Shown one piece after another: positions 1-64,000 of a stretch of 64,000 nucleotides of DNA (positions within the stretch are counted from its first letter, which is position 1; the number at the start of each line of letters is the position of its first letter). The notes beneath the pieces were generated by a model, which was given only the letters and a program-made list of their open reading frames with translations, ran no database searches and was not told the DNA's origin. The stretch is taken from contig CP064968.1 in the NCBI GenBank assembly GCA_016699245.1, forward strand, positions 15,654-79,653. Direction: 5' to 3'. Both the position numbers and the translations under genes were made by a program. This DNA comes from Candidatus Kaiserbacteria bacterium (GTDB lineage Bacteria > Patescibacteriota > Minisyncoccia > Phycocordibacterales > UBA918).

Positions 1-861
1 CACATCGTGTCCAAGAATAAGTGCGCTTACAAATGTGGATGAGAATGAGTCACCGGCACCGGTGCGCGAGACCGGTTCTTTCGGGTCGGGGTACATCGGC
101 ATGTACCACGCGGTATCGCCTTCGAGTGCGTATGCGCCATTAGGCCCGTCGGTAATCACGGGAATCTTTGGACCGAGAGCCTTCATCATGCGGAGGAGGG
201 CAGGAATACTTTGTTCTTGAGTTTTAAGAATCTCCTGTGCTTCTTCTTTGTTACAGAAAAAGATTTCTGTAACCGCGTAGAGGTCCTTCAGTTCCTCATA
301 GCCAAGACGAATCTGGAAGGTGCCCGGCTGAAACGCAAGTTTGGTCTCGGGATGCTCTTTTACATACTTTGCAATTTCGTGATGGAATGCAACACCGTTT
401 TCGCCAATGGATGAGAAGTAGAGGAAGCGTGGTGATGTTTTGAAATCAGGGAGTTGGTACGGAAACTCCTCGTGTTTAATAAGAATAGTACGTTCTGCAC
501 CGTACCGGAGAATATAGTGATAATTCGTCTTTTTGCCTTCATGAATCTTTATGTAGTCGGTATCAATACCTTCTTTACGCAAGGTGTCGAGACAATCACT
601 TCCATTACGATCGTGTCCAAGGCTCGACACAAGCGCTGCGCGCAACCCGAGACGGTGTGCTGCAACTGTTGCATTTGCAGAATTACCCACAGCATTAACG
701 ACAACGACGTCCTTGTACGGAAGTTTGCCACCAAAAGCCATTTCGAGTTTCTTGCGTCCGGTCTTTTCATCTACGGTTACTTTAGCGTCTTCTTGTGATA
801 ATTCAATAAATGCGTCTACGGTCGTGTCGCCAATGGCAACGAAATCATACTGTTGATCCAT
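1..861 (-). CDS. PfkB-family carbohydrate/nucleoside kinase (ribokinase-like); 3' end lies outside the window
   Basis: Reverse-strand translation from ATG at 859-861 runs open to position 1 (MDQQYDFVAIGDTTVD...GAGDSFSSTFVSALILGHDV). The N-terminal GxGD substrate-binding pattern and C-terminal GAGDxF PfkB signature are both present. Absent from the ORF track only because no stop falls inside the window. Confidence 0.75.
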   Translation of the reverse strand, partial: MDQQYDFVAIGDTTVDAFIELSQEDAKVTVDEKTGRKKLEMAFGGKLPYKDVVVVNAVGNSANATVAAHRLGLRAALVSSLGHDRNGSDCLDTLRKEGIDTDYIKIHEGKKTNYHYILRYGAERTILIKHEEFPYQLPDFKTSPRFLYFSSIGENGVAFHHEIAKYVKEHPETKLAFQPGTFQIRLGYEELKDLYAVTEIFFCNKEEAQEILKTQEQSIPALLRMMKALGPKIPVITDGPNGAYALEGDTAWYMPMYPDPKEPVSRTGAGDSFSSTFVSALILGHDV

Positions 862-943
862 AATGAGAGTAGTATAGCATCCCACACTTTGCATCATGGT
901 ATAGTAGGGGGGATTATTACACAGCGTAACCACACAATGCACT

Positions 944-1918
944 ATGGCACTCATTTACATTACACGTCATATTCCAGAAATCGGTATCAATTTACTTCGC
1001 GCCGCAGGGCACACGGTGGATGTGAGCACCAAGGACGGTGTGCTCACTCCACAAGAATTAGTGAGTGCCGTGAGCGCAAAACCGTATGATGCAGTCATTT
1101 CACTTCTTACCGATACCATCAATAAAGAAATCTTTGACGCAGTACCCACGGCAAAGATTTTTGCAAATTATGCCGTGGGGTACAACAACATTAATCTCGA
1201 GGATGCAAAGACTGCTGGGGTAACTATTACTAATACCCCCGGAGTGCTCAATGATACCGTTGCCGAATTTACCATCGCACTTATGCTCGCGATTGCACAT
1301 CGTATCCCTGAATCAGAAACATTTACTCGGACGGGGAAGTTTGTGGGATGGGGACCAGAATTATTTATCGGTACCGACGTAAAGGGAAAGACTCTTGGTA
1401 TCGTGGGTGCAGGGCGTATTGGCTACGAGGTAGCACGACGTGCGTATCATGGTCTTGGTATGAACATTGCATACTATGATGTGGTGCAGTTACCGACACT
1501 TGAAAAAGATTGTAAAGCGACCTTTGTGGATTCAGTTGAAGCGCTCCTTCCTCTCGCGGATGTCGTTTCTATTCATGTGCCACTTTTGCCTACTACAAAG
1601 CATCTCATTAATGCCGAGCGTCTTGCACTCATGAAGCCATCTGCATATCTCATTAATACCTCACGTGGACCCGTGGTGGACGAAGATGCACTCGTCGTCG
1701 CACTTCAAACGGGAGTGATTCGAGGAGCAGCGCTCGATGTGTATGAGTACGAGCCTACGCTCGCAAAGGGTCTTGCATCACTTCCAAACGTGGTGATTAC
1801 CCCGCATATTGCATCAGCCTCAGATGAGACCCGTGGAAAGATGTCTGTCATGGCTGCGCAAAATGTGATTGATTTCCTCGCAGGGGAGGTACCTGAAAAT
1901 AGGGTGGCCTTAGAATAA
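944..1918 (+). CDS. D-isomer-specific 2-hydroxyacid dehydrogenase (glyoxylate/hydroxypyruvate reductase-like)
   Basis: 324 aa with an NAD-binding GxGxxG motif (GIVGAGRIGYEVARRA), catalytic-domain pattern (TSRGPVVDEDAL...ALDVYEYEP) and a conserved His near the C-terminus (ITPHIASAS). Confidence 0.85.
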   Translation: MALIYITRHIPEIGINLLRAAGHTVDVSTKDGVLTPQELVSAVSAKPYDAVISLLTDTINKEIFDAVPTAKIFANYAVGYNNINLEDAKTAGVTITNTPGVLNDTVAEFTIALMLAIAHRIPESETFTRTGKFVGWGPELFIGTDVKGKTLGIVGAGRIGYEVARRAYHGLGMNIAYYDVVQLPTLEKDCKATFVDSVEALLPLADVVSIHVPLLPTTKHLINAERLALMKPSAYLINTSRGPVVDEDALVVALQTGVIRGAALDVYEYEPTLAKGLASLPNVVITPHIASASDETRGKMSVMAAQNVIDFLAGEVPENRVALE

Positions 1919-1939
1919 GGAGTGTAACGACTATATTCT

Positions 1940-2062
1940 AAGAGCCCGTCGTTTTTTCCTCCCCCCGGAGGTAAAAACGACGCGTACACTCATACCTTCT
2001 AAAAAATATACCCTACCTAAGAGCCCGTCGTTTTTTCCTCCCCCCGGAGGAAAAAGCGACGC
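1940..2062. repeat. Two tandem copies of a 43-bp hairpin repeat (AAGAGCCCGTCGTTTTTTCCTCCCCCCGGAGG(T/A)AAAA(A/G)CGACG)
   Basis: Copies at 1940-1984 and 2019-2062. Each is a near-perfect inverted repeat (CGTCGTTTTTTCCTCC / GGAGGAAAAAGCGACG) around a CCCC loop, sitting between the dehydrogenase and rplY. Possibly a terminator or attenuator. Confidence 0.6.
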
Positions 2063-2141
2063 ACCACGTCGGTCATGGTTGAGAAAAGTTGAAGTTTTGC
2101 GTACGTATGGTATGGTAACCCACACAATTAAGCATTACATT

Positions 2142-2768
2142 ATGACATTTTCACTTACCGTAGAGGCGCGTACCGAGCGAGGAAAGAAACTCGTGCAGTT
2201 GCGCGAAGCAGGAAAACTTCCTGCAATTATGTATGGTCCAAAGGAAGAAGCAACTGCTTTAACCATCGACCGTGTTGAGTTTGAAAAACTCTTTAAGCAG
2301 ACGGGAGAATCAAGCGTGATTACACTTACTGGTCTTAAGACTCCAAAAGAGGTGCTCGTGAACGACGTTGCCTTTGATGCACGTCGTGGTGGAGTGATTC
2401 ACGTTGACTTTTACGCTGTTGAGGCGGGGAAGGAAATTACGGTTGATGTACCGCTTGAATTCGTCGGTGAGGCTCCTGCAATAAAGCAGGGAGGTACACT
2501 TACTAAGGTACTCCATGAAGTGTCTATTACCTGTATGCCCGCACATCTTCCAAAGGAGATTCTCGTGGACGTATCGGGACTCGATGATTTTGAAAAACAG
2601 ATTCACGTGCGTGACCTCACTATTCCCGCAAACGTCACTCTCGAAAACGATGGGGATGAAGTGGTGGCACTCGTACAGGCGGTGAGTGAAGAAGTAGAGA
2701 CCCCTGTAGCCGTAGACCTTGGGGCTATTGAAGTAGAAAAGAAAGGAAAGACTGAAGTTGCTGAGTAA
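2142..2768 (+). CDS. rplY: 50S ribosomal protein L25 / general stress protein Ctc
   Basis: MTFSLTVEARTERGKKLVQLREAGKLPAIMYG is the typical L25 N-terminus, followed by a Ctc-type C-terminal extension. The ORF-track start at 2079 adds a non-conserved leader, so the internal ATG at 2142 is preferred. Confidence 0.85.
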   Translation: MTFSLTVEARTERGKKLVQLREAGKLPAIMYGPKEEATALTIDRVEFEKLFKQTGESSVITLTGLKTPKEVLVNDVAFDARRGGVIHVDFYAVEAGKEITVDVPLEFVGEAPAIKQGGTLTKVLHEVSITCMPAHLPKEILVDVSGLDDFEKQIHVRDLTIPANVTLENDGDEVVALVQAVSEEVETPVAVDLGAIEVEKKGKTEVAE

Positions 2769-2786
2769 TTATGAAGCAAATGAAAA

Positions 2787-2822
2787 GGCCCACAATTGCA
2801 GAGCAATTGTGGGCCTTTTTCT
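2787..2822 (+). terminator. Rho-independent terminator after rplY
   Basis: GGCCCACAATTGC-AGAG-GCAATTGTGGGCC stem-loop followed by TTTTTCT. Confidence 0.7.
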
Positions 2823-2877
2823 GTGGGTGAAAAAGTAGATACCAAAGCCTCAAATTGGTATACTACAGACAAGAGTT

Positions 2878-4242
2878 ATGTATATCAAAATTTTGGTACT
2901 GAGTGTTATTTTTGTGAGTGGCAGTTTTTTATTGCCATCCTTTGTGCGAGGCCAAGCACCCGCCATTTGTAACGACGACGTTACGGGGAAGACAGAAGAC
3001 CAACTTAAAATTGACCTTGCGCTCTGTAATGCAGAGATTGCAAAATGGCAGGGTATCCTCACGGGCACACGCGACAAGGTGACTACTATCGACGGCGACG
3101 TAAAGGCGCTCACGGCCAAAATCAAATCAGCCGAGGCAACCATCAAATCTAAAAACATTGCCATCTCTCAACTCACGAAAGATATTAATGTGCGGAGCAA
3201 GAAAATTGACGGTCTCGAAGTACTCATTGACGATGGAAAAAAGTCACTCGCGCAACTCCTCCGTCGTACGAATGAACTCGACGATTACTCGCTTGCTGAG
3301 GTAATACTCGATAGTAAGAAACTCTCTGATTTTTTTGTGGACCTCGATTCTTTTCTTTCGATTCAGCGTGGGCTTGAAGATCACTTTTATGCTGTTCGCG
3401 AAACTATAGCAGAAACTGAGGAGGAGCGAGAACGACTCGGCGAGATCCAAGATCAAGAACTCGATGCAAAATATGATGTAGAAATAAAAAAGAAGACGAT
3501 TACCAAGACTGAACAGCAGAAGAAAGAGTTACTCGCCGCCACAAAACAAGAGGCAAAATCATACGAGCAAATTGTGGCTGACAGACAAGCAAAGGCAAAT
3601 CAAATCAACGCTGCACTCTTTCGTCTCCGTGGTGTTGATGGTGGTGGTATTCCATTTAAAGACGCGCTCGCCTATGCACAGGAAGCGTCTCGCTATACTG
3701 GTGTGCGTGCAGCATTCATTCTTGGTATCTTGCGTCAGGAGTCCAATCTGGGGGTGAATGTAGGACAGTGTCTTCTCACGGATGCGACGACCGGAGCAGG
3801 AAAGGGGAAGAACACGGGTACGCCATTTTCAAATGTCATGAAGCCAGACCGCGATGTTCCGTACTTCATAGACATGATGAAGCGCTTGGGACGTGACCCG
3901 TACCTCACTCCCGTTTCTTGTCCGCAGTCCATCGGATACGGAGGAGCAATGGGTCCTACTCAGTTTATTCCCTCAACATGGAAAGGATACGAGGGGCGTA
4001 TCGCCACTGCTTTTGGCGTCCCCGTGGGTGACCCATGGAATCCTCAACACGCTATCATGGCTACGGCACTATTTCTTCAAGATTTGGGCGCAGCGCGTGG
4101 CGGGTACTCTGCAGAGCGTGAGTCCGCAGGTCGCTACTATGCAGGAGGCAACTGGGCTCTCTATGGTCTCGGATACGCAGCCAGTGTGCTCGGCCACGCC
4201 GAAGTTTACCAAGACAACATCGATTTCTTGAATAATCAGTAG
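2878..4242 (+). CDS. Secreted coiled-coil protein with C-terminal lytic transglycosylase (SLT/lysozyme-like) domain
   Basis: N-terminal signal peptide (MYIKILVLSVIFVSGSFLLPSFVRG), a long charged coiled-coil region, then SLT-like motifs: ILRQESNLG (catalytic E-S), AMGPTQFIPSTW (GLMQ-like) and YYAGGNWALYGLGYA. Confidence 0.55.
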   Translation: MYIKILVLSVIFVSGSFLLPSFVRGQAPAICNDDVTGKTEDQLKIDLALCNAEIAKWQGILTGTRDKVTTIDGDVKALTAKIKSAEATIKSKNIAISQLTKDINVRSKKIDGLEVLIDDGKKSLAQLLRRTNELDDYSLAEVILDSKKLSDFFVDLDSFLSIQRGLEDHFYAVRETIAETEEERERLGEIQDQELDAKYDVEIKKKTITKTEQQKKELLAATKQEAKSYEQIVADRQAKANQINAALFRLRGVDGGGIPFKDALAYAQEASRYTGVRAAFILGILRQESNLGVNVGQCLLTDATTGAGKGKNTGTPFSNVMKPDRDVPYFIDMMKRLGRDPYLTPVSCPQSIGYGGAMGPTQFIPSTWKGYEGRIATAFGVPVGDPWNPQHAIMATALFLQDLGAARGGYSAERESAGRYYAGGNWALYGLGYAASVLGHAEVYQDNIDFLNNQ

Positions 4243-4304
4243 TACCTAGACCTAAACCCAACTGTTTTAAAACGAGCAGGGTTCTATCCTAGAAAGCGGT
4301 GCCA

Positions 4305-4630
4305 CCTCAAAACTCTTATTCGGCACCACTTTATATCTGCACGCATAAGCCCCAGAATTAAAACCTAAAGGTTTTAATTCTGGGGCTTTGCTCCGCTCGC
4401 CCAATGAGGGCTGTGCGAGGCATCTCTAAAGTGGCGCACTCAACAAGTTTTGATACGAAGATGCACATGAACAAATCCGTTGACGCACAACTTTTGCAGC
4501 GCCTCGCGCAAGGCCACGCAGGCCGAGCGGAGCAAAAACCTAGAATACCAAATGCGAAGCATTTGGTATTCTAGGTTTTATGCGTGCGGGGCAAAAGTTC
4601 GTGCCGAGAAAGGATTTGTGGTTTTTGAAC
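4305..4630 (+). mobile_element. MITE-like / structured repeat element, copy A (family with long terminal inverted repeats; other copies at 14626, 22907, 57068)
   Basis: The left arm CACGCATAAG-hairpin-CTTTGCTCCGCTC and right arm GAGCGGAGCAAA-hairpin-TTTATGCGTGC are reverse complements. The outer TIRs (CAAAACTCTTATTCGGCACCAC... and ...AACCACAAATCCTTTCTCGGCACGAACTTTTGC) are shared with the other copies. The central CGTTGACGCAC...CTCGCGCAAGGCC block is conserved in three of four copies. Confidence 0.5.
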
Positions 4631-4705
4631 TTGTACGCAAATAAGTCTTTGGGGATGGGCGATACCGGTTGCCAAATAAAGCAATTCTGGTATAGTGTCA
4701 CGACT

Positions 4706-4975
4706 ATGAAAGCAGATATACACCCAAAGAACTACCGAACAGTCATTTTCCACGACAACTCAAGTGGAGAGCGGTTTCTCGTTGGTTCTACGATTCACAC
4801 GGAAAAGACTGAAAAGTGGACAGATGGCAACGAATACCCGATTGCATTTGTAGACGTTTCAAGTGCTTCGCACCCATTCTACACAGGACAGGAAAAGGTG
4901 ATGGACACTGCAGGACGCGTCGAACGTTTCAAGGCTCGTGTGGAGAAGTCAAAGGCAAAGGGAAAGAAGGCGTAA
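4706..4975 (+). CDS. rpmE: 50S ribosomal protein L31
   Basis: [32 protein letters not shown]...HPFYTGQ is canonical L31. The ORF-track start at 4580 would read through the repeat element arm, so the internal ATG at 4706 is preferred. Confidence 0.9.
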
Positions 4976-4980
4976 GGAAA

Positions 4981-5010
4981 AAGCCGGACTCGCACGTCCG
5001 GCTTTTTGTT
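4981..5010 (+). terminator. Rho-independent terminator after rpmE
   Basis: AAGCCGGAC-TCGCAC-GTCCGGCTT followed by TTTTGTT. Confidence 0.6.
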
Positions 5011-5051
5011 GCCTGTAATTTGCTATACTTGAATGGTCTCACATCTATCGT

Positions 5052-6038
5052 ATGGAATTCAATAATGAACATCTTGCCCTCTTTAGGGAAAATCACAAAA
5101 CGCAGTTTCTCTGTGGGCAATTTGATGCGCTTCGCGCTAAGCGTCTGGAAGCAGAAGGACTTGCGCTTGACCCCACGATGGCAGAATTGGTGCAGGAAGA
5201 AATCGCGTCTCTCGACGAGCAAACGACACACCTGTATACAGAAATGGAGCGCATCCTCGAAGATTCTAAAGTTGAAGAAGCTAAGCCCTATGGGGTACTC
5301 CTTGAAGTACGTGCAGGGGCAGGGGGAGAGGAGGCTGCGCTTTTTGCGGAAGAACTCGCGTATATGTACCTACGGTATGCCGAGATGAAGGGGTGGCAGA
5401 CTTCCACCGCATCTGAGTCGCGCGCTTCACAGGGTGGCTTTAAGGAAGCGACATTTGAGATTATTGGTAATGACGCCTACGACGCACTCCGCTATGAGAC
5501 TGGCGTCCACCGCGTCCAGCGTATTCCCGTTACTGAGAAAATGGGACGTATCCACACCTCTACCGCATCCGTGGTCATTCTCCCCATGCGTCGCAAACCT
5601 ATTATTGAGGTGAATCCGAGCGACTTTGATATGGAGTTTTCTCGTTCGGGAGGTGCAGGAGGGCAGAACGTCAACAAAGTGGAAACGGCAGTGCGCCTCA
5701 TTCACCGCCCGACAGGCCTTGACGTGCGTTGCCAGTCTGAGCGCAGTCAGTTGAAAAATCGAGAAAAGGCCATGACTATGCTCATCGCCAAACTCGAAAT
5801 GGCTCACGAGGAAGAAGAATCAAAAAAGCATGCTGCCACCCGCAAGTCACAGATTGGTACCGGTGACCGCTCAGAAAAAATCCGCACATATAATGTGCCA
5901 CAGAACCGCATCACTGACCATCGCATCAAAGAGTCATGGCACAATATCCATGAAATCCTCGCAGGCAATCTTGCTGATGTCGTGAAATCCCTACAACGAG
6001 CCGAGGCAGGAGCTAGTGCTGGCGAGATTGCAGAATAA
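5052..6038 (+). CDS. prfA: Peptide chain release factor 1
   Basis: GGQ motif ([24 protein letters not shown]) plus an RF1-type tripeptide context ([18 protein letters not shown]-x-T rather than the SPF of RF2). Confidence 0.8.
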
Positions 6039-6089
6039 GGGGTGCTGTGGTACTATCCGACTGCTCTTTTAATGGGCGTATTTTTAATT

Positions 6090-6836
6090 ATGAATATAAA
6101 TCACACATCGGAGAAATCTCTTATCGAGCGTCTTTTTGACGTTGGTGCACACTTTGGCTTTACGAAGTCACGTCGTCACCCTACTGCAACCACATTTATT
6201 TTTGGGAACAAGCAGGGGACTGACATTATTGATCTTGAACAAACAGCACTCGCACTCGAGAATGCAAAAAATTTCTGTCTCGAAGCGGGAAAGGCAGGGA
6301 AGACAGTTCTCTTTGTCGGCACAAAGGAAGAAATGACCGTGACCGTAAAGGCTCACGCAGAACAGGCAAAAATGCCTTTTGTGGTGAATCGATGGGTGGG
6401 CGGTATGCTTACCAACTTTTCTGAAATTAAAAAACGTGTACAGCGTCTTAAGGATTTGGTAGCTCAAGGAGAATCAGGAGAGCTTGAACGCAAATACACA
6501 AAAAAAGAACGTGTCGTGATTGGTCGTGAACTCGACAAACTCGTACACAATTTTTCTGGTATTCAGCATATGGATCGTCTTCCATACGCAATGATTATTG
6601 TTGACCCTCGTCACAATTTTATTGCCGTAGAGGAAGCAACCGATCTCAATATCCCAATTATCGCTATTGCAAGTTCAGATACTAATCTTCGTCCTATTAC
6701 CTATCCAATCGTAGCAAATGATGCACTTCAATCGAGTGTCTCACTTATTCTTGACGAACTTACCACTGCGTACACTCAGGGTGTTGCAGAATTTACTCCT
6801 CTCCCTACTCCCCGCCGCGAAGAAGTACGTCGTTAA
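6090..6836 (+). CDS. rpsB: 30S ribosomal protein S2
   Basis: LFDVGAHFGFTKSRRHP...KAGKTVLFVGTKEE...FVVNRWVGGMLTNF is canonical S2. The ATG at 6090 was chosen over the ORF-track start at 6042 (hydrophobic non-conserved leader). Confidence 0.9.
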   Translation: MNINHTSEKSLIERLFDVGAHFGFTKSRRHPTATTFIFGNKQGTDIIDLEQTALALENAKNFCLEAGKAGKTVLFVGTKEEMTVTVKAHAEQAKMPFVVNRWVGGMLTNFSEIKKRVQRLKDLVAQGESGELERKYTKKERVVIGRELDKLVHNFSGIQHMDRLPYAMIIVDPRHNFIAVEEATDLNIPIIAIASSDTNLRPITYPIVANDALQSSVSLILDELTTAYTQGVAEFTPLPTPRREEVRR

Positions 6837-6892
6837 TACAAAGCACCGCCAAAGCAGTACTTTGATAATTATTTAATTTGCTCTTTATATTT

Positions 6893-7477
6893 ATGGAAAT
6901 TACATCAGCACAGCTTAAGGAATTACGAGAGTTGACCGGAATCTCTGTTATGCAGTGCAAGAAGGCTCTTGAAGAGGCAGGAGGTGACATGGAGAAAGCA
7001 AAGATTATCCTGCAGAAGAAGGGGGGAGAAATTGCGCTCAAGAAATCAGATCGTGCACTCGGTGCAGGTGCTATTGGAAGTTATGTACACTCCACCCATG
7101 AAGTTGCTGCGCTCGTGCAACTTTCTTGTGAAACCGACTTTGTCGCAAAAAATGAGGAGTTCAGTGCACTTGCACGCGAAATTGCTATGCATGTTGCCGC
7201 ACAGAGTCCTCTCTACATCACTCGTGAAGAAGTCACCGACGAAATACTCGCAAAGGCAAAAGAAGTCTTTATGGCAGAAGTGAAGGATAAACCTGCAGAA
7301 ATGCAGGAGAAAATTCTTGCTGGCAAAATTGACGCATACTTCAAGGACCGCATCCTTATGGAACAACCCTTCATTAAGGATCAAGACAAGACCATTGGAA
7401 CCTTGGTAAGTAATGCTATTCAGAAATTTGGCGAAAACGTTGTCATTAGCGCAATCTCTCGACTTTCAGTAAAATAG
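6893..7477 (+). CDS. tsf: Elongation factor Ts (short form)
   Basis: ITSAQLKELRELTGISVMQCKKALEEAGGDMEKA is the UBA-like N-terminus of EF-Ts, and the C-terminal FVAKNEEF...IDAYF pattern matches. It lies immediately downstream of rpsB, the conserved rpsB-tsf order. Confidence 0.85.
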   Translation: MEITSAQLKELRELTGISVMQCKKALEEAGGDMEKAKIILQKKGGEIALKKSDRALGAGAIGSYVHSTHEVAALVQLSCETDFVAKNEEFSALAREIAMHVAAQSPLYITREEVTDEILAKAKEVFMAEVKDKPAEMQEKILAGKIDAYFKDRILMEQPFIKDQDKTIGTLVSNAIQKFGENVVISAISRLSVK

Positions 7478-7481
7478 AGTA

Positions 7482-7916
7482 ATGAGTACTCTCGAACAAG
7501 TATTTTTAATAAGTGTTTTGTTTGTGGTTGCTCTCGTTTTGCTTTTTCATGTTGAGAGAAAGAACGGTAAGCGTTTTGGAGAGCATCTTCGTATTCGCAC
7601 TGATTATATAGTTCTCAAAGCAACGAAATACGTTCATACGGCACTCAACTACACAGGGCGTGATTTTGTCCGTCAAGTGGCACATTATCTCTTTCATACA
7701 ATTCTTCGCAATGTGCTTGAGTTTACGAGAAGTGCTGAAAAGGGCTTACGTAATATGATACGCATCAATAAGACATTGGCAAAGCGTGCTGAGCGTGAGA
7801 GTGTCACGCGTACTAAACTCGAAGAAATAGCAATTCACAAAGTAGCAACAGCGCTTACCGAGGATGAGAAGCGCATACGTAGGGAAAAGGAATTGCGGGG
7901 CCATCCGCATCAATAG
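7482..7916 (+). CDS. Hypothetical membrane-anchored protein
   Basis: 144 aa ORF with one N-terminal TM helix (FLISVLFVVALVLLF) and a charged helical C-terminus; no recognisable family. Confidence 0.35.
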   Translation: MSTLEQVFLISVLFVVALVLLFHVERKNGKRFGEHLRIRTDYIVLKATKYVHTALNYTGRDFVRQVAHYLFHTILRNVLEFTRSAEKGLRNMIRINKTLAKRAERESVTRTKLEEIAIHKVATALTEDEKRIRREKELRGHPHQ

Positions 7917-8002
7917 GTTGCATTTTTGGACGATTTCTTTCATAATACACCCCGTGCGCAAAAGCGCATTTTTTGTACACAGAAAATATTTATTTTCTTT
8001 GA

Positions 8003-8075
8003 GCCGTCTTAGCTCAGTTGGTAGAGCAACGGTTTTGTAAACCGTAGGTCCTCGGTTCAAACCCGAGAGACGGCT
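8003..8075 (+). tRNA. tRNA-Thr (anticodon UGU)
   Basis: Folded by hand into a cloverleaf. Acceptor GCCGTCT/AGACGGC; D-arm TAGCTCAGTTGGTAGAGC is identical to the E. coli tRNA-Thr D-arm; anticodon stem ACGGT/ACCGT with loop TTTGTAA (anticodon TGT); T-arm CTCGG-TTCAAAC-CCGAG; discriminator T at 8075. Confidence 0.8.
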
Positions 8076-8077
8076 CA

Positions 8078-8419
8078 AAGAAAAGAAATAGAAGTAGTCT
8101 TAGCGAAGGTGGTGGAGTTAAAACAGTGCGGGGCACTGTTTTAAAGTTTTGTAAACCGTAGGTCCTCGGTTGACCAATTTTTCTTACGACCTTAAGGGAG
8201 TTAGAAAAATGGAAATGTCCTTGTGGCGCAAACCCGAGAGACGGCTCAAAGAAAAGAAATAGAAGTAGTCTTAGCGAAGGTGGTGGAGTTAAAACAGTGC
8301 GGGGCACTGTTTTAAAGTTTTGTAAACCGTAGGTCCTCGGTTGACCAATTTTTCTTACGACCTTAAGGGAGTTAGAAAAATGGAAATGCCCTTGTGGTGC
8401 AAGCCCGAGAGACGGCTCA
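8078..8419 (+). repeat. Two tandem 171-bp units of disrupted tRNA-Thr-derived sequence (pseudo-tRNA repeats) plus a truncated third unit start
   Basis: Units 8078-8248 and 8249-8419 are nearly identical. Each has a diverged tRNA 5' half (GTCTTAGCGAAGGTGGTGGAG), a 19-nt palindromic insert (AACAGTGCGGGGCACTGTT) replacing the anticodon-stem 5' strand, an exact copy of the tRNA anticodon loop to T-stem (TTTTGTAAACCGTAGGTCCTCGGTT), a 57-nt insert in the T-loop, and an exact tRNA 3' end (CAAACCCGAGAGACGGCTCA) followed by AAGAAAAGAAATAGAAG. Confidence 0.6.
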
Positions 8420-8454
8420 AAGAAAAGAAATAGAAACTAGGTCACACATGTATT

Positions 8455-8490
8455 AAAAAAGCCCCGATGGTAACTCATCGGGGCTTTTTT
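8455..8490. terminator. Rho-independent terminator (A-tract / hairpin / T-tract; possibly bidirectional)
   Basis: AAAAAA-GCCCCGATG-GTAACT-CATCGGGGC-TTTTTT. Confidence 0.7.
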
Positions 8491-8520
8491 AATCCCTAAA
8501 GTGCGCTATACTCCCATATT

Positions 8521-10071
8521 ATGGCAAAACATTCGCACCTACTCCCCTATGCAAACCGACCAGATTTTAAAGTTGGTCGCGCACCCGAACTTACCGGTCG
8601 AGACCGAGTGCTGTATCGTTTTCTCGAAATCCTTCCAGGTGCAGCATCATGGACAGCACTTGTGGGCATGGTTCTCATGTCTATTTATACACCCTTTTTT
8701 GCGGCATACTTCATTATTGCATTTGCTGTCTTTTGGGTCCTTAAAACTGCTTTTCTTTCATACCACCTTCGTTATAACTGGAAGCGTCTTCGGAGTCACA
8801 TGACTGCTGATTGGAAAAGGATGATTGAGCGTTTTGAGTATGAACATCTGTATCATCTCATTATTCTTCCATACTACAATGAGTCTGAAGAAGTAATTAA
8901 TACATCTCTCGCCTCTCTCGCAGAAGTACGGTATGACAAAAAAAGTATGATTGTGGTGCTTGCGCGTGAAGAGCGTGCAGGTGAAGGCGCTGCACTCGTT
9001 GCAGAACGCATGAAAGAAAAGTGGGGAAGTACCTTTGGCAGTTTTCATATTTCTGCACACCCTGCAAATCTCCCGGGTGAGATGGCCGGCAAGGGCTCCA
9101 ATGCCACGTGGGCAGCAGAAGATGTACGAAAAAAAGTTCTTGACCCTCATGGTATCCGCTACAATCATACACTGGTATCAATTTTTGATATCGACACCGT
9201 CGTGTATTCCGACTATTTCAATTGTCTCGTATGGCATTTTATAACAGCACCGCGCCCACTCAAGAGTTCATTCCAGCCAGTACCAGTTTTCAACAATAAT
9301 ATGTGGGAAGCATCTTCACTTGCACGTGTGGTGGCGATGTCTTCCACCTTTTGGGAAATGGTACAGCAGGAGCGCCCTGAGCGCATGGCGACTTTTTCTT
9401 CCCATTCTGTCTCATTTCAAGCATTGTATGAAATTGGCTACTGGCAGACCAACATGGTCTCCGAGGATTCGCGCATTTACTGGAATCTTCTCCTTGCGAA
9501 TGATGGAGAGTACGATGTGATTCCGCTTTCGTACCCTGTCTCCATGGACGCTAATGCCGCACCGACATTTTTTGGTACAGTTAAAAATATATACAAACAG
9601 CACCGCAGGTGGACCTATGGTGTTGAAAACTTCGTCTACGTGGTGTATCACTTCACGAAGAATAAAAATATTCCCCTTGGCCGTCGCATTAAAATTGCGC
9701 TCCAGCAGGCAGAAGGGTATTGGTCTATGGTCACGAATCCGATTATGCTCATTATTCTCGGTTGGGCACCAATCTTTTTTGGAGGACGTGTCTTTCATGA
9801 GACGGTACTTTCCTACAATCTTCCTATTGTGGTACGCGACCTTCTTATTCTCGCGATGTTTGGTCTTGTGATTTCTTCCATGATATCTCTCACACTCATT
9901 CCAAAACGTCCTGAGGGGAAAAGTCGTTTCGTGTATATTGTGATGGCATTGCAGTGGGTTCTGGTGCCGATTACGATGGTTATCTTTAGTGCGATTCCCG
10001 GGCTCGATGCGCAGACACGACTTATGCTCGGTAAGTATATGGGTTTTTGGGTTACTCCCAAATCCCGGTGA
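8521..10071 (+). CDS. Membrane-embedded family 2 glycosyltransferase (processive, cellulose/chitin-synthase-like)
   Basis: 516 aa with N-terminal TM helices, a cytoplasmic GT-A domain with D-x-D-like segments, the Q-x-x-R-W hallmark (KQHRRW) and several C-terminal TM helices. The stop is TGA. Confidence 0.7.
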   Translation: MAKHSHLLPYANRPDFKVGRAPELTGRDRVLYRFLEILPGAASWTALVGMVLMSIYTPFFAAYFIIAFAVFWVLKTAFLSYHLRYNWKRLRSHMTADWKRMIERFEYEHLYHLIILPYYNESEEVINTSLASLAEVRYDKKSMIVVLAREERAGEGAALVAERMKEKWGSTFGSFHISAHPANLPGEMAGKGSNATWAAEDVRKKVLDPHGIRYNHTLVSIFDIDTVVYSDYFNCLVWHFITAPRPLKSSFQPVPVFNNNMWEASSLARVVAMSSTFWEMVQQERPERMATFSSHSVSFQALYEIGYWQTNMVSEDSRIYWNLLLANDGEYDVIPLSYPVSMDANAAPTFFGTVKNIYKQHRRWTYGVENFVYVVYHFTKNKNIPLGRRIKIALQQAEGYWSMVTNPIMLIILGWAPIFFGGRVFHETVLSYNLPIVVRDLLILAMFGLVISSMISLTLIPKRPEGKSRFVYIVMALQWVLVPITMVIFSAIPGLDAQTRLMLGKYMGFWVTPKSR

Positions 10072-10343
10072 CGCACGAGCACCTCATCTGCTTTGTTGCC
10101 CTGCAAAACTGCAGCCTCACCGTACGTCATGTACGCCTCGACAGCAGTTTTTTGTGCGCCGCGCATCTGTGGCACTCGTGCGTCACCGGTGGTGCTGGGG
10201 CAATCAAATCAATCTGGCGGAAGCGTACGGTACGCCTCGGTTTAAAACAATGTATCTAATGTACGTCCAAGGAATATGACTCATATTTTAGTGTAGTTTT
10301 AAGTTTTGAAAATGACTCTACTTCGTGGTACCCTACATCTACT

Positions 10344-11480
10344 ATGGGCCCACATATCGAGGTACAGCCACTCCCACACAAAACGCGTCAGCGAACATTT
10401 TTGTTTCTGGTACTCATTTTTCTTGTATCTCTCCCATTCCTGTACTTCTATGCTACGGGGTATCGTTTTGATTTACAGAAACCTACAAACCTCGTCAGTA
10501 CCGGTGGTATATATGTCGCGGTTGATGTAACCGGCGCAGACATATTTATCGACGGAGAACTCGTGCGAGAGACACGCACGTTTCGCAAGGCTTTTTATGC
10601 TCAAAGATTAGATGCTGGCACACACCGTGTTCATGTGCAGAAAGACGGATACCATACGTGGGTAAAAGAACTTCCCGTTTCAAAGCGACTTGTCACCGAG
10701 GCAGAAGCGTTTAATCTCCCTCTTGTACCACAGGTGCGTGTTATTACTCCGTTTCTGTCTGCAACGGGCACTCCTGTGGTACGTACACCCCTTCTCACTG
10801 CATCCACTTCCGAGATGATGCTCGCTACTACCACTACGGCAACATCTACCTTTATCAATAATGGAGAGTACACACGGCTCATTGAAAACTTCAATGCAAC
10901 CACCACCGAGTTACAGGAAAGTACTGCAGAACAAATTAAAGATATTTTCAACACGAGCACGACAACCGAAGTGAAGGGGGAAGAAGCTACTTCGACCATT
11001 ACCTATAACGGTGTACAACTCATACGTGCGAGCGACGAGGTCTTTGCGACATGGGTTGGCTCGTTTGAGCAGATGCCGTACTACTACTGTGCGCCCGATT
11101 TCCCTGCATACAGCACTTCATCACCTGCTGATACCTTACCTTCTGAAGTGATTCCTACGCCTGAAGATGAAGTAATTCTCCTTGAGGAAGGCATTATGGG
11201 CCCCGTACAAACTATTCCAAAAGATACGGCGTGTGACCCACGTATTCGTATCGATAGAAAATGGCAGGAGGTGAGTGATTTTGATTTCTTCCCCGGAAGC
11301 ACCGACTTTGTGGTGATGGCACTGAGTGACGGCATCTATGTGGTAGAGGTAGACGACCGCTCATGGCAGAATGTGCAACCACTTATCATGGGTACAGATC
11401 TTGCATTTCATATAGAGAACGGCTCGATTTATGTATACGACGGTGCTCTTATTTATCAAGTATTATTGCAAACTGAATAA
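10344..11480 (+). CDS. Membrane-anchored PEGA-domain-like protein (hypothetical)
   Basis: N-terminal TM helix, then a PEGA-like beta segment (GGIYVAVDVTGADIFIDGELVRE...GTHRVHVQKDGYHTWVKELPV), a Thr/Ser-rich linker and a C-terminal domain. Confidence 0.4.
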   Translation: MGPHIEVQPLPHKTRQRTFLFLVLIFLVSLPFLYFYATGYRFDLQKPTNLVSTGGIYVAVDVTGADIFIDGELVRETRTFRKAFYAQRLDAGTHRVHVQKDGYHTWVKELPVSKRLVTEAEAFNLPLVPQVRVITPFLSATGTPVVRTPLLTASTSEMMLATTTTATSTFINNGEYTRLIENFNATTTELQESTAEQIKDIFNTSTTTEVKGEEATSTITYNGVQLIRASDEVFATWVGSFEQMPYYYCAPDFPAYSTSSPADTLPSEVIPTPEDEVILLEEGIMGPVQTIPKDTACDPRIRIDRKWQEVSDFDFFPGSTDFVVMALSDGIYVVEVDDRSWQNVQPLIMGTDLAFHIENGSIYVYDGALIYQVLLQTE

Positions 11481-11485
11481 GTACT

Positions 11486-12208
11486 ATGACACCGAGTAAC
11501 GGACACCAGCACCCACTTACGCAGATGATTGCAGAAATTAATAGTATTTTTGCAGAGATTGGTTTTGTGTTTGCAGAAGGTCCTGAGGCAGAGCGTGAGC
11601 ACTACAATTTTGATAGGCTCAATGTCCCCAAGGATCACCCCTCACGCGATATGCAAGATACGTTTTGGTTTCGCCGTAGTGATGTGAAGGAACCTACTGT
11701 GCTCCGCACACACACTTCTGCTGTACAGGGTCGCTTTATGGAAGCACATACTCCCCCCATGCGTGCTATTGCGTTGGGGAAAGTGTTTCGTAATGAGGCA
11801 ACCGACGTCACTCACGAAGCACAGTTTTATCAGTTTGAAGGATTTTACGTGGACAAAGAGGTGCACCTCGGACACTTGAAGGGCACACTTGAATACTTTT
11901 TCGGAAAGTTCTTCAGAGGGGATGTGGAGGTACGATTCCGTCCCAGTTTCTTTGGTTTTGTGGAGCCGGGTGTCGAGGTGGATATGCGTCTCAACTCAGG
12001 TAACTCAAAACTCGTGGGGAAGTGGATTGAGATTATGGGTGCCGGTATGATTCATCCTAATGTACTCCTTGATTCTGGCATTGACCCCTTACTATACTCA
12101 GGCTTCGCCTTTGGTATGGGGCTTGATCGACTCGGCTTTATGAAATACGAGTTTGATGATATCCGCACACTCTATAGTGGTGACCTCAGATTTGTAAATC
12201 AGTTTTAG
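11486..12208 (+). CDS. pheS: Phenylalanine--tRNA ligase alpha subunit (short form, catalytic core only)
   Basis: Class II aaRS motifs 1-3 are present (HPSRDMQDTFW; FRNEATDVTHEAQFYQFEG; GFAFGMGLDRL). Confidence 0.9.
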   Translation: MTPSNGHQHPLTQMIAEINSIFAEIGFVFAEGPEAEREHYNFDRLNVPKDHPSRDMQDTFWFRRSDVKEPTVLRTHTSAVQGRFMEAHTPPMRAIALGKVFRNEATDVTHEAQFYQFEGFYVDKEVHLGHLKGTLEYFFGKFFRGDVEVRFRPSFFGFVEPGVEVDMRLNSGNSKLVGKWIEIMGAGMIHPNVLLDSGIDPLLYSGFAFGMGLDRLGFMKYEFDDIRTLYSGDLRFVNQF

Positions 12209-12258
12209 AAATAGAAAATAGAAGATATAAAATATAAAATAGAAAATAGAAGATATGG
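12209..12258. repeat. Left inverted-repeat arm of the four-helix-bundle gene cassette (ATAGAAAATAGAAGATA units)
   Basis: AAATAGAAAATAGAAGATATAAAATATAAAATAGAAAATAGAAGATATGG immediately after the pheS stop. Its reverse-complement partner is at 12630-12670. Confidence 0.6.
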
Positions 12259-12632
12259 AAAATAAAAAAGAAGTGTCACAGACAGAGAAGGAAGTTTTTA
12301 AGATGAGACTTATTGATTTTTCTGTTTCAACTATGAAACTGTGTCATGATTTTCGCAAAGATCCCACACTTTGGTCGTTGAGTGATCAACTGATTAGAAG
12401 TGCAACTTCGATTGGAGCAAATATTAATGAAGCACAGGGAGCAAATTCTAAAAAAGATTTTGCAAATTATTTTCAAATCGCACTTAAATCAGCTAGAGAA
12501 ACTCGATATTGGATACAAGTAATAGAGCGTTATAACAGTAAGATAAAAGATATCGAGTTCGTACGTAATGAAAATGAAGCGCTCATAAATATCTTGCATG
12601 CTTCATTAAAAACCCTGAGGTCGAAACTGTAA
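12255..12632 (+). CDS. Four-helix-bundle protein (23S rRNA intervening-sequence protein family)
   Basis: SDQLIRSATSIGANINEAQGANSKKDFANYFQIALKSARETRYWIQVI matches the conserved core of the 23S-rRNA-IVS / four-helix-bundle family (GANIAEG...KDF..FL.IA.GS..E). It is inserted between pheS and pheT. Confidence 0.7.
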   Translation: MENKKEVSQTEKEVFKMRLIDFSVSTMKLCHDFRKDPTLWSLSDQLIRSATSIGANINEAQGANSKKDFANYFQIALKSARETRYWIQVIERYNSKIKDIEFVRNENEALINILHASLKTLRSKL

Positions 12633-12670
12633 TATCTTCTATCTTCTATTTTCTATCTTATATTTCTCAT
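12630..12670. repeat. Right inverted-repeat arm of the four-helix-bundle cassette
   Basis: TAATATCTTCTATCTTCTATTTTCTATCTTATATTTCTCAT is the reverse complement of the AGATAGAAAATAGAAGATAGAAGATATT-type units of the left arm. Confidence 0.6.
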
Positions 12671-14596
12671 ATGAAAGTAATTCACGATTGGCTTAAAGAG
12701 TATGTGGGGGACGCAATGCCTGACGTCGCCACCTGCGAAGACCTTTTCACGTTTCATGCCTTTGAGGTAGATGGTGTTGAAGTGGTGGAGGGGAAGGATG
12801 TGCTCGATATTAAAGTTTTGCCAGACCGTGCGAGTGATTGTCTTTCACATCGGGGTATCGCCCATGAACTTGCCGCAATTATGGGCGCACCACTCACGCA
12901 TGACCCGCTTCGAGAACCGGTAGCACTTGTACCGCTCACTGAAAAAATCAAAGTAACTATAGAAGATACACAGGCATGTCGTCGCTTTGGTGCGGCGCTT
13001 ATGACGGGTGTTGCGGTGAAGGAATCACCCGAGTGGCTCAAAGCGCGTCTTCACGCACTCGGGCAACGCTCCATCAATAATGTGGTCGATGCGACCAACT
13101 ATGTGATGCTTGGACTTGGACAGCCTCTCCACGCATACGACGCGGCCAAGTTCCCGCATACTAATGATATGTGGCATTTTGGTGTCCGTATGGCTCGTGA
13201 AGGGGAGGAGGTCACGACACTTTCGGGCGACACCTACTCACTTACCCCACTAGTCCAACTCATTACCGATGCACCGAGTGGTGTGCCTCTCGGCATCGCA
13301 GGTATAAAGGGAGGAAAACTTGCCGAGATAGATGCAGCGACTACAAATATCATTCTTGAAGCAGCAAACTTTGCTCCACAGATTACACGCAAAGCCGCAC
13401 AATTTTTGAAACTCCAAACCGACGCTTCAAAGCGTTTTGAAAACAATCTCTCGCCCGAACTCGTGCCTTACGCACTCGTAGAAGTAGTGCGCCTCATTAC
13501 TGAAATTTCAGGGGGAACCTGTGCAGGATATGCCGATGTGTATCCAACACCATTTCAGAGTGTTCCCGTCACCGTTTCACTTACACAGGTGAATGCACTT
13601 CTCGGCATGACACTTACGGAAAAAGAGGTAGAAGATATTCTCACGCGCCTTGGATTTTCATTTATCAAAGACGGAGACGCATGGACCGTCACTGCGCCAT
13701 GGGGACGCACTGATGTCACCATTCCTGCGGACGTTATTGCAGATATTGGTCGCGTGTATGGATACGAGCATGTTGCGTCGGTACTTCCTCTACCCATGCC
13801 ACTTGCGGAGTGTAATGCTCGCCAGTACTACAGTGAGATAATTCGTCATGTGCTTGTTGAAGCAGGATGTTCTGAGGTAATTACTTCTTCATTCCGCAAG
13901 AAAGATGTCATCACACTCCAAAATGCACTTGCAAGTGATAAGGGGTCTTTGCGAAGTACGCTCACCCACAACATTCGCGAAGCACTCGACAAAAATATGC
14001 CGAACGTCGACCTCCTCGGACTCACCACGCTATCACTTTTTGAGATTGGTACTGTGTTTAATAAGACTACGATGGGCGATGATGTGATGGAGCATATATC
14101 GCTTGCGATTGGTGTACGGACAAAGCAACAGGGCTACACACCCAAAGACGATGCACTACTCGCCTCACTTGTGACGCACGTAGAGGAAGTACTGGGAGTC
14201 ATGCTTAATGGCGTAAGTGACAAAGGTGTCTATGAGTGTAATCTCACCGATGCTCTCAACACGCTTCCGGTACCACAGACCTACGATGCGTATGTGCCAC
14301 AAGAGCCTGTTTCCTTTACTCCTTTTTCCGCATACCCATTCATCTCACGCGATATCGCACTCTGGGTACCCGAGGCAGTGACGGCTGAAGAAATCGAAAG
14401 AGAAATCCGCGAGCATGCCGGTACACTCCTCACCCGCGTGACCCTCTTTGATTCCTTTACAAAAGAGGGGAGAGTCTCCTACGCCTTTCGCCTCATCTTT
14501 CAGTCTCACGAAAAAACTCTCACCGATGATGAGGTAGGACCTATAATGCAAACCCTCACCACCACCCTCACCGCAAAAGGTTTTGAGATTCGGTAG
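12671..14596 (+). CDS. pheT: Phenylalanine--tRNA ligase beta subunit (short 641-aa form)
   Basis: B3/B4, B5 and catalytic-like domains plus the C-terminal FDPA-like domain are recognisable (e.g. LGQPLHAYDAAKF; FEIGTVF; YPFISRDIALWVPE). It directly follows pheS and the cassette. Confidence 0.9.
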   Translation: MKVIHDWLKEYVGDAMPDVATCEDLFTFHAFEVDGVEVVEGKDVLDIKVLPDRASDCLSHRGIAHELAAIMGAPLTHDPLREPVALVPLTEKIKVTIEDTQACRRFGAALMTGVAVKESPEWLKARLHALGQRSINNVVDATNYVMLGLGQPLHAYDAAKFPHTNDMWHFGVRMAREGEEVTTLSGDTYSLTPLVQLITDAPSGVPLGIAGIKGGKLAEIDAATTNIILEAANFAPQITRKAAQFLKLQTDASKRFENNLSPELVPYALVEVVRLITEISGGTCAGYADVYPTPFQSVPVTVSLTQVNALLGMTLTEKEVEDILTRLGFSFIKDGDAWTVTAPWGRTDVTIPADVIADIGRVYGYEHVASVLPLPMPLAECNARQYYSEIIRHVLVEAGCSEVITSSFRKKDVITLQNALASDKGSLRSTLTHNIREALDKNMPNVDLLGLTTLSLFEIGTVFNKTTMGDDVMEHISLAIGVRTKQQGYTPKDDALLASLVTHVEEVLGVMLNGVSDKGVYECNLTDALNTLPVPQTYDAYVPQEPVSFTPFSAYPFISRDIALWVPEAVTAEEIEREIREHAGTLLTRVTLFDSFTKEGRVSYAFRLIFQSHEKTLTDDEVGPIMQTLTTTLTAKGFEIR

Positions 14597-14625
14597 TTTT
14601 AAAGTTCTTTCTTTCCAAGAATCCA

Positions 14626-14965
14626 AAGAACTCTTTCTCCGTACCACTACGGCCATCTAAAATCCTTTCTCGGCACGAACTTGAAAAAACCACGCATAAA
14701 CCTAAAACCATCAATCCTTCGGATTGGTGGTTTTAGGTTTTGCTATGCTCGCGCTGTGTGCGCTCCGCAATGCTTTTTTAAAGTTGTGCCTCAACGGATT
14801 TTTACGTATATGCCATTAAGAACTCGTTGACGCACTGCTTTTATGCAGCCTCGCGCAAGGCCCCACAGGCCGAGCGGAGCAAAGACCCAAAACTCACATT
14901 CTACGAATGTGAGTTTTGGGTTTTATGCGTGCTGAAGAAAAGCAGTGCGGAAAAAGAGTTCTGTC
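14626..14965 (+). mobile_element. MITE-like / structured repeat element, copy B
   Basis: Same architecture as copy A: left TIR AGAACTCTTTCTC...AAATCCTTTCTCGGCACGAAC...CACGCATAA, central CTCAACGGATTTTT...CTCGTTGACGCAC...CTCGCGCAAGGCC, right arm GAGCGGAGCAAAG-hairpin-TTTATGCGTGC-TGAAGAAAAGCAGTGCGGAAAAAGAGTTCTGTC. Confidence 0.5.
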
Positions 14966-15114
14966 GCCAACATACAGAGTTCGCGACGAGAGGGAATTTC
15001 CTCCATTTTTCTCGCCAATTCCCACGCATTTTTGCCACAGGGGGAAGGGGGACAAAATGGCTTAAATTTGCTATACTTTTGGCTATTATTGGGTATTTAT
15101 AAATCGACAAAAAC

Positions 15115-17202
15115 GTGAGTAAACAAAGTTCATATAGCGCTGATTCGATTCAGATTCTTGAAGGTCTTGAGCCTGTGCGCAAGCGCCCGGGCATGTACAT
15201 CGGTACCACTGGTCCTGATGGTCTGCATCACCTCATTTGGGAGATTTTCGACAACTCGCGCGATGAGGCCATGGGTGGCTTTGCCAATCGCATTGAGGTA
15301 GCACTGCTTCCGGGCAACTATATTCGCGTTGTCGACAACGGTCGTGGTATTCCGGTGGATACTCACAAGCAAACAAAAGTCTCGGCTCTCGAGACAATTC
15401 TCACCACACTCCATGCGGGAGGAAAGTTTGGTGGGGAGGATGGTGGATACAAGGTCTCTGGCGGTCTCCACGGCGTGGGCGCATCGGTGGTAAACGCGCT
15501 TTCTACGCACATGATTGCTGAAGTGCATCGTGATGGGGGGTATTTCATTCAGGAGTACACCATCGGCAAGCCAAAAGCAAAGGTCAAGAAAGTTGGCCCT
15601 TCGAAATTCCATGGCACTATTATCACCTTTCGTGCTGATGGAACTATTTTTCCTGAGATTAAGTACGAGTTTAAGCGGATTGTGTCTCACTTGCGCCAGC
15701 AAGCGTACTTAGTAAAGAGTATGCGCATTAGTGTCATTGACGCACGTCCTACTGAGGAGGAGACAAAGGATGTGACTGAGAAAGATGTGCAGAAGTTTAT
15801 GTCGGGTATTCTCGGGAAGACCTATCTTTCTGATGAACACTTTGAGGTACCACACGAACACTTCTTCTTTGAGGGAGGGCTCCGTTCGCTTGTGGCTTTT
15901 AACAATCACTACCAAACGCCGGTGCATAAAAATATCTTTTATGTGGAGAAGCAGAATGTAGACCCTGCAGTACTTTCAGTAGAGGTGGCACTCCAATATG
16001 TAGATGATATCAGTCCGCGCATTAGTGCATTTGCAAACAACATCTTCAACCCCGAGCACGGTACACACATCACGGGCTTTAAAACTGCGCTCACCCGTAC
16101 TCTCAATAATTACGCAAAGAAAAATAATTACTTCAAAGAGAAAGACGGTGCATTCACTGGAGATGACGTTCTTGAGGGTATTACTGCGGTAGTATCGGTA
16201 AAGATGCCTGAAATACAATTTGAAGGGCAGACAAAGGCAAAACTAGGCTCTGTGGAGGCTCGCAGTGCCGTGGAGACAGTCTTTGGTGATGCATTCAACG
16301 AGTTCCTCGAGGAAAACCCGGATGACGCAAAGGGAATCATCAACAAGGTGGTGATTGCCGTAAAGGCGCGTAAGGCAGCAAAGGCTGCAAAGGACTCGGT
16401 TCTCCGCAAGGGCGCACTTGAAGGTATGACCCTTCCGGGGAAACTCGCTGACTGCCAGACAAAGAGTCCTGCAGAATCAGAAATCTTTATTGTAGAGGGA
16501 GACTCTGCGGGTGGTTCGGCAAAGATGGGTCGTGATCGCCGTACACAGGCAATCCTTCCGCTTCGCGGAAAGATTCTCAATGTGGAGCGCGCTCGCCTCG
16601 ACAAGATGCTTGCCTCAGAACAGGTGAAGAATCTTGTGGTTGCTATGGGTACTGCTATTGGTGATGTGTTTGACCTTTCAAAACTTCGCTATCACAAAAT
16701 CATTATTGCAACAGACGCCGATGTGGACGGTGCGCACATTCGCACGCTTCTTCTCACCCTTTTCTACCGGTACTTCCGTCCCGTGATTGATGGGGGATAT
16801 ATCTACATCGCACAGCCGCCACTCTACAAGATTCAACGTGGTAAGGAGATTATGTATGCCTACAATGATGAAGAAAAAATGGCGATTCTTGGGAAAGATG
16901 CTGTCGTGTCAGAAGTAGAAGAAGGGGAGGAGACCCCCGAGCCTGTGGAGGAAGAAGTAGAGGCAGAGGCAACAGCAAAGACTCCTAAGATTCGTATCCA
17001 ACGCTACAAAGGTCTCGGAGAGATGAATGCCGAAGAACTCTGGGAAACCACCATGAATCCAGACCATCGTGTATTGAAACAGGTGTCTATTGTCGATGCG
17101 CTCGAAGCTGACAAGGTGTTCGATATTCTCATGGGTACCGACGTCTCAAGTCGCAAGTCATTCATCCAGTCCAACGCCCACATGGCCAATCTCGACGTTT
17201 AA
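15115..17202 (+). CDS. gyrB: DNA gyrase subunit B
   Basis: GTG start. GHKL ATPase N-terminus (LEGLEPVRKRPGMYIGTTG...DNGRGIP), QTK loop, Toprim motifs (EGDSAGGSAK; PLRGKILNVE; ATDADVDGAHIRTLLLT) and C-terminal tail all present. Confidence 0.95.
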   Translation: MSKQSSYSADSIQILEGLEPVRKRPGMYIGTTGPDGLHHLIWEIFDNSRDEAMGGFANRIEVALLPGNYIRVVDNGRGIPVDTHKQTKVSALETILTTLHAGGKFGGEDGGYKVSGGLHGVGASVVNALSTHMIAEVHRDGGYFIQEYTIGKPKAKVKKVGPSKFHGTIITFRADGTIFPEIKYEFKRIVSHLRQQAYLVKSMRISVIDARPTEEETKDVTEKDVQKFMSGILGKTYLSDEHFEVPHEHFFFEGGLRSLVAFNNHYQTPVHKNIFYVEKQNVDPAVLSVEVALQYVDDISPRISAFANNIFNPEHGTHITGFKTALTRTLNNYAKKNNYFKEKDGAFTGDDVLEGITAVVSVKMPEIQFEGQTKAKLGSVEARSAVETVFGDAFNEFLEENPDDAKGIINKVVIAVKARKAAKAAKDSVLRKGALEGMTLPGKLADCQTKSPAESEIFIVEGDSAGGSAKMGRDRRTQAILPLRGKILNVERARLDKMLASEQVKNLVVAMGTAIGDVFDLSKLRYHKIIIATDADVDGAHIRTLLLTLFYRYFRPVIDGGYIYIAQPPLYKIQRGKEIMYAYNDEEKMAILGKDAVVSEVEEGEETPEPVEEEVEAEATAKTPKIRIQRYKGLGEMNAEELWETTMNPDHRVLKQVSIVDALEADKVFDILMGTDVSSRKSFIQSNAHMANLDV

Positions 17203-17208
17203 ACTAAA

Positions 17209-17233
17209 ATGACGGACATCGGATGTCCGTCAT
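17209..17233. repeat. REP-like 25-bp perfect palindrome ATGACGGACATCGGATGTCCGTCAT (copy 1 of 4)
   Basis: A perfect palindrome 7 bp after the gyrB stop. Identical copies at 39401, 39964 and (one centre mismatch) 40151 surround the RAYT gene. Confidence 0.7.
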
Positions 17234-17269
17234 GCGGATGCCTGGCTTTGTTGTTGGTAGGTATACAAA

Positions 17270-17310
17270 ATCGCCGGCGCCCGTAGGGCGCCGGCGATTT
17301 GCTTATTTTT
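17270..17310. terminator. Bidirectional terminator hairpin between gyrB and the convergent minus-strand gene
   Basis: ATCGCCGGCGCCC-GTA-GGGCGCCGGCGAT flanked by A-rich sequence on one side and T-rich on the other. Confidence 0.55.
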
Positions 17311-17320
17311 CTTGCTTCAA

Positions 17321-18394
17321 TTATTCCACCACCACACTGAGTGACGCAGTGTTGTTTCCTGTCTTTGTGTCACCAGCTACTGAAAGCGTATTGGTGAAGG
17401 TGACTACTTCACCCTCCTCCACATCGAGATAGAATCCAAGAGTGAACATCACATGTGACTGTGGGGCAAGTGGTGCCTGCACGGGTGAAGTATACACTTC
17501 GCCCGTAGGCAAGATTGTGGTGAATGACCAGTTGCCTGAAGTCTTGGTACCGAGGTTAATTACATCAAAGCGAATCGCATTATGTGCATCAGTGTTGAAT
17601 GTCTTGGTGAATCCAAAGACACCATTTTGAAGCACTCCAGAGCCCAGAATCTGCACACTGAGGTCGGTATACATTTCCTTTGCAGGTGCTACAGGGATGA
17701 CGGGCTTCGCAACTGGCTCTTGAGGCACCGTAGGCGTAACTGGCTTTTGGGTAGGCTCCTTCACCGCCTCAGGTACAGGCTTTACATCCGCAGGCTTCTT
17801 TTCAGTATCGACGATAGCTACTTCAGTCGTCGTTGCCGTTTCTCTGTGTGCTACTTCACGTACAGGAATTGTTGCGTTAACGACAGTAACCTTTGTGGTG
17901 TGTTTCAGAGTATCTCCCGTCTTATTATTTGTGAAGGCAACGGTGAGGGGAATATCGGTGAAGCGGAAGTCATCAGAAAGCGCGGTGAGGGAAAGCCCAT
18001 GCACATTCGCCGGGAGGGTCAGTGTGTCAGTACAAGCGATAGGCATAAAAGTATCGTCACCACTTCGTACCTCGAGTCGTACTCCGGGGACACACTCGTA
18101 CGTAAGGGCATATTCACCTTCAGTGCGGAAGTCTGTCCAAGAAATTTGGAATGACTCAGCAGAATTTACGACAATCTTTTCGGTCGCTATGGTTAATTCT
18201 TTTGCAGGGCGGTAGAGATTAATAGTCTCTGCAATAGACGCAAGGGAAGCAAAACCTTCCGGTGCACGCTTACTGCCTTCGACGGTGATATACACGAAAA
18301 AGGCGATGGTGACGAGAAAGCCAACAATCGCAAGTGTCTTCACGACGGCACTCTTTAGAGTTTGTGTTTCATTCATATGCAAGTATGCTACCAC
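17321..18394 (-). CDS. Hypothetical N-terminally membrane-anchored surface protein with Pro/Thr-rich linker
   Basis: 357 aa with a TM helix (LAIVGFLVTIAFFVYITV), a beta-rich domain, a proline-rich linker (KPADVKPVPEAVKEPTQKPVTPTVPQEPVAKPVIPVAPA) and a C-terminal domain. Confidence 0.4.
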   Translation of the reverse strand: MVAYLHMNETQTLKSAVVKTLAIVGFLVTIAFFVYITVEGSKRAPEGFASLASIAETINLYRPAKELTIATEKIVVNSAESFQISWTDFRTEGEYALTYECVPGVRLEVRSGDDTFMPIACTDTLTLPANVHGLSLTALSDDFRFTDIPLTVAFTNNKTGDTLKHTTKVTVVNATIPVREVAHRETATTTEVAIVDTEKKPADVKPVPEAVKEPTQKPVTPTVPQEPVAKPVIPVAPAKEMYTDLSVQILGSGVLQNGVFGFTKTFNTDAHNAIRFDVINLGTKTSGNWSFTTILPTGEVYTSPVQAPLAPQSHVMFTLGFYLDVEEGEVVTFTNTLSVAGDTKTGNNTASLSVVVE

Positions 18395-18503
18395 GATAAT
18401 TCTACTATGTCAACACACAAAAAATGGCGCAAAAGCAGTGTATTGACAAAAACTATAAATGATGTACTATTCTAACAACTACATCAATCTCAATTTTTAA
18501 TAT

Positions 18504-19229
18504 ATGACTCAAGCAAATCCCTACGCACCGTATTCTTCAAAGCGCGAACAGCGTATTGTCTTTTTCTTTGTGACGGTAGGGACTATAGCGCTTACCTATG
18601 CTTTTTTCTATATAGTCGATTTCCTTCCGGAGCAAAAGACCGATGGTAACGAAACTCCCTCACGCATGGAAGCGGAGCAGATGGCTGTATCTGAAACAGA
18701 GAATGTGACACTCAGTGATGAAGAAACTGAAAAGCAGGATACGCTCGCCCACGATACAACTGCAGTAGTGAGTGAAGACGCAACCTTTCCTATTGCTATC
18801 ATTTTTGATTCACTCGATGATAGAAAAGTTCGTGTCCTTAATCCAGAATCTTCTTCGGTGGAGGCACTTGATGCAGCACTTCTTTCTGGTGTGATTCGTC
18901 ATCCTGACTCAGCAGACTTTGCCGAGAAGGGCACCATATTCCTTTTGGGACACTCAAGTTATCTGCCGAATGTCATGAATAAAAACTTCCAAGCGTTTAA
19001 TGGTATTCAAAAACTAAAGTGGGGAGATACTATTCGTCTCCGCTCCAGCGACACCGAATACGTGTACACGGTAGATAGGGTATACGAAGCAAAGGCTTCA
19101 AGCGCCGAGGTGCCACTGCAATATGATATCGCAAAGCTTGTGCTCGCGACCTGTAATACCTTTGCGAGTAAGGACGACCGCTTCGTAGTGGAAGCCACGC
19201 TCGTAGACTCATACCCGCTTGAGGATTAG
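18504..19229 (+). CDS. Sortase-family transpeptidase
   Basis: N-terminal TM anchor (IVFFFVTVGTIALTYAFFYIV), catalytic His context (TIFLLGHSS), catalytic Cys in a TLxTC-like motif (LVLATCNTF) and a conserved Arg (DRFVVEATLV). Order and spacing match sortase catalytic motifs. Confidence 0.65.
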   Translation: MTQANPYAPYSSKREQRIVFFFVTVGTIALTYAFFYIVDFLPEQKTDGNETPSRMEAEQMAVSETENVTLSDEETEKQDTLAHDTTAVVSEDATFPIAIIFDSLDDRKVRVLNPESSSVEALDAALLSGVIRHPDSADFAEKGTIFLLGHSSYLPNVMNKNFQAFNGIQKLKWGDTIRLRSSDTEYVYTVDRVYEAKASSAEVPLQYDIAKLVLATCNTFASKDDRFVVEATLVDSYPLED

Positions 19230-19480
19230 TGTGTCGAGAGAGGAGAAGTGTCCGAACTTTGACAAAAAATAGGTTGTGATGTACAATATTTTTATATAGT
19301 TCTCCTCTGTTCTTCATGCGCCTGTGTGCATGGCTCATGGCAAAATAATCATATTTTGCTTTGTACATTAATTTCAGTCAAAAGCGGAATCTTTCCATGC
19401 TTTCAATATGTTTACGTACACGCGTAGGTGAGCATATTTAGAGGTATGAACTCATTACTTAATTTTATCGAACTCATTAT

Positions 19481-21529
19481 ATGAAGAACAAATACACAAT
19501 TGCATACATAGGTGCGATTATCGCACTCCCGGTAGCGCTCTTGTTCATCGTGCCAGCAGTTGCAACAACAAATGCATTCGACTGGAACGGTGGAAGTACT
19601 GCACAGTCTTCCTTTGCAGAAGCTGAGGCTGATGTATTCGGAGATGCGGACGCATGGACATGGGGTACAGGAACAGATGCAGGTGCAGAGGCTGAAACTG
19701 AGTCTGACGCATCAGCGCACGCATCCGCTTTTGGTAATGGTGCCGAGGCAGAAGCAGGTGCTAATACTGAAGACTACGCATGGTCATCAACAGGGACAGA
19801 TGATGCGGGAGTCACTTCTGGGGAAGCCTACGCCTGGAACACCGGCAGCGCGTACGCGTCTGCACACGTGCATACAAACACCTGTGGTCATGACTGGTGT
19901 GATTACCACGATTGTGATGATCACGACGAGTGTACATGGGGCTGTGAGGAGGAAGAAACTCATGCACCTACCTGTACCTTGAATGTTCTCCCTAGTTCAA
20001 TCGTAGAGGGGAATTCAGTAAAGCTTGTATGGGATACCAGTTACGCATCTGCAGTCTCGATTGCAGGAATTGGTTCTGTGGTACTTGATGGCTCTAAGGA
20101 CCTTACACCAACACAGTCACAGACCTATACGCTTACCGCAACAGGTGAAGGTGGTACGGCAATATGTGCAAAGTCAGTGCACGTAACTCCAAAAGAGGTG
20201 GTATATCCAGCGCCACTCTGTACATTCAGTATTAATCCTGAATCTATTACGGAAGGTGGATCAGCAACATTTACATGGGATACCACCAATGCAACCGCAG
20301 TGTCTATTGACACCATTGGAGCAGTCACTGTTGATGGTACAAAAGTTGTGTACCCAACACAGACAAAAAACTATGAACTTACCGCAACAGGAAATGGTGG
20401 TACGGTAAAGTGTACCGACTCCGTTCACGTAACACCAAAAGTGAATCCACCAACACAAGTAGTGAAGTGCGATTCGTTTACTGCAAGTAAATCACATATC
20501 AAGAAAGGAGAAGCAGTGGTACTCGCGTGGAATACTACTGACGCACAGAGTGTGCTCATCAACGAAGGTGTTGGTACAGTCGCACTCGATGGGAATACCA
20601 CGGTCTATCTCTTCCGTAGTACAACCTTCACTCTCACCGCGCGTAATGGTGCTGAAACCAATACGTGTCAGGTATCGGTCGGTGTTGATGCGGAAAATAC
20701 TACTTCCGGAACCACAACTACTATCACGAATGTAAACAATAACTACGTTGCGACAACTACTATCACGAATGTAAACAACAACAGCAACTATAACTACAAC
20801 TCATACAGTGGTGGAAGTAGCCGTAATAACAACAACAATGACGATGATGCTCGCTGTGATTCATTCACGGTAAGTGATTCTCGTGTCGAAGAAGGAGATA
20901 AAGTTACACTCCGTTGGAAGACTACCGACGCAGACGATGTTGATATTAACCAAGGTGTGGGTGATGTTGACGATGATGGAAGCGAAACAGTAACCATCGA
21001 TGAAGACACCACTTTTACCTTGACTGCGCGCGGTGATGGCGATACTGATACGTGTCGCGTGAGTGTCAAGGTAGACGAAGATGATGACAACAATGATAAC
21101 GACAAACTTCGTTGTGAATTTAGCGTTTCCGACAGTGCTATCCGCACCGGTGAGAGCGTTATCCTCTCATGGATAAACGACGCTACTGACCGCCTTGTCC
21201 TCAAGGACAACAACGGCAAGACACTTGCAGACTCAAAGAAGAATAGTGATATCGATGAGGATGTAGATTTCCTTACCGTAAAGCCATCAAAGACCACCAA
21301 GTATACCCTTGATGTCTATGACGGCAACAAGAAGGAAACGTGCGTGCTCAATGTTGAAGTTGGAAAGGGCACCGTGAGTGGTATCTCACTCTCACAGGTC
21401 CCCTACACAGGATTTGAAGCAGGGCCAATGCTTACCGCTATTTTCTACGGTGCAATCGCTCTCTGGGGTCTTGTACTCGCCTACGCGCTTGTCCTAAAAA
21501 AAAAGCACTCCCGGATGCTCTCAAAGTAA
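19481..21529 (+). CDS. Cell-surface protein with 5-6 Ig-like repeat domains and a C-terminal sortase-type sorting signal (non-canonical VPYTG)
   Basis: Signal/TM N-terminus and an Asp/Glu/Ala-rich low-complexity region. Cys-containing ~95-aa repeats (C..S...I.EG.S..L.W.T..A..V.I...G.V...G...V.P..T..Y.LTA.G.GG...C...V.V) occur about six times. The C-terminus SQVPYTGFEAGPMLTAIFYGAIALWGLVLAYALVLKKKHSR is motif + TM helix + basic tail. The sortase gene is directly upstream. Confidence 0.6.
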   Translation: MKNKYTIAYIGAIIALPVALLFIVPAVATTNAFDWNGGSTAQSSFAEAEADVFGDADAWTWGTGTDAGAEAETESDASAHASAFGNGAEAEAGANTEDYAWSSTGTDDAGVTSGEAYAWNTGSAYASAHVHTNTCGHDWCDYHDCDDHDECTWGCEEEETHAPTCTLNVLPSSIVEGNSVKLVWDTSYASAVSIAGIGSVVLDGSKDLTPTQSQTYTLTATGEGGTAICAKSVHVTPKEVVYPAPLCTFSINPESITEGGSATFTWDTTNATAVSIDTIGAVTVDGTKVVYPTQTKNYELTATGNGGTVKCTDSVHVTPKVNPPTQVVKCDSFTASKSHIKKGEAVVLAWNTTDAQSVLINEGVGTVALDGNTTVYLFRSTTFTLTARNGAETNTCQVSVGVDAENTTSGTTTTITNVNNNYVATTTITNVNNNSNYNYNSYSGGSSRNNNNNDDDARCDSFTVSDSRVEEGDKVTLRWKTTDADDVDINQGVGDVDDDGSETVTIDEDTTFTLTARGDGDTDTCRVSVKVDEDDDNNDNDKLRCEFSVSDSAIRTGESVILSWINDATDRLVLKDNNGKTLADSKKNSDIDEDVDFLTVKPSKTTKYTLDVYDGNKKETCVLNVEVGKGTVSGISLSQVPYTGFEAGPMLTAIFYGAIALWGLVLAYALVLKKKHSRMLSK

Positions 21530-21543
21530 CTAGGGAGGAAGAT

Positions 21544-21828
21544 GTGGTCACACCCGTGGCGACACCTGAAATTCCTCCCAATCTTCCGGTATTGCCAGAA
21601 GGTGAAGTGGAGGATGAAATTGACGCGCTCAAAGCACTTGAAACGCATGCGCACATACATGCAACACTCATCTCGAGTGATGCACTCCGTCTCATTGCGA
21701 ATCACGGCACCCGTGCTGAACAGATGGAACTCTTGGATAAAGTTATTGCACGCGCAAAGACCAAGTATCCTACTGAAAATGAGTGGACCGTACTCAACAA
21801 AGAACGCGTCATAACACTCCTCGCATAA
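21544..21828 (+). CDS. Hypothetical small acidic protein
   Basis: 94 aa ORF with a GTG start and helical-looking sequence. The frame was preferred over the overlapping 21542 ORF on composition only. Confidence 0.3.
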   Translation: MVTPVATPEIPPNLPVLPEGEVEDEIDALKALETHAHIHATLISSDALRLIANHGTRAEQMELLDKVIARAKTKYPTENEWTVLNKERVITLLA

Positions 21829-21840
21829 GTGAGGAACAGC

Positions 21841-21872
21841 AAAACCCCGCGACTTCGCCGCGGGGTTTTGCT
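21841..21872 (+). terminator. Rho-independent terminator
   Basis: AAAACCCCGCG-ACTTCGC-CGCGGGGTTTTGCTGTT. Confidence 0.65.
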
Positions 21873-21947
21873 GTTCACGCCACATTTCCTAAGGTCTTGC
21901 TTCGGGCAAATAGGGAAGGCGAGTAACTTCTGTTGCTCCATGAGATA

Positions 21948-22259
21948 TTATCCCAGAGCCAAGTCCCGCACATACTGCGATACAGAATCGTACCCTTTTT
22001 CAATCGCTCTTTTTTCAATACGCGCCTTATCTGCTCCTGACACACGAAAACGAATGACGTCTGACTGTTTCCGCCCATACTCTTGTTCGGCAATAATTAG
22101 ATTAGGTAGATCGAGAATGACCGATGATAAATCTTCCTCAAGAAACTCTTGATCAATACATGCGCCTTTCGCAATAAAATGCACTGTCCCTGACTTTGTT
22201 TTTTCAAGCGTATAGGGATATATTTTATTTTTTATAGTTATACTTGCTTTTGTTTTCAT
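21948..22259 (-). CDS. hicB: HicB-like antitoxin (N-terminal HicB fold + C-terminal ribbon-helix-helix)
   Basis: The C-terminus IRFRVSGADKARIEKRAIEKGYDSVSQYVRDLAL is RHH-like. The start ATG overlaps the hicA TGA stop (ATGA coupling). Confidence 0.45.
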   Translation of the reverse strand: MKTKASITIKNKIYPYTLEKTKSGTVHFIAKGACIDQEFLEEDLSSVILDLPNLIIAEQEYGRKQSDVIRFRVSGADKARIEKRAIEKGYDSVSQYVRDLALG

Positions 22260-22504
22260 ATATTTCTTTTTATGAATACTTGTATCTGAGTGCGTATCTG
22301 CTGCTTGTAGAAATTTTTACACTCATTGTTGTGTACGGGGACAATAATATCGTGTTGTAACTGCGAGTGTTTCCACTTTACGTGACTGCCTTTTGCATAT
22401 ATTTTCTCAAAACCAACGTAAATAAGGATTTTTTCGATATCTGCATAACGAACATTCTGTGGTGAATGGTCAAACTTTTGAAGCAGTTTTTCAATCTGAC
22501 TCAT
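22256..22504 (-). CDS. hicA: HicA-like mRNA interferase toxin
   Basis: MSQIEKLLQKFDHSP...GFEKIYAKGSHVKWKHSQLQHDIIVPVH...KQQIRTQIQ matches the HicA pattern (GF..GSH..H...PVH). The internal ATG at 22504 is preferred over the longer ORF with a hydrophobic leader. Confidence 0.55.
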   Translation of the reverse strand: MSQIEKLLQKFDHSPQNVRYADIEKILIYVGFEKIYAKGSHVKWKHSQLQHDIIVPVHNNECKNFYKQQIRTQIQVFIKRNI

Positions 22505-22601
22505 TGTAACTACATTATATATAAATGTAGTTACAATGCAAGTATCAAAGCAGTGGTATATAATCAGGAAGGAGATAGAGAAGTATCTCAACTAATAAAT
22601 T

Positions 22602-22862
22602 ATGAAAAAAGATCCATTTGTATTAACGAAGGAAGAGCAGGAAATTGAGAACGCGTTTGCACAGGGTGCGTATTCCTCTGTCCCCAATCTCGCGGAAGAA
22701 AAAAAGAGATATGCGCAAATCGCACAAAATACCTTTGCACGAAACAAGATGATTACACTCCGTATCTCCGAACGCAATCTTCTCCGTGTGAAAGCAGCAG
22801 CCGCCCGTGAGGGACTGTCATACCAAACATACATCACTGCGCTTATTCAGAAGAATGTGTAG
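22602..22862 (+). CDS. BrnA / CopG-type type II antitoxin (apparently orphan)
   Basis: EEKKRYAQIAQNTFARNKMITLRISERNLLRVKAAAAREGLSYQTYITALIQKNV matches the CopG-antitoxin (BrnA) family pattern. No BrnT/DUF497 partner ORF is adjacent. Confidence 0.55.
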   Translation: MKKDPFVLTKEEQEIENAFAQGAYSSVPNLAEEKKRYAQIAQNTFARNKMITLRISERNLLRVKAAAAREGLSYQTYITALIQKNV

Positions 22863-22906
22863 TCGGGGTGGACAACACTACATAGAAACCTCTTGAAAGA
22901 AAAGTG

Positions 22907-23309
22907 ACAGAACTCTTTCTCTGAACTCTTTTCCTAAAATCCTTTCTCGTCACGAACTTTTGCCCCGCACGCATAAGGCCTGAGAACTAAAAGCAATGCT
23001 TTTAGTTCTCAGGCCTTTGCTCCGCTCGCCCAATGAGGGCTCCGCGAGGCGCTGCAAAAGTTGTAACTCAACGGATTTTAGTAAAAGAACTCGTTGACGT
23101 ACTGCTTTTATTCAGCCTGCCTAGATTCTTCTTATGAGCGAAGCAAATTAGAAAATCTTGGCTGTCGCCACATGCTCTCACAATGCAATGTGGTGACCAG
23201 GACGACCTCAGGGGAGGAGCGGAGCAAAGACCCAAAACCCGCATTCGTAGAATGAGGTTTTGGGTCTTATGCGTGCTGAAGAAAAGCAGTGCGGAAAAAG
23301 AGTTCTGTC
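22907..23309 (+). mobile_element. MITE-like / structured repeat element, copy C
   Basis: Left TIR GACAGAACTCTTTCTC...AAATCCTTTCTCGTCACGAACTTTTGCCCCGCACGCATAAG, right TIR CTTATGCGTGCTGAAGAAAAGCAGTGCGGAAAAAGAGTTCTGTC (its reverse complement). Internal hairpin arms and a central CTCAACGGATTTTAG...CTCGTTGACGTAC block are conserved with copies A, B and D. Confidence 0.5.
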
Positions 23310-23355
23310 TCCAATCTGTGCGATTCTAACCGAAAAAGAATTTTAGAGTTTGCGA

Positions 23356-25116
23356 CTACAACACCTTTGCCTCAATCTCAGCGAGGAGGTGGTTGCCGAG
23401 TTTGTCGAGTTTCATTTGGCTTGTGCCACCGCCTCTCGATTCGAGTGTCACATTCTTGTTGGTAATTTCTGCGTCACCGACCACAGCAAAGTAGGGAAGT
23501 TTATCAGTCTTTGCGGCACGAATACGCTTGCCCAGGGATTCACTGGCGTCAACAAGGGTGACACGAATACCCACTGCCTTCAATTCCTCATACACATGCT
23601 GTGCATATTCGTGGTGTGCATCCGCCACCGGAATAATGCGTATTTGCTCAGGAGCAAGCCAAAGAGGGAAATTACCTGCGGTATGCTCTATATATACCCC
23701 TAGAAAGCGATCTATGGTGCCAAGGAGCGCTTTGTGGATCATTACTGGGGTTTTCTTCGTCCCGTCTTTATCCGTGTATTCTAGGTCAAAACGGCCCGGC
23801 TGCACAAAGTCGAGTTGCTGGGTAGCACACTGCCATTCTCGCCCTAGTGCGTCGATAACCATAATGTCAATTTTTGGACCATAGAATGCTGCCTCACCAA
23901 TAGCGACGTGATAGTCGAGTCCAAGCTTCTTTGCCACCAACTCAATTTTTTCTTCAGCACTTTTCCATAGTTCAGAATCACCTAGATATTTTTCTTTTTG
24001 CTCGGGATCATGGAATGAGAGGCGCGCCTTAAACTCCATACCGAGTGCTCGGTAGAGTGACTTAATCATCTGCATAATACTTTCAAACTCTTGCTCAATT
24101 TGGTCGGGACGACAAAAGACATGTGCGTCATCCTGCGTGAGCGAACGTACGCGCGTGAGCCCACCGAGTTCACCTGTCTTCTCGTCGCGATAGCACGTGG
24201 TGGTCTCCATGTACCGCACGGGGAGGTCACGATAACTGCGTGGTCGTGAGGCATAAATCTGTGTGTGATGCGGGCAGTTCATGGGCTTCAGTGCAAATTC
24301 GTCACTCGACTCCTGGCTCTTTACAAGGAAAAGTTCGTGGCCAAACTTATCCCAGTGGCCTGATTTCTTGTATAAATCAATCTTTGTAATATGCGGAATC
24401 CAGACCTTTTCAAAGCCAGCACGTGACTGGAGTGATTCAGAGAATTTCCCTAATTCATCGCGCAGAATCGTACCTTTTGGGGTATAGAGGGGGAGACCAG
24501 ACCCCACCAATTCAGAGAAAGTGAAGAGGTCAAGCTCCTTACCCAGTTTCCTATGGTCGCGCTTCTTTGCTTCCACGACACCGGCAAGGTACTTGACTAA
24601 ATCGTCTTTCGTGTCAAAAGCAAGACCATACAAGCGCGTGAGCATCGCATTTTTTTCGTCCCCACGCCAGTATGCACCGGCCACGGAGGTGAGTGTAAAG
24701 GAGTCGACGTCGATATCTTTTGCAGGAGACTCTGAGTGTCCTCCACGACAGAGGTCGGTGAACTCACTTGCACCCTCTCCCACAGTGTACAGAGTGATGG
24801 TCTCACCATTTTTTTCGAGGTCGTTAATGAGTTCTATCTTGTACTGATTATTTTTGAAGGTGTCGCGCGCAATATCGGGGGTCACCACTGTGTGTGAAAA
24901 TACTTTCCACGTTGCAAGCATCTTTTTCATGTGACGTTCGATATTCTTCAGGTCCTCATCCTTCGGTGTCGGTCCTCCGTTAAAATCAAAGTCATAGTAA
25001 AACCCCGTTTCGATAGCCGGACCGATGGTGGGTTTTGCGTGTGGAAATTCTTTGCGCACCGCAGTCGCAAGGAGGTGGGCAAGGGTGTGTCGCTTCTTCT
25101 CTAAAAGTGGTTCCAT
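23356..25116 (-). CDS. thrS: Threonine--tRNA ligase (586 aa, lacking the N-terminal TGS domain)
   Basis: Second-additional-domain pattern (RHTLAHLLATAV...TIGPAIETGFYYDFDF), class II catalytic motifs (FRDELG; GELGGLTRVRSLTQDDAHVF) and a C-terminal anticodon-binding domain. Confidence 0.9.
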   Translation of the reverse strand: MEPLLEKKRHTLAHLLATAVRKEFPHAKPTIGPAIETGFYYDFDFNGGPTPKDEDLKNIERHMKKMLATWKVFSHTVVTPDIARDTFKNNQYKIELINDLEKNGETITLYTVGEGASEFTDLCRGGHSESPAKDIDVDSFTLTSVAGAYWRGDEKNAMLTRLYGLAFDTKDDLVKYLAGVVEAKKRDHRKLGKELDLFTFSELVGSGLPLYTPKGTILRDELGKFSESLQSRAGFEKVWIPHITKIDLYKKSGHWDKFGHELFLVKSQESSDEFALKPMNCPHHTQIYASRPRSYRDLPVRYMETTTCYRDEKTGELGGLTRVRSLTQDDAHVFCRPDQIEQEFESIMQMIKSLYRALGMEFKARLSFHDPEQKEKYLGDSELWKSAEEKIELVAKKLGLDYHVAIGEAAFYGPKIDIMVIDALGREWQCATQQLDFVQPGRFDLEYTDKDGTKKTPVMIHKALLGTIDRFLGVYIEHTAGNFPLWLAPEQIRIIPVADAHHEYAQHVYEELKAVGIRVTLVDASESLGKRIRAAKTDKLPYFAVVGDAEITNKNVTLESRGGGTSQMKLDKLGNHLLAEIEAKVL

Positions 25117-25119
25117 AAT

Positions 25120-26014
25120 AATTTTGTATATTTAACTCTGAATAAAAGTCCGTGTCGCTGGATCTAGCGATTAGCCCGAGAAGGGGAGAATCGAGATTCA
25201 GATTCGACAACCTCTTTGTGTTCGTTTGCTCATCTAAAAAACGCCCAAGCAAAAACACGATTTCTCATGTTTTTGCTCGGACGATCTTTGCATTCCTGCA
25301 AGCCGCGGTTCCACCGAGCTTCCGAGAGTTTTGCTCTCGACGCTTATATGCAGATTAGGTGCTCATATATGAGTACGCCCAAGAGGGCTGACGTTTGGTA
25401 GACGTCACAACTTCTGATTCACTATGGTAGCGTGTCTGCACCCAATGTCAAATTGGAGCATAGGGAAGCGAGAAGGGGAACTGGTATGGGATGTGGAGTG
25501 GTGTAAAATAGCCAGACAAAATACATCTTGCGCGGAAGTATGCATGAGGATATCTCATGTGGATACATCCGGTTGAAACCTCTTTTTCACCAGTATCCGA
25601 ACTAAGATAAAAGCACTCACTTTTTAAAAAAAAGAATGCTTCCACATTCTCGATTAGCCGAGATATTTATATAATAATGGGTTTTGTAACCCCGAGGACT
25701 AACCTAGGAGAATCTCCTATGATAGTTCTCGGAGTGCGCACATAGTTAAATCATGCTCTATGTGTGACATCGTAAGTCACCCATACGTCTGTTCGACTTA
25801 CGATGTCGACCATCGTAAAGTTGCCCCGAGGGCTATCCTAGGGGAAAGACTTCGGGGTATGCCACTGACCTGCCTAAGGTCTTGTCTCGCGAGAATATGT
25901 GCTCTTAAAAATTTGGACATTCGATCTCCTAATTTTTCCTTTAAATATAAAATGAAGTGTTGAAAGTTATCCACGAAAAATACTCTGTGTTGCGTCACTT
26001 TTTCGATACAATAT
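25120..26014. other. 900-bp non-coding region upstream of the giant surface-protein gene, containing conserved hairpins (candidate ncRNA / regulatory leader)
   Basis: No ORF with protein-like composition. Long hairpin GACATCGTAAGTC-(16 nt)-GACTTACGATGTC at 25766-25807 shares its stem with the hairpin upstream of rpsP (53213-53287). Paired related motifs CCGAGGACTAACCTAGGAGAATCTCC (25695) and CCGAGGGCTATCCTAGGGGAAAGACTTC (25826). Confidence 0.4.
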
Positions 26015-29000
26015 ATGTATTCGTACATGCAACAGTCTGATGCCACAGTGAGTACCTCGCGCGACCAGTTCTTTTTGGAAAGAATAGGTTTTTTCTTTAC
26101 TCAGTGTTTTTTACATGCACGAGGAGTGCATCATAAGAAGGTCTCACTGATTGTTGCATTTGGACTTTTTTTGATAGTGGTTTGTTTTCCTTCGGCAAAG
26201 GCTGAGGCCGCAATTCAATTTGTCGGTTCTACGACTGCATCGGGCGATAATGCCGCATACAATCTCTCCCTCACCGGACTCACGGGGGGTATCTCGAGTA
26301 CTGCAGCACAGGATGATTTTGTTGTTGTGGTAAATACATACGTTGGTACTGCAGATGGTAATCCTGGCGTCGGCACAGCGGGCTATACAGAAATGGCCGA
26401 TTTGTATGCAAATAATAACAGAGACGTTAATTTCTCAGTGAATTATAAGTTTATGACGGCGACTCCCGATACAACAGTTTCTTGTAACGGGAGTGCAACG
26501 GCCGGTAGTGCATCGACCTGCCTCGCGATGGTTTTTCGGGGTGTGGATCTCACGACGCCGATGGATGTCGCATCGACGACGGCAACCAGTAACACTACAG
26601 AAGACGTTGATTGTCCCGCAATAACCCCCGTCACCAGTGGATCGTACGTACTCTGTACAGGAGGGGGTGCGGGAGCAAATGTCGACGCTGCGATTCCTGC
26701 AATTGCAGGGTACGCTCATGCATATCTGCAGTTTGATTCCACCAACTACACTTCTGCATCAGTTGGTGCGTATAAGGCATGGACATCAGGCGCCGAAGAT
26801 CCTGCAGCATTTGTTATGGACTTAGGTACACAGGCGAACAATTCAATGGCGGCACTCACTATGGCATTACGTGAACAACGCACCGTCTCCCTCTCCTCCG
26901 CCTCCAACCAAGTCTTTTCATACGCGCAAGCAACGACCACCATCAGCACCATCACCATTACCGATAACGTGGGCGCATCGGTCACCGCAGCAAACGACAT
27001 CCGCATCCGCATCGCCTCTACCTCCCTCACCATGAAGTGGGACACCACCGACACCACCGCCACCTTTGGCGGTACCGCCTCGGGCAAAGTATCAAACCCC
27101 GTCTCCTACGAAAACAATGGCACGACACTCGTAATACCTGTAGACACCAACTTTAGTGCAGGAGAGACACTCACGGTGAGTGGACTCTCCTTCACCCAGT
27201 TCCTCGGCACCAGTACCGCAACCACGGGGCTCAACATGTACCTCGCGGGAGGAAGTGACGCCGTGAGTGATGGTGCTGATGATAAGACGATAGTTATCTA
27301 TTCCGCCTTGCCCACCCTCACCACTCCCACCGCCACCGCCATTAGTTCCACTACCGCAACCCTCGGTGGCACCATCGTAAGTAACGGTGGGGGACTGACC
27401 GCCCGTGGTACCTGCTGGGGCACGACCCCATCCCCCGTCACCAACTGTGTTGCAGAAGGCGGTACAGGAACGGGTGTCTTCACGCAGGCACGCACCGGCC
27501 TTTCGCAGGCCACCTTCATCTACGCCCGTGCCTATGCCACAAACGCTACCGGCACCGCATACTCAAGTGACACCCTCTTCCTCACCGAAGGCACCTTCGT
27601 ACCGGGTACGGAGAATGTCACCGCAGTGGGAACGAGTACTGCAACGATAGGGGGGACGATCTTAGGTTCTTTCTCGACTTTTACGACTGCAACAGATACG
27701 CCAGAGGCAAACATAAAAGCCCTCACCGTTGACTCCGTAAATGGTGTTCTCTACGCAGGGTCAGATACGAATGGATACATCTACCGCTGTCTCCTTTCTA
27801 CAGGGTGTGACTCCACTGGAGATTTCACTATTGTATATGACACTGCGTCTACAGATATGTTCGCACTCACTATTGCGAGTAGTACTTTGTATGTAGCAGC
27901 AATAACAGGTGCAGGTTTTGGCACCATCCACCGATGCCTCCTCTCCACGGGGTGTGACGCTTCGGGTGATTTTACAGAAGTGCTTAGTAGTCCTGTTGAC
28001 TTCTTTTATTCGTTCACCGTTGATTCTGTTAACGGTGTCCTTTACGTAGGAGGAAGTTATGCTGGTACCCAGGAGTCTATCCATCGATGCCTCCTCTCCA
28101 CGGGATGTGAAGACTGGGGTGACTTCTCACAAGCGTATAGCACGTTTGTAAGTCAAAAAATTATCTCCCTGACCATCGCAAGTAGCACCCTCTACGCAGG
28201 AACGGACACAGAAGGTATTATCTACCGATGCCTCCTCTCTACAGACTGTGACGCTACGGTAGATTACACAACTGCTTTCGACACCACAGAAACAAAAATT
28301 CTTTCTCTCGCGTTTGACTCAGTTAACGGCGTCCTCCATGTAGGGACAAGTCCGAACGGCATCTTTTACCCATGTCTCCTCACCACGGGGTGTGACGCCT
28401 CGGGTGATTTTAATAGTCCCGCGAACACGGCCGATGACGAAATATACTCCATCATATTTTCAAGCACCACACGCTACGCAGCCACGGGTCCTCGTGGAGT
28501 CATCTACGCATGTTTCCTCCCCACGGGGTGTGATGGCCTCGGCGCCTTCACCACCGCAACAGACACCCCTGCGACCGCTATCTACGCTCTCGCCATCGAC
28601 TCCGCAAATAATGCGCTCTACGCAGGCTCGGGCGCAGACGGCATCATATACAAAAGCGAAATAGGTCCCGCATACCCCATCACCGAACGTGGCACCTGCT
28701 GGGGAACCAGCCCATCCCCCGTCACCAATTGCCTTGCCACCTCAGGGACGAGTACCGGCGCCTTCACCCATGCACGTACTGGTCTTCCGAGTGGCACTCT
28801 CATCTACGCGCGCGCGTATGTTACCTATGCATCAGGCACCGCATACTCAGCTGACATAAGTACCACCACTCTTAGTGTGCCACCAACCACCCTCTCCTCC
28901 GCCTCCAACCAAGTCTTTTCATACGCGCAAGCAACGACCACCATCAGCACCATCACCATTACCGATAACGTGGGCGCATCGGTCACCGCAGCAAACGACA

Positions 29001-29650
29001 TCCGCATCCGCATCGCCTCTACCTCCCTCACCATGAAGTGGGACACCACCGACACCACCGCCACCTTTGGCGGTACCGCCTCGGGCAAAGTATCAAACCC
29101 CGTCTCCTACGAAAACAATGGCACGACACTCGTAATACCTGTAGACACCAACTTTAGTGCAGGAGAGACACTCACGGTGAGTGGACTCTCCTTCACCCAG
29201 TTCCTCGGCACCAGTACCGCAACCACGGGGCTCAACATGTACCTCGCGGGAGGAAGTGACGCCGTGAGTGATGGTGCTGATGATAAGACGATAGTTATCT
29301 ATTCCGCCTTGCCCACCCTCACCACTCCCACCGCCACCGCCATTAGTTCCACTACCGCAACCCTCGGTGGCACCATCGTAAGTAACGGTGGGGGACTGAC
29401 CGCCCGTGGTACCTGCTGGGGCACGACCCCATCCCCGTCACCAACTGTGTTGCAGAAGGCGGTACAGGAACGGGTGTCTTCACGCAGGCACGCACCGGCC
29501 TTTCGCAGGCCACCTTCATCTACGCCCGTGCCTATGCCACAAACGCTACCGGCACCGCATACTCAAGTGACACCCTCTTCCTCACCGAAGGCACCTTCGT
29601 ACCGGGTACGGAGAATGTCACCGCAGTGGGAACGAGTACTGCAACGATAG
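26015..29650 (+). CDS. Giant secreted repeat protein, 5' segment (about 1140 aa in frame before a 1-nt homopolymer deletion)
   Basis: N-terminal signal/TM (KKVSLIVAFGLFLIVVCFPSAKAEAA). Contains FN3-like modules (TCWGT.PSPVTNC...GTGTG.FT.ARTGL...IYARAYATNA.GTAYS) and ~45-aa YRCLLSTGCD...GDFT repeats. An 874-bp segment (26891-27764) is duplicated perfectly at 28892-29763 except for C5->C4 at 29432-29436 and G6->G5 at 29650-29654. The ORF ends at a TAG created by the frameshift. Confidence 0.75.
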   Translation: MYSYMQQSDATVSTSRDQFFLERIGFFFTQCFLHARGVHHKKVSLIVAFGLFLIVVCFPSAKAEAAIQFVGSTTASGDNAAYNLSLTGLTGGISSTAAQDDFVVVVNTYVGTADGNPGVGTAGYTEMADLYANNNRDVNFSVNYKFMTATPDTTVSCNGSATAGSASTCLAMVFRGVDLTTPMDVASTTATSNTTEDVDCPAITPVTSGSYVLCTGGGAGANVDAAIPAIAGYAHAYLQFDSTNYTSASVGAYKAWTSGAEDPAAFVMDLGTQANNSMAALTMALREQRTVSLSSASNQVFSYAQATTTISTITITDNVGASVTAANDIRIRIASTSLTMKWDTTDTTATFGGTASGKVSNPVSYENNGTTLVIPVDTNFSAGETLTVSGLSFTQFLGTSTATTGLNMYLAGGSDAVSDGADDKTIVIYSALPTLTTPTATAISSTTATLGGTIVSNGGGLTARGTCWGTTPSPVTNCVAEGGTGTGVFTQARTGLSQATFIYARAYATNATGTAYSSDTLFLTEGTFVPGTENVTAVGTSTATIGGTILGSFSTFTTATDTPEANIKALTVDSVNGVLYAGSDTNGYIYRCLLSTGCDSTGDFTIVYDTASTDMFALTIASSTLYVAAITGAGFGTIHRCLLSTGCDASGDFTEVLSSPVDFFYSFTVDSVNGVLYVGGSYAGTQESIHRCLLSTGCEDWGDFSQAYSTFVSQKIISLTIASSTLYAGTDTEGIIYRCLLSTDCDATVDYTTAFDTTETKILSLAFDSVNGVLHVGTSPNGIFYPCLLTTGCDASGDFNSPANTADDEIYSIIFSSTTRYAATGPRGVIYACFLPTGCDGLGAFTTATDTPATAIYALAIDSANNALYAGSGADGIIYKSEIGPAYPITERGTCWGTSPSPVTNCLATSGTSTGAFTHARTGLPSGTLIYARAYVTYASGTAYSADISTTTLSVPPTTLSSASNQVFSYAQATTTISTITITDNVGASVTAANDIRIRIASTSLTMKWDTTDTTATFGGTASGKVSNPVSYENNGTTLVIPVDTNFSAGETLTVSGLSFTQFLGTSTATTGLNMYLAGGSDAVSDGADDKTIVIYSALPTLTTPTATAISSTTATLGGTIVSNGGGLTARGTCWGTTPSPSPTVLQKAVQERVSSRRHAPAFRRPPSSTPVPMPQTLPAPHTQVTPSSSPKAPSYRVRRMSPQWERVLQR

Positions 29651-29654
29651 GGGG

Positions 29655-32600
29655 ACGATCTTAGGTTCTTTCTCGACTTTTACGACTGCAACAGATACGC
29701 CAGAGGCAAACATAAAAGCCCTCACCGTTGACTCCGTAAATGGTGTTCTCTACGCAGGGTCAGGAGGTAGTGGCATCATCTACCGCTGTCTCCTTTCTAC
29801 AGGGTGTGATTCCACAGGAGACTTCGTTATTGCGTATGACACTACACATTCAAATATCTCCTCTCTTGCCATTGCGAGTAGTACTCTGTTTGTTAACGGC
29901 TTTACAAGCACAGACAATACTGTTGTGTACCGCTGTCTCCTCTCCACGGGGTGTGACGCCTCGGGTGATTTTACGACTGCATGGACACCATCTTCTCCTC
30001 AATCAAGCCGTACATTAGTTGCAGATTCAGTAAACAACATACTCTACATGGGGGGTCAAGATAATTCAGATCAATTTACAATTTATCGATGTGCCCTTTC
30101 TTCGGGATGTGACTTCCAGACTGACTTCACGACTGCATATGCACCTGCCGCACAGATAGACGTCCATTCCCTCACCATTGCCAGTAGCACGCTCTACGCA
30201 GGCTCGGGTAATGGTGGTAATATTTACCGCTGTCTCCTCTCCACGGGGTGTGATGCTGATGTGGATTTTACCCTTGCATACAACACCACAGAATCGCAGA
30301 TTTATTCCCTCACGAGTGACTCAGCTAATGGTGTTCTGTATGTAGGGACGAGCCCGAACGGCATCATCTACCGATGCCTTCTCACGACAGGTTGTGACGC
30401 CTCGGGTGACTTCACGACGGCAACAGACACCCCACAGACAGATATCTACGCTCTCACCATCTCAAGTAGCACCCTCTACGCAGGCACGGGCGCAAACGGT
30501 GTCATATATCAGTGCCTCACCTCCACAGGCTGTGATTCTACAAATGACTTCACCACCGCAACAGACACTCCCGCTACCACTATAAACGCTCTCGTCATCG
30601 ATTTCGCGAATAGTTCTATTTACGCAGGCTCCGGTGCTACGGGTATCATATACAAAACCAGTATAGGTTCCGCATACCCCATCACCGAACGTGGCACCTG
30701 CTGGGGCACGAGTCCCAACCCCGTCACCAACTGCCTTGCCACCTCAGGGACAAGTACTGGTGCCTTCACCCATGCACGCACTGGCCTTCCCCAGGCTACC
30801 CTCATCTACGCTCGAGCGTATGTTACCTACGCATCAGGCACCGCATACTCAGCCGACGTAAGCACTACCACCCTCGGCGTCGCAGCACCCACCCTCTCCT
30901 CAGGAGCCAACCAAGCCTTTTTCTATGGTCAAGCAACCACCACCATAAGTACCATCACCATTACCGACACTCCTGGCGGACTCGTCACCGCAGCAAACGA
31001 CATCCGCATCCGCATCGCCTCTACCTCCCTCACCATGAAGTGGGACACCACCGACACCACCGCCACCTTTGGCGGTACCGCCTCGGCCAAAGTATCAAAC
31101 CCTGTCTCCTACGAAAACAACGGCACCACACTTGTGATTCCTGTTGACACCAACTTTGGAACAGGGGACACCCTCACCATAGACGGACTTTCTTTTTCAC
31201 AGTTCCTTGGGGTGAGTACCGCCACCATCGGGCTCAACATATACCTCGCGGGGGCAAGTGACGCCGTGAGTGATGATGCCGATGATAAGACGATGAGTAT
31301 TAGTTCCACCACCCCTACCGTTACCACCCCCACTACCACTGCTATAGGCCTTAATAGTGCAACTCTCGGCGCTACCATTACGAGTGACGGTGGGGGAACA
31401 CTGAGTGCGCGCGGTACCTGCTGGGGCACCAGCGCATCCCCCGTCACCAACTGTACCGCAGAAGGCGGTACGGGAACGGGTGTCTTTACGCAGGCACGCA
31501 CCGGTATGGCGACGGGTACTCTCTACTACTATCGTGGATATGCGACAAATGCCTCGGGTACGACATATTCGGCAGATGGTACCTTTAGCACCAATGCTGT
31601 TCCCGTACTCACTACTCCCACTGCTACTGCCGTGGGTTCAAGTACCGCTACCCTCGGTGCTACCCTTGTTTCCACAGGTACCAACACTATTAATGCTCGC
31701 GGTACCTGCTGGGACACGAATTCGTCTCCCACCATCAACTGTCTTGCAGAAGGTGGTACGGGAACAGGTGCTTTCACGCAGGCACGTACAGGTCTGACAG
31801 CGGGCACACTGTACTACTATCGTGGGTATACGACATATACTGACGGTGCAAGTGTCACCCGTACCGCATATTCAGCAGATGGCACATTTGTAAGTTCAAC
31901 CACCCCTACACTCACCACCCCCACCGTTACTGCCGTCAGTTTTACAACCGCAACATTCGGCGCCAATATCACGAGTGACGGCGGAGCACCACTGAGTGCC
32001 CGTGGTACCTGCTGGGGCACCAGTGCGTCCCCGGTGACCAACTGTCTTGCAGAAGGCGGTACGGGAACGGGTGTCTTTACGCAGGCACGCACCGGTCTCC
32101 CCCAGGGCACACTCATTTACGCCCGCGCATACGCAACAAACGCATACGGTACTTCATACTCAGCCGATATAAGTACTACCACCAGCATCTCCACGAGTGA
32201 TCTCATCATCTCCGGTACCCTCTATAGCGACGAAGGGGTCACCACGATAAACGGAGGGAAGACCATTGCTCTCGCTATCGGCACCACCACCCCCTCAGTC
32301 CACACCACTACCTCCAATGGTTCTGGCGTATGGACTGCTACCATCCCCACCGGCCACACCATCGGCACCTCTACCCCTATCCTCGCTTGGGTAGATAATG
32401 ACGGCACCACCCGTGCCGCACTCCTCACGAAGGCAACATCCACCTCTAATATCTCTGGCCTTAGTCTCTATAAAGATAGAGTGATTGTGTCGCATGAGGC
32501 AACAAGTGGTACCTCAACGACACTCACTGACATGTCCTTCTATGACAACGACAACGACAGTGACATTCAATACAATGCGACAACAACAAGCGCAGGGCTT

Positions 32601-35600
32601 GTATTAAACGCTGGCAACGAACTCCATATCCAAACAGGGAAGTCCTTCACTCCCCTAGGCGCCGTCACCATACAGGGGAACGCCGGCACCGGCACCGATG
32701 GTTCACTTCACCTTCCTGCAAGTAGCATCTACACCGCAGGAGGCACCACCACCCTTGCCGGCAATTTCACCGCATCATCCTCCGCAACCTTTACCCCTGG
32801 CACCCACACCCTCACCTTTAATGCAACGACCACCGGAAAGAGTATTGATGTACCACTCGCTACCCTTGGTAACACCACCTTCAATGGAGCAGGTGGTGCA
32901 TGGGCGTTTGCATCAGCAGCCACCACCTCAGCCCTTACCATCACCGCCGGCACCCTAACTGCTCCCGCCACCAGTCTTACCATCCTCGGTAACTACCAGA
33001 ACAGTGGCACCTTCACTCACAACAACGCCACGGTCACCATCGCCTCCACCACCGCCGCACAGGGTATCATGGGTACTGCCACCGGTACGTCGGCCTTCAG
33101 TACGCTCCGCATCATCGGTGCTACCACCACTGCTCCAACATCAGGCCTCGTCGGTAAATGGATGTTTGAGGAGGGAAGTGGCACGACGGTGCGGGATGCG
33201 AGTGGGGGTGGGAATACGGGGACGCTCAATGGAACTCCTTCTTGGATTTCTGAGAATAGGGGTAAGGCAATTTCGCTCAATGGAACAACAGATTATGTAG
33301 CTATTCCTAACTTGATACAGACTCATCGTAGTGACATTACTATCGCCACGTGGTTCAAGACGACCACAACGGGTGTAATTGCGGGATATCAAGCTGGTAT
33401 GGTGGGAAGTGGTCCCAGTAGTTATGTTCCCGCTATCTATATCGGTACCGATAATAAAATTTACGCTCAACTATGGGATGGTGCGACACACCCAATCACA
33501 ACTTCCGGAACGTATACCGACGGTGCTTGGCACCATGTTGCGCTCGCAGTCTCAGGCGGTAATAGCCAATCCCTCTACGTTGACGGTTCGTTTGTGGGGA
33601 TTCTCAGTAATGCAATTACTGATTTTGGTGCAACCTATTCGCAGTTTGGTGCTGGGTACACCACAGGGTGGACCAACGCGTCTGGTGGGTTGACTTATTT
33701 TGCTGGTTCTCTTGATGATAATCGAATCTACAACCGCGCGCTCACCGCGAACGAAATCAGCGACCTCTATAACGAACGTCCAAAAGTCTTCTCACAAAAC
33801 GCCTCTACCACCAACCTCATCATTGAATCCGGTGTCGTGTCCGCACCACCATCTCTGAGTATCGCCGGCGACTACCAGAACGCAGGCGCCTTCCTCGCGA
33901 ACGCCGGCACCACCACCTTCAACGGCACCACCACCTTTAGTGGCGTGAGCGCCCAGACCCTCGGTGGCACCATGACGGGCGCAAGCGCCTTTGGAAACGT
34001 GGAGTTTACCGGCGGAGGACTCAAGTCTTTTGCGACGACGACTACGAATGCAAGTACATCTAATTTTATGGTGGATGCCGGCGCGACGGTCGTCGCGCCG
34101 GAAAACCTCTCCGTCTCTGGTCAATACACCAACAACGGCACGTCCTCAAACCCAGGAGGGAAGGTGTGGACCAGCCGCACCGCCGCCGCCTACAACATCT
34201 GGCAATCCGTCACCTACGGCAATGGTCTCTTTGTGGCGGTGTCTGGTACTGGCGCTGGCACAATCAACGACCGCGTCATGACTTCCCCTGACGGAATCAC
34301 CTGGACCCCCCGCACCGCCGCTACCAATAACTACTGGTACTCCGTCACCTACGGCAACGGCCTCTTTGTGGCAGTGGCTGGTTCCGGCACCATAAGCGAC
34401 AAAGTCATGACTTCCCCTGACGGCATCACCTGGACCCCTCGCACCGCCGCCGCTGACAACACCTGGCGCTCCGTCACCTACGGCAATGGGGTCTTCGTGG
34501 CGGTGTCTGGTACTGGTGCCGGCACCATCAACGACCGCGTCATGACTTCCCCTGACGGCATCACCTGGACCCCTCGCACCGCCGCCGCCAACAACTCTTG
34601 GTGGTCCGTCACCTACGGCAATGGCCTCTTTGTGGCGGTGGCTGAGACTGGCACCATCAACGACCGCGTCATGACCTCCCCCGACGGCATCAACTGGACT
34701 GCCCAGACCGCCGCTGCCAACAACAACTGGGTCTCCGTCACCTACGGCAATGGCCTCTTTGTGGCAGTGGCTTTTTCTGGCACCATCAATGACCGCGTCA
34801 TGACCAGCCCCGACGGCATCACCTGGACCCCCCGCACCGTTGTCGCCAACAACACCTGGGTCTCCGTCACCTACGGCAATGGCCTCTTTGTGGCGGTGTC
34901 TGGTACTGGAGCTGGTACCGTGAACAACCGCGTCATGACCTCCCCCGACGGCATCAACTGGACCGCCCAGACCGCCGCCGCCAATAACGAATGGGTCTCC
35001 GTCACCTACGGCAATGGCCTCTTTGTGGCGGTGGCGTACTCTGGTTTCAATCGCGTCATGACAAGCGCGGTCGGTACCACCACCTTTAGTGGCGTGAGCG
35101 CCCAAACCCTCAATGGCACCATGACCGGCGCGAGCGCCTTCGGCAACGTCGCCTTTACCAACACCAGCGCTACCACCACCTTTGCAAGTAACGCGAGCAC
35201 CTCTAATTTCACCACTGCATCAAACACAATCGTCGTTGCTCCATCCAGCCTTTCTCTTTCCGGAGACTACACAAACAACGGCCGTTTCGTCGCCGGCACC
35301 GGCACCACCACCTTTAATGGCAATACGACACAGACCGCCACCGGCACCATGACGGGTACGAGTGCGTTTAGCAACCTCACTATTACGAACAGTGTCGCCT
35401 CCACCACCTTTGTTACTCCACTGACGGTAAGTGGCAAATTCACTGCCACGACCCCCGGCACTATCATCATCCTCAGTTCACAGGGCACCACCACCTTCGC
35501 TACTGCAGGAATCATTGGTAGCAGTACAGAGAGCATCACTCTCCGCGCCACCACCCCTGGCACGCAAGCACCCCTTGATATAGAGGGCACATACACTCTT

Positions 35601-38600
35601 TCGTATATAAACGTCAAAGATTCCAATGCCTGTGATAACGCCATTGCCCTCAGTGGTACCGGTCTCACCGACAGTGGCAATAACACGTGTTGGACTTTTG
35701 CCTCAGGTTCAGTGATTGTACTTTCCGGTATCCTCTATAGCGACGAAGGGACAACACCTATTACCGCGCCAAAGACATTGGGTATCATGGTGGGTACATC
35801 GACACTGAGTCTCCATAGTACGACCTCTGCAGCATCAGGTGCTTGGAGTTTTACCGTACCTGCAGGGCATACCATTGTTCAGGGGACTCCTATTCTCGTC
35901 TGGGTAGACAATGACGGTTCTACGCGGGCGTCGCTCGTCACCAAAGCAGATTCATCATCCGCCGATATATCAGGACTTAATCTGTATCAAAATAGGGTGA
36001 TTGTCTCGCATGAGGGTGCTGAAGCCATCACGCTCTTAGCTATGACTCGGTATAATAATAGTGATGATGCTGATATTCAGTTTGAAGCGGTTGATGCTGA
36101 GGGATATATAGGACAAATCTTTTCAGGGAACAAATTGTATATCAATGCAGGGAAAACATTTTCTCCTGATGGAGAGTTAACCATAGGTGCCAACGCCAGT
36201 TCCTCAAGTGTCGATGGTGCCCTCCACATAGCGAGTGGTGCTACATATAAGCAAATGATGCCAAATAATAATTGGACCTATATCGGAGGTTCACTCACTG
36301 CATCATCTACGGCAACTATCATAAATAATGGTACATTTCAATTCACTGCGTCTACCACGGGGAAGAGTATTAACGCCACTCAGCCACTTGGTAAGGTCAC
36401 TTTCGCAAACACCGCGAGCATGTCCTTTGCCACGAGTGCCACGACAACCAACCTCACTATCAACGCAGGTGCGTCGGTTGTTGCACCCGCTAGCACGCTC
36501 ACGATTCTTGGTGACTATACCAACAACGGCACCTTTACCCACAATGGGGGTACGATACTCTTCGCAAGCACCACACAGGCACAGTTTTTGCGTGGTACGC
36601 TCTCGGGTACCTCTGCCTTTGGTACACTTAGTTCTGTGGGTAATACGACCACCTCTCCATCTGGACTCATAGGGAAGTGGAACCTCGATGAAGGATCGGG
36701 GACAGAAGCATACGATTCATCGGGAAATGGTAATACCGGTACGCTCACCAATGGTCCAACCTGGAAAGCAGGTAAAGTCGGCCAGGCCGTTGATCTTGGT
36801 GGAGATGATGATTATATCAATGTGGGGTCTCCAGCGTCGCTCGATGATGTCACCCAAAAAACCATCACCGCATGGATAAATCCGGTTACCCTTGGTGATA
36901 GTGATTATGGGCGAATCGCTGATAAAGATGCAGGCACAGCGACTGGGTGGTTGTTTTATGTGTCGAACGGAGACAATGTGAGTAGTTTGCGCTTTGGACA
37001 TTATTTTGCAGGAGGTCTTGGTTTTTGGAATACTGGAAACAACACTATTACTACCGGAGGGAACACATGGCAACATGTCGCGGTGACCTACGACAACAGT
37101 TCGGCAAGCAATGATCCAGTCTTTTACATAAACGGTGTATTGAGTCCTCTTGCGTTTGACACTAATAATTCGGGTGCAGCGAATAGTGATGCGGCACACA
37201 ACCTCTGGTTCGGAGACCGTGCGGGGAATGATCGTTCTTTCAATGGAGACATGGACGATATCCGTATGTACAATCGAATTCTTACCGCCGGAGAAATCGC
37301 TACGATATACAATGAACGTCCAAAGTTTATCAATGCGAATGCTTCGACCACCAATCTCTCGATAGACTCGGGCGTGGTAGCCCTGTCATCAACCAGCCTC
37401 TCTATTGCGGGTAACTACACCAACTCGGGCACCCTCGCAGTAACGGGCACCACGACCTTTAACGGCAATACGACACAGACCGCCACCGGCACCATGACCG
37501 GCTCAAGTGCATTTAAGAACGTGGAAATACTCAATACGTCTGCTCCTACTATCTTCGGCGCACCCTTTGCCGTCACCGGCCACTTCAAGGCAACGTCGCC
37601 AAGTATTAGTATGAAGTTTGCAGAAAACGCTACCACATCCCTCAATACCGCTACCCTGTATGGTACCTCAGGCAACAAGGTACAACTTCGCTCAACGACT
37701 GAGGGGACACGTTTTGGTATTGAAATAAGTGGTGCATATGATATTTCGTACGTTGATGTGAAGGATAGTAGTGGCTCCACAACGCTCGGCAATATCACCG
37801 CCACCACATCAGTGGATTCAGGTAATAATAATAGATGGACTTTTATCGCTGATCCCGTACCATCCCTCTCCTCCGCCTCCAACCAGTCCTTCTACTACTC
37901 TGAACCCACCACCACGATAAGTACCCTGACCATCACCGACACCCCCGGCGGACTTGTCACCGCCACAAACGACATCCGCATCCGCATCGCCTCTACCTCT
38001 CTCACCATGAAGTGGGACACCACCGACACCACCGCCACCTTTGGCGGTACCGCCTCGGGCAAAGTATCAAACCCCGTCTCATACGAAAACAACGGCACGA
38101 CACTCGTAATACCTGTTTCGAATGACTTTAGCGCCGCAGACACCCTCACCGTAGACGGGCTTTCTTTCACCCAGTTCCTCGGGGTGAGTACCGCTACCAC
38201 TGGACTCAACATATACCTCGGTGGCGCAAGTGACGCCGTGAGTGACGATGCAGACGATAAGACGATGAGCATCAGTGGACTCGGAACCCTCTTGAATCAC
38301 ACGAGTGGCCAAGTGAGTGACAATATCAATTCCACCACAGAGACAGGCATCCCACTCTTTGCCTTCAATCTCTCTTCAGTGGGTGAAAACAGCACCATTT
38401 CAAACCTCACCCTCCGTATCACGGGAGCCAATGGAGTGAGTACCGGTGACCTCTCAAACTTCGCACTCTACCGTGACAACAACAACAGCAAGACATTCGA
38501 CGCAGGAGATACCGCCGTGGGCGGTTCCCCAAGTGTTACCCTCACGGGTGACAACGGCACCGTGACCTTTAGCACACCATTCAGTGCAACCTCCACCGCA

Positions 38601-39377
38601 CGCAACTATGTACTCGTAGGCTCCGTAGACAATGTACGCGTGACCGAGGGCTTCACACTCAACCTGAGTGCCATCGACGTAGCACTCACCGGAGACACCA
38701 CCGGTCTCACCACGCTCCTCAGCACGCTCTCTGGTGTACAACACATGAGAGGGGGCGGTGGTGGCAGTAGTGGTGGCGGAGTACACGCCGGTATTGGGGG
38801 TGCACCTCCAGCGGGTGACGGAATACGTGGCGGTGGCGGAGGTGGTGGAGGAGGTGGCGTCGACCCCGACAGTGGCACCCCGATAGGCAATGAACCCGGC
38901 TTCAATGCACCAAGTGGGCAGGGTAGCCCACAGGGTGGATGGACGAATGGTACGAATGTATACACCTCAAATGGTGTGTACACGACGACGAGTGGCAATG
39001 GCTCGCGCCATACCTTCACCACCTTTGGATTTGATGTACCACTCAACAACACCATAGTGGGTGTTGAGGTAAAGGTAGAGGCATCGGGCAGTACGGCAGC
39101 AGGGACTATCTCAATAGGGCTCTCCTGGAATAACGGCTCAACACTCACCTCACTGAAGACCACGAGCACCCTCGGACTCACCGACACGGTGTTCGTTCTC
39201 GGAGGATCATCGGACAATTGGGGTCGCACCTGGACTCCCCTCGAATTCGCAAACGGTAGTTTTGCAATTGAAATTATTGGCAATACCTCTGCAAACACCC
39301 TCTCTGTGGATGCCATACAAGCAAAGGTATACCACCAAGCCACGGGCGGTGGCGGTGGTGGTGGCGGGGCGATTTAG
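29655..39377 (+). CDS. Giant secreted repeat protein, 3' segment (about 3240 aa) with two LamG/concanavalin-like domains, propeller-like repeats and a Gly-rich tail
   Basis: The frame of the 29925 (GTG) ORF is homologous and open back to 29655, directly after the G-tract. Contents: YRCLLSTGCD repeats x8; FN3-like modules x6; LamG_3-like domains at 33140-33780 and 36660-37330 (LVGKWMFEEGSGTT..D.SG.GNTGTL...TDY..I...I...ITIA.W.K....W.HVA...........LYV.G........IYNR.LTA.EI..LYNE); eight tandem 40-aa VWTSRTAA..N.W.SVTYGNGLFVAV.G.G...DRVMTSPDGI.WT repeats (34150-35050); a ~3.5-kb internal duplication; Gly-rich C-terminus. Stop TAG at 39375. Confidence 0.8.
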   Translation, partial: TILGSFSTFTTATDTPEANIKALTVDSVNGVLYAGSGGSGIIYRCLLSTGCDSTGDFVIAYDTTHSNISSLAIASSTLFVNGFTSTDNTVVYRCLLSTGCDASGDFTTAWTPSSPQSSRTLVADSVNNILYMGGQDNSDQFTIYRCALSSGCDFQTDFTTAYAPAAQIDVHSLTIASSTLYAGSGNGGNIYRCLLSTGCDADVDFTLAYNTTESQIYSLTSDSANGVLYVGTSPNGIIYRCLLTTGCDASGDFTTATDTPQTDIYALTISSSTLYAGTGANGVIYQCLTSTGCDSTNDFTTATDTPATTINALVIDFANSSIYAGSGATGIIYKTSIGSAYPITERGTCWGTSPNPVTNCLATSGTSTGAFTHARTGLPQATLIYARAYVTYASGTAYSADVSTTTLGVAAPTLSSGANQAFFYGQATTTISTITITDTPGGLVTAANDIRIRIASTSLTMKWDTTDTTATFGGTASAKVSNPVSYENNGTTLVIPVDTNFGTGDTLTIDGLSFSQFLGVSTATIGLNIYLAGASDAVSDDADDKTMSISSTTPTVTTPTTTAIGLNSATLGATITSDGGGTLSARGTCWGTSASPVTNCTAEGGTGTGVFTQARTGMATGTLYYYRGYATNASGTTYSADGTFSTNAVPVLTTPTATAVGSSTATLGATLVSTGTNTINARGTCWDTNSSPTINCLAEGGTGTGAFTQARTGLTAGTLYYYRGYTTYTDGASVTRTAYSADGTFVSSTTPTLTTPTVTAVSFTTATFGANITSDGGAPLSARGTCWGTSASPVTNCLAEGGTGTGVFTQARTGLPQGTLIYARAYATNAYGTSYSADISTTTSISTSDLIISGTLYSDEGVTTINGGKTIALAIGTTTPSVHTTTSNGSGVWTATIPTGHTIGTSTPILAWVDNDGTTRAALLTKATSTSNISGLSLYKDRVIVSHEATSGTSTTLTDMSFYDNDNDSDIQYNATTTSAGLVLNAGNELHIQTGKSFTPLGAVTIQGNAGTGTDGSLHLPASSIYTAGGTTTLAGNFTASSSATFTPGTHTLTFNATTTGKSIDVPLATLGNTTFNGAGGAWAFASAATTSALTITAGTLTAPATSLTILGNYQNSGTFTHNNATVTIASTTAAQGIMGTATGTSAFSTLRIIGATTTAPTSGLVGKWMFEEGSGTTVRDASGGGNTGTLNGTPSWISENRGKAISLNGTTDYVAIPNLIQTHRSDITIATWFKTTTTGVIAGYQAGMVGSGPSSYVPAIYIGTDNKIYAQLWDGATHPITTSGTYTDGAWHHVALAVSGGNSQSLYVDGSFVGILSNAITDFGATYSQFGAGYTTGWTNASGGLTYFAGSLDDNRIYNRALTANEISDLYNERPKVFSQNASTTNLIIESGVVSAPPSLSIAGDYQNAGAFLANAGTTTFNGTTTFSGVSAQTLGGTMTGASAFGNVEFTGGGLKSFATTTTNASTSNFMVDAGATVVAPENLSVSGQYTNNGTSSNPGGKVWTSRTAAAYNIWQSVTYGNGLFVAVSGTGAGTINDRVMTSPDGITWTPRTAATNNYWYSVTYGNGLFVAVAGSGTISDKVMTSPDGITWTPRTAAADNTWRSVTYGNGVFVAVSGTGAGTINDRVMTSPDGITWTPRTAAANNSWWSVTYGNGLFVAVAETGTINDRVMTSPDGINWTAQTAAANNNWVSVTYGNGLFVAVAFSGTINDRVMTSPDGITWTPRTVVANNTWVSVTYGNGLFVAVSGTGAGTVNNRVMTSPDGINWTAQTAAANNEWVSVTYGNGLFVAVAYSGFNRVMTSAVGTTTFSGVSAQTLNGTMTGASAFGNVAFTNTSATTTFASNASTSNFTTASNTIVVAPSSLSLSGDYTNNGRFVAGTGTTTFNGNTTQTATGTMTGTSAFSNLTITNSVASTTFVTPLTVSGKFTATTPGTIIILSSQGTTTFATAGIIGSSTESITLRATTPGTQAPLDIEGTYTLSYINVKDSNACDNAIALSGTGLTDSGNNTCWTFASGSVIVLSGILYSDEGTTPITAPKTLGIMVGTSTLSLHSTTSAASGAWSFTVPAGHTIVQGTPILVWVDNDGSTRASLVTKADSSSADISGLNLYQNRVIVSHEGAEAITLLAMTRYNNSDDADIQFEAVDAEGYIGQIFSGNKLYINAGKTFSPDGELTIGANASSSSVDGALHIASGATYKQMMPNNNWTYIGGSLTASSTATIINNGTFQFTASTTGKSINATQPLGKVTFANTASMSFATSATTTNLTINAGASVVAPASTLTILGDYTNNGTFTHNGGTILFASTTQAQFLRGTLSGTSAFGTLSSVGNTTTSPSGLIGKWNLDEGSGTEAYDSSGNGNTGTLTNGPTWKAGKVGQAVDLGGDDDYINVGSPASLDDVTQKTITAWINPVTLGDSDYGRIADKDAGTATGWLFYVSNGDNVSSLRFGHYFAGGLGFWNTGNNTITTGGNTWQHVAVTYDNSSASNDPVFYINGVLSPLAFDTNNSGAANSDAAHNLWFGDRAGNDRSFNGDMDDIRMYNRILTAGEIATIYNERPKFINANASTTNLSIDSGVVALSSTSLSIAGNYTNSGTLAVTGTTTFNGNTTQTATGTMTGSSAFKNVEILNTSAPTIFGAPFAVTGHFKATSPSISMKFAENATTSLNTATLYGTSGNKVQLRSTTEGTRFGIEISGAYDISYVDVKDSSGSTTLGNITATTSVDSGNNNRWTFIADPVPSLSSASNQSFYYSEPTTTISTLTITDTPGGLVTATNDIRIRIASTSLTMKWDTTDTTATFGGTASGKVSNPVSYENNGTTLVIPVSNDFSAADTLTVDGLSFTQFLGVSTATTGLNIYLGGASDAVSDDADDKTMSISGLGTLLNHTSGQVSDNINSTTETGIPLFAFNLSSVGENSTISNLTLRITGANGVSTGDLSNFALYRDNNNSKTFDAGDTAVGGSPSVTLTGDNGTVTFSTPFSATSTARNYVLVGSVDNVRVTEGFTLNLSAIDVALTGDTTGLTTLLSTLSGVQHMRGGGGGSSGGGVHAGIGGAPPAGDGIRGGGGGGGGGGVDPDSGTPIGNEPGFNAPSGQGSPQGGWTNGTNVYTSNGVYTTTSGNGSRHTFTTFGFDVPLNNTIVGVEVKVEASGSTAAGTISIGLSWNNGSTLTSLKTTSTLGLTDTVFVLGGSSDNWGRTWTPLEFANGSFAIEIIGNTSANTLSVDAIQAKVYHQATGGGGGGGGAI

Positions 39378-39400
39378 AAAAGAGAAATAAAATTGATAAA

Positions 39401-39435
39401 ATGACGGACATCGGATGTCCGTCATTGTCCGTCAT
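39401..39435. repeat. REP-like palindrome copy 2 (plus 10-bp partial tandem duplication TGTCCGTCAT)
   Basis: ATGACGGACATCGGATGTCCGTCAT-TGTCCGTCAT, 24 bp after the giant-gene stop and downstream of the RAYT gene end. Confidence 0.7.
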
Positions 39436-39463
39436 TTTTGTATGCTTCACACGCGCACACGCA

Positions 39464-40138
39464 TTACTCAAGGGTTACACCATCAAGGTGAAGTATGTTA
39501 AATTTTTTGAGGTGCGACTGAAATGCTTTTGTATAGCCTGCTGAGCCTCCAAAATATTTGAGAAAAAATGTTCGGTCAGTAACTGAACCAAAATTACTTT
39601 TGCCACTGTAGTCGAGATGACTACTCCATTTGTATTTTGAAAGTAATTCCTCGACGTGTTGTGCAGAAGGAATTTCTCCCTCGCGCCATTTTGGTGTGGT
39701 GAGGTCAAGTGGATTGAGGTGAATATAAAAGGGGAGATACATGAAGTGTGCATCTGAGGTGATACGTATGGATTTGTACTTACCTTGAAAGAGTCCACCA
39801 GAGCGTTCATATCGCTCATTAAAATACTTTGCGTACCCCATATTTATCTTTTTCATAAAGAGAGACACCCCACCTTCAACGAGAGGGGAGAGCATGAGGT
39901 GGTAGTGGTTTGGCATGAGACAAAAGAAGTGTATCTGCACCAGCCGTTCACCTTCACCTGCTAATGACGGACATCGGATGTCCGTCATTTTTGTGTTTCG
40001 TCGATGGTTGGTGTCGCTTCTTCCTTGAACGTTAAACGTATATAAATCATGAATAAATCTGGCATAATCCCTTGAATCAAGGAATATCGTACGCTTCTCA
40101 ACTCCTCTGTTGAGTACGTGAAAAAACTCTGTATGCAT
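39464..40138 (-). mobile_element. REP-associated tyrosine transposase (RAYT; IS200/IS605-like Y1 HuH transposase) gene
   Basis: 224 aa with FFHVLNRGVEKRTIF, the HuH motif (LMPNHYHLML), the catalytic-Tyr region (GLFQGKYKSIRI) and YIHLNP...WSSH, all matching the RayT/COG1943 pattern. The gene is flanked on both sides by the 25-bp palindrome and carries one copy in-frame inside the ORF. Confidence 0.75.
39964..39988. repeat. REP-like palindrome copy 3, located inside the RAYT coding sequence
   Basis: A perfect ATGACGGACATCGGATGTCCGTCAT copy. On the minus strand it is translated in-frame as ..KMTDIRCPSL.. within a ~25-aa segment absent from typical RAYT homologues (between the FL..L helix and the HuH motif). 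Confidence 0.65.
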
Positions 40139-40150
40139 ACTGATATTCTA

Positions 40151-40186
40151 ACACACATGACGGACATCCGATGTCCGTCATGTGTG
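40151..40186. repeat. REP-like palindrome copy 4 (extended: ACACACATGACGGACATCCGATGTCCGTCATGTGTGT)
   Basis: An extended 37-bp palindrome with one central mismatch, lying exactly between the dnaE stop (40187-40189) and the RAYT start (40138). Confidence 0.65.
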
Positions 40187-43100
40187 TTACTCTTGGGGGA
40201 TGGGGGTGTTCGGGTCGAGGGCTTTTATGCGGTCTATGACAACGGTGGGCTCTTCGTTTCTCATTGAGAGTTTGCCTGAGACTGCTACACAGGAGCCTAC
40301 GACGAATAGGTCGTGGTGCGTTTTGTATGTCTCGGGGAAAGCAACAAGTTCGATAGTCTCGCTTCCGTCTCCAACCAAAATAAAACCCATCTTGTCACCT
40401 TTCTTCGTGAGAATTTCGTGGATGCTTTCCACCATACCTGCGGTCACTATGGGTATGCCATTGCGGGTCTCCTTCTTAATGACACCAATTTTTGGCCGTT
40501 TTGCGAGTTCATCTTTGTATGCATCAAGGGGGTGCCCCGAGACATACACACCGAGTAATTCTTTTTCCCATACGAGTTTCTCTGCTTTACCTGCAGGCTC
40601 TGCTGGCTCCAAGATGAGTGCGTGGATGTCCGCAGTACCAAACGCGCCAAAGAGGGATTCTTGGGAAGATTCTTTGTGACTACTATGTTCCTTGTGATAG
40701 GTAAGCATGGTTTCCACATTGTGAAGAAGCATCCCGCGCTCATGAAAGCGGTCGAATGAGCCCGACATAATAAGTGCCTCAAGTGATTTTTTGTTGAGGT
40801 TTTTGCTTGTGACGCGGGTAAGGAAATCTTGGAGGGATGTGTAGGGGCCATGTTCTTTGCGCTCGTCAATGATGGATTCGGCGATGCCTTCGCCGAAGTT
40901 TTTAATGGTTGTTAGTCCAAAACGTATGCGTGCTTTTTTGTCACGTTGAACAGGCACTACCGAGAAGGGCCCAAAACTTTCGTTGATGTCGGGTGGAAGC
41001 ACTTCGATACCCATGCGCACACACTCTGCGATAATCTCAGATATTTTCTCGGTATCACCCGCATCGGCGGTGAGTACTGCTGACATGTATTCTTCGGGAT
41101 AATTAGCCTTCATGTATGCAGTTTGATAGGCGACACGTCCATAACTTGCTGCATGGGCTTTGTTGAAGCCGTACGCGGCAAATGGCTCAATGAGTTTCCA
41201 CAGTTTGTCTGCAAGCGATGCACTCAATTTTCCATATTCCACAAAGCCTTTGAGGAGCTTTTCTTTCTCCGCCTCCATTACCGCAGGAATCTTTTTACCC
41301 ATCGCTTTACGAAGCATGTCAGCCTCGAGCCACGAGTAGCCCGCGAGTTCTCGTGCAATCATCATGACGTCGTCCTGGTAGGTAATCACCCCGTAGGAAC
41401 GGTCGAGGATTTTTTCCAATCGTGGGTCAAGATAGGAAACGAGATTTGCATTATGCTTCCGCTCAACATACTGCGGAATAGATTCCATCGGCCCAGGGCG
41501 GTAGAGTGCCACCATCGCATTGATGTCGTGAATGGTGGAAGGACGGAGTTGCTTGAGGAATGCAGTCATGCCTGTTCCGTTTAACTGGAATAGTCCCATA
41601 GTCTCACCACGCGCGAGCATCTCGAAGGTTTTGGTGTCAGTGACGGGAATGTTTTCAATATCTACTTCTATGTCACGAATTTTCTCGACGCGCTTCACTG
41701 CGTCTGCAAGTATGGAAAGATTTTTGATACCGAGAAAGTCGAACTTGAGGAGGCCGACACCATCTTCACCTACAGAATGCATCTCGTACTGGGTGATGAG
41801 TTTGCCACTTTTTGGGTCGGGCTGTACGGGTACAAATTCGGTGAGTGGGGCGGGCGCAATCACCACTCCTGCAGCATGCACACCGACATGGCGCACCCGC
41901 CCCTCAATTTGTTTTGCCAAATCAATCACCTCTTTTGTGTCGGGGTCTTTTGCATAGAGGGCTTTGAGATCGGGCTCGATTTCCATCGCATTTTCAATAG
42001 TCATGGGGAAGCCTTGGCTACCCATAGGGATGAGTTTTGCAATACGGTCGCCGATGGCGTACGGGTGGCCAAGGGCACGAGCCACGTCACGTACGGCAGC
42101 GCGTGCCATCATCGTTCCAAAGGTACCAATCTGTGCGACGTTTTCTTCGCCATACTTTTCACGCGCATACGCAATGATTTCGTCTCGTCTGTTGTCGGCG
42201 TAGTCCATGTCGATATCAGGTGCAGAAGGGCGCTCGGGGTTGAGGAAACGTTCAAAGGGAAGATTGTACTCAAGGGGATTTACATTCGTAATCCCGAGCA
42301 CGTACGTGGTGAGCGAGCCCGCCACCGATCCTCGAATGGTGGTGAGGATTTTGCGTTCGCGTGCCTCACGAAGGAGGTCCCCCACAACGAGAAAGTACTT
42401 TGCGTAGCCTTTCATTTTAATAACACCGAGCTCGTAGTCGAGGCGTTCCATAACAGCGTTGTCCTCACGTGAAAGCCCGCGCCACGCAATGCCCGCATAT
42501 GCCATGTCATGGAGTTCGACGTCAGGCTCTTTGCCGCTTTCGATTTTATAGTCAGGGAAATACCATGTCGCACCCGGAGTCATCGTGACGTTACACGCTT
42601 CGGCGATTGTAATGGTGTTTGCGAGTGCCTCCTTTTCCGCCTCACGTACAAAAAGTTCTTGTGCACGTTCACTCGAAATAAACGAGAAGTTTGGCGCAAG
42701 TTCACCTTCCTTGTCCTGTGTCTCTACCACACCACCGCTTTGAATCTTTATCATCGTCTCGCGCGCGAGGTAGTCACGTTGCTCAAGATAGTAGACGTCG
42801 TGTGCAGCGACGAGAGGTGTGTTAGTCCTCTCGGCAAGCGCAAGAATACTTCTTTGGAGGGCTTCGTGGCCGTCTATCTCGGGATGATGGGTAATTTCTA
42901 AATAGCAATCGTCACCAAATATGCTTTTGTACCAATCAAGCGAGGCTTCAGCCTGCTCGATGAAATTGTCCTTGAGTGAAAGTACGGGCTCGCCGCTAAA
43001 TGAGGGAATGATGCAGATGAGGTCTTTGTGAAATTCTTCGATGAGTGCATGGTCGATGCGGGGTTTGTAGTAGAAACCGTTGACGTAGGATTCGGTCACT

Positions 43101-43435
43101 ATCTTGATGAGGTTTTTATACCCCTCATTATTTTTGGCGAGAAAGACCACCCGCCCGCGCGGCTTGTCGATACCGGCATCTTTGTCAAAGCGGGTGCGGG
43201 GTGCAAGATACCCATCGAGACCGATGATAGGCTTTATACCTTCTTTGGTGCACGCCTTATAGAAATTGACGGCACCATAGAGGGCGCCGTTGTCGGTGAG
43301 CGCAAGGGCGTGCATACCATCACGCTTTGCGCGCTGGGCCAACTCTTTTGGCGTCGGTAGGGCATTGAGAAGAGAATAGTGCGAGTGAACGTGGAGGTGG
43401 ATGAAGCCAGATTTTAAAGTCTCTTTTTCTTCCAT
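40187..43435 (-). CDS. dnaE: DNA polymerase III alpha subunit
   Basis: PHP domain start (MEEKETLKSGFIHLHVHSHYSLLN), polymerase core and OB-fold C-terminus. The start is assigned to ATG 43433-43435 because the ORF-track start at 43966 adds 177 non-conserved residues overlapping rnhB on the other strand. Confidence 0.9.
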   Translation of the reverse strand: MEEKETLKSGFIHLHVHSHYSLLNALPTPKELAQRAKRDGMHALALTDNGALYGAVNFYKACTKEGIKPIIGLDGYLAPRTRFDKDAGIDKPRGRVVFLAKNNEGYKNLIKIVTESYVNGFYYKPRIDHALIEEFHKDLICIIPSFSGEPVLSLKDNFIEQAEASLDWYKSIFGDDCYLEITHHPEIDGHEALQRSILALAERTNTPLVAAHDVYYLEQRDYLARETMIKIQSGGVVETQDKEGELAPNFSFISSERAQELFVREAEKEALANTITIAEACNVTMTPGATWYFPDYKIESGKEPDVELHDMAYAGIAWRGLSREDNAVMERLDYELGVIKMKGYAKYFLVVGDLLREARERKILTTIRGSVAGSLTTYVLGITNVNPLEYNLPFERFLNPERPSAPDIDMDYADNRRDEIIAYAREKYGEENVAQIGTFGTMMARAAVRDVARALGHPYAIGDRIAKLIPMGSQGFPMTIENAMEIEPDLKALYAKDPDTKEVIDLAKQIEGRVRHVGVHAAGVVIAPAPLTEFVPVQPDPKSGKLITQYEMHSVGEDGVGLLKFDFLGIKNLSILADAVKRVEKIRDIEVDIENIPVTDTKTFEMLARGETMGLFQLNGTGMTAFLKQLRPSTIHDINAMVALYRPGPMESIPQYVERKHNANLVSYLDPRLEKILDRSYGVITYQDDVMMIARELAGYSWLEADMLRKAMGKKIPAVMEAEKEKLLKGFVEYGKLSASLADKLWKLIEPFAAYGFNKAHAASYGRVAYQTAYMKANYPEEYMSAVLTADAGDTEKISEIIAECVRMGIEVLPPDINESFGPFSVVPVQRDKKARIRFGLTTIKNFGEGIAESIIDERKEHGPYTSLQDFLTRVTSKNLNKKSLEALIMSGSFDRFHERGMLLHNVETMLTYHKEHSSHKESSQESLFGAFGTADIHALILEPAEPAGKAEKLVWEKELLGVYVSGHPLDAYKDELAKRPKIGVIKKETRNGIPIVTAGMVESIHEILTKKGDKMGFILVGDGSETIELVAFPETYKTHHDLFVVGSCVAVSGKLSMRNEEPTVVIDRIKALDPNTPIPQE

Positions 43436-43450
43436 AGTGGGACTATTGTA

Positions 43451-44057
43451 TAGTAGTAGCGTGAAAAAGAGAATCGTACATATTATTGGAGTCGATGAAG
43501 CCGGTAGGGGTCCATTAGCGGGGCCTGTAGCGGTTGGTGCGGTGCTTGTACCCGTAGATTTTAACTGGGCGCATATTCCGGGAGTGGGGGATTCGAAGAA
43601 AGTAAAGGCGGAAAATCGCGAAGCGATTTTCCGCCTTGCCGCACGTCTTCGTAAAGAGGAAGCCCTTAATTTTGCTACCGCACTCATACCCGCATCGACC
43701 ATCGACAAAATCGGTATTACGCACGCGGTACAAAAGGGAATTGTGAAATGTCTGGCGACCCTTGATGCTTCCCCTAAAACCACCATGATTCTTCTCGATG
43801 GACTTCTCCACGCACCCTCTGAATACATACACCAGGAGACTATTATAAAAGGAGATGCAAAAGAGAAGGTTATTGGACTCGCCTCTATTTGTGCGAAGGT
43901 CACACGCGATGCACACATGGTGCGTGTTGCGCGCAAACACCCTGAATATCTCTTTGATATCCACAAAGGCTATGGAACCAAAAAGCATATTGAGGCAATC
44001 CTCACTCATGGCCTCTCCCCAATCCATCGCCGTTCCTTCACCAAGAGATTCCAGTAG
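43451..44057 (+). CDS. rnhB: Ribonuclease HII
   Basis: IIGVDEAGRGPLAGPVAVGAVLV (DEAGRG active-site motif) and ...DSKK... are present. GTG start at 43451, divergent from dnaE. Confidence 0.85.
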
Positions 44058-44174
44058 GAGATACCCCCGGTAGGTCTTACGTGTCTCTGGTGGCAAATAC
44101 CCCCAAAATCCAAGGATTATATACCCTGTCTTTTCTATTGCGTTTTAGAAGATATCTGCTATAGTTCTCCCACT

Positions 44175-44474
44175 ATGGTTATACGAATGCGACATACACG
44201 GGCCCATACAGGGAACCGTCGTTCACACCACGCAATAAAAGCGGAGACACTTTCAAAGTGTACGCACTGTGGTGCTTCACGCCGTCCACATCACATGTGT
44301 CTCGAGTGTGGTTACTATAATGGTCGGCAGGTCATTGACCTCGCTGCCGAAAAGGCGAAGCGCGATGCACGTATCAAGGCAAAGCACGAGCAAATCAAAA
44401 ATGAGCTTGGCTCGTCACCCGAAGTACCCACTCCCGTAGCAGAGACGAAAGAAATTCTTTCAAAAGAGAAATAA
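44175..44474 (+). CDS. rpmF: 50S ribosomal protein L32
   Basis: RHTRAHTGNRRSHHAIK...C.HCG..RRPHHMCLECGYYNGRQV shows the L32 N-terminal motif and zinc-ribbon cysteines, with a Lys/Glu-rich tail. Confidence 0.8.
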   Translation: MVIRMRHTRAHTGNRRSHHAIKAETLSKCTHCGASRRPHHMCLECGYYNGRQVIDLAAEKAKRDARIKAKHEQIKNELGSSPEVPTPVAETKEILSKEK

Positions 44475-44570
44475 CCCAGAGAGAAAAGAATCCACAACGT
44501 CCCCAGAAATGGGGACGTTTCAGTAGGAAAGTCTGATACACTAGTGGGTAGTAACAGTTCATTATTTTTT

Positions 44571-45470
44571 ATGGCAAATCGGCACCTTTCAAGATCAATC
44601 GTTCTTCAATCACTCTTTGAGTGGGATTTAAATAGTATAGAAAAAAGCGCAATGGTGGAGACCCTCATGCGCAACGTCGAAGAATTTGCACCCAACAAGT
44701 CCGATACGCCATTCATGGAGAAGCTTCTTGATGGTGTACTCCAAAAGCAATCTGAGTTAGACCTCATCATCGAGAAGGCTGCACCCGAATGGCCTATCGA
44801 TAGAATCGCTCCTGTAGATCGCAATATTCTCCGTCTCGGTCTCTATGAACTGCTTTTCTCAGACCGCAATGAAGTACCCGCAAAAGTCGCTATCAATGAA
44901 GCCATTGAACTTGCGAAGCAGTTTGGTGGAGACAATTCAAGCCGTTTTGTAAACGGTGTACTTGGTGCCGTATATAAAGAAATCGGGGAGCCAGGCAAGG
45001 AAGAAAGTTCCAAGATTAAAAAGAAACGCGAAATTCCTTTTGAGCAGATGGACATTGAGCGTCTCGCAGGGGCTGTCGTGTATGCAATTCACGAGGGTAC
45101 GATGTACCTGGCCCTCGTCCACGATATCTTTGGTCATTGGACGCTCTCAAAGGGGAAACTTGTTGAAGGTGAAGAAATTGAAGCAGGCACAGCGCGTTCA
45201 ATTAAAGACGAAATAGGTCTCACCGTTGAACTTGAGACCGAACTTGGTAAAAATGAATATGTTGCGTCGCATCCTGAAAAGGGCAAGGTGCGCAAGCAAG
45301 TCGTATACTACCTCGCACGTGCGCCATACGAAAATCTCGCCCTCGAAGAAAAGGGAGGACTCGATGCGGCACAGTGGTTTAAGGTTGCCGATATTCTCGA
45401 ACTTAACTTTTATGAAGATATTTTGCCCATTGTTACCAAGGCAGTCACGGTACTCGTGAGTAGGAAGTAG
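44571..45470 (+). CDS. nusB: NusB transcription antitermination factor fused to a C-terminal NUDIX hydrolase domain
   Basis: NusB core (SRSIVLQSLFEWDL...PIDRIAPVDRNILRLGLYELLF...PAKVAINEAIELAKQFGGDNSSRFVNGVL) followed by a Nudix fold with a Nudix-box-like segment (GKLVEGEEIEAGTARSIKDEIGL). Confidence 0.65.
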   Translation: MANRHLSRSIVLQSLFEWDLNSIEKSAMVETLMRNVEEFAPNKSDTPFMEKLLDGVLQKQSELDLIIEKAAPEWPIDRIAPVDRNILRLGLYELLFSDRNEVPAKVAINEAIELAKQFGGDNSSRFVNGVLGAVYKEIGEPGKEESSKIKKKREIPFEQMDIERLAGAVVYAIHEGTMYLALVHDIFGHWTLSKGKLVEGEEIEAGTARSIKDEIGLTVELETELGKNEYVASHPEKGKVRKQVVYYLARAPYENLALEEKGGLDAAQWFKVADILELNFYEDILPIVTKAVTVLVSRK

Positions 45471-45545
45471 GATGTTGAATAGAAAATAGAAAATAGAAGA
45501 TAGAAGATAGAAAATAGAAAATAGTGAATAGAAAATAGAGCCTGA
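45471..45545. repeat. Tandem heptamer array (ATAGAAA / ATAGAAG units, about 10 copies)
   Basis: GATGTTGAATAGAAAATAGAAAATAGAAGATAGAAGATAGAAAATAGAAAATAGTGAATAGAAAATAGAG. The same units make up the inverted repeats flanking the four-helix-bundle cassette and the spacer after each tRNA-derived unit. Confidence 0.6.
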
Positions 45546-45603
45546 AATACTCTCGATATTACCTGCTATTCCCAATTTTACATATTTCTGCTACCCTACG
45601 CCC

Positions 45604-46317
45604 ATGACAGACCCACAAAATATCAATGCAAGCCTCACTAAACTGGAAACACTCATTGGAGTGACTTTTGATGAGCGGAAGCATCTCCTCACTGCAATGA
45701 CCCATCGCTCGTATCTCAATGAGCATCGTGAGGCCATGCAGGCTCATAATGAGCGGTATGAGTTCCTTGGTGATGCTGTTCTTGAACTTATTATTACTGA
45801 TTTTCTTTTTCATAAATATCCCGAAAAGCCTGAAGGGGAACTCACGGCTATTCGTGCAGCACTCGTGAATACCAACTCCCTTGCTGAGGTATCGGCGAAG
45901 CTCAACATTAATGAATACCTCTTGCTTTCAAAAGGTGAAGAGAAAGACACGGGCCGCGCACGCCAGTACATTCTTGCAAATGCATTTGAGTCTATTATTG
46001 GTGCCGTGTATCTCGATCAGGGGTATGAGGCTGCAAAGGAATTTGTGGGGCGTAATCTTTTTGATAGGACGGATACTATTGTTGCAAAGCGCCTTTGGCA
46101 GGATGCAAAGAGCCGCTTTCAGGAGTTAGCGCAGGAACACTCAAATATCACTCCCAACTACGATACATTAAGTCAAACAGGCCCCGATCATGATCGCATC
46201 TTCACGGTAGGTGTTTTTCTCGGTTCTGAAAAAATTGCCGAAGGAAAAGGACGCTCAAAGCAAGAAGCCGAACAAGTTGCTGCAGAAGCAGGCGCAGTGG
46301 TAAAGGGTTGGCTCTAG
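45604..46317 (+). CDS. rnc: Ribonuclease III
   Basis: RNase III signature (ERYEFLGDAVLELIITDFLFHKYP), catalytic acidic residues (ANAFESIIGAVYLD) and a C-terminal dsRBD (IFTVGVFLGSEKIAEGKGRSKQEAEQVAAEA). Confidence 0.9.
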   Translation: MTDPQNINASLTKLETLIGVTFDERKHLLTAMTHRSYLNEHREAMQAHNERYEFLGDAVLELIITDFLFHKYPEKPEGELTAIRAALVNTNSLAEVSAKLNINEYLLLSKGEEKDTGRARQYILANAFESIIGAVYLDQGYEAAKEFVGRNLFDRTDTIVAKRLWQDAKSRFQELAQEHSNITPNYDTLSQTGPDHDRIFTVGVFLGSEKIAEGKGRSKQEAEQVAAEAGAVVKGWL

Positions 46318-46398
46318 ACAGACTATAAACACACCCCGTATTCTCAGTAGAATCATATGATAGAATGTTTATATGAGATGTATTAAGATTTTTTTTGC

Positions 46399-46902
46399 AT
46401 GATATATAATAAAAAGGGGTTTTCGCTTATTGAGATAATCGTTGCAGTTGGGATTGTACTTGTACTTGCGTCTATTGTACTTATCAGTGTAGGAGAAGCA
46501 AGAAAAACTGCGCGAGATTCTCAACGTGAAAATGATATCAAACAGATTGTACTTGCGCTTCGTATGTATAAGGAGATGAATTCCGAAGTTCCCGTGTCAT
46601 ATGGGGGGATTGTTATTGGTGAAGGTGGTTCGCTCGACAATGCAACATCAGGCCTTGGGCCATATCTAACAGCCATTATGCGCGGTGACCCACGGGGAAG
46701 TACAACTGATACAAAATACGAGTATGTTTATGACAGTGTCTACACTTGTAACGGCATAGATTACACAGTCGTGTATGTAAAAACTATGGAGAGAGAGAGT
46801 GGAGGAAATTGGGCATCAGTGTGTGGTACCTATAGTGGTGGGACAAGCCCGAGCACCTATGGAGTCATCATAGGCCCTGCGTATTATGGTATGAGCGCCT
46901 AA
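46399..46902 (+). CDS. Type IV pilin / pseudopilin (prepilin-type N-terminal cleavage-methylation domain)
   Basis: Class III signal KKG|FSLIEIIVAVGIVLVLASIVLI (G-1, E+5), then a globular domain with a conserved Cys pair. Confidence 0.7.
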   Translation: MIYNKKGFSLIEIIVAVGIVLVLASIVLISVGEARKTARDSQRENDIKQIVLALRMYKEMNSEVPVSYGGIVIGEGGSLDNATSGLGPYLTAIMRGDPRGSTTDTKYEYVYDSVYTCNGIDYTVVYVKTMERESGGNWASVCGTYSGGTSPSTYGVIIGPAYYGMSA

Positions 46903-47173
46903 ATTAACTCTATTCATAGAAAAGTGGATCACATCGATTTACGTAACCTAAAGGAAATAGCTATAAAAGAAAAAGGTAATTCTCGTGTTGTTCATTAACA
47001 TCCCTACCTATACAAAAGAAAAGTTGCGGGGTGGTCAGAAATTAATGAGCTTTAGTGAATATAATTTTTGAACCCGCTTTAAAATGCATACCCAATACAT
47101 TTTAGAACATATTGCGTAAGATGTGCATATATGATTTCTATATTCAGGCTGGTACTCATGATAGAATAAAACA

Positions 47174-47668
47174 ATGAGAAATTTCTCTCTACAAAGAAAA
47201 GGCTTCACACTCATTGAGTTACTCATGATTATTGCAATCATTGGTTTTATTGTGACGATTGCGTATGCAAATATGCAAGATGCAAAAAAGCATGCTCGTG
47301 ATGAGCAACGTATGAGTGATTTAAAAATCGTGAAAGTTGCGTCTCGTTCATATCAAGATTTTATCTCTGATGGAATATTACCCCCAGCAAATCCTGCAGA
47401 AGTTCTGGGTGATGGAGTTGGTTTTGATACGACTATTGCTCCCTATGTTACGGATATAATAAAAGACCCAATTAATGCAGGCACGAATCAGTATTATTAC
47501 CGAAGTGCATACACCTGTGCAGGGACCCCACACACAGTTGTTGTTGCGCTTTCTATGGAGATTGCAAGTAATGGTAATTTTGCAGCTGTCTGTGGCGCGG
47601 GACCGTATGCTGATGTTGCTTCTGGCGTTACCCCAACATTGGCATCGTACGTGATTATTCTTCAGTAA
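47174..47668 (+). CDS. Type IV pilin / pseudopilin (second, tandem copy)
   Basis: QRKG|FTLIELLMIIAIIGFIVTIAYA prepilin motif, a domain paralogous to the upstream pilin (YTCAG..HTVVVA / YTCNG.DYTVVYV), and a Cys pair. Confidence 0.7.
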   Translation: MRNFSLQRKGFTLIELLMIIAIIGFIVTIAYANMQDAKKHARDEQRMSDLKIVKVASRSYQDFISDGILPPANPAEVLGDGVGFDTTIAPYVTDIIKDPINAGTNQYYYRSAYTCAGTPHTVVVALSMEIASNGNFAAVCGAGPYADVASGVTPTLASYVIILQ

Positions 47669-47670
47669 CT

Positions 47671-49956
47671 ATGTACCTTAAAGAGCTCACTATTCACGGA
47701 TTCAAATCATTCGCGCGTAAGGGCGAACTTGCATTCACGACGCCGATTACTGCCATAGTGGGTCCAAATGGGTCGGGGAAATCAAATGTCGCAGAGGCAT
47801 TCCGATTCGTTTTGGGTGAACAGTCCATCAAGTCACTTCGGGGTAAGAAGGGTGAGGATTTAATTTTTAATGGCTCAGAGAGTGTCTCACGTGCCAATAG
47901 GGCTTCGGTGACGATTACACTTCTCAATCCTGCGAAAAATGGAACGCGCGTTTTTCCTCTCGATTTTGATGAAATTATTGTGGAGCGTGTGGTCAATCGC
48001 GATGGTGTGAATGAATATGCGATTAACGGTTCTAAGACCCGCCTCAAGGATGTGCAAGAACTTCTTGCGTCAGCCAACATAGGTCCCACGGGGCACCATA
48101 TTATTTCTCAAGGTGAAGCAGATCGCATTCTTTCTGCAAGTGCGCGTGAGCGCCGCGAAATGATAGAAGATGCACTCGGACTTAAAGTATTTCAATTCAA
48201 AAAAGCTGAGAGTGAACGCAAACTCAAAAAGACGCGTGAAAATATTTTGAACGTTGAGTCACTTCGTCGGGAGGTTGCTCCGCATCTTAAGTTCCTTGAG
48301 CGTCAAATAAAAAAGATTGAACGTTCCGTGGCACTCCAAGAAGAATTACAGATTGTCTATGCTGATTACCTTAAGCGCGAGGATACGTATATCGCGTACC
48401 ACTATGATAGATATACAGAAGCGAGGCGTATCCCTCTTGCGCGCCGCGACGAGCTAGCTACGCTTCTCACACGCGCCAAAGAAAAACTTGTTGTACGCGA
48501 GCACGACGATACACGTGATGCACTCATTGCACTCGAAACACGAATTCGTGATGCACGTCATGCACGACAAGAAGTCGCCCGTACTATTGGGAAGATAGAA
48601 GGACAAATCCTTTTTATAGAACGACAAATTTCTGAAAAGAAAAAGAAACAAGAATCACAGTCATCGGAGCCGATTCCGCGAGGAGAAGTAGAAAAGGTGC
48701 TTATGCAGGCAGAAAAACTTTCAGAGTCTGCACACGCAGAAACTGATGTCGAAGGTTACGTACGTGCGCTTCACGATATTCTTCATGCGCTCAAAAAACT
48801 TCTCACACACAACTATGCGAATACGGATGCGCAGGACGAGGTGCGTGATTTGGAACATGAACTTCATACGAAACAGAAAGAACGTGAGCATGTGGAGGAA
48901 CAGTCTCTGCACATCAAGGTTGATGAAGAGAAACTTGCGGAAGAGTACGAAAGCCTGAAACGAAGTATTGAATCAGAGCAGACGGAGAGTCGTGAAGCAG
49001 AACGTGAGGTCTTTGCCATTATGAATGAGCAACGGGAAGTAGAAAAGTCTATTGATGCAATCGATCGTGAACTTATTGTCCTCGAGCGTGACAGGCAAGA
49101 ATTTAAAAGTGAGTTACAAGAAGCAGTGTCGCTTATTGGTCGTGGTGCGAGCATGTATTTTGAGTATGTGGTGACGGATGTAGAGGGAAAACCACTCTCG
49201 AGCGATGTACTTGTAGGTGAGGACCGAACTCTTCAACGAAATAGAAAACATGAACTCGAACGTATGAAAATACGCCTTGAGGAACTCGGTACTGGCTCAA
49301 ATGAGGACGTGCTCAAAGAGTATAAGGAGGTAAAGGAGCGAGATGAATTTCTCGTCCATGAAGTTGCCGACCTCACAGAGTCGGTTACAAAACTTGAAGC
49401 ACTTATTGCAGAATTGACGAGTGATTTAAATGCACAGTTTGTGAGTGGTATTGAAAAAATAAGTACGGAGTTTCATACATTCTTCACGCTTATGTTTGGT
49501 GGCGGTAGTGCAGACCTCGTACGCGTGAAACCGAAAGTGGTACAAAAAAGCGAAGGTGGCCTCGAAGAGGAAGGTTCTGAAGAAATTATGGAAGAGAGCG
49601 AGGAGGGAATTGAGATTGATGTGAAGCTTCCCAACAAGCGTGTACGTGGCCTTGATATGCTCTCAGGGGGCGAACGGGCACTTACCTCGATTGCCCTCAT
49701 TTTTGCGATGAGTCAGGTGAATCCGCCACTCTTTGTGATTCTCGATGAAACCGATGCAGCACTCGATGAAGCAAATAGCCGCCGCTATGGTGAAATGATT
49801 TCTGCACTTGCACAGAAGTCACAGTTGATTCTTATTACTCACAACCGTGAGACTATGGGACGCGCCGGTGTGCTCTATGGTGTGACTATGGCAGGTGATG
49901 GAATCTCAAAACTCCTCTCTGTAAAATTTGACGAAGCAGTGAGCGTGGCGAAATGA
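47671..49956 (+). CDS. smc: Chromosome segregation protein SMC (short 761-aa variant)
   Basis: SMC N-terminal Walker A (LKELTIHGFKSFA...TAIVGPNGSGKSNVAEAFRFVLGEQSIKSLRG), long coiled coils, and C-terminal ABC signature + Walker B + D-loop (LSGGERALTSIALIFAM...LFVILDETDAALDEAN). The stop is TGA. Confidence 0.8.
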   Translation: MYLKELTIHGFKSFARKGELAFTTPITAIVGPNGSGKSNVAEAFRFVLGEQSIKSLRGKKGEDLIFNGSESVSRANRASVTITLLNPAKNGTRVFPLDFDEIIVERVVNRDGVNEYAINGSKTRLKDVQELLASANIGPTGHHIISQGEADRILSASARERREMIEDALGLKVFQFKKAESERKLKKTRENILNVESLRREVAPHLKFLERQIKKIERSVALQEELQIVYADYLKREDTYIAYHYDRYTEARRIPLARRDELATLLTRAKEKLVVREHDDTRDALIALETRIRDARHARQEVARTIGKIEGQILFIERQISEKKKKQESQSSEPIPRGEVEKVLMQAEKLSESAHAETDVEGYVRALHDILHALKKLLTHNYANTDAQDEVRDLEHELHTKQKEREHVEEQSLHIKVDEEKLAEEYESLKRSIESEQTESREAEREVFAIMNEQREVEKSIDAIDRELIVLERDRQEFKSELQEAVSLIGRGASMYFEYVVTDVEGKPLSSDVLVGEDRTLQRNRKHELERMKIRLEELGTGSNEDVLKEYKEVKERDEFLVHEVADLTESVTKLEALIAELTSDLNAQFVSGIEKISTEFHTFFTLMFGGGSADLVRVKPKVVQKSEGGLEEEGSEEIMEESEEGIEIDVKLPNKRVRGLDMLSGGERALTSIALIFAMSQVNPPLFVILDETDAALDEANSRRYGEMISALAQKSQLILITHNRETMGRAGVLYGVTMAGDGISKLLSVKFDEAVSVAK

Positions 49957-49960
49957 AATA

Positions 49961-49993
49961 GGACCACGAGCGCGTAGCGCTCGTGGTCCTTTT
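49961..49993. terminator. Bidirectional terminator between convergent smc and the minus-strand gene
   Basis: GGACCACGAGCGC-GTA-GCGCTCGTGGTCC-TTTT. Confidence 0.7.
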
Positions 49994-50273
49994 ACAATGC
50001 TACTGATTCTTCGCAGCAGCAGGCACTTGCAAGTACAGGTGCCGTATTTTCGACATCACTGATACTGCCGCCTGCATACGGATGGAATTGAGACAAATAG
50101 TTCTTTAATTGCTCATCGTTCACCTGCCTTGAAAAATGTACTTGGGCTTCATAGCGACCGGGTTCACGCTTTGGTGTTTCTAAGACAACAAACGCAAATA
50201 TCTTTTGCAGTGCCGTCAAAAAATCAGTGATTCCGAAATCCGTCCCCGTGACAACGAGTGTGTACTTGACCAT
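49992..50273 (-). CDS. Hypothetical small protein (ferredoxin-like alpha+beta fold suspected; CutA/Dabb-like)
   Basis: 93 aa (MVKYTLVVTGTDF...HPYAGGSISDV...CCCEESVAL) with only weak resemblance to CutA/Dabb families. Confidence 0.3.
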   Translation of the reverse strand: MVKYTLVVTGTDFGITDFLTALQKIFAFVVLETPKREPGRYEAQVHFSRQVNDEQLKNYLSQFHPYAGGSISDVENTAPVLASACCCEESVAL

Positions 50274-50419
50274 TTTGAACTCCTCTACGTTGATGATACA
50301 AACATGTTTAGTTGCATGTATGCGGCCATACTATTTTGTCAGCAAAATTTTCAAAGTCCTTTCTTGTAATCCCTCTCCTCTGTAGAAGTGACGTGAAGAT
50401 TATGTAACAAATATTGGTT

Positions 50420-50752
50420 TTACGCAAATGCAATTTCTCTCGTCGGGAATTGAAACAATTGAAAAGCCCCCAGAGAAATATGAATCTGGGGGACTTTAGC
50501 TTGGTTTAATGGAGGACACTGTAGAACCATCCCCCGACACGCGAGATCAACGTCTTCTTCGAGAAGTATTCCTTCACTCAGAATGTGAAGCCAAAACTTT
50601 TCTTGACTGAATTTTTCTTTATAAACGATAGAGAAGTTGTACTTTCTATGAAGTGTCTTGCACAACTCATCCAAAACTGCATCGTCGAGCATGTGTAGCT
50701 CTAGGATACCTTCTGTTTTGCAGCGATTACTGTCATGTGCGATGGTCTTCAC
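50420..50752 (-). CDS. Hypothetical protein
   Basis: 110 aa ORF with moderately protein-like composition and no recognisable motif. Confidence 0.25.
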   Translation of the reverse strand: MKTIAHDSNRCKTEGILELHMLDDAVLDELCKTLHRKYNFSIVYKEKFSQEKFWLHILSEGILLEEDVDLACRGMVLQCPPLNQAKVPQIHISLGAFQLFQFPTREIAFA

Positions 50753-50880
50753 GACGTTCTCCTTTCAAAAAAACATTAAATTGACAATCTATATTATACA
50801 ATAGATGCAAGAAAAAGCAAGACATCGTGCATATCATTCTGTTGAAATGATTCATGTCTGAATGAAGACACACTATGCTC

Positions 50881-52869
50881 CTATTTTCCAACGAGTTCGT
50901 AGTCAAGGACACGTTCCTCCATGTCGGCGCGCGTGAGTTTGATACGTATTTCACCACCGAGTGTGTAGGTGACTCCGGTACGATTACCCCGGATGCGGTA
51001 TTTTGTGGCTTCGTGGGTGAAGAAGTCACCTTTAATACTTGAAAGACGAATCATACCCTCACAGCGTGAGACCTTGTCTTCAACATACATCCCCCAGTCG
51101 GTGACACCGGTGATAATGCCGTCAAACTCTTGTCCAACTTTATCAAGCATATACTCTACTTGCTTGTATTTTATAGAATCGCGCTCTGCGGAGACTGCAG
51201 TCATTTCACGTTCTGAGGACTGGATAGAAAGTTTTTCGTACTTCGCAATTTCGCGACCTTGAATTATGGAGCCATCGAGGTGCTTGCGCAAAAGGCGATG
51301 TGACATCAAGTCGGGGTATCGTCGAATCGGGGAGGTGAAGTGTGTGTAGTATTTAAAGGCAAGCCCGAAGTGTCCAATATTTTTGGTTGTGTAGACTGCC
51401 TTTGCCATAGAGCGAATCGTCGCGGTCTTGATAAGGTTTTCTTCAGGAGTACCTTCAATAGATTTAAGGAGCGCATTAATATCCTTTGCTTGGATAACGC
51501 CTTTTTTGGTATTGAATTCATGACCGAGGGCGCGAAGGAAAATACCAAGGGATTCGATTTTTTCAGGGTTTGGGACATCGTGTACGCGGTAGACAAACGC
51601 CGCGTCGCGGCCGCTTTTCTTGGTGTGCTCATACACAAATTCCGCAACGCGGCGATTGGCGAGAAGCATGTAGTCCTCAATCATAAGCATGGTTTCGGTA
51701 CGTACTTTAGTATAGACACGAATAGGCTTGCCGTTTGGGTCGAGTTCAAATTTTACCTCAGGCTGGTCAAAAGCAATCGCACCATCAGAGAATCGTTGTT
51801 TGCGGAGGATGCGTCCTATATCCATAAGGATACGTAACTCGGTATGCATGACTCCTTCGCCTTTATCGAGCACTTCCTGTGCCTCTTCATACGAGAAGCG
51901 TTTATTGCTATGAATGATGGTCTGACCAAACCACTCACCATGGGTATTACCCTGTGCGTCCATTTCAAAAACTGCCGAGAAGGAAAGTCGGTCTTCATTG
52001 GGGCGAAGGGAACAGAGGTCGTTACTGAGTACCTCAGGGAGCATAGGAATCACGCGATCGACGAGGTAGATAGAGGTACCACGTTCTTGCGCCTCAGCGT
52101 CAATAATGTCTTCCTCAATTACATAATGTGATACATCGGCGATATGAATACCAATCTCATAGTTACCATTGGGGAGTACGAAAAATGAAATAGCATCATC
52201 AAAGTCTTTTGCGTCGACGGGGTCAATGGTGCAAGTCGTACGGTCGCGCATGTCGCGTCGTTTTGGACTTTGCCCCAGGACACCCTCTCTGCCTTCGGCA
52301 TTCACCTTGTCACCAAGGGTCGCTTCCACTGCATCAGCAAAAATTTGCTCTTTACGAGCATAGAGTTCCTGTCCGGCTTTTGCGACGTGCTCAGGGAAGT
52401 TTTCTGAAAACCCGCCACCCCGAATAATCGCCTGCATTTCGGTCTCGTGGTCACCCGCGCGCCCAAGGACTTCCACAATGGTGCCAATGGGGTCGGTAAG
52501 AGGATTCTTCCACGCATCAATGTGTACTACTACCTTCATACCATCGTGGGTGTCTGTGGCACCAGGGAGAATGGGACGAATATGAATACGCTTGTTGTCG
52601 GGGAGGAGGCGGTAGGCACCCATCTTCTTTTGGACGGTACCAATGAACTCAGTGTGCTTTGGCGTGACTACGTGCACGACAGCGCCCTCTTGGCGCTTCC
52701 CGGTGACTTTTGGTTTCAGTTCAATTTCGACGATATCGCCGTCGAGTGCGAATGAGAGTGCTTCGGTAGGGATGACTATGTCTTCCTCTTGGTCGGGTAG
52801 GGCAACGTAGCCAATACCTTTTCCACGAATCATAATAACCCCTTCATATATTGCTGTATTCTTTTCCAT
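50881..52869 (-). CDS. rnr: Ribonuclease R (RNB-family 3'-5' exoribonuclease with C-terminal S1 domain)
   Basis: Cold-shock/OB N-terminus, an RNB catalytic domain (DPVDAKDFDDAISF; EGTSIYLVDRVIPMLP) and an S1 domain at the C-terminus (GVTDWGMYVED...GMIRLSS). Confidence 0.9.
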   Translation of the reverse strand: MEKNTAIYEGVIMIRGKGIGYVALPDQEEDIVIPTEALSFALDGDIVEIELKPKVTGKRQEGAVVHVVTPKHTEFIGTVQKKMGAYRLLPDNKRIHIRPILPGATDTHDGMKVVVHIDAWKNPLTDPIGTIVEVLGRAGDHETEMQAIIRGGGFSENFPEHVAKAGQELYARKEQIFADAVEATLGDKVNAEGREGVLGQSPKRRDMRDRTTCTIDPVDAKDFDDAISFFVLPNGNYEIGIHIADVSHYVIEEDIIDAEAQERGTSIYLVDRVIPMLPEVLSNDLCSLRPNEDRLSFSAVFEMDAQGNTHGEWFGQTIIHSNKRFSYEEAQEVLDKGEGVMHTELRILMDIGRILRKQRFSDGAIAFDQPEVKFELDPNGKPIRVYTKVRTETMLMIEDYMLLANRRVAEFVYEHTKKSGRDAAFVYRVHDVPNPEKIESLGIFLRALGHEFNTKKGVIQAKDINALLKSIEGTPEENLIKTATIRSMAKAVYTTKNIGHFGLAFKYYTHFTSPIRRYPDLMSHRLLRKHLDGSIIQGREIAKYEKLSIQSSEREMTAVSAERDSIKYKQVEYMLDKVGQEFDGIITGVTDWGMYVEDKVSRCEGMIRLSSIKGDFFTHEATKYRIRGNRTGVTYTLGGEIRIKLTRADMEERVLDYELVGK

Positions 52870-53164
52870 GTGGTCTTGATAGTATCACGGACTTGCGTCC
52901 GGAACCATATAGGTGTAATCTCCCAGATTAGGAGCGGAAGAAATCAATCTTGAGATTCCTGTACAGGACATTTGTATTGGAACAACCAGTATGCAAACCG
53001 CCGATTTTTTCGGTTGAAGGTGATCTAGGCATACATCCATGGGTGCTATATTTCGAATGTAAGACAGATACTAATTGCCGGAATTGCGGTCCGCAAGAAA
53101 ACTGCCTTTTCACGCGTTATCGACTCTTGTGCATCTAAGGCTAAACCGTTCCTCCCCTTCGTAC

Positions 53165-53204
53165 AAAGGCCAGCGACCCCCAAAAGGGAAGCTGGCCTTT
53201 TTTC
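53165..53204 (+). terminator. Rho-independent terminator-like hairpin (end of a possible unannotated plus-strand transcript from 52900-53160)
   Basis: GGCCAGC-(16 nt)-GCTGGCC followed by TTTTTT. No plus-strand protein gene lies upstream, so a small RNA could end here. Confidence 0.4.
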
Positions 53205-53212
53205 TATAAAAC

Positions 53213-53287
53213 TGCCGACATCGTAAGTCGGCAATCAAAATTGTAGATTGAGGACGATTAATATTGCCGACTTACGATGTCGGCAAT
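53213..53287 (+). promoter_or_regulatory. Long hairpin in the rpsP leader (TGCCGACATCGTAAGTCGGCAAT ... ATTGCCGACTTACGATGTCGGCAAT)
   Basis: About 23-bp perfect stem with a 27-nt AT-rich loop, 70 bp upstream of rpsP. The stem core GACATCGTAAGTC / GACTTACGATGTC recurs at 25766-25807. Confidence 0.5.
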
Positions 53288-53355
53288 ATTGGGGTTTAAG
53301 TGGCTCATACTCGGGGTTGACCTTTAGTACTCATTCTGGTATTGTTCACCCCACT

Positions 53356-53766
53356 ATGTTAAAGATGCGTTTACAACGAATTGGTCGCAAGAATAACCCT
53401 TCATATCGTGTTGTTGTTACTGACTCTCGAAATGCCCCTTCACGCGGGCGTCATGTTGATTTCATTGGTTCGTACGACCCACTCCTCGGACGTTTTCAAA
53501 TTGATGCCGCAAAGGCAAAGCATTGGCTTAGTCATGGCGTACAGCCTTCAGATACTGTGTACAACTTCCTCATTTCAGAAAAGATTATTGAAGGAAAGAA
53601 GAGGAATGCACTCTCACGAAAATCTCCAATCATTGACGAAGCAAAATTGAAAGCAGAAGCAGAGGCAAAAGCCGCTAAGGAAGCCGCAGAAAAAGCAGCC
53701 AAGGAGGCCGCAGAAGCACCTGTAGAAGTAGCACAAACTCCCGCAGAAGAGACAGTCGCTGCATAA
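53356..53766 (+). CDS. rpsP: 30S ribosomal protein S16 with Ala/Lys/Glu-rich C-terminal extension
   Basis: MLKMRLQRIGRKNNPSYRVVVTDSRNAPSRGRHVDFIGSYDP is canonical S16. The start ATG at 53356 was chosen over the upstream ORF-track start. Confidence 0.85.
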   Translation: MLKMRLQRIGRKNNPSYRVVVTDSRNAPSRGRHVDFIGSYDPLLGRFQIDAAKAKHWLSHGVQPSDTVYNFLISEKIIEGKKRNALSRKSPIIDEAKLKAEAEAKAAKEAAEKAAKEAAEAPVEVAQTPAEETVAA

Positions 53767-53915
53767 TACTCAAACCACACAATACGCGCACATGAGAATT
53801 CTCCTCATGTGCGCGTATTGACGTATAGCCTCTACCTGCTACCATTCTCTATAGTACGTTCCTGATAATGAACGTAGATGGACGCTTAACAGAATAAGTT
53901 CTCAATTCACATAGT

Positions 53916-54281
53916 ATGGAGTTAGATCAGCAATTTCTCGAACAAGTGGTAAAGGCACTTGTCGACCACCCAGAAACCGTAAAGATTAATCGAACCGTTG
54001 ACGAGATGGGCGTATTGCTTACCTTGGATGTACACGCAGAGGATATGGGAAAGATTATTGGACGTTCAGGAAACACCGCAAAGGCAATCCGCACACTCCT
54101 TCGTGTTGTGGGTATGAAGAATGATGCGCGTGTTAATCTCAAGATTAATGAACCAGAAGGTGGTACACGCTCAGTCCCTTCAGCAGTTGCTGCTGATATG
54201 GGCGCTATTGACGGTGGTGCCGATGATGCACCAGCCGCTCCAAAATCTTTGGATGAAGCCATAGATGGCTTACGCATCTAG
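53916..54281 (+). CDS. KH-domain RNA-binding protein (YlqC/UPF0109 family, rpsP operon)
   Basis: LVDHPETVKI...VLLTLDVHAEDMGKIIGRSGNTAKAIRTLLRV carries the KH GxxG loop. Its position after rpsP is conserved. Confidence 0.8.
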   Translation: MELDQQFLEQVVKALVDHPETVKINRTVDEMGVLLTLDVHAEDMGKIIGRSGNTAKAIRTLLRVVGMKNDARVNLKINEPEGGTRSVPSAVAADMGAIDGGADDAPAAPKSLDEAIDGLRI

Positions 54282-54301
54282 CAACTTGACCCTGAGTATC
54301 T

Positions 54302-54458
54302 AAACTCGTTCACCTATTGTCTTGTTGCGACCAGAAAATTCCCAGCGGAATTTTCTTACGGCTTCGGCAGCGACAAATCAAAAACGTCAGACATCCGTCT
54401 GACGTTTTTGATTTGACCGGCTCGATGCCTGCAGATGTTCGCAACAAGACAATAGGTT
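54302..54458. other. Structured non-coding element: 19-bp inverted repeat (ACCTATTGTCTTGTTGCGA / TCGCAACAAGACAATAGGT) enclosing two internal hairpins
   Basis: Inner hairpins GAAAATTCC-CAGC-GGAATTTTC and AAATCAAAAACGTCAGAC-ATCC-GTCTGACGTTTTTGATTT. May be a bidirectional terminator or a small RNA. Confidence 0.35.
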
Positions 54459-54559
54459 CACTTCTGTAAATCTTCGTCGCGCGGTTATTCGTTTGTTTAA
54501 ATGGGGGAGTTGTGTAAGACTATTTGTATGATTAAGGGTATTGATTATACGGGAATAAC

Positions 54560-54950
<391 letters not shown>

Positions 54951-54962
54951 CTAGTCATCATC

Positions 54963-55637
54963 ATGCATTTTCACGTCATAACCTTATTTCCCGAAATCTG
55001 CGAGGCATATACCGATTCGTCTATTCTTGGTCGTGCGCAAAAGACGGAGAAGGGAAAAGGTGCGAAGCATCGTGGAAAGAAAATCGAGGTGACGTACTAT
55101 AATCCTCGTGAGTACACGACCGATAAGCACCACAAAGTGGATGACCGTCCTTATGGCGGGGGCCCAGGAATGGTGATGTACGCAGAGCCCATACTCAAAG
55201 CGTGGGAAAAGGCAGTGGGGCGAAAAAAGGATAAGGGGAAAGTGAAGACACTCATCATGTCACCCCGCGGTGCGAAGTTTGATACCGCAATGGCAAAGAA
55301 ACTTGCAGGGAAGTATGAGCACCTCGTACTTATCTCAGGCAGGTACGAAGGTATTGATTCGCGTGTCCTTCAGATACTGAATGCAGAGGAAGTCTCTGTG
55401 GGTGATTATGTGCTCACCGGAGGAGAACTTCCCGCACTCGCTATCATTGACTCCATTGCCCGCCAAGTCCCCGGAGTCCTTGGTACCTTTGAATCTCTCG
55501 AAGAAGAACGTATCTCAAGTGGGGAAATGTACACCCGCCCCGAGATCCTCACATACAAGAAAAAAGAATACAAAGTCCCACCGGTCTTTCTCTCGGGGGA
55601 TCACAAGGTGATACAGGAGAGAAAAAAAAGTAATTAA
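54963..55637 (+). CDS. trmD: tRNA (guanine37-N1)-methyltransferase
   Basis: MHFHVITLFPEI... is the TrmD N-terminus. The SAM-binding SPOUT knot motifs (SPRGAKF; ISGRYEGIDSRV; VLTGGELPALAIIDSIAR) are present. Confidence 0.9.
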   Translation: MHFHVITLFPEICEAYTDSSILGRAQKTEKGKGAKHRGKKIEVTYYNPREYTTDKHHKVDDRPYGGGPGMVMYAEPILKAWEKAVGRKKDKGKVKTLIMSPRGAKFDTAMAKKLAGKYEHLVLISGRYEGIDSRVLQILNAEEVSVGDYVLTGGELPALAIIDSIARQVPGVLGTFESLEEERISSGEMYTRPEILTYKKKEYKVPPVFLSGDHKVIQERKKSN

Positions 55638-55773
55638 ATTTGATAAAACACTTCAAGGGCTGCGGGGTTTGGTGTGGGGTGATACGGTATGCACAGTAGT
55701 CTGTCTCCACCTCGTCATTGATGATTTGCCTTTCCGTACTATACTTACTGTATTAACTCTATAACTATTAGAT

Positions 55774-56955
55774 ATGGACAATGCACTAGTGGAGTATGTT
55801 GCGAACCGTATACGAGCCGGTGTTACAAAGGCAGAAGTGCAAGAAGAACTGCTTGCCGTCGGTTGGTCTGAAGAGGAAAGTGCGCATGCATACAAATCAG
55901 CGCTTGTCGTATTCGGTACACCAGTTCCCACTGAAGGTAATCGTCAAATATTTACGAAGAAATCTTCGACGGTTGATGTGGTGGTCAATTTTTTCTCTTT
56001 CATTCTTCTCGGTATCACCGCCACATCTCTTGGAACGCTTTTCTACCAAGTCATCAATAAGTTCATAAAAGACCCACTCGATGCCACCGTCCATTATTGG
56101 TATGATTCTTCTTGGCAGACCGATGTTATTCACTATGCAATTGCCGCACTCCTCATTGCGTACCCGCTCTACTTTTTCGCCATGCACATCTGGTTTAAGA
56201 AATTCAGAGAAGATGAAGGACGTTCTGAATCAAAACTCACCAAGTGGCTTACATACCTCGTGTTACTCGTTGCTGCGGTCACGGTAGTCGGAGATCTTAT
56301 TACTGTCGTATACAAGATGTTGCAGGGAGAAGCATCAGCACGTTTCTTCTTGAAAGCACTCACTATCCTTGTTATTGCAGGAATGATATTTGCGTTCTAT
56401 TATCTGGAACGAAAGAAAGTCCAGTATCAGTTAGATATACCTCGTTCAATCTTTAAGTCCCTCGGTATGTTCACAACAGGTCTAGTGACTGTGGCGATTG
56501 TTCTCGGTTTCTTCGCGGGCGGTTCTCCGAAGACAGAGCGAAATCGGACGTTTGATGTGACCCGTGCAAGCGACCTCACTAATCTTGTAAATTGTGTTTC
56601 TTCCTATGCGATTACTTATGAAGTACTTCCCGCAACACTTGATGATCTTAAAAATTCACGCGATTATTATTGCAATGCATCGATGACCGACCCAGAAACA
56701 GGCACAGCATACACATACCGTATTGTGACACCAAGTACTATTCGAGGCACTGAGCGAGTGGGTGAGTTTGAACTTTGTGCTACATTTGCACTCCAATCAG
56801 AGAAAGCAAATGGCAATTCATACTATTATGGTAACAGCGAACAATGGTCTGAACATACAGCGGGCCTCAATTGCGATACAATGGATGCTCGAATTGGTGA
56901 CGCGTACCCCATGCCAACAGGAACAACCGGTGCACCTACTAATTGGAATTATTAA
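55774..56955 (+). CDS. Hypothetical polytopic membrane protein with Cys-containing C-terminal extracytoplasmic domain
   Basis: 393 aa with a soluble N-terminal ~55 aa, 4-5 TM helices and a C-terminal domain with four Cys; no family recognised. Confidence 0.4.
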   Translation: MDNALVEYVANRIRAGVTKAEVQEELLAVGWSEEESAHAYKSALVVFGTPVPTEGNRQIFTKKSSTVDVVVNFFSFILLGITATSLGTLFYQVINKFIKDPLDATVHYWYDSSWQTDVIHYAIAALLIAYPLYFFAMHIWFKKFREDEGRSESKLTKWLTYLVLLVAAVTVVGDLITVVYKMLQGEASARFFLKALTILVIAGMIFAFYYLERKKVQYQLDIPRSIFKSLGMFTTGLVTVAIVLGFFAGGSPKTERNRTFDVTRASDLTNLVNCVSSYAITYEVLPATLDDLKNSRDYYCNASMTDPETGTAYTYRIVTPSTIRGTERVGEFELCATFALQSEKANGNSYYYGNSEQWSEHTAGLNCDTMDARIGDAYPMPTGTTGAPTNWNY

Positions 56956-57067
56956 TGTATTTCTACAGATGATACACTCGCTTGACCTTCGGTAAAGGAA
57001 ATGTCTCAGGATATTTCTCGTGAGTATGATGCTCAGGAAGTGATGTTTAGTGAGTCAATCTCGAGTA

Positions 57068-57562
57068 CCTCAAAACTCTTATTCGATACCACAACAAGAA
57101 CCACAAATCCTTTCTCGGCACGAACTTTTGCAGGGCACGCATAAGGCATGAAAACTAAAAGCAATGCTTTTAGTTTCCAGGCCTTTGCTCCGCTCCTCCC
57201 CTGAGCGACTTACAGTCGCTGTTCAGGTTGTATGATATTTTTCGTAAACTCAAAATATCGACAACCTCTTGCGAAAGTCTCCCAGACTTTCTCACGTCCG
57301 CGAGGCCCTGCAAAAGTTGTGCCTCAACGAATTTGTTCACTTTGTAAGCTTAGAGCAAAACTCGTTGAGGTACCACTTTAGATATGCACCACAGAGAGTA
57401 CATCCATTTTTATAGTCGCCGTTCGGCTCCTTAAAAATTAGGTGCCTCGCGCAAGGCCACACAGGCCGAGCGGAGCAAAGCCCCGAAAATAAAATCCAAA
57501 GGATTTGTTTTTCGGGGCTTATGCGTGCAGATATAAAGTGGTGCCGAAAAAGAGTTTTGACA
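57068..57562 (+). mobile_element. MITE-like / structured repeat element, copy D (largest copy, 495 bp)
   Basis: Left TIR CCTCAAAACTCTTATTCGATACCAC...AACCACAAATCCTTTCTCGGCACGAACTTTTGCAGGGCACGCATAAG. The right TIR CTTATGCGTGCAGATATAAAGTGGTGCCGAAAAAGAGTTTTGACA is the reverse complement of copy A's left end. Internal arms and the central CCTCAACGA...TCGTTGAGG hairpin are conserved. Confidence 0.5.
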
Positions 57563-57863
57563 CCGACATTCCCAAAAGAGTGGGGAATACCAAAATCCAC
57601 AGGTAACTGTTGACCTTTTTGAGCGGGTCTGGTATTATTCCGGCACGCAATAGATCTCGGATGAGTCATGGATGTGCGATGTTTGGAGGGGGGTCATATA
57701 CAGCGCTGTATATGAAAGAGCACCAGGGAACCTAAGTTCCGTAATCACGACCACGTGATGTACACATTACTCGCACAGTAAAAACGACATTAGAACAACG
57801 CACTTTGGGTGCGGTTATTTTGTTGTTATGCCGTTTTTGCTTTTATACATAACACGTATACGT

Positions 57864-60800
57864 ATGTCTAACGCACCACAGCACGGAGGAGCCTCAGTGG
57901 GAATGCTTCCAAAGAAGCGATTCCAAAATTTTCGTGACGCACGTGTGTCACTGCCTGACCTCGTTGAACCACAACGATTGTCATACACCAACTTCATTGA
58001 GGTAGGACTCAAGGAAGTCTTTAAGGAGTTTTCACCTATCAGTGACTATTCTGATAAGAAATTCGACCTCATTTTCAAAAAGTATGAATTGGGTCAGCCA
58101 AAGACCACTCCCGAGCACGCACGTGAAAACAAACTCACGTACGAGGCACCACTCCGCGCACTCGTTGCGCTCAACAACAAGACCTTTGGTGGTGAGAAGG
58201 AGCAAGAGATTTTTCTCGCCGACATTCCGGTGATGACCGAAAATGGTACCTTCATCATCAATGGTGTTGAGCGCGTTATCGTGCCACAACTCGCCCGTTC
58301 ATACGGTATTTTCTTTACCACAAATGAATCAAAGGGCCGTACCTTCTTTGGTGCAAAAATCATTCCTGCTCGCGGTGCGTGGGTAGAGATTGAGTCTGAG
58401 GCTGATGGGGTGATTTATGTAAAAATAGACCGCAAGCGCAAGTTCCCTATTTCATCCCTTTTCCGTGTACTTGGTGTGACGAGCGACAAAGACATGCTCA
58501 AGCTCTTTAAGGGTATTGCTCATGCTGATGAGTACATCACCCGTACCCTTGCAAAGGATCCAGCAAAGCAGGCTGATGATTCATACATCGAAATCTACCG
58601 TCGCCTTCGTGACGGTGACCTTGCCACAGTCGACAACGCAAAGGAGTTTATTAACTCCATCTTTAGCACCACTCGCTACGACCTTTCAGAAATTGGTCGC
58701 CATCACTTCAACGAGCGTTTCGGACTTTCCACAGATGCAAAGGCAGATGCACAGCGCATTGTGTCTGTAGAAGACTTGGTGACTATCATCAAAAACATCA
58801 TTGAGCAAAATCACACCCCCGGTGCTATTGCCGATGACATCGACCATCTCGGATTCCGCCGTGTACGTTACTTTGGAGAGATGCTCCAACAGCGTATTCG
58901 TGTGGGTATGACTCGCGTGAAGCGCAACATACAAGACCGCATGTCGACGATTGAGGCAGAAACATCGCTCCCGATGTCACTCATCAATCCCCGACCACTC
59001 CAAGCAGCGATTAAGGAGTTTTTCACCACAAACCAACTTTCACAGTTTATGCAACAGCAAAACATGCTTGCAGAACTTGAAGGACTCCGTACGCTTTCCG
59101 CACTCGGTCCCGGTGGACTCACCCGTGAGCGTGCAGGCTTTGAGGTACGTGACGTACACACCTCACACTATGGCCGCCTCTGTCCTATTCACACACCAGA
59201 AGGTCCAAACATTGGTCTTATTCTTCGTCTTGCGATGTACGCACGCGTCAATCGTTTCGGTATTATTGAGACTCCATACGCAAAGGTAGAGAAAGGTGTG
59301 GTGACCGATGAAATTATCTACCTAAACGCTCACGAAGAAGAGCGCTACCACATTGCACACGCTGCTATTGAAGTTGATGATGCAGGGAAGATAAAGCCCG
59401 ATATCGTCGAAGCGCGTTTTAAGGGCGAGCCAGTCATTGTGCCAAAAAAGAATATTGAGTTTGTCGACATCGCTACCAATCAAGCCTTCTCAGTAGCGAC
59501 TTCAATGATTCCATTCATCAATCACGATGACGCCAACCGCGCACTCATGGGTAGTAACATGCAGAAGCAGGCAACTCCCTGCATCATTCAGGAAGCACCA
59601 CTCGTCGCCACCGGTGTCGAGGAACTCTCTGCACGTGATACGGGCCGTATGATTACCGCCCTCGAAGCAGGTGAAGTAGTGGAAGTAGACGCTCGTCACG
59701 TCGTCGTAAAGAATAAAGATGGCAAGAAGAAGGAATACACACTGACGACGTTCCAGCGCACCAACGACTTCTCTGCCTTCTACCACATCGCATCCGTCTC
59801 AGTAGGAGATAAGGTAAAGCGTGGCGACGTACTCGCAAATACTTCATCGACTGACACGGGCCAAATGGCACTCGGACAAAACATGCTCGTCGCCTTTATG
59901 AGTTGGTCAGGTGCCAACTACGAGGATGCCATCATTATTTCTGAACGTGTTGTAAAGGATAGTAAGTTCTCAACCATTCACCTCGATGAACTCGAAGTCT
60001 CCGTGCGTGACACAAAACTTGGCCCTGAGGTCACCACGCCAGATATTCCAAATGTGAGTGAATTGAAACTCCGCAATCTTGATGAAGAAGGAATCATTCG
60101 TGTTGGTGCAGAAGTGCGCCCTGGAGACATTCTCGTGGGTAAGGTGACGCCAAAGGGCGAGACACAACTTACTCCTGAGGAACGCCTCCTCCGTTCAATC
60201 TTTGGAGAAAAAGCAAAAGATGTGAAAGATACTTCCCTTCGCCTTGAAGCAGGAAAGCGTGGTCGCATTATTGGCGTGAAAATCTTCACCCGTGAAAATG
60301 GTGACCAACTCGAAAGCGGTGTTATCAAGCGTATTCATATCACCGTCGCGCAGGTACGTAATGTATCCGTCGGAGATAAACTCGCAGGACGTCACGGTAA
60401 CAAGGGTGTTATCTCACGTATTCTTCCTGAGGAAGATATGCCATACACTGAAGACGGCAAGCCTGTTGATGTGATTCTCACACCACTCGGCGTACCTTCA
60501 CGTATGAACCTCGGACAGATTCTCGAACTGCACCTCGGTATGGCGGCGAATACGCTCGGCTACCAGGCTATTGTGCCTCCATTTGCAGGAGCGACTGAAG
60601 ATCATGTAAAGACCGAACTCGTTGCCGCTGGATTCCCTTCAGATGGAAAACTGTGGCTCCGTGATGGTCGCACCGGTGACACCTTTGCACAGCGTATTTC
60701 TGTGGGCTACATGTACATCTTGAAACTGCACCACATGGTAGAAGACAAGATCCACATGCGCTCAATTGGCCCCTACTCACTCATCACCCAGCAGCCACTC

Positions 60801-61070
60801 GGCGGAAAAGCACAGGTGGGAGGTCAGCGATTTGGAGAAATGGAAGTATGGGCACTTCTCGGCTATGGAGCAGCGTATACGCTCCGCGAGATGCTCACGA
60901 TTAAGTCAGACGATATTGTGGGACGTTCTGCCGCATTCGACGCCATCGTCCGTGGCGAAAAGATTAGTCATCCACACACACCGGCAGCATTCAATGTGCT
61001 CGTCAATCAGTTACGTGGCCTTTCACTCGACATCGATTTACGAAAGGAGCCGAGCGACCGCGCTTATTAA
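57864..61070 (+). CDS. rpoB: DNA-directed RNA polymerase subunit beta
   Basis: Full-length beta subunit with conserved blocks (e.g. GRHGNKGVISRILPEEDMPY; RFGEMEVWALLGYGAAYTLREMLT). The ATG at 57864 was chosen over the ORF-track start at 57828. Confidence 0.95.
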   Translation: MSNAPQHGGASVGMLPKKRFQNFRDARVSLPDLVEPQRLSYTNFIEVGLKEVFKEFSPISDYSDKKFDLIFKKYELGQPKTTPEHARENKLTYEAPLRALVALNNKTFGGEKEQEIFLADIPVMTENGTFIINGVERVIVPQLARSYGIFFTTNESKGRTFFGAKIIPARGAWVEIESEADGVIYVKIDRKRKFPISSLFRVLGVTSDKDMLKLFKGIAHADEYITRTLAKDPAKQADDSYIEIYRRLRDGDLATVDNAKEFINSIFSTTRYDLSEIGRHHFNERFGLSTDAKADAQRIVSVEDLVTIIKNIIEQNHTPGAIADDIDHLGFRRVRYFGEMLQQRIRVGMTRVKRNIQDRMSTIEAETSLPMSLINPRPLQAAIKEFFTTNQLSQFMQQQNMLAELEGLRTLSALGPGGLTRERAGFEVRDVHTSHYGRLCPIHTPEGPNIGLILRLAMYARVNRFGIIETPYAKVEKGVVTDEIIYLNAHEEERYHIAHAAIEVDDAGKIKPDIVEARFKGEPVIVPKKNIEFVDIATNQAFSVATSMIPFINHDDANRALMGSNMQKQATPCIIQEAPLVATGVEELSARDTGRMITALEAGEVVEVDARHVVVKNKDGKKKEYTLTTFQRTNDFSAFYHIASVSVGDKVKRGDVLANTSSTDTGQMALGQNMLVAFMSWSGANYEDAIIISERVVKDSKFSTIHLDELEVSVRDTKLGPEVTTPDIPNVSELKLRNLDEEGIIRVGAEVRPGDILVGKVTPKGETQLTPEERLLRSIFGEKAKDVKDTSLRLEAGKRGRIIGVKIFTRENGDQLESGVIKRIHITVAQVRNVSVGDKLAGRHGNKGVISRILPEEDMPYTEDGKPVDVILTPLGVPSRMNLGQILELHLGMAANTLGYQAIVPPFAGATEDHVKTELVAAGFPSDGKLWLRDGRTGDTFAQRISVGYMYILKLHHMVEDKIHMRSIGPYSLITQQPLGGKAQVGGQRFGEMEVWALLGYGAAYTLREMLTIKSDDIVGRSAAFDAIVRGEKISHPHTPAAFNVLVNQLRGLSLDIDLRKEPSDRAY

Positions 61071-61091
61071 TTCGTAGTTTTTAATCATCAT

Positions 61092-64000
61092 ATGAAAACA
61101 CAAGCTCCCCAGCAATTCAGCGAAATTTCGCTCAAACTCGCATCACCAGAGCGTATTCTCGAGTGGTCAAAGGGTGAGGTCACCAAGCCCGAGACCATCA
61201 ACTACCGCACCCAGCGCCCCGAGAAGCACGGTCTCTTTGACGAGAGAATCTTCGGACCCGTGGAAGACTACGAATGTGCGTGTAAGAAGTATCGTGGTAT
61301 ACGCTACAAAGGTATCACCTGTGAGAAGTGTGGTGTAGAAATCACTCGCTCTATCGTACGTCGTGAGCGTATGGGTCACATCGACCTCTGCGTACCGGTG
61401 TCACACATTTGGTTCCTCCGTGGCGTCCCGAGCCGTATTGCACTTATTCTCGGTACCTCAGCGGCATCAATCGAGAAGGTGGTGTACTTTGCGGGATATA
61501 TCGTCACCAAGGTAAGTCAGGATGAGAAGAATCGTATTTTGAAAGAACTCGACACTGAGTTTAAAACAAAGTACAAGGAACTCACTTCAGACACTGCTCG
61601 TGAAGACCTCCAAGGTCGCATGAGTGACATCAAGCACGAAATTGAATCAATCACCGTTGGTTCTATTCTCGATGAGATGCACTACCACAAGTACTCAATG
61701 AAGTACTCAACACTCTTTGACGCACGAATTGGTGCGGAGGCGATTTACGACATTTTCAAGAAACTCGACCTCGTACTCCTTCGCGACCAACTCGAAAAGG
61801 CGCGTGAGACCGCCGGTGCTGCAGAGCGTACGAAGCTCGACAAGCGTCTTTCGCTCATTAAGGGAATGATTCATGCAGAGGTACGTCCTGAGTGGATGTT
61901 CCTTATGCGTATCCCCGTGATTCCACCAGCACTTCGCCCTATGGTGGCGCTTGAGGGTGGACGTCATGCATCTTCAGACCTCAACGACCTCTACCGCCGT
62001 GTCATCAACCGAAACAATCGTCTCAAGAAACTCATCGACATCATGGCTCCGGATGTGATTCTCCGTAACGAGAAGCGTATCCTTCAGGAGGCAGTCGATG
62101 CACTTATCGACAACTCTATTCGTCACGGCAACACCGCATACTCTGCAATGAGTCAGGCACAGCGACGTCCACTCAAGTCACTTTCAGATTACTTGAAAAG
62201 TAAGCAAGGCTACTTCCGCCAGAACCTTCTCGGAAAACGAGTAGACTACTCGGGACGTTCCGTGATTGTGATTGGTCCAGACCTCTCACTCGACCAGTGT
62301 GGTCTCCCCAAGCACATGGCACTTGAACTCTTCCGCCCATTCGTTATTGCACAGCTTTTGAAGCAAGAACTCGCATACAACATTCGTGGTGCAGGACGCT
62401 TGATTGAAGATGGCGTACCTGAAGTGTGGGCGATTCTCGAAAATGTGATTAAAGATCGACACGTACTTCTCAACCGCGCACCAACACTCCACCGTCAGGG
62501 TATTCAGGCATTCCGCCCTGTACTTATTGAAGGTAATGCTATTCAGGTGCACCCGCTCGTGTGTCGCGCGTTCAACGCCGACTTCGACGGTGACCAGATG
62601 GCGGTACACGTACCGCTCGGTGAAGAAGCACAGTTTGAGGCACGGGAAATCATCTCTGCAAACAAGAACATCTTGAAGCCAGGAAGTGCAGACCCTGTCG
62701 TATCAGAAAAACTTCTCGATATGGCACTCGGTGCATTCTGGATGACCAAGATTATCGAAGGTGCAAACTGGCGAGGGCAAATTCTTTGCTTCCCCTAACG
62801 CAGCGATTATTGCCTATGACTTTGGGGTTATTGACCTTCGTGCAAAGGTGAAAGTGCTTGCGACTGATACCGAGAAGTATGCACAGTATAAGGGCGAGGT
62901 ATTTGAGACTTCAGTTGGACGCCTTCTCTTTAACTCAGTGCTCCCAAGTGACCACGATTACATTAATGATGTCATCACGCAGCGCACACTCTTTAACATC
63001 ATCATTGAGATTATCGATGTAGATGGTATTGGCGCAGTACCAAAGATTGTTGACCGCATGAAGCGATTTGGATTTGAGTACGCAACAAAAGTCTGGTACC
63101 ACATGGGGTATCGACGATGTGGTCGTGCCAAAGCAAAAGAAAGCAATCATCGAGAAAGCGCGAGGCGAAGAAGCAAAGGTACTCGCGTTCTTTAACGAGG
63201 GTCTCATCTCTCGCGATGAACGACGCCGCATGATTATTGAAATCTGGCACCGCACGAAGACCGAGATTGAAGGCACATTACCTGAGACACTTGATGTGAA
63301 TGGTTCGGTATACGACATGTGGAAGTCTGGCGCCCGCGGTTCTATGGGGACAGATTGCCATGATGGCTGGTATGAAGGGTCTCATCATCAACACACGAGG
63401 AGAAACACTCGAGTTCCCAATTACCTCTTCCATGAAGGAGGGAATGAGCCCAATTGAATACTTCATTACCACGCACGGTTCACGTAAGGGACTTGCCGAT
63501 ACCGCGCTCCAGACAGCAAAGGCTGGATACCTCACCCGTCGTCTCTTCGTGGTAGCACAGGATGCTATTGTGACTGAGCCAGACTGCAAGACTAAGGACG
63601 GTGTCACTATTGGTCGCGTCTCTTCATCAGGAATTGAGATTGCATTTAGCAAAGCGATTCGTGGACGCATCCTCGCCTTGGACGCGATAACGACTACTGG
63701 CGAAGTACTCTTCAAGAAAGGGCATCTCCTTTCACGTACTGACTCAATGGTTGTGGAGAAGTCAGACATTACGTCTGTCGAGGTACGCTCACCGATGACG
63801 TGTAAGACACTTCATGGTGTGTGTCAGCAGTGTTATGGTATCGACCTCACGACGAACAAACTGGTGGATATTGGAGAGGCAGTAGGAACTGTGGCTGCAC
63901 AAGCTATTGGAGAGCCAGGAACACAGCTTACGATGAATACCAAGCACGCAGGAGGTGCTGCGTCAGTCGGTGGAGACGTGACTCAGGGTCTTCCTCGTGT
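61092..64000 (+). CDS. rpoC: DNA-directed RNA polymerase subunit beta' (continues past window end), interrupted by three single-nucleotide frameshifts
   Basis: N-terminal Zn-finger ([23 protein letters not shown]), NADFDGD catalytic motif at about 62580. Homology continues across three frames: frame of 61092 to about 62760, frame of 62761 ([21 protein letters not shown]) to about 63090, frame of 63068 ([24 protein letters not shown]) to about 63350, frame of 63372 ([11 protein letters not shown]...[19 protein letters not shown]) to 64000. Confidence 0.85.

Follow-up and report, generated by a model that had tools for sequence, protein, structure and literature searches.

A 64-kb stretch of a CPR/Patescibacteria genome, analyzed here over its whole length and called the window, carries four related elements (copies A–D) in the spaces between its genes, and the question that they raise is what kind of sequence they are. 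An earlier note, made from the sequence alone, had left the answer between a miniature inverted-repeat element (MITE) and a dispersed structured non-coding RNA or regulatory module, and had been unable to name a family for either.

Results

Four Intergenic Elements Are Inverted Pairs of a 150-Nucleotide Unit

The four elements were confirmed at the places first described, and the motifs that they share are far more frequent than expected by chance. GAGCGGAGCAAAG occurred nine times in the window against 1.3 expected, CTTATGCGTGC eight times against 1.1, and a 21-nt end motif four times where 0 were expected; for each of these motifs, none of 100 shuffles reached the observed number. The 20-nt end motif is absent from the rest of the window outside the copies. 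Altogether, the repeat family accounts for ∼1.7 kb, roughly 2.7% of the window. The ORFs that overlap the copies look spurious, as they lie inside the repeat and none is called as a gene in the window, and the genes flanking the copies and units show no kinship with one another.

The bounds that had been proposed for the elements were too short. When the tails of end motifs are included, the copies extend over both strands at about 4305–4655 (A), 14626–14995 (B), 22907–23344 (C), and 57068–57565 (D). All four are intergenic, as claimed, and copies A, B, and D stop 14–54 nt short of the promoters predicted for rpmE, gyrB, and rpoB, respectively. An outward promoter carried by the element itself was considered and rejected, the promoters lying outside it at variable distance.

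We defined the repeat unit as the half-element of ∼150 nt, and each copy in the window as a pair of such units. The three internal hairpins originally counted were an underestimate (the number is greater than three), and the true repeat unit is the half-element, which is found singly in other genomes and has the full conserved structure by itself. The four window copies are full elements in which two units stand head to head on opposite strands, and all of the doublets seen (8/8) combine one alpha unit and one beta unit in this arrangement. The “terminal inverted repeats” of the earlier description result from the build of the copies, each of which consists of two self-folding units in inverted orientation. 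At both ends of an element, outward-facing arrays of the 20-nt motif recur with a period of ∼33 nt, with one to four motifs per array. The inverted ends share this motif; the motif number is variable, the termini are not sharply defined, and covariation is seen between the paired arms.

Several relations between the copies had been noted correctly. The left end of A matches the right end of D as its reverse complement (81% complementary over 79 nt), and the mirrored arms around hairpins do exist, the hairpins varying among copies yet remaining paired. However, the central block does not lie always on the same strand; each copy contains it twice, once per strand. For example, 4468–4508 is 93% complementary to 57299–57339, and 4478–4545 matches 57421–57488 directly. 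The end types place copy A in the opposite orientation to the other three copies.

Copy A is preceded by a peptidoglycan-hydrolase-like gene (stop at 4242) and followed by the rpmE promoter (4669–4696). Its inverted doublet is formed by a beta unit at the left on the minus strand (A_L, 4307–4453) and an alpha unit at the right on the plus strand (A_R, 4470–4619). The outer part of A_L consists of end motif T2 (4309–4326), CTTATGCGTGC (4339–4349), and the variable hairpin (about 4350–4385), and its inner part consists of GAGCGGAGCAAAG (4386–4398), a small hairpin (GCCC/GGGC), and the inner closing-helix strand, which runs up to 4453. The inner closing-helix strand of A_R starts at 4470 and is followed by GAGCGGAGCAAAA (4525–4537) and the variable hairpin (4537–4577); farther out come TTATGCGTGC (4578–4587), end motif T1 (4601–4618), and a degenerate second end motif that extends to ∼4655.

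Copy B is placed between the pheT stop codon (14596) and the gyrB promoter (15049–15077). It pairs an alpha unit at the left (minus strand, 14658–14803) with a beta-prime unit at the right (plus strand, 14818–14963), and has an additional end motif at the left (14627–14644) as well as a degenerate one at the right that reaches ∼14995. Copy C separates two convergent genes, one for a CopG-like antitoxin (stop at 22862) and the other thrS (stop at 23356). Its alpha unit (left, minus strand, 22935–23080) and beta-prime unit (right, plus strand, 23085–23307) are accompanied by additional end motifs at 22909–22926 on the left and 23327–23344 on the right. The right unit, C_R, holds a 92-nt insert on the plus strand (23114–23205) that separates the inner closing-helix strand from the three-way junction, and the same insert is found in the site B element of the relative L084.

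Copy D has a DUF5671 gene (stop at 56955) on its left and the rpoB promoter (57610–57638) on its right. It is composed of an alpha unit at the left (D_L, minus strand, 57103–57336) and a beta unit at the right (D_R, plus strand, 57356–57559), with an additional end motif at the left (57072–57089). At the three-way junction of D_L there is an 89-nt structured insert on the minus strand (57206–57294), the Z module, which has covarying hairpins of its own. The Z module is 99% identical in the L084/L085 element downstream of gyrB, and both L090 and CAZMYZ (at locus L003, downstream of rnc) have it free of any unit. D_R alone carries a 54-nt insert (plus strand, 57390–57443) between the inner closing-helix strand and GCCTCGCGCAAGG. 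The inner modules of C and D do not match because the two halves are units independent of each other, in which inserts are optional. An inversion of the chromosome between C and D was considered for this mismatch and rejected, because CAZMYZ is collinear across D.

Covariation Supports a Y-shaped Fold on One Strand

The unit has a Y-shaped fold on one specific strand. Its two ends make up a closing helix of ∼25–30 bp, which contains an internal loop of conserved sequence (CGTTGAG opposite GTGCCGARAAAG) and ends in a three-way junction (GCCTCGCGCAAG/GAGCGGA) bearing a 4-bp hairpin and a hairpin of roughly 27 bp. The base of the long hairpin is invariant (GCAAAG/CTT-A-TGC, with a bulged A), and the sequence of its upper 16–18 bp is free to vary, with pairing retained. 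Inserts are tolerated only at the junction positions of the unit.

The covariation in the hairpins, which had been pointed out in the earlier note, proved very strong when pairing and the partners in the closing helix were compared with shuffles and permutations. Across 18 units, which share descent and whose pairing and covariation counts are therefore not independent events, 91.2% of cells pair, compared with 74.9% in shuffles and no more than 49% when the partners were slid; 34 of the 55 pairs changed on both sides, the covariation score was 0.45 versus 0.16, and none of 500 shuffles reached any of the observed measures. When inner and outer closing-helix strands were matched with each other, a unit's own partner ranked best or second best in 15 of 15 units, and none of 20,000 permutations equaled the observed mean of this matching. 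Hairpins of the same subfamily differ by fully compensated pairs.

Which strand folds was also apparent. In the proposed pairs, G·T outnumbered A·C by 45 to 6 (28 to 6 without one invariant pair), indicating that the folded strand is one specific strand. The sense strand was more stable than its complement in 17 of the 18 units, by 10 kcal/mol on average. The variable hairpin alone gave no signal of G·U excess (4 versus 3), and the signal emerged only with the whole unit.

Turnover and Recombination of Copies among Close Relatives

The family was found only in the genome of the window and in a few close relatives, which are CPR/Patescibacteria MAGs. The earlier note had proposed a search for further copies and empty sites; both were found in the relatives, and the same sites are filled or empty depending on the relative. 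When the window, L084/L085, L089, CAZMYZ, and L090 were compared, presence or absence differed upstream of rnc, at site B, at site C, and downstream of gyrB. The CAZMYZ contigs, collinear with the window (rpoB 90% identical in nucleotides), carry a unit upstream of rnc that the window is without; they have no units at sites B and C, and at the latter only a canonical bidirectional terminator is present. L084/L085 (gyrB 98% identical in amino acids) have a doublet downstream of gyrB that is missing in the window, and the left half of their element at site B is different from that of the window. Site B is empty in L090 (gyrB 91%). In outgroups (rpoB 82% in nucleotides), no unit was found in about 70 kb.

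Copies have been gained, lost, and recombined between these close relatives. Similarity is greater between copies at different loci than between those that share a locus; the copies cluster according to hairpin type, not locus, and halves have been exchanged between copies. A_R is 92% identical to L001, the unit upstream of rpoB in CAZMYZ, and the left unit of copy C is 90% identical to L003. A pattern scan of metagenomes returned 68 loci, 67 of which were chance matches without the hairpin; L044 alone was real. Leftward, the source genome was extended by a single 2.2-kb Logan contig.

Searches for Known Families and Mobility Enzymes

In agreement with the earlier note, no MITE or RNA family could be named for the repeat. 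A search of the whole window against Rfam (release 15) gave only a tRNA-Thr at the gathering threshold. The elements themselves matched no Rfam family at threshold, and at relaxed thresholds the matches were essentially all generic miRNA-type hairpins; in size and level of covariation the unit resembles a medium-sized structured RNA. Nothing relevant was found in the literature on MITEs or repeats in Saccharibacteria, Patescibacteria, or CPR, and plasmid and phage collections held no match to the repeat. In viral contigs the end motif had 0 matches, and a gapped pattern had 3, apparently by chance.

By-eye resemblances to DnaA boxes, CIRCE, parS, and attC boxes did not hold, and TIGR-Tas arrays differ in architecture, with the linked Tas gene absent here. 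GCACGCATAA bears a faint likeness to the XerC arm of dif over 7–9 bases.

Target-site duplications of 2–9 bp, which the earlier note had suggested looking for at the copy boundaries, were not found: no direct repeat bounds copies A–D or the single units. No sharp element end or conserved target sequence was definable at filled and empty sites, the junctions not being exactly definable because the flanks of these sites have diverged too far. No transposase was present next to the units in six loci examined, and no gene bounded by the same ends, as expected of an autonomous element, was seen in the ∼150 kb of in-clade sequence examined. The sole transposase-like ORF in the window (39464–40138) has a weak RAYT-like score and is flanked by another palindrome of 25 nt, ATGACGGACATCGGATGTCCGTCAT, without these units alongside.

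Discussion

Of the two options left by the earlier note, a structured RNA is consistent with the covariation on one strand. In a cis-acting form, the Y fold would lie in the 3′ end of the upstream transcript and terminate transcription, block 3′ exonucleases, or offer a site for RNase III, an RNA-binding protein would attach to the conserved loops, and mobility would be secondary or absent. The strong covariation and the one-strand excess of G·U over A·C agree with such a module, as does the placement of several units in relatives: L001 and L002 start 8–15 nt past the stop codon of a co-directional gene, L044 starts ∼13 nt beyond a co-directional ORF whose function is unknown, and L003 is co-directional with its upstream gene and lies ∼110 nt downstream of it. 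No canonical terminator was found at the A, C, and D sites, although canonical ones are used elsewhere in the window; a relative has its canonical bidirectional terminator at the copy C site, and the window encodes RNase III and RNase R. However, the sense strand of the left units of A, B, and D is antisense to every neighboring gene, yet these units are as well preserved as the right units, and L004, which occurs singly, is likewise antisense to its two neighbors. A terminator scan found no intrinsic terminator (a G+C-rich hairpin plus a T-run) in the main hairpins of the elements, which run into CTTATGCG or CTTTGCTC and have no U-tract, and neither a promoter nor a terminator consensus was found within the elements or at unit boundaries. 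The doublet of L085 adjoins an intact canonical terminator, and the filled and empty sites at 98% gyrB identity, together with the narrow distribution, fit a selfish element better, so that we regard a cis-acting module as unlikely. That the units are instead genes for trans-acting small RNAs, each ∼150 nt, Y-shaped, and with its own promoter, seems very improbable. Covariation, conserved loops and junction, inserts at junction positions only, and strand asymmetry would all suit such genes, but the unit boundaries are without a promoter-like or terminator-like site, units begin a few bases past stop codons, and copy number and location differ between near-identical strains; in addition, no Rfam relative was found, and the obligatory inverted pairing of alpha and beta has no obvious meaning for RNA genes.

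The other option of the earlier note holds in that the elements are dispersed, non-coding, and structured. On the reading as a classical cut-and-paste MITE, the doublet would derive from an insertion sequence by deletion, its internal folding would be incidental, and the 20-nt end motifs would be transposase binding sites at asymmetric ends (two on one side and one on the other). A length of 350–500 bp, inverted ends built from a repeated motif, two end types with one of each in every doublet, intergenic position, and presence/absence polymorphism are all compatible with this. The ends of classical DDE-type MITEs, however, keep a fixed sequence rather than covarying, whereas the paired arms here covary between subfamilies and no single binding sequence is kept. 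Neither a target-site duplication nor a sharp terminus was found, the end motifs number from one to four, the strand asymmetry is unexpected under double-stranded recognition, half-elements alone have the full conserved structure, and no transposase with such ends occurs in any locus examined; these observations make a cut-and-paste MITE improbable. The 20-nt arrays of ∼33-bp period might also be read as double-stranded protein-binding sites, either iterons or sites for a regulator or nucleoid protein, with strong promoters downstream. Their periodicity, their one to four motif copies, and the position of A, B, and D directly upstream of the rpmE, gyrB, and rpoB promoters speak for it, but the arrays face the 3′ ends of genes too, copy C is located between convergent genes, close relatives do without the sites, and the covarying helices and the strand asymmetry are left unexplained, and we give this explanation very little credence.

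The Correia elements of Neisseria are bacterial MITEs with defined 26-bp inverted ends and a TA duplication, and can serve as terminators or RNase III targets. Our elements are like them in falling in the 100–500-bp range with inverted ends, in their intergenic position, often beside promoters, and in their strain-variable presence, and differ in having no duplication or sharp end, arms that covary, and a strand-specific fold. The BOX elements of Streptococcus pneumoniae, whose mobilizing enzyme is unknown, are composed of modules in the direct order A-Bn-C; they share with the present family the modular build, the variable number of one module, the stable predicted secondary structure, and the intergenic location, but their sequence and host are unrelated, and in the present elements two self-folding units are paired in inverted orientation. 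Among recombination sites, integron attC and the forked-hairpin attP of CTX phage consist of folded single strands. As in those sites, structure is kept over sequence, one strand is the active one, and a conserved hairpin base with a bulged base is combined with an internal loop and a variable terminal stem; unlike them, there is no integrase here, no cassette ORFs, and no RYYYAAC/GTTRRRY boxes.

On this comparison, the closest analogue is a REPIN-like element that would act via a folded single strand, not a textbook MITE. REPINs are inverted doublets of REP sequences with compensatory changes and with singlets as remnants (PMC3116915), and are mobilized by RAYT/TnpA-REP Y1 transposases (PMC3116915; PMC8266576); it is the doublet that replicates, and it can fold into a hairpin as single-stranded DNA or RNA. 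The family described here is likewise intergenic and non-coding, forms inverted doublets of self-folding units with compensatory changes in the hairpins, includes single units that look like remnants, falls into several sequence subfamilies, and occurs in a genome that encodes a RAYT-like protein. It is different in that the unit, at ∼150 nt with a three-way junction, is five times larger than the 20–40-nt imperfect palindrome of a REP, that its doublets are always alpha plus beta with periodic 20-nt arrays at both ends, and that the window's RAYT-like ORF has another 25-nt palindrome on its flanks in place of these units, whereas a cognate RAYT gene in REP-RAYT systems is bordered by the system's own repeats.

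Since units come and go between genes in relatives, the family is most likely a new one of selfish REPIN/MITE-like repeats rather than a gene. On balance, we think it probable, though by no means secure, that it is a lineage-specific, non-coding, non-autonomous, REPIN-like structured repeat whose working form is a folded single strand. The element would be copied or moved as DNA via a folded single-stranded intermediate, which would be recognized by a putative structure-specific enzyme, as RAYT (HUH/Y1) does for REP/REPIN. Such structure-specific recognition would account for the retention of pairing and of loop and junction sequences while helix sequences drift, and mismatch correction inside the folded stem would account for the many neatly compensated changes among near-identical copies. 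As a side effect, the very stable hairpins probably stop or insulate intergenic transcription, because copies A, C, and D have no canonical terminator, and the element may sometimes take the place of a terminator.

Some observations go against the REPIN-like reading. No insertion or excision event was directly seen, and half-swapping could be plain homologous recombination without transposition. A functional RNA would account just as well for the covariation and the strand asymmetry, the element has no linked enzyme, and its unit is much more elaborate than any REP.

A further-reaching idea, which we hold only tentatively and consider rather doubtful, is that the Y unit is either the recognition structure of a new single-stranded DNA mobility system of CPR bacteria or a new abundant class of structured RNA that replaces intrinsic terminators in this lineage. 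In the mobility version, alpha and beta units would be the two ends of the system, and a putative enzyme of the HUH/recombinase type would read the bulged base of the hairpin together with the junction and the conserved internal loop.

The genomes of CPR/Patescibacteria measure ∼1 Mb and are thought to be poor in mobile DNA. Here, one repeat family occupies roughly 2.7% of 64 kb and turns over between strains with gyrB proteins that are 98% identical. The repeat is usable as a strain-typing marker and is a likely cause of assembly breaks or rearrangements in these MAGs. Its unusually rich one-strand structure with conserved loops offers a concrete way to track down the enzyme or protein by which it is read, and, if the replacement of terminators is true, the family bears on the evolution of operon boundaries in reduced genomes.

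Four Related Elements in the Window

Read directly, the four intergenic stretches A to D are clearly related to one another, and their motifs lie far above chance in the window: GAGCGGAGCAAAG (at most two mismatches) was found 9 times against 1.3 expected, CTTATGCGTGC (at most one mismatch) 8 times against 1.1, AAATCCTTTCTCGGCACGAAC (at most three) 4 times against 0, and GGTGCCGAAWAAGAGTTYTG (at most three) 5 times against 0.02, and none of 100 shuffles reached an observed value. The repeat finder returned inverted matches of 4307-4385 to 57482-57560 (79 nt, 81% complementary) and of 4578-4627 to 57095-57144 (50 nt, 92% complementary). The four elements of the earlier note are thus real, with different extents: ~4305-4655 (A), 14626-14995 (B), 22907-23344 (C) and 57068-57565 (D), end-motif tails included. 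A central block, supposed to lie on the same strand in all copies, occurs in fact twice per copy, once on each strand (inverted pairs I7 and I9 versus direct family D18); by end type, copy A is oriented in reverse to B, C and D. Further copies outside the window, which the note had proposed to seek, were found by pattern scans in MAGs of relatives, and the element, present in independent assemblies from different projects, is no artefact.

A Y-shaped Unit Maintained by Compensatory Change

Because other genomes carry mostly halves, we took the half-element (~150 nt) as the unit and aligned 18 of these (alignment A3), with an internal insert spliced out in four. Both unit ends form a closing helix, counted on A3. 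Its outer part reads AAATCC:GGATTT, CAAAACT:AGTTTTG or AGAACTC:GAGTTCT, its inner part ACAACTTTTG:CAAAAGTT, CCACTTTA:TAAAGTGG, CACTGCTTTT:AAAAGCAGTG or others, and between the two lies a conserved internal loop, CGTTGAG opposite GTGCCGARAAAG. The unit further contains a junction (GCCTCGCGCAAG), a 4-bp hairpin (GGCC, GCGC or GCCC:GGGC) and a variable hairpin of 16-18 bp, in the order GAGCGGAGCAAAG, hairpin, CTTATGCGTGC, whose flanks GCAAAG and CTT-A-TGC prolong the stem with a bulged A.

In statistics that count sequences, not independent events, since the units share ancestry, 91.2% of 981 cells on A3 were paired versus 74.9% after shuffling and at most 49% with partners slid by one to three columns; both sides had changed in 34 of 55 pairs, bearing out the covariation pointed out in the earlier note (score 0.45 versus 0.16 in shuffles), and no observed measure was reached in 500 shuffles. 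An alignment-free test, read with the same limit on independence, ranked a unit's own outer strand as the best or second-best duplex for its inner strand in 15 of 15 units, with mean energies of -26.4 kcal/mol for cognate versus -13.8 kcal/mol for non-cognate duplexes (matched in 0 of 20,000 permutations). Near-identical copies inside hairpin subfamilies, among them the right unit of A and locus L001 of a relative, B_R and L084_BR, and C_L and L084_BL, differ by fully compensated pairs. The elements are a dispersed non-coding family of Y-shaped units.

We defined the reference strand as 5'-inner...GAGCGGAGCAAAG-hairpin-CTTATGCGTGC...outer-3'. On this strand G·T outnumbers A·C by 45 to 6 (28 to 6 minus one invariant pair), purine-purine mismatches are far more frequent than pyrimidine-pyrimidine ones, and in 17 of 18 units the fold computed with RNA parameters is more stable than that of the complement, on average by 10 kcal/mol. 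One specific strand is the folded one, and the fold is strand-specific and under constraint. Units are found on either genomic strand, so replication- or transcription-linked mutation bias is unlikely to be the source of an asymmetry tied to the unit itself.

Doublets, End Motifs, and Inserts

Alpha units use the end motif T1 (GTTCGTGCCGAGAAAGGATTT) in the closing helix, followed by a second motif, T2; beta and beta-prime units use T2 (GGTGCCGAAAAAGAGTTTTG) there. T1 and T2, two variants of a single 20-nt motif, alternate outward with a period of ~33 nt in one to four copies. All eight doublets observed (A to D, two in L084/L085, one in L005 and a decayed one in L089) join one alpha and one beta unit, their 5' ends meeting at the centre, for which the chance is below 1 in 100 if both types are equally frequent. 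Inverted alpha-plus-beta doublets are obligatory. Inserts are confined to junction positions. They comprise a Z module of 89 nt that has covarying hairpins of its own (D_L, L085_L, L005_R), a 92-nt insert (C_R, L084_BR) and a 54-nt insert (D_R). The Z module also stands alone in CAZMYZ, a relative MAG collinear with the window, and in L090.

Turnover and Distribution of the Family

Contig CAZMYZ010000019 (L001 and L003; rpoB 90% identical in nucleotides) is collinear with 45.4-59.3 kb of the window and carries a single unit upstream of rpoB, at the position of doublet D, and another upstream of rnc, a place without a unit in the window. CAZMYZ010000004 (L087; gyrB 94% aa), collinear with ~4.7-26 kb, contains no unit across 22 kb; site B is occupied by a small gene on the opposite strand and site C by an 83-nt spacer with a canonical bidirectional terminator, ACAAAACCCCGCGGCCTACGGCCGCGGGGTTTTGT. 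At site B, L084/L085/L086 (gyrB 98% aa) have a doublet that departs from the window's in its left half, centre and left flank, all of which resemble copy C, and downstream of gyrB they have an additional doublet whose left half, including the Z module, is nearly identical to D_L. L089 (gyrB 95% aa) lacks a doublet upstream of gyrB but has a decayed one downstream, and L090 (gyrB 91% aa) has a 97-nt spacer, without the element, at site B. Three outgroup genomes (L077-L083; rpoB 82% nt) have no unit within 10 kb on either side of rpoB, and their homology upstream of rpoB ends at the -35 box.

Copies cluster according to the subfamily of their hairpin and not according to locus: L001 shares 92% identity with A_R and is unlike its positional counterpart D_R across the whole hairpin, and L003 is 90% identical to C_L. 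Together with the site differences, this grouping shows that units are gained, lost and exchanged over strain and species divergence times. The family turns over between close relatives; with flanking spacers this diverged, neither exact junctions nor a target sequence nor a duplication could be defined.

The relatives carry assorted CPR labels. When one genome per species was scanned with a pattern, the element turned up in 3 MAGs only, all labelled Saccharibacteria, and 1 of 68 loci from a metagenome scan was true, the remainder lacking the hairpin. Viral contigs, plasmids and phages gave no convincing match. Rfam returned tRNA-Thr alone for the whole window and, for the elements, only sub-threshold matches, essentially all to generic miRNA-type hairpins; no description of the family was found in the literature. 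The family is restricted to a narrow CPR clade and matches no known family.

Other Features of the Window

Downstream of tRNA-Thr (8003-8400) lie two 171-nt tandem units, each a tRNA-Thr 3' half (anticodon arm to acceptor end) split by a ~57-nt insert; L087 (3330-3790) and L090 (1-330) share this layout, with Z module-like pieces inserted. Repeated integration at the tRNA gene may have left them as a scar, or they may be a tRNA-derived repeat. Simple repeats of the AATAGAAAATAGAAGATA type occur at 12189-12292, 12633-12665 and 45464-45553. Inverted, they bracket a 23S-rRNA-intervening-sequence protein gene (12255-12632) between pheS and pheT, which adjoin each other in L087, L084 and L090, where this gene is missing; they recur upstream of rnc, where CAZMYZ has its unit.

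Two very large ORFs (1211 and 3150 aa; 26015-39377) with internal repeats of ~2 kb and ~130 nt, raised G+C and strongly negative GC skew probably encode repetitive surface proteins; a 3128-aa ORF starts at the matching place in CAZMYZ. Long G, C and A runs (e.g. ~40 G) at 54530-54963 are missing from the collinear CAZMYZ contig, in which 54530 joins 54963 directly; they probably arose as an artefact of assembly or base-calling in a long-read MAG. The rpoC gene (61092-64000) appears as several ORFs, the first of 568 aa and the rest in other frames, likely through assembly frameshift errors; relatives have one gene of 1215-1218 aa. The trmD-rpoB interval (55640-57068; same slot in L001, L077, L079 and L081) is a gene-exchange hot spot, with or without the repeat element; the gene it contains differs from each relative to the next (DUF5671, a small membrane protein, a PemK toxin pair, a minus-strand ORF or Peptidase_M23). 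The leader that separates the rpoB promoter from the start codon (~230 nt; 57640-57900) has paired-looking segments, and its conservation extends to relatives with rpoB at only 82% nucleotide identity; it had no Rfam match and may be an undescribed rpoB leader RNA.

Genomic Context and Interpretation

Predicted promoters lie just outside the elements (rpmE, 4669-4696; gyrB, 15049-15077; rpoB, 57610-57638), and no promoter-like or terminator-like consensus was found within them. The rpoB promoter and leader are common to relatives without the element. Genes neighbouring units are mutually unrelated (cell-wall hydrolase, pheT, toxin-antitoxin, DUF5671, HTH, HSP20, surface protein, HD-domain protein, AcrB-like). 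The main rival to the reading we favour is that the family is kept primarily for an RNA-level function, as a 3'-UTR or terminator module. No ordinary terminator was found downstream of the genes preceding A, C and D; such terminators are in use elsewhere in the genome. The replacement seen at site C makes a transcription stop or insulator plausible as a secondary role. The constraint appears to act on a folded single strand, more likely DNA than RNA, because the left units of A, B and D are antisense to all neighbouring transcription, are equally well kept and have no promoter. A trans-acting RNA is less likely, as are double-stranded protein-binding arrays, which leave the strand-specific fold unexplained.

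A classical DDE-type MITE is also less likely. The only transposase-like ORF in the window (39464-40138, minus strand) matches Pfam Y1_Tnp at 30 bits and the NCBIfam REP-associated tyrosine transposase at 35.5 bits, with a cutoff of 80 bits. A perfect 25-nt palindrome, ATGACGGACATCGGATGTCCGTCAT, lies on both sides of this ORF and also breaks it in frame (region 39398-40181). The palindrome is different from the studied units; a fourth copy of it directly follows the gyrB stop (17209-17233), and it also occurs in L087. Palindrome and RAYT/IS200-like Y1 ORF together have the look of a small REP/RAYT system distinct from the studied family.

Quasi-palindrome correction is the basis for a proposed mechanism in which mismatches inside the folded stem would be corrected, producing the many clean compensations. 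Propagation of the units may be REPIN-like; REPINs are inverted doublets in which changes compensate one another, mobilisation by RAYTs has been proposed for them, and singlets are remnants (PMC3116915). Among bacterial intergenic repeats, the family is a new and unusually elaborate member of the REPIN/MITE/BOX kind.

Follow-up and report, generated by a model that had tools for sequence, protein, structure and literature searches.

The only working tRNA-Thr gene in the window (the whole 64,000-nt stretch of DNA that was analyzed) is a tRNA-Thr(UGU), and two broken tandem copies adjoin its 3′ side. On balance, we lean towards the view that these units are disabled tRNA-Thr copies, hit by small mobile hairpin elements and duplicated by unequal recombination. 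They do not represent a new kind of tRNA and have no decoding role, and the habit of insertion into T loops is lineage-wide.

Across the 64 kb, ARAGORN called one tRNA, tRNA-Thr(tgt) at 8003–8076, and called neither unit. The Rfam tRNA model (RF00005) matched the intact gene alone, with no second match in 7900–8560 even at E ≤10. Tandem Repeats Finder placed a repeat of period 171 at 8058–8435 (2.2 copies, 98% matches); unit 1 occupies 8077–8247, unit 2 occupies 8248–8418, and the two differ at three bases (8218 T/C, 8227 C/T, and 8232 A/G). This confirms the original prediction of an intact tRNA-Thr(UGU) gene with two near-identical 171-bp units, and also its view of the array as a tRNA-derived tandem repeat. 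A CRISPR array was rejected, because the entire 171-bp unit is repeated without unique spacers. The locus comprises:

7954–7979, plus strand: short hairpin GTGCGCAAAAGCGCAT followed by TTTTTTGTACA, listed as terminator-like; conserved in loci L001, L005, L009, and L013
7987–8002, plus strand: leader strand TATTTATTTTCTTTGA of the leader-trailer stem; 15 of 16 positions pair with 8075–8090
8003–8076, plus strand: intact gene for tRNA-Thr(UGU); the window has no other tRNA (ARAGORN; Rfam RF00005, 72.8 bits)
8075–8093, repeated at 8246–8264 and 8417–8435, plus strand: trailer TCAAAGAAAAGAAATAGAA, the 3′ strand of the stem
8094–8117 (unit 2, 8265–8288), plus strand: diverged pseudo 5′ half GTAGTCTTAGCGAAGGTGGTGGAG
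8118–8144 (unit 2, 8289–8315), plus strand: hairpin HP1, TTAAAACAGTGC-GGG-GCACTGTTTTAA, replacing tRNA nt 25–29
8146–8171 (unit 2, 8317–8342), plus strand: exact copy of tRNA nt 30–55 (anticodon loop to T55)
8172–8228 (unit 2, 8343–8399), plus strand: miniature mobile element of 57 nt between T55 and C56 of the T loop
8229–8247 (exact; unit 2, 8400–8418, one base off), plus strand: copy of tRNA nt 56–74
8455–8490, no strand: bidirectional intrinsic terminator closing the tRNA unit; same layout in relatives
8503–8512, 3′ of the terminator: −10 box of the glycosyltransferase gene, GCGCTATACT

Neither unit has a cloverleaf call, an anticodon stem, or a 7-bp acceptor stem. Nucleotides 25–29 are swapped for the hairpin, so that ACCGT in the units is left without a partner, and the acceptor stem (GTAGTCT/AGACGGC) contains one U·G pair and one A/G mismatch. 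The replacement of the anticodon-stem strand had been recognized previously but its size had not, because HP1 is a 27-nt hairpin with a 12-bp stem and a GGG loop and not a 19-nt palindrome. The placement of the 57-nt block exactly in the T loop stands, given that its removal at TT^C rebuilds the T arm, whereas the exact copy of the tRNA 3′ end said to follow it is found in unit 1 but not in unit 2 (one base, 8232 A/G), which reads CAAGC for CAAAC, as do the tRNAs of L001 and L012. The pseudo 5′ half GTAGTCTTAGCGAAGGTGGTGGAG recurs in L001, L011, and L035; L023 and L072 carry related forms. Neither the 57-nt block nor the hairpin is expected by chance (0 in 100 shuffles). Minimum-energy folds of the whole array were computed and set aside as evidence, because the repeats make them degenerate.

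A true intron-containing tRNA was the alternative that the original prediction itself held out: the units would be tRNA-Thr genes with archaeal-type or self-splicing introns at nt 25/30 and in the T loop. The insert positions resemble non-canonical intron positions of archaeal tRNAs (PMC4090602; PMC4390854), and removal of the T-loop block gives a perfect T arm. When the hairpin is removed, however, GAG joins AGTTTTGTAA with no 5′ strand for the anticodon stem, which is therefore not restored. The mismatched acceptor stem and the missing ARAGORN and Rfam tRNA calls count in the same direction, and there is no group I core and no Rfam intron family at E ≤10. Moreover, copies of the T-loop block lie in either orientation, some of them outside tRNAs, and an intact gene lies next door. 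The intron-containing reading is effectively refuted.

What fills the T loop of each unit, the 57-nt block, is a miniature mobile element that is dispersed and independent of any att site. Using nhmmer, we found 22 copies of 57–60 nt, and 15 metagenome contigs carry the element. Most copies lie inside broken copies of at least eight other tRNA types, in either orientation (those of the window and L008 are opposite), and 13 of 16 insertion sites are at most ~400 nt from a tRNA gene, the types being Gly, Ile, Leu, His, Ser, Glu, Trp, Pro, and Thr. Three copies in unrelated contexts (L008, L221, and L226) are 100% identical to the consensus. With the element removed at TT^C, an intact T arm or anticodon arm is recovered in the window, L216, L008, and L219, and the reconstructed empty site is in each case the resident tRNA's own loop. 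Insertions read TT^C, in the T-psi-C loop and once in an anticodon loop, and some copies are found outside tRNAs. The ends show only weak GACCA/..CACCAC similarity, and no target duplication is visible. The block thus resembles a MITE in being short, non-coding, and dispersed as near-identical copies with reconstructable empty sites. The insert noted earlier is an independent element that stands next to many other tRNAs, not part of an att site. The window holds another member of the family:

57386–57443, minus strand: diverged copy of the 57–59-nt element family (reverse-complement score 51 versus forward 15; nhmmer E=8.5e-11)

Both copies of the element in the array share private substitutions, showing that there was a single insertion, which preceded the duplication of the unit. 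No transposase or recombinase was identified as the mover of the elements, which weighs against our favored explanation, and searches of IMG/VR for the mobile-element pattern gave no match or only chance 19–20-mers. We found no description in the literature of a T-loop-targeting element or of these modules in Patescibacteria.

A coding role for the block was also considered. A Shine-Dalgarno-like AAGGGAG lies 8 nt before an ATG at 8208, motif and ATG are conserved in the element, and the resulting ORF (8208–8261, encoding MEMSLWRKPERRLKEKK before its stop codon) encloses all three positions at which the units differ. The element itself supplies only the first ~7 codons, however; the remainder is flanking sequence that differs at each site (MLLWY and a stop codon in L083), and the ORF is antisense to the tRNA in half of the copies. 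We rejected the 17-aa ORF because its C-terminus depends on the flank, and a small peptide is a most improbable product of the block.

HP1 belongs to a hairpin family of ~45 modules in 38 of 73 related loci; the other 35/73 loci have no modules. All 12 of the 12 pairs vary on both sides, 89% of hairpin cells are paired (66% in shuffles), and the covariation score is 0.63, compared with 0.21 in shuffles and 0.08–0.18 in slid controls. G·U outnumbers A·C (9 versus 1), a tandem G·A is conserved, and the pairing and the GGG loop are kept across genomes in which the flanking protein is only 70–75% identical. This conservation points to selection on the structure of a sense-strand RNA (or single-stranded DNA), which ‘junk’ would not need, and it counts against the disabled-copy explanation. 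A second family member was found in the window:

57195–57297, plus strand: E2, an element of ~100 nt, ending TTGCG-AAAGTCT-CCC-AGACTTT-CTCAC, which is HP1 inverted

The reverse complement of E2 is identical to HP1 of L028 at 24 of 27 positions, and HP1-type hairpins are also inverted in L008, L009, L012, L216, and L223. Like REP/BIME sequences, the hairpins are imperfect extragenic palindromes that occur in both orientations and are clustered with other modules. Two other roles for HP1 were considered. Followed by AGTTTTGT, HP1 has the look of a terminator, which is plausible in the window but not as a general function, given that the CACTTGT subgroup has no U run afterwards; an intron is ruled out by sequence.

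Partial tRNA-Thr copies are common in the 73 related genomes, often tandem or nested, and they are polar: 5′ halves lie upstream in 35 cases and downstream in 4, whereas 3′ parts lie downstream in 40 and upstream in 2. Tandem arrays were found downstream in L056 (2 × 111 bp) and upstream in L008 (2 × 117 bp), L064 (2 × 121 bp), and L034 (2 × 174 bp), as well as in L053 (three copies). The comparison across relatives that had been proposed earlier revealed rapid turnover in presence and number among close relatives (86–96% glycosyltransferase identity): two units in the window, a truncated unit in L001, two upstream and one downstream in L008, one upstream in L009, and none in L013. The pseudo 5′ half GTAGYCTTAGCGAAGGTGGTGGAG is common to distant genomes, and its position 5 tracks the resident acceptor stem; this distribution suggests constraint or horizontal spread, either of which would count against the disabled-copy explanation. 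Other loci contain neat acceptor/T-arm minihelices and nested tRNA-in-tRNA layouts closed by long stems (G·U 37 versus A·C 7 in these stems), which look designed at the RNA level and would likewise count against it.

The earlier note had read the repeats as an att site duplicated iteratively by site-specific recombination, in which case the units would be attL/attR scars of repeated integrase-type integration at the anticodon loop or 3′ part of tRNA-Thr. Integrating elements do leave partial tRNA copies (PMC9897764; bioRxiv 10.1101/2020.12.28.424599; PMC3146451 for ssrA-linked islands), and the locus has the direct repeats of a tRNA 3′ part found in att arrays (nt 30–55 and 56–74, bar 8232 A/G in unit 2). 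tRNA att identity blocks usually cover the stretch that is exactly repeated here, from anticodon loop to 3′ end. Relatives carry variable cargo genes at this intergenic position, identified with Pfam as HNH endonuclease, histidine phosphatase, MazG, and Trp-repressor-like HTH, and by eye as deformylase-, NUDIX-, IMPase-, and pilin-like ORFs; in L023, a 5-nt TGTAA flanks both junctions of a 210-nt segment with a foreign-type tRNA-Thr. However, no island DNA lies between the 3′-part repeats, only the 17-nt trailer, the 24-nt pseudo 5′ half, and the 27-nt hairpin, and the sequence left of the units' anticodon loop is not a copy of an anticodon-stem half-site. Upstream 5′ halves are as common as downstream 3′ parts, which a 3′-att model does not predict. 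The prediction that no integrase is nearby was correct: the neighbors in the window are housekeeping genes, and at 21 of the 73 related loci no integrase was found among the gap ORFs of at least 60 aa.

Scans of IMG/VR with the tRNA 3′ part brought up only complete phage tRNA-Thr genes: of 120 matches, 117 fell within called tRNAs, and the remaining three were cut by contig ends or uncalled. Three hairpin/anticodon-junction patterns gave nothing there or chance 19–20-mers. These results give no support for a phage attP, and IMG/VR contains no phage bearing such a site. Integration scars are therefore an improbable origin of the units. HNH genes occur in the gap at 6 of the 21 loci with listed ORFs, in variable position and strand, and are absent from the window; HNH homing is a possible contributor only, not the driver.

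An assembly artefact, a collapsed or expanded repeat, was also weighed, because repeats of this size break short-read assemblies. Short-read contigs L002, L004, and L010 end within the tRNA at nt 26–35, as expected where a repeat starts; these breaks also favor the disabled-copy explanation. The two units differ at three positions, though, the third trailer runs into unique sequence, the source is apparently a 1.05-Mb contig, and comparable arrays exist in many independent assemblies, so that an artefact has very little to recommend it.

The surroundings of the array bear on whether it is transcribed. A promoter-like TTGCAT-17-CATAAT is located at 7918–7946, and between it and the tRNA lies the hairpin at 7954–7979, which could be what is left of an eroded upstream ‘hairpin + anticodon-loop’ module, or else a terminator/attenuator. 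The trailer segment TCAAAGAAAAGAAATA (8075–8090), previously described as a Lys-codon-like spacer, is instead the 3′ strand of a leader-trailer stem, complementary at 15 of 16 positions to TATTTATTTTCTTTGA, and this 16-bp stem prolongs the acceptor stem. Comparable stems of 13–23 bp, with differing sequences, were found in 26 of the 73 related loci. Each repeat of the unit brings its own trailer strand, so that the single leader has three alternative partners. Located after the tRNA but before its terminator, the array is probably transcribed as the trailer of tRNA-Thr. The gene 3′ of the locus encodes a conserved GT2 glycosyltransferase and has a promoter of its own. Exact-protein look-ups of the two flanking window genes and P0001 gave no match. 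T-box, other riboswitch or leader, and type III toxin-antitoxin RNA repeats had neither an Rfam match above noise nor a fitting neighbor, and permissive Rfam thresholds produced only noise for the window locus, L063, and 56.9–57.8 kb.

Position within a transcription unit is one of several observations that make an RNA-level role of the modules a serious rival. The units may, although we doubt it, work as non-coding RNAs with a tRNA-like shape, or in cis as parts of pre-tRNA-Thr, made from the tRNA operon and consisting of a D-loop-like segment, the GGG-loop hairpin, a single-stranded anticodon segment, a T arm, and a 3′ end. They could act as decoys or competitors for RNase P/Z, ThrRS, a modification enzyme, or a tRNA-directed nuclease, or as alternative pairing partners that tune tRNA-Thr maturation, with the 57-nt element as a tolerated loop passenger. 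The covariation, conserved loop, and excess of G·U over A·C on the tRNA-sense strand argue for this, as does a 12–14-nt arm of upstream modules that is the exact complement of nt 24–36 in the resident tRNA, whichever of the two anticodon-stem variants it has, enabling the transcript to fold as a tRNA or as a composite tRNA-like RNA. In addition, nested cases have matched acceptor strands (L048), minihelices share the NCC tail of the tRNA, and inserts sit in loops (anticodon, variable, and T). Against this, close relatives differ in module presence, number, side, and completeness; the acceptor 5′ strand is frequently absent (L056, L063, L073, and L077); the anticodon stem can never form; L023 modules match another tRNA-Thr type than the resident gene; the T-loop element occurs in both orientations; and there is no Rfam family match. 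A broader form of the idea, also tentative, is that in Kaiserbacteria-type CPR the tRNA (and 5S) operons yield tRNA-shaped modules (GGG-loop hairpin units, long-stem tRNA-in-tRNA nested transcripts, and acceptor/T-arm minihelices) for tRNA maturation or as enzyme decoys. Separately, the 57-nt block would be a new kind of miniature mobile element that recognizes the T-psi-C loop of tRNA gene copies and inserts without target duplication.

The disabled-copy explanation, which we favor, would account for the array in four steps. A second, partial gene copy would have arisen beside the live tRNA-Thr, retaining nt 30–76 (identical bar one base in unit 2) with a diverged 5′ half, and would have been broken twice, by the GGG-loop hairpin at nt 25–29 and by the 57-nt element between T55 and C56. 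A single insertion would have placed the element in the T loop of this copy; the 171-bp unit would then have been doubled by unequal crossing-over between repeats of the ‘3′ part + trailer’, and three point changes would have come afterwards. The order of the last three events is fixed by the array itself: insertion, duplication, point changes. Recombination with the live gene would hold the 3′ parts identical. Crossovers leaving a broken copy alone would be lethal with one tRNA-Thr(UGU) gene, so that across the family exact 3′ parts would persist on the downstream side only, and exact 5′ parts on the upstream side only. We infer both this recombination mechanism and the absence of a cellular role.

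These results matter in several respects. For annotation, such pseudo-tRNA units break assemblies and risk miscalls; ARAGORN reported a 93-nt ‘tRNA-Pro’ in L023 and a ‘tRNA-Stop’ in L221 on units of this type. An element of 57–59 nt that lands at TT^C of tRNA-type loops is very small and highly site-selective. The CPR genomes of ~1 Mb with single-copy tRNA genes tolerate and quickly reshuffle nests of partial tRNAs, and the 5′-upstream/3′-downstream polarity may be a clean natural read-out of recombination constrained by one essential gene. If the modules act as RNA, they would represent a new tRNA-mimic class and an unusual bacterial pre-tRNA architecture, with long leader-trailer stems and nested tRNAs.

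Among known systems, the locus shares with tRNA/ssrA islands, Prochlorococcus tycheposons, and Thermococcales tRNA fragments the direct repeats of a tRNA 3′ part downstream of an intact gene, as well as a variable-cargo hotspot in relatives. As reported in PMC9897764, PMC3146451, and bioRxiv 10.1101/2020.12.28.424599, tRNA fragments from integrating elements confuse tRNA finders, as here. Unlike such islands, the locus has no integrase and almost no island between its repeats, 5′ halves upstream are equally frequent, and the family includes a conserved junction hairpin, nested tRNA-in-tRNA layouts, and tandem units of just 111–171 bp. The 57-nt element and HP1/E2 resemble MITEs and REP/BIME sequences in being short, non-coding, hairpin-forming, dispersed in both orientations, mutually nested, and present or absent among relatives. 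The 57-nt element differs from these in its marked preference for tRNA loops, the lack of a visible target duplication, weak terminal inverted repeats, and no identified partner transposase (DDE, IS200/IS605 TnpA, RAYT, or IS110). Disrupted archaeal tRNAs (multiple-intron, split, and permuted) are similar in having inserts in the anticodon loop (after nt 37/38), near nt 25–30, and in the variable and T loops, and in halves joined by long complementary stems; here, however, the host is a bacterium, insert removal gives no cloverleaf, and an intact tRNA-Thr is always beside or inside the broken one. The tRNA leader-trailer pairing (13–23 bp, continuous with the acceptor stem, with many sense-strand G·U pairs) recalls the RNase III stems of rRNA operons. 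To our knowledge, such processing stems are unusual for single bacterial tRNA genes. Finally, B. cereus tRNA-Other (which also flanks an island; PMC3399842), the tRNA-like domain of tmRNA, and YrlA/Y RNA mimics share with the units a T arm, D-loop GG, and 3′ end without a usable anticodon arm, whereas the units vary in copy number and completeness in close relatives and often lack the acceptor stem.

In this window of a Candidatus Kaiserbacteria (Patescibacteria/CPR) genome, the tRNA locus lies in the gene order L31, RF1, S2, EF-Ts, 144-aa membrane-type protein, tRNA locus, GT2 glycosyltransferase, PEGA-like protein, PheS, and PheT, and its tRNA-Thr(UGU) (8003–8076) is the only tRNA called by ARAGORN in the 64 kb. 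Tandem Repeats Finder reports a repeat with a period of 171 (8058–8435; 2.2 copies, 98% matches), and these calls and the coordinates bear out the original prediction of an intact tRNA followed by two 171-bp units, which differ from each other only at 8218, 8227, and 8232. The features of the locus are as follows.

6878–7477: EF-Ts gene
7482–7916: 144-aa membrane-type protein, no Pfam match
8094–8117 (unit 1), 8265–8288 (unit 2): pseudo 5′ half
8118–8144 (unit 1), 8289–8315 (unit 2): hairpin HP1 (27 nt; stem of 12 bp, loop GGG)
8146–8171 (unit 1), 8317–8342 (unit 2): exact copy of tRNA nt 30–55
8172–8228 (unit 1), 8343–8399 (unit 2): 57-nt block
8229–8247 (unit 1, exact), 8400–8418 (unit 2, exact except 8232 A/G): copy of tRNA nt 56–74
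8455–8490: strong bidirectional terminator, then the −10 box of the glycosyltransferase
8521–10071: GT2 glycosyltransferase

The palindromic insert previously described is present, but it is a hairpin of 27 nt. What was read as a spacer, a purine-rich stretch, is really the 3′ strand of a stem in which the leader (7987–8002) pairs with 8075–8090 at 15/16 positions; this trailer ends each unit. ARAGORN leaves both units uncalled and Rfam gives no match around the locus beyond tRNA-Thr, even at E ≤ 10; the units are unlikely to be intron-bearing tRNAs.

Related loci were taken from contigs encoding homologues of EF-Ts and the glycosyltransferase (L001–L007) and from GTDB species genomes scanned with a glycosyltransferase alignment (L008–L087). 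A tRNA-Thr(UGU) stands upstream of the glycosyltransferase in 73 loci, and the gaps on either side of it range from 11 to 1750 bp. Across these 73 loci the resident tRNA is commonly accompanied by partial copies of itself, whose placement is strictly polar: copies of its 5′ part (at least 12 nt) number 35 upstream vs 4 downstream, and copies of its 3′ part 40 downstream vs 2 upstream. Tandem arrays are frequent, both downstream (L056, 2 × 111 bp) and upstream (L008, 2 × 117; L064, 2 × 121; L034, 2 × 174 bp), and L053 has three partial copies. The cross-genome comparison suggested with the original prediction revealed that the number and side of units differ among close relatives: in L001, whose glycosyltransferase is 96% identical, the pseudo 5′ half is that of the window and unrelated structured sequence follows a truncated hairpin; L008 has two modules upstream and one unit downstream, L009 one module upstream, L011 one unit downstream, and L013 neither. 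Short-read contigs L002, L004, and L010 break off within the tRNA at nt 26–35, where the repeat starts. An artefact is an unlikely explanation of the array. In about ten species (L018, L019, L022, L027, L028, L030, L031, L036, L049, L053), the tRNA-Thr and any modules around it lie in inverted orientation with respect to EF-Ts and the glycosyltransferase on either side.

The explanation we rank first, and lean towards, is that the units are disabled copies shaped by small mobile hairpin elements and unequal recombination. The polarity would arise because recombination acts under selection for an essential gene. If the live gene crosses over with a downstream copy in their shared 3′ part, the copy would be deleted or duplicated and an intact gene left either way, whereas an exchange in a shared 5′ part would lose the live gene; downstream copies would therefore keep a 3′ part identical to the gene, with the 5′ part lost or diverged. 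Upstream copies would be the mirror image, and the same exchanges could generate tandem arrays such as the 2 × 171 bp of the window. The original prediction offered, beside a tRNA-derived tandem repeat, iterated duplication of an att-like site by site-specific recombination; we consider iterated integrase att sites very improbable. The small genes in the larger gaps at related loci encode an HNH endonuclease, histidine phosphatase, MazG, and HTH protein (Pfam), and further ORFs resemble by eye deformylase, NUDIX, IMPase, and pilin proteins; no integrase was found among the gap ORFs of at least 60 aa listed for 21 related loci. A small HNH gene (PF01844, confirmed in L087) turns up repeatedly beside tRNA-Thr in this variable gap, on varying strands and sides, and may be a free-standing homing endonuclease that adds to locus turnover.

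L077 684–1100, L082 1971–2411, L087 1741–2145, L072 1963–2463, L019 1998–2456, L036 1976–2392: HNH gene

Among the first 87 loci, the 57-nt block matched only L008, in reverse (reverse-complement alignment score 88 vs forward 25), and a diverged forward copy lies in the T loop of the L083 downstream unit. The search for this insert, also suggested earlier, was productive: a metagenome scan with TTGACCAATTTTTCTTAYGAC found 15 contigs, and an HMM built from the copies brought the total to 22 (consensus TTGACCAATTTTTCTTATGACTGAAAGGAATTAGAAAAATGGAAATACTCTTGTGGTGC). L008, L221, and L226 each have a copy that matches the consensus at 100%, although the contexts differ. For 13 of 16 distinct insertion sites, ARAGORN calls a tRNA gene (Gly, Ile, Leu, His, Ser, Glu, Trp, Pro, or Thr) no more than about 400 nt away, and the element usually sits inside a partial copy of that neighbouring tRNA, in either orientation; at a tRNA density that we estimate as roughly one per 20 kb in such genomes, chance would account for a few percent. 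When GACC...GGTG is excised and TT^C retained, the resident tRNA’s own T arm is restored in the window (CTCGG TTCAAAC CCGAG), L216, and L008 (other strand, TCCGAAT), and the anticodon arm of a tRNA-Ser copy in L219; no target duplication is visible at the insertion sites. We think that the mobility of the block is shown. Both window copies carry identical private substitutions and therefore derive from a single insertion that preceded the 171-bp duplication. The Shine-Dalgarno-like motif and ATG within the element start a peptide that differs at each site (e.g., MLLWY* in L083); the window’s 17-aa ORF is therefore not a gene, and a peptide-coding block is unlikely. The resident L008 tRNA-Thr (1950–2024), with T loop TCCGAAT, has C55 for the near-universal T and still scores 68.5 bits in Rfam.

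HP1 was sought as a D-loop-like ...GGNNGAG, a ~12-bp hairpin, and tRNA nt 30–36 (AGTTTTGT or CCACTTGT), yielding ~45 modules in 38/73 loci (27 upstream, 13 downstream). In an alignment of 38 distinct sequences, 12/12 pairs changed on both sides, 89% of cells were paired vs 66% in shuffles (reached by 0/500), and the covariation score was 0.63 vs 0.21 (shuffles) and 0.08–0.18 (partner slid). The GGG loop occurs in 25/40 sequences, G.U/U.G exceed A.C/C.A pairs 9 to 1, and one subgroup keeps a tandem G.A/A.G. Given the pair changes, pairing excess, covariation, loop, and G.U bias, HP1 is under constraint, on the tRNA-sense strand. HP1 is not confined to tRNA-Thr copies; its inverted form (CCC loop, then CTCAC) terminates the ~100-nt element E2, which flanks the entire tRNA-Thr nest of L008 with two inverted copies and is also present in L009, L012, L087, L216 (next to copies of tRNA-Ile), and L034 (a variant form). 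The reverse complement of the window E2 hairpin is identical to the L028 HP1 at 24/27 positions. As DNA, the HP1 family is dispersed and orientation-free, yet its structure is constrained and biased towards the sense strand. In L223 (10950–11330), an apparent 5S rRNA gene (by eye) is followed by tRNA-Thr-type modules, HP1-like ones included (a GTGAGAAAGTGT..ACACTTTCTCAA hairpin, a CTCC-TGTAA-GGAG hairpin, and CCC-loop hairpins), so the modules accompany stable-RNA genes in general.

57195–57297: E2
57386–57443, minus strand: diverged relative of the 57-nt element
L001 431–488: diverged relative of the 57-nt element
4300–4620, 14660–14963, 22937–23307, 57095–57560: copies of a ~320-nt repeat
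57123–57136 with 57305–57318, and 57183–57195 with 57468–57480: examples of the long-range inverted repeats in 56956–57827

The ~320-nt repeat is dispersed, intergenic, and internally palindromic (70–83% identity among copies; no Rfam match); E2 and diverged forms of the 57-nt element are inserted in the copy at 57 kb and in the L001 copy that corresponds to the one at 4.4 kb. An 870-nt non-coding stretch (56956–57827), rich in long-range inverted repeats, contains E2 and the diverged mobile-element copy, and a 110-aa ORF call there (57337–57669, minus strand) is probably spurious. Elsewhere, at 26000–36000, G+C rises to 0.52–0.57 (0.42–0.50 in the rest of the window) and GC skew is between −0.16 and −0.19, strongly negative; the region may be acquired DNA or consist of very long genes, one or several, on the minus strand. 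A 125-aa ORF between pheS and pheT (12255–12632) resembles by eye the type of four-helix-bundle protein that rRNA intervening sequences often encode.

Further structures surround the tRNA genes. Leader-trailer stems of 13–23 bp, continuous with the acceptor stem and unrelated in sequence among loci, occur in 26/73 loci including the window (391 Watson-Crick, 37 G.U/U.G, and 7 A.C/C.A pairs). In many upstream modules, nt 30–36 are followed after 1–3 nt by the exact reverse complement of resident tRNA nt 24–36, with both anticodon-stem variants (ACGGT and ACTCA); by pairing with the tRNA, a transcript could assemble a composite of pseudo 5′ half, hairpin, and real 3′ part. In L048, the live tRNA is enclosed by outer and middle broken copies (5′ part, hairpin, and anticodon-loop start ... 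3′ part), each level closed by a leader-trailer stem, with matching acceptor strands in the middle copy (GCCACCT/AGGTGGC). L020 and L023 are similarly nested, and the broken halves of L023 come from another tRNA-Thr type than the live gene’s, with TGTAA repeated at both junctions. Several downstream units (L008, L029, L035, L038, L063, L066, L080) carry a ~66-nt domain in their anticodon or variable loop, with stems that by eye compensate. ‘Minihelices’ (acceptor stem, 5-bp stem, and loop, ending in the tRNA’s own ...GGCTCC) lie 3′ of the tRNA in L063, L066, L073, L077, L080, L082, L085, and L087, and a minihelix-type tRNA-Leu copy in L217 bears the mobile element. Because of the hairpin covariation, the arm complementary to the resident tRNA, the minihelices, and the long leader-trailer stems, all of which favour it, we retain as a strong rival the possibility that the modules work as RNA, which we nevertheless hold to be rather doubtful.

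In related CPR bacteria, partial copies with nested small inserts also adjoin other tRNA genes (Ile, Trp, Ser, Leu, Gly, and Pro), and a long leader-trailer stem (AAACCCCTGTCC...GGACAGGGGTTT) accompanies tRNA-Ile in L216. Such units caused two ARAGORN miscalls: at L023 2246–2338 a hairpin-bearing tRNA-Thr-like unit was taken for a 93-nt ‘tRNA-Pro(ggg)’, and at L221 6057–6130, close to a copy of the mobile element, a ‘tRNA-Stop(tta)’ was called.

L216 440–1100, L226 150–550, L219 250–650, L217, L215, L227: partial copies of non-Thr tRNAs

Under recombination and element insertion, the reading we prefer, the window array is one case of a lineage-wide state in which a single essential tRNA gene sits amid its own partial copies, riddled with small hairpin elements; its significance lies mainly in what the locus tells of the lineage and less in the two units themselves. 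In the literature searched we found no description of a miniature element preferring T-psi-C-type loops of tRNA gene copies, hairpin-junction modules with 5′/3′ polarity, nested tRNA-in-tRNA layouts, or long leader-trailer stems in a bacterium. Among known systems, MITEs and REP/BIME are small dispersed palindromes. Partial tRNA copies beside tRNA genes are well-known footprints of integrating elements (PMC9897764, PMC3146451, and bioRxiv 10.1101/2020.12.28.424599), non-decoding tRNA-like genes have been described (PMC3399842), and archaeal disrupted tRNA genes have insertions at these same tRNA positions (PMC4090602 and PMC4390854).

What the first reader, a model, noticed from the sequence alone, without database searches (positions are those of the whole stretch)
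18504..21529. Sortase plus adjacent Ig-repeat surface protein with a non-canonical VPYTG sorting signal
The 241-aa protein at 18504 has sortase catalytic motifs in the correct order (LLGHSS His; LVLATCNTF Cys; RFVVEATLV Arg) and an N-terminal membrane anchor. The next gene encodes a 682-aa protein with six Cys-containing Ig-like repeats. Its C-terminus is a textbook tripartite cell-wall sorting signal, but the motif is VPYTG rather than LPXTG/LAXTG. A dedicated sortase-substrate pair with an unusual motif in a CPR-like genome suggests covalent surface display. It sits beside another membrane-anchored Pro-rich protein (17321-18394) and 4.5 kb upstream of the giant protein.
Basis: partly seen in the sequence, partly recalled or inferred. 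Interest (0 to 1): 0.6.

Follow-up and report, generated by a model that had tools for sequence, protein, structure and literature searches.

The report
CPR sortase, VPYTG substrate, poly-A recoding
A candidate-phylum (Kaiserbacteria) genome carries a dedicated sortase next to its surface-protein target, whose anchor signal reads VPYTG rather than LPXTG; a conserved run of nine A's right after the membrane anchor probably lets the cell make both a short, classical form and a long form that carries an extra domain predicted to lie inside the cell.

Summary
ORF 18504-19229 is a real sortase: it hits Pfam PF04203, its His/Cys/Arg are invariant, and its model has a sortase fold. No class A-F model claims it. 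ORF 19481-21529 is a secreted protein with five (not six) Cys-bracketed repeats, ending in VPYTG, a TM helix and a KKK tail.

The motif is conserved. It is present in 64 of 80 species-level loci (14 of the other 16 run off their contig). Across 150 diverse representatives it reads [V/L/I/T/M]P[Y/H/Q]TG, with P, T and G invariant.

- **A longer ancestral gene.** In most relatives the "sorting signal" is not C-terminal. The 40-residue motif-plus-TM block is highly conserved and is followed by a post-TM module, presumably cytoplasmic, of 100-300 aa. The window's next ORF (21544-21828) is domain 1 of that module.
- **A recoding site.** In the window and in all 16 other distinct split loci checked, an A9 run sits exactly at the break (window 21496-21504) and the module lies in the −1 frame. 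The run occupies at least three positions in different clades, and its enrichment there has P = 4e-19. In some species, conserved module segments have no start codon of their own.

This points to programmed recoding, most likely transcriptional slippage, that yields a short (682 aa) and a long (782 aa) isoform. All function is inferred; nothing has been shown biochemically.

The parts
18504..19229 (+). Sortase-family cysteine transpeptidase, 241 aa. It has an N-terminal TM anchor (residues ~13-39, nt ~18540-18620), a disordered linker, and a catalytic domain with His150 (nt 18951-18953), Cys217 (19152-19154) and Arg226 (19179-19181).
   Evidence: Pfam PF04203 at 59.3 bits. The triad is invariant in alignment A1. 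The AF2 model matches class E/A/D/C sortase structures at E~1e-10 and TM 0.6-0.73. All NCBIfam class models fall far below cutoff. More than 1100 homologues were found; the named ones are annotated as Kaiserbacteria or Paceibacterota.
19481..21529 (+). Zero-frame (short) isoform of the sortase target, 682 aa. It comprises a signal peptide, an acidic/Cys-rich N-terminal region, five Cys-bracketed Ig-like repeats (nt ~19973-21343), VPYTG, a TM helix and a KKKHSRMLSK tail.
   Evidence: ORF and repeat count. Homologues lie downstream of the sortase in 69 of 80 loci. The family has 471 representatives at 50% clustering. No Pfam or NCBIfam model matches.
21398..21412 (+). VPYTG pentapeptide (residues 640-644), the predicted sortase recognition and cleavage site (T643|G644).
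   Evidence: Present in 64 of 80 loci. Among 150 diverse representatives the counts are VPYTG 121, LPYTG 13, IPYTG 7, TPYTG 4 and a few others, with P, T and G invariant. Paralogues whose TM has diverged and whose tail is short still keep it.
21413..21495 (+). Conserved FEAGP juxtamembrane segment and TM helix (MLTAIFYGAIALWGLVLAYALVL).
   Evidence: Positions T+11, F+14, Y+15, W+21 and Y+27 relative to the motif Pro are invariant in all 65 sequences. This is much more conserved than a generic sorting-signal TM.
21496..21504 (+). A9 homopolymer (CTA AAA AAA AAG, containing A_AAA_AAG in the zero frame). This is the proposed recoding site; one extra A in the mRNA, or a −1 ribosomal slip, joins the upstream ORF to the −1 frame.
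   Evidence: Sequence. The same A9 sits at the break in 14 split loci plus 3 further distinct metagenome loci on 4 contigs, always with the module in the −1 frame. Fifteen of 19 A>=9 runs in 1.17 Mb lie in this 3.5% of the sequence, P=4e-19. Lys codon usage is about 50% AAA.
21505..21828 (+). −1 frame extension, annotated as ORF 21544-21828 (94 aa). It holds a linker, the PPNLP motif and domain 1 of the post-TM module. Joined to the upstream ORF it gives a 782-aa long isoform.
   Evidence: phmmer matches the post-TM extension of 45 fused relatives, E down to 9e-23. Alignment A2 shows the correspondence. The −1 frame is open from 21418, and the long isoform translates without an internal stop. 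A GGGAGG + GTG that could also allow separate initiation is visible in the sequence.
17321..18394 (-). Divergently transcribed 357-aa membrane-anchored protein with a Pro-rich linker. It is a conserved neighbour with no demonstrated role in the system.
   Evidence: Homologue immediately upstream of the sortase in 75 of 80 loci. Only a weak CARDB hit. It carries no P-x-T-G signal.

Best explanation
This is a dedicated sortase-target system that is widespread in Paceibacteria/Kaiserbacteria (CPR).

The proposed mechanism:
1. The membrane-anchored sortase (18504-19229) recognises [V/L/I/T]PYTG just outside the membrane in the adjacent repeat protein.
2. It cleaves between T643 and G644.
3. It transfers the ectodomain to a cell-envelope acceptor, most likely the peptidoglycan precursor.
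4. This leaves a G-FEAGP-TM stub in the membrane.

The ancestral and most common form of the target carries a two-domain module after the TM, predicted to be cytoplasmic. It consists of a PxNLP motif, an α/β domain 1 and an all-α domain 2.

In the window's lineage the gene is interrupted at a selected A9 run directly after the TM. Standard decoding gives the 682-aa short form with a classical short basic tail. Adding one A by RNA-polymerase slippage, or a −1 ribosomal slip on A_AAA_AAG, gives a 782-aa long form that keeps PxNLP and domain 1. The cell would therefore make both forms.

Shown here: sortase family membership, conservation of the motif, homology of the 94-aa ORF to the fused module, and the conserved A9/−1 geometry.

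Inferred: catalysis, the acceptor, that recoding actually occurs and how often, and what the module does.
For: Sortase:
- Pfam hit.
- Invariant His/Cys/Arg.
- Sortase fold.

Target pairing:
- P-x-T-G + TM was found only as P[YH]TG, always downstream of the sortase and on its strand, in 64 of 80 loci. Of the other 16, 14 are cut by contig ends.
- P, T and G are invariant, and the first position is V/L/I/T/M, in 150 diverse representatives.
- The family grades into fully classical signals such as P0308, with LPYTG, a generic TM and RMRIL.
- Short-tailed paralogues keep the motif while their TM diverges.

Fused ancestry:
-.

Recoding:
- A9 lies at the break in all 14 A9-split loci, plus 3 further distinct metagenome loci on 4 contigs. 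An A7 lies there in 4 more loci. The downstream ORF is always in the −1 frame, and the site occupies four gene positions when the A7 group is counted.
- Enrichment of A9 runs in this region has P=4e-19.
- AAA and AAG are used about equally, so an invariant run is not drift.
- In L014 and L022 the first possible start codon in the −1 frame is 88-91 codons downstream, inside domain 1. In L001, L033 and L084 it lies after conserved GFLGF or PxNLP elements.
- In one group both frames after the run are conserved as protein.
- L024 has the reverse arrangement, with A9 in frame.

Literature:
- Bacterial RNA polymerase slips efficiently on 9 A/T, and Thermus dnaX uses this (PMC5009743, PMC1088944).
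Against: - No biochemical, transcript or peptide data exist for any member.
- A post-TM domain of 100-300 aa after a sortase signal was not found in the literature searched here, and I know of no precedent. The TM is far more conserved than in known sorting signals. The block could therefore have a different primary role.
- L061/P0186-type loci keep an intact sortase beside a protein that has the TM and module but no ectodomain and no PYTG.
- Gene order around the locus (pheS-pheT-gyrB ... thrS) is conserved in general, so adjacency is weaker evidence than it would be in a fluid genome.
- In about half the loci one or more unrelated genes lie between the sortase and the target.
- In the window a GGGAGG + GTG could allow separate translation of the 94-aa ORF, and standalone soluble modules do exist.
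- No conserved stimulatory RNA structure was found.
- The four site positions all being −1 is only modest evidence on its own, because homopolymers are also mutational hot spots for single-base deletions.
Confidence: 0.62

Rival explanations
1. Plain gene fission without recoding. A single-base deletion at a mutation-prone poly-A tract split an ancestral fused gene. The 682-aa protein is the only product of the upstream ORF, and the 94-aa ORF is translated on its own as a soluble protein, or is decaying.
For: The window has GGGAGG 5 nt before the GTG at 21544. Many standalone soluble modules exist in databases, for example P0220, P0169 and P0226. Homopolymers are hot spots for frameshift mutation, which by itself would explain why breaks sit at A-runs and why a deletion puts the module in the −1 frame.
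Against: The A9 is invariant across deeply diverged species although AAG is used as often as AAA. In L014 and L022 no start codon exists until 88-91 codons into the −1 ORF, inside the conserved domain. Conserved GFLGF and PxNLP segments lie upstream of any start codon in L001, L033 and L084. The module ORFs stay intact in every split lineage checked.
Confidence: 0.18
2. DNA-level phase variation. The A-run is a contingency locus, and replication slippage (A9 to A10 and back) switches individual cells heritably between the short and long forms.
For: Homopolymer tracts are classic phase-variation switches. Sortase-dependent pilus genes of Bifidobacterium breve use a poly-G replication-slippage switch (PMC9187656).
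Against: All 17 distinct split loci, assembled with different assemblers, show A9. No fused relative carries A10 at these sites, and the only in-frame long run is L024's A9 at another position. A frequently switching locus should sometimes be assembled in the other state. This rival can coexist with RNA-level slippage.
Confidence: 0.08
3. Not a sorting signal. VPYTGFEAGP-TM is the conserved juxtamembrane/TM element of a single-pass receptor-like protein whose ectodomain and post-TM module act together uncleaved. On this view the neighbouring sortase serves other substrates and is adjacent only through conserved synteny.
For: The TM face is invariant. Most members carry a large post-TM module, unlike known sortase targets. 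L061-type loci keep the sortase without any PYTG partner. Synteny extends to housekeeping genes. The NCBIfam scan, whose library should include an LPXTG-anchor model, reports no such hit.
Against: The pentapeptide conforms to the sortase consensus hydrophobic-P-x-T-G, with P, T and G invariant, at the correct distance outside a TM. Paralogues and distant members keep the pentapeptide while their TM and tail become generic and short. No other P-x-T-G + TM candidate exists in any of the 80 loci or in the 64-kb window.
Confidence: 0.12

Closest known systems
Dedicated single-target sortase systems, for example the class GN 'marine' sortase (NCBIfam TIGR03784) with its cognate target, and class E/D sortases with LAxTG or LPxTA-type signals (from my own knowledge, apart from the family names returned)
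   Same: One membrane-anchored sortase is encoded next to one, sometimes two, target proteins. The target carries a lineage-specific variant of the LPXTG pentapeptide followed by a TM. The sortase has the same fold and the same His/Cys/Arg triad.
   Different: No class model reaches its cutoff; the best score is 30.8 bits against cutoffs of 140-165. The motif is [V/L/I/T]PYTG. The 40-residue motif-TM block is nearly invariant. In most members a two-domain post-TM module of 100-300 aa follows the TM.
Classical LPXTG cell-wall sorting signal of Gram-positive surface proteins (SrtA substrates)
   Same: The protein has an N-terminal signal peptide, repeat-rich Ig-like ectodomains, and a pentapeptide with invariant P, T and G about 5-10 residues before a TM and basic residues. 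The window's zero-frame product ends in a short basic tail.
   Different: The first position is mostly Val and the third is a fixed Tyr. The signal is not at the C-terminus in most orthologues. The TM sequence is conserved. The NCBIfam scan reports no LPXTG-anchor hit.
dnaX tau/gamma recoding: −1 frameshift at A_AAA_AAG in E. coli (own knowledge) and transcriptional slippage at a 9-nt A/T run in Thermus thermophilus (PMC5009743, PMC1088944)
   Same: A 9-nt A-run or A_AAA_AAG heptamer inside a coding region gives two products that share an N-terminal part and differ in whether they have a C-terminal domain. L024 has the same polarity as I recall for dnaX, with the zero frame giving the long form.
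   Different: In the window the zero frame gives the short product and slippage gives the long one. The gene is a surface protein. The site has arisen at several positions in the same gene family. No conserved stimulatory structure was found. Nothing has been tested experimentally.
Sensing of the sortase-generated C-peptide in Streptococcus gordonii (SGO_1180 two-component system, as cited in PMC11326707)
   Same: The membrane stub left after sortase cleavage has a function of its own.
   Different: There the stub is a short peptide sensed by a separate kinase. Here the stub would itself carry folded domains. This is only an analogy.

Membership tests
Sortase superfamily (Pfam PF04203) | Match to the sortase domain model above its gathering score | tested here: met
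   59.3 bits against a cutoff of 26.6, covering residues 108-234.
Sortase superfamily (Pfam PF04203) | Catalytic His, Cys (L-x-T-C) and Arg in that order, and conserved | tested here: met
   H150, C217 (LATCN) and R226 are invariant in 20 orthologues. They are also intact in L019, L051, L033 and L061.
Sortase superfamily (Pfam PF04203) | Sortase beta-barrel fold | tested here: met
   The AF2 model has pLDDT about 80-94 over most of the catalytic domain. Foldseek finds 128 PDB matches at E<=1e-3; all 50 listed are sortases, with TM 0.51-0.74.
Sortase superfamily (Pfam PF04203) | Transpeptidase activity on a sorting signal | not testable with these tools
   This needs enzyme assays.
Sortase classes A-F and GN (NCBIfam class models) | Score above the class-specific cutoff | tested here: not met
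   SrtD 30.8/140, class E 29.7/160, class D 24.8/165, TIGR01076 23.8/39.35, class GN 18.9/158 and class C 16.3/160. Classes A, B and F gave no hit. The fold search shows no class preference.
LPXTG-type cell-wall sorting signal | Pentapeptide L-P-x-T-G | tested here: inconclusive
   P, T and G are invariant. The first position is V (81%), L (9%), I, T or M, and x is Y. It is a variant of the consensus. The NCBIfam scan returned no LPXTG-anchor hit at E<=1.
LPXTG-type cell-wall sorting signal | Hydrophobic TM segment shortly after the pentapeptide, and an N-terminal signal peptide | tested here: met
   The TM starts about 6 residues after G644, and the signal peptide is MKNKYTIAYIGAIIALPVALLFIVPAVA.
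LPXTG-type cell-wall sorting signal | Short positively charged tail at the extreme C-terminus | tested here: inconclusive
   This is met by the window's zero-frame product (KKKHSRMLSK). It is not met in most orthologues: only 22 of 150 representatives and about 14 of 64 loci have short tails, and the rest carry 70-330 further residues.
Programmed transcriptional slippage / −1 frameshifting | Slippery homopolymer or X_XXY_YYZ heptamer at the frame junction, conserved at nucleotide level among orthologues | tested here: met
   A9 is present in 17 distinct loci and A7 in 4. Flanking synonymous sites vary, and the AAA fraction is about 0.5. Enrichment P=4e-19.
Programmed transcriptional slippage / −1 frameshifting | The downstream frame encodes conserved protein that is contiguous with the upstream ORF and lacks its own start codon | tested here: met
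   The −1 frame is open from the run. Fusion restores the architecture of the fused relatives. The first start codon is +88/+91 codons in L022/L014. In the window itself a GTG with an SD-like sequence exists, so the window alone is ambiguous.
Programmed transcriptional slippage / −1 frameshifting | Stimulatory RNA element (needed for efficient ribosomal frameshifting, not for transcriptional slippage) | tested here: not met
   RNAalifold predicts no conserved pairs in 9 orthologues. A hairpin seen in the window alone has z=-3.0.
Programmed transcriptional slippage / −1 frameshifting | Two products, or heterogeneous mRNA, observed | not testable with these tools
   This needs cDNA sequencing or proteomics.
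AAA+ clamp-loader subunits (delta, delta-prime, gamma, RFC), domains II-III | Significant sequence or structure match | tested here: inconclusive
   Foldseek top hits are all clamp-loader chains with about 200 aligned columns, but E is only 2e-3, TM about 0.3 and rmsd 12-14 Å. The profile search against PDB and the Pfam scan give nothing. I do not file it as a member.

The most novel reading that the evidence does not exclude
The VPYTG site may be a built-in cleavage point in a transmembrane protein. On this reading, sortase cleavage would covalently deposit the adhesin-like ectodomain on the wall and at the same time uncouple, or create, a membrane-tethered module with an AAA+ lid/collar-like fold. 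This would link surface display to an intracellular event, as a sortase-driven counterpart of regulated proteolysis. Conserved poly-A recoding would set the ratio of module-bearing to module-free molecules. That would be a new signalling or assembly logic, specific to ultra-small CPR bacteria, which depend on cell-surface contacts.
Probability: 0.2. Interest if true: 0.85.

Novelty: new variant of a known kind. Interest (0 to 1): 0.66.

Why it matters
CPR/Patescibacteria are thought to depend on contact with other cells, yet the architecture of their envelope is poorly known. Sortases are known to be common in this group (PMC6744442). In the literature searches run here I found no description of a cognate signal, of a target family, or of this PYTG motif.

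This locus defines three things:
- A widespread sortase family outside classes A-F, with more than 1100 homologues.
- Its likely motif, [V/L/I/T]PYTG.
- A target family with 471 clusters at 50% identity.

These give annotators a way to find such proteins and give experimentalists a peptide to test.

Two features are unusual for sortase biology. The first is a sorting signal followed by folded post-TM domains. The second is a selected A9 run that has arisen repeatedly at the junction. If slippage is confirmed, this would be a clear case of recoding in uncultivated bacteria. It would also be a warning that such 'split' genes should not be annotated as two genes or as pseudogenes.

Tried and rejected
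- **Word-indexed search.** A search with the 136-aa C-terminus found only 3 hits. I replaced it with an alignment query and an exhaustive phmmer.
- **Clamp-loader link.** I tested the similarity of the module at sequence level with a profile against PDB and with Pfam at E<=10. Neither found anything, so I keep it only as a weak fold resemblance.
- **Replication origin.** I guessed the locus lay by the origin (dnaA/dnaN). Pfam shows the upstream genes are a glycosyltransferase, a PEGA protein, pheS and pheT, so I dropped that idea.
- **Frameshift-stimulating RNA.** I looked for a conserved structure after the A-run and found none. A hairpin in the window alone is not conserved.
- **Assembly error.** I considered whether the A9 is really an under-called A10. 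I rejected this because 17 distinct split loci, assembled with several different assemblers, agree.
- **Neighbouring proteins.** I considered the Pro-rich neighbour p357 and the giant downstream proteins as further substrates. None has a P-x-T-G + TM signal, and the giant protein is not syntenic.
- **Literature.** Searches for PYTG with sortase, and for sortase with Patescibacteria or Parcubacteria, found no description of this system.
Full report
**1. What is there**

The two ORFs exist as described.

The 241-aa product of 18504-19229 matches the Pfam sortase domain at 59.3 bits against a cutoff of 26.6. Its exact sequence is in NCBI as 'sortase [Candidatus Kaiserbacteria bacterium]' on a 1.05-Mb contig. 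The window is therefore from a CPR (Paceibacteria/Parcubacteria) genome.

In an alignment of 20 orthologues with 57-86% identity, His150, Cys217 (LATCN) and Arg226 are invariant. So is much of the N-terminal TM helix, along with a DFLPE motif that follows it. An AlphaFold model has a helix at residues 13-39, a disordered linker and a β-barrel. The barrel matches solved class E, A, D and C sortases about equally well, with E about 1e-10 and TM 0.6-0.73.

None of NCBI's class models comes near its cutoff. The best is 30.8 bits against 140. It is a sortase, but it does not belong to a described class.

The 682-aa product of 19481-21529 contains, in order:
- a signal peptide;
- an acidic, Cys-rich N-terminal region;
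- five Cys-bracketed repeats of about 80 aa, four clear and one divergent and membrane-proximal.
- the C-terminus ISLSQ-VPYTG-FEAGP-TM-KKKHSRMLSK.

It matches no Pfam or NCBIfam model. It is the only P-x-T-G + TM element in the 64-kb window.

**2. Is the motif conserved?**

A scan of one genome per species returned 80 loci that encode the orthologous sortase, at 42-80% identity. I searched all six frames of these loci for any P-x-T-G followed by a TM. The search found only P[YH]TG. It was always on the sortase strand and downstream of the sortase, and it was present in 64 of 80 loci.

The remaining 16 loci break down as follows:
- 14 end within 0.1-4 kb of the sortase, and several of these still show the start of the target gene;
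- L019 is rearranged;
- L061 has a motif-less relative.

An exhaustive HMMER search with the last 136 residues found 471 cluster representatives, 223 of them at E<=1e-10. Among the best 150 the pentapeptide counts are VPYTG 121, LPYTG 13, IPYTG 7, TPYTG 4, and one each of MPYTG, IPHTG, VPHTG and LPQTG.

So P, T and G are fixed and the first position is hydrophobic. This is an LPXTG-type signal with a relaxed first position and a fixed Tyr.

**3.

In most loci the motif is followed by 70-330 further residues, not by about 40.

The conserved unit is a block of about 40 residues: GISLTQ-VPYTG-FEAGP-xLTxxFYxLLxxWxLxxAYxLVI-[KR][KR]. In this block T+11, F+14, Y+15, W+21 and Y+27 are invariant in 65 sequences. 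That is far more than a generic sorting-signal TM would need.

After the TM come, in order (alignment A2):
- a variable linker;
- a conserved PxNLP motif;
- domain 1, about 75 aa;
- domain 2, about 95-115 aa (present in many members).

The window's next ORF, 21544-21828 (94 aa), matches this extension in 45 fused relatives, with E down to 9e-23. It even contains the PPNLP motif. Domain 2 is absent from the window.

No Pfam, NCBIfam or PDB sequence match exists for the module. An AlphaFold model of a standalone module (P0220, pLDDT 85) shows an α/β domain and an all-α domain. Its best Foldseek matches are domains II-III of clamp-loader subunits. These are weak, with E 2e-3, TM about 0.3 and rmsd about 13 Å. 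I treat this as a resemblance only.

Architectures among the 150 representatives are:
- domain 1 only: 52;
- domains 1 and 2: 46;
- other extensions: 30;
- short tail: 22, of which 8 have a divergent, generic TM.

The last group looks fully classical. It includes the second paralogues in L007 and L017 and P0308. These proteins keep the pentapeptide while the TM and tail drift. That is the best internal evidence that the pentapeptide is recognised in its own right.

**4. The junction is a conserved A9 run**

The 682-aa ORF reads ...GTC CTA AAA AAA AAG CAC... TAA. This contains nine A's at 21496-21504, with the heptamer A_AAA_AAG in the zero frame. From my own knowledge, that heptamer is the slippery site of E. 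coli dnaX. The −1 frame is open from 21418 through to 21828.

With one extra A, the mRNA would encode a 782-aa protein. Its sequence runs ...LVLKKK-ALPDALKVTREEDVVTPVATPEIPPNLP... and continues into domain 1 without an internal stop.

The same geometry holds in every split relative:
- A9 lies directly after the TM in L001, L002, L003, L010, L014, L021, L022, L033 and L035, as in the window.
- A9 lies about 55 residues later in L020, L026 and L030.
- A9 lies about 97 residues after the motif in L042.
- A7 is found in L041, L047, L050 and L058, at a site homologous to that of the L020 group. There the −1 frame holds only a PPNLP stub.

In all of these the module is in the −1 frame. Four further metagenome contigs, produced by other assemblers and representing three distinct loci, show the same A9 and −1 arrangement. 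Seven more protein clusters carry the signature of a gene call that starts inside the −1 frame reading of the TM; three of those are the ones verified.

Several lines argue that this is selected rather than accidental:
- **Enrichment.** Of 19 runs of nine or more A's on the + strand in 1.17 Mb, 15 lie in the 40 kb of post-motif sequence. The binomial P is 4e-19.
- **Codon usage.** AAA makes up only about half of Lys codons, and A is at the third codon position in only about 20% of codons. An invariant xxA-AAA-AAA-AAG across lineages whose flanking synonymous sites differ is therefore not drift.
- **Missing start codons.** In L014 and L022 the first ATG, GTG or TTG in the −1 frame is 88-91 codons beyond the run, inside domain 1. 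In L001, L033 and L084 it lies after conserved GFLGF or PxNLP elements. Those conserved residues can be made only by reading through from upstream.
- **Dual coding.** In the L020/26/30/41/47/50/58 group the zero-frame tail (KKKVEALVAKYxGRxW) is also conserved as protein.
- **Mirror arrangement.** L024 has A9 in frame, so the long form is the default and slippage truncates it within 5-11 codons.

No conserved RNA structure follows the run. The literature states that bacterial RNA polymerase slips efficiently on runs of 9 A or T, and that Thermus dnaX uses such a run to make two products (PMC5009743, PMC1088944). I therefore favour transcriptional slippage. A −1 ribosomal slip on the heptamer is not excluded.

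**5. Caveats**

- Nothing here is experimental.
- The neighbourhood (glycosyltransferase, PEGA protein, pheS, pheT, gyrB, p357 on the opposite strand, sortase, target, thrS) is broadly conserved. Adjacency is therefore less telling than it would be in a fluid genome.
- In about half the loci the gap between the sortase and the target is 0.7-4.6 kb. Where I inspected such gaps (L051, L033), they held unrelated ORFs.
- L061 and the P0186-type proteins keep an intact sortase next to a TM-plus-module protein that has no ectodomain and no PYTG. In those genomes either the sortase has other substrates or the partnership is not purely enzyme and substrate.
- In the window itself, a GGGAGG lies 5 nt before the GTG at 21544. 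That could allow separate initiation of the 94-aa ORF.
- Homopolymers are also mutational hot spots, so 'always at an A-run, always −1' is not decisive on its own. The argument rests on conservation of the run and on the missing start codons.

**6. Mechanism and comparison**

The proposed sequence of events is:
1. The target is exported through its signal peptide and held in the membrane by the TM.
2. The type-II-anchored sortase attacks T643-G644.
3. It passes the ectodomain to an envelope nucleophile.
4. The G-FEAGP-TM stub remains in the membrane, with or without the module.

The Cys pairs that bracket each repeat fit an extracytoplasmic, disulfide-bonded protein. The invariant TM face suggests a specific helix-helix contact, possibly with the equally conserved sortase TM. 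That last point is inference.

A function for the membrane stub has a precedent in the C-peptide sensing reported for S. gordonii, as cited in PMC11326707.

The closest known kinds are dedicated single-target sortase systems and classical LPXTG signals. This system differs from them in four ways:
- the sortase fits no described class;
- the motif is a variant;
- the TM is conserved and a folded post-TM module follows it;
- a recoding site lies at the junction.

The recoding resembles dnaX. Sortases are known to be frequent in CPR (PMC6744442), but I found no description of this motif, target family or junction.

**7. Verdict**

I rate this a new variant of a known kind, with interest 0.66. The sortase-target pairing is likely (about 0.75). 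Programmed recoding at the A9 run is likely (about 0.7). The role of the module is unknown.

Noticed in passing
window 54590-54890: This stretch consists of very long homopolymer tracts (poly-G of more than 50, C15, A11, T9 and others) with no coding sense. It looks like a sequencing or assembly artefact, for example two-colour-chemistry poly-G reads, not real sequence. The ORFs listed at 54572-55637 that overlap it should not be trusted.
   Followed up: partly
window 21948-22862: A HicA-family toxin (22256-22591, minus strand; Pfam PF07927) lies with a ribbon-helix-helix/NikA-like partner (21948-22259, minus strand). A CopG-antitoxin-like ORF (22602-22862, plus strand) follows. These are inserted between the target gene and thrS. 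The HicA pair is shared only with L021, and the CopG-like ORF with L001, L002 and L010, so they are recent insertions into the conserved neighbourhood.
   Followed up: partly
window 17321-18394 (minus strand): A 357-aa membrane-anchored protein with a Pro-rich linker between two β-rich regions, and only a weak CARDB match. It is divergently transcribed from the sortase in 75 of 80 species, including L061, which lacks the ectodomain target. Its function is unknown, and it may belong to the same envelope module.
   Followed up: partly
window 26015-29650 and 29925-39377: The 1211-aa ORF contains an internal duplication of roughly 220 aa. Its last ~70 residues look out of frame (Pro/Ser/Arg-rich), and a 3150-aa ORF follows. 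This may be one giant surface-protein gene broken by a frameshift or by a repeat mis-assembly. It has no Pfam hit and is not syntenic with the sortase locus in other species.
   Followed up: no
L061:8608-9579 and proteins P0181, P0182, P0186, P0188, P0193, P0197, P0199, P0200, P0210, P0225, P0234, P0239: A subfamily of about 330-aa proteins has an apparent TM hairpin plus both module domains, but no ectodomain and no PYTG. In L061 such a protein sits directly after an intact sortase. What the sortase does in these genomes is unexplained.
   Followed up: partly
L041, L047, L050, L058 (A7 runs near 11732, 11221, 11230 and 10980): In this clade the zero-frame tail KKVEALVAKYxGRxW is conserved. 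The −1 frame after an A7 run encodes only a short peptide that contains DDTPPNLP. This suggests PxNLP is a functional short linear motif in its own right.
   Followed up: partly
window 8521-11480: A family-2 glycosyltransferase and a PEGA-domain protein lie upstream of pheS and pheT. They are conserved in 31 and 49 of the 80 loci, so they are further envelope-related genes in the same conserved block.
   Followed up: no
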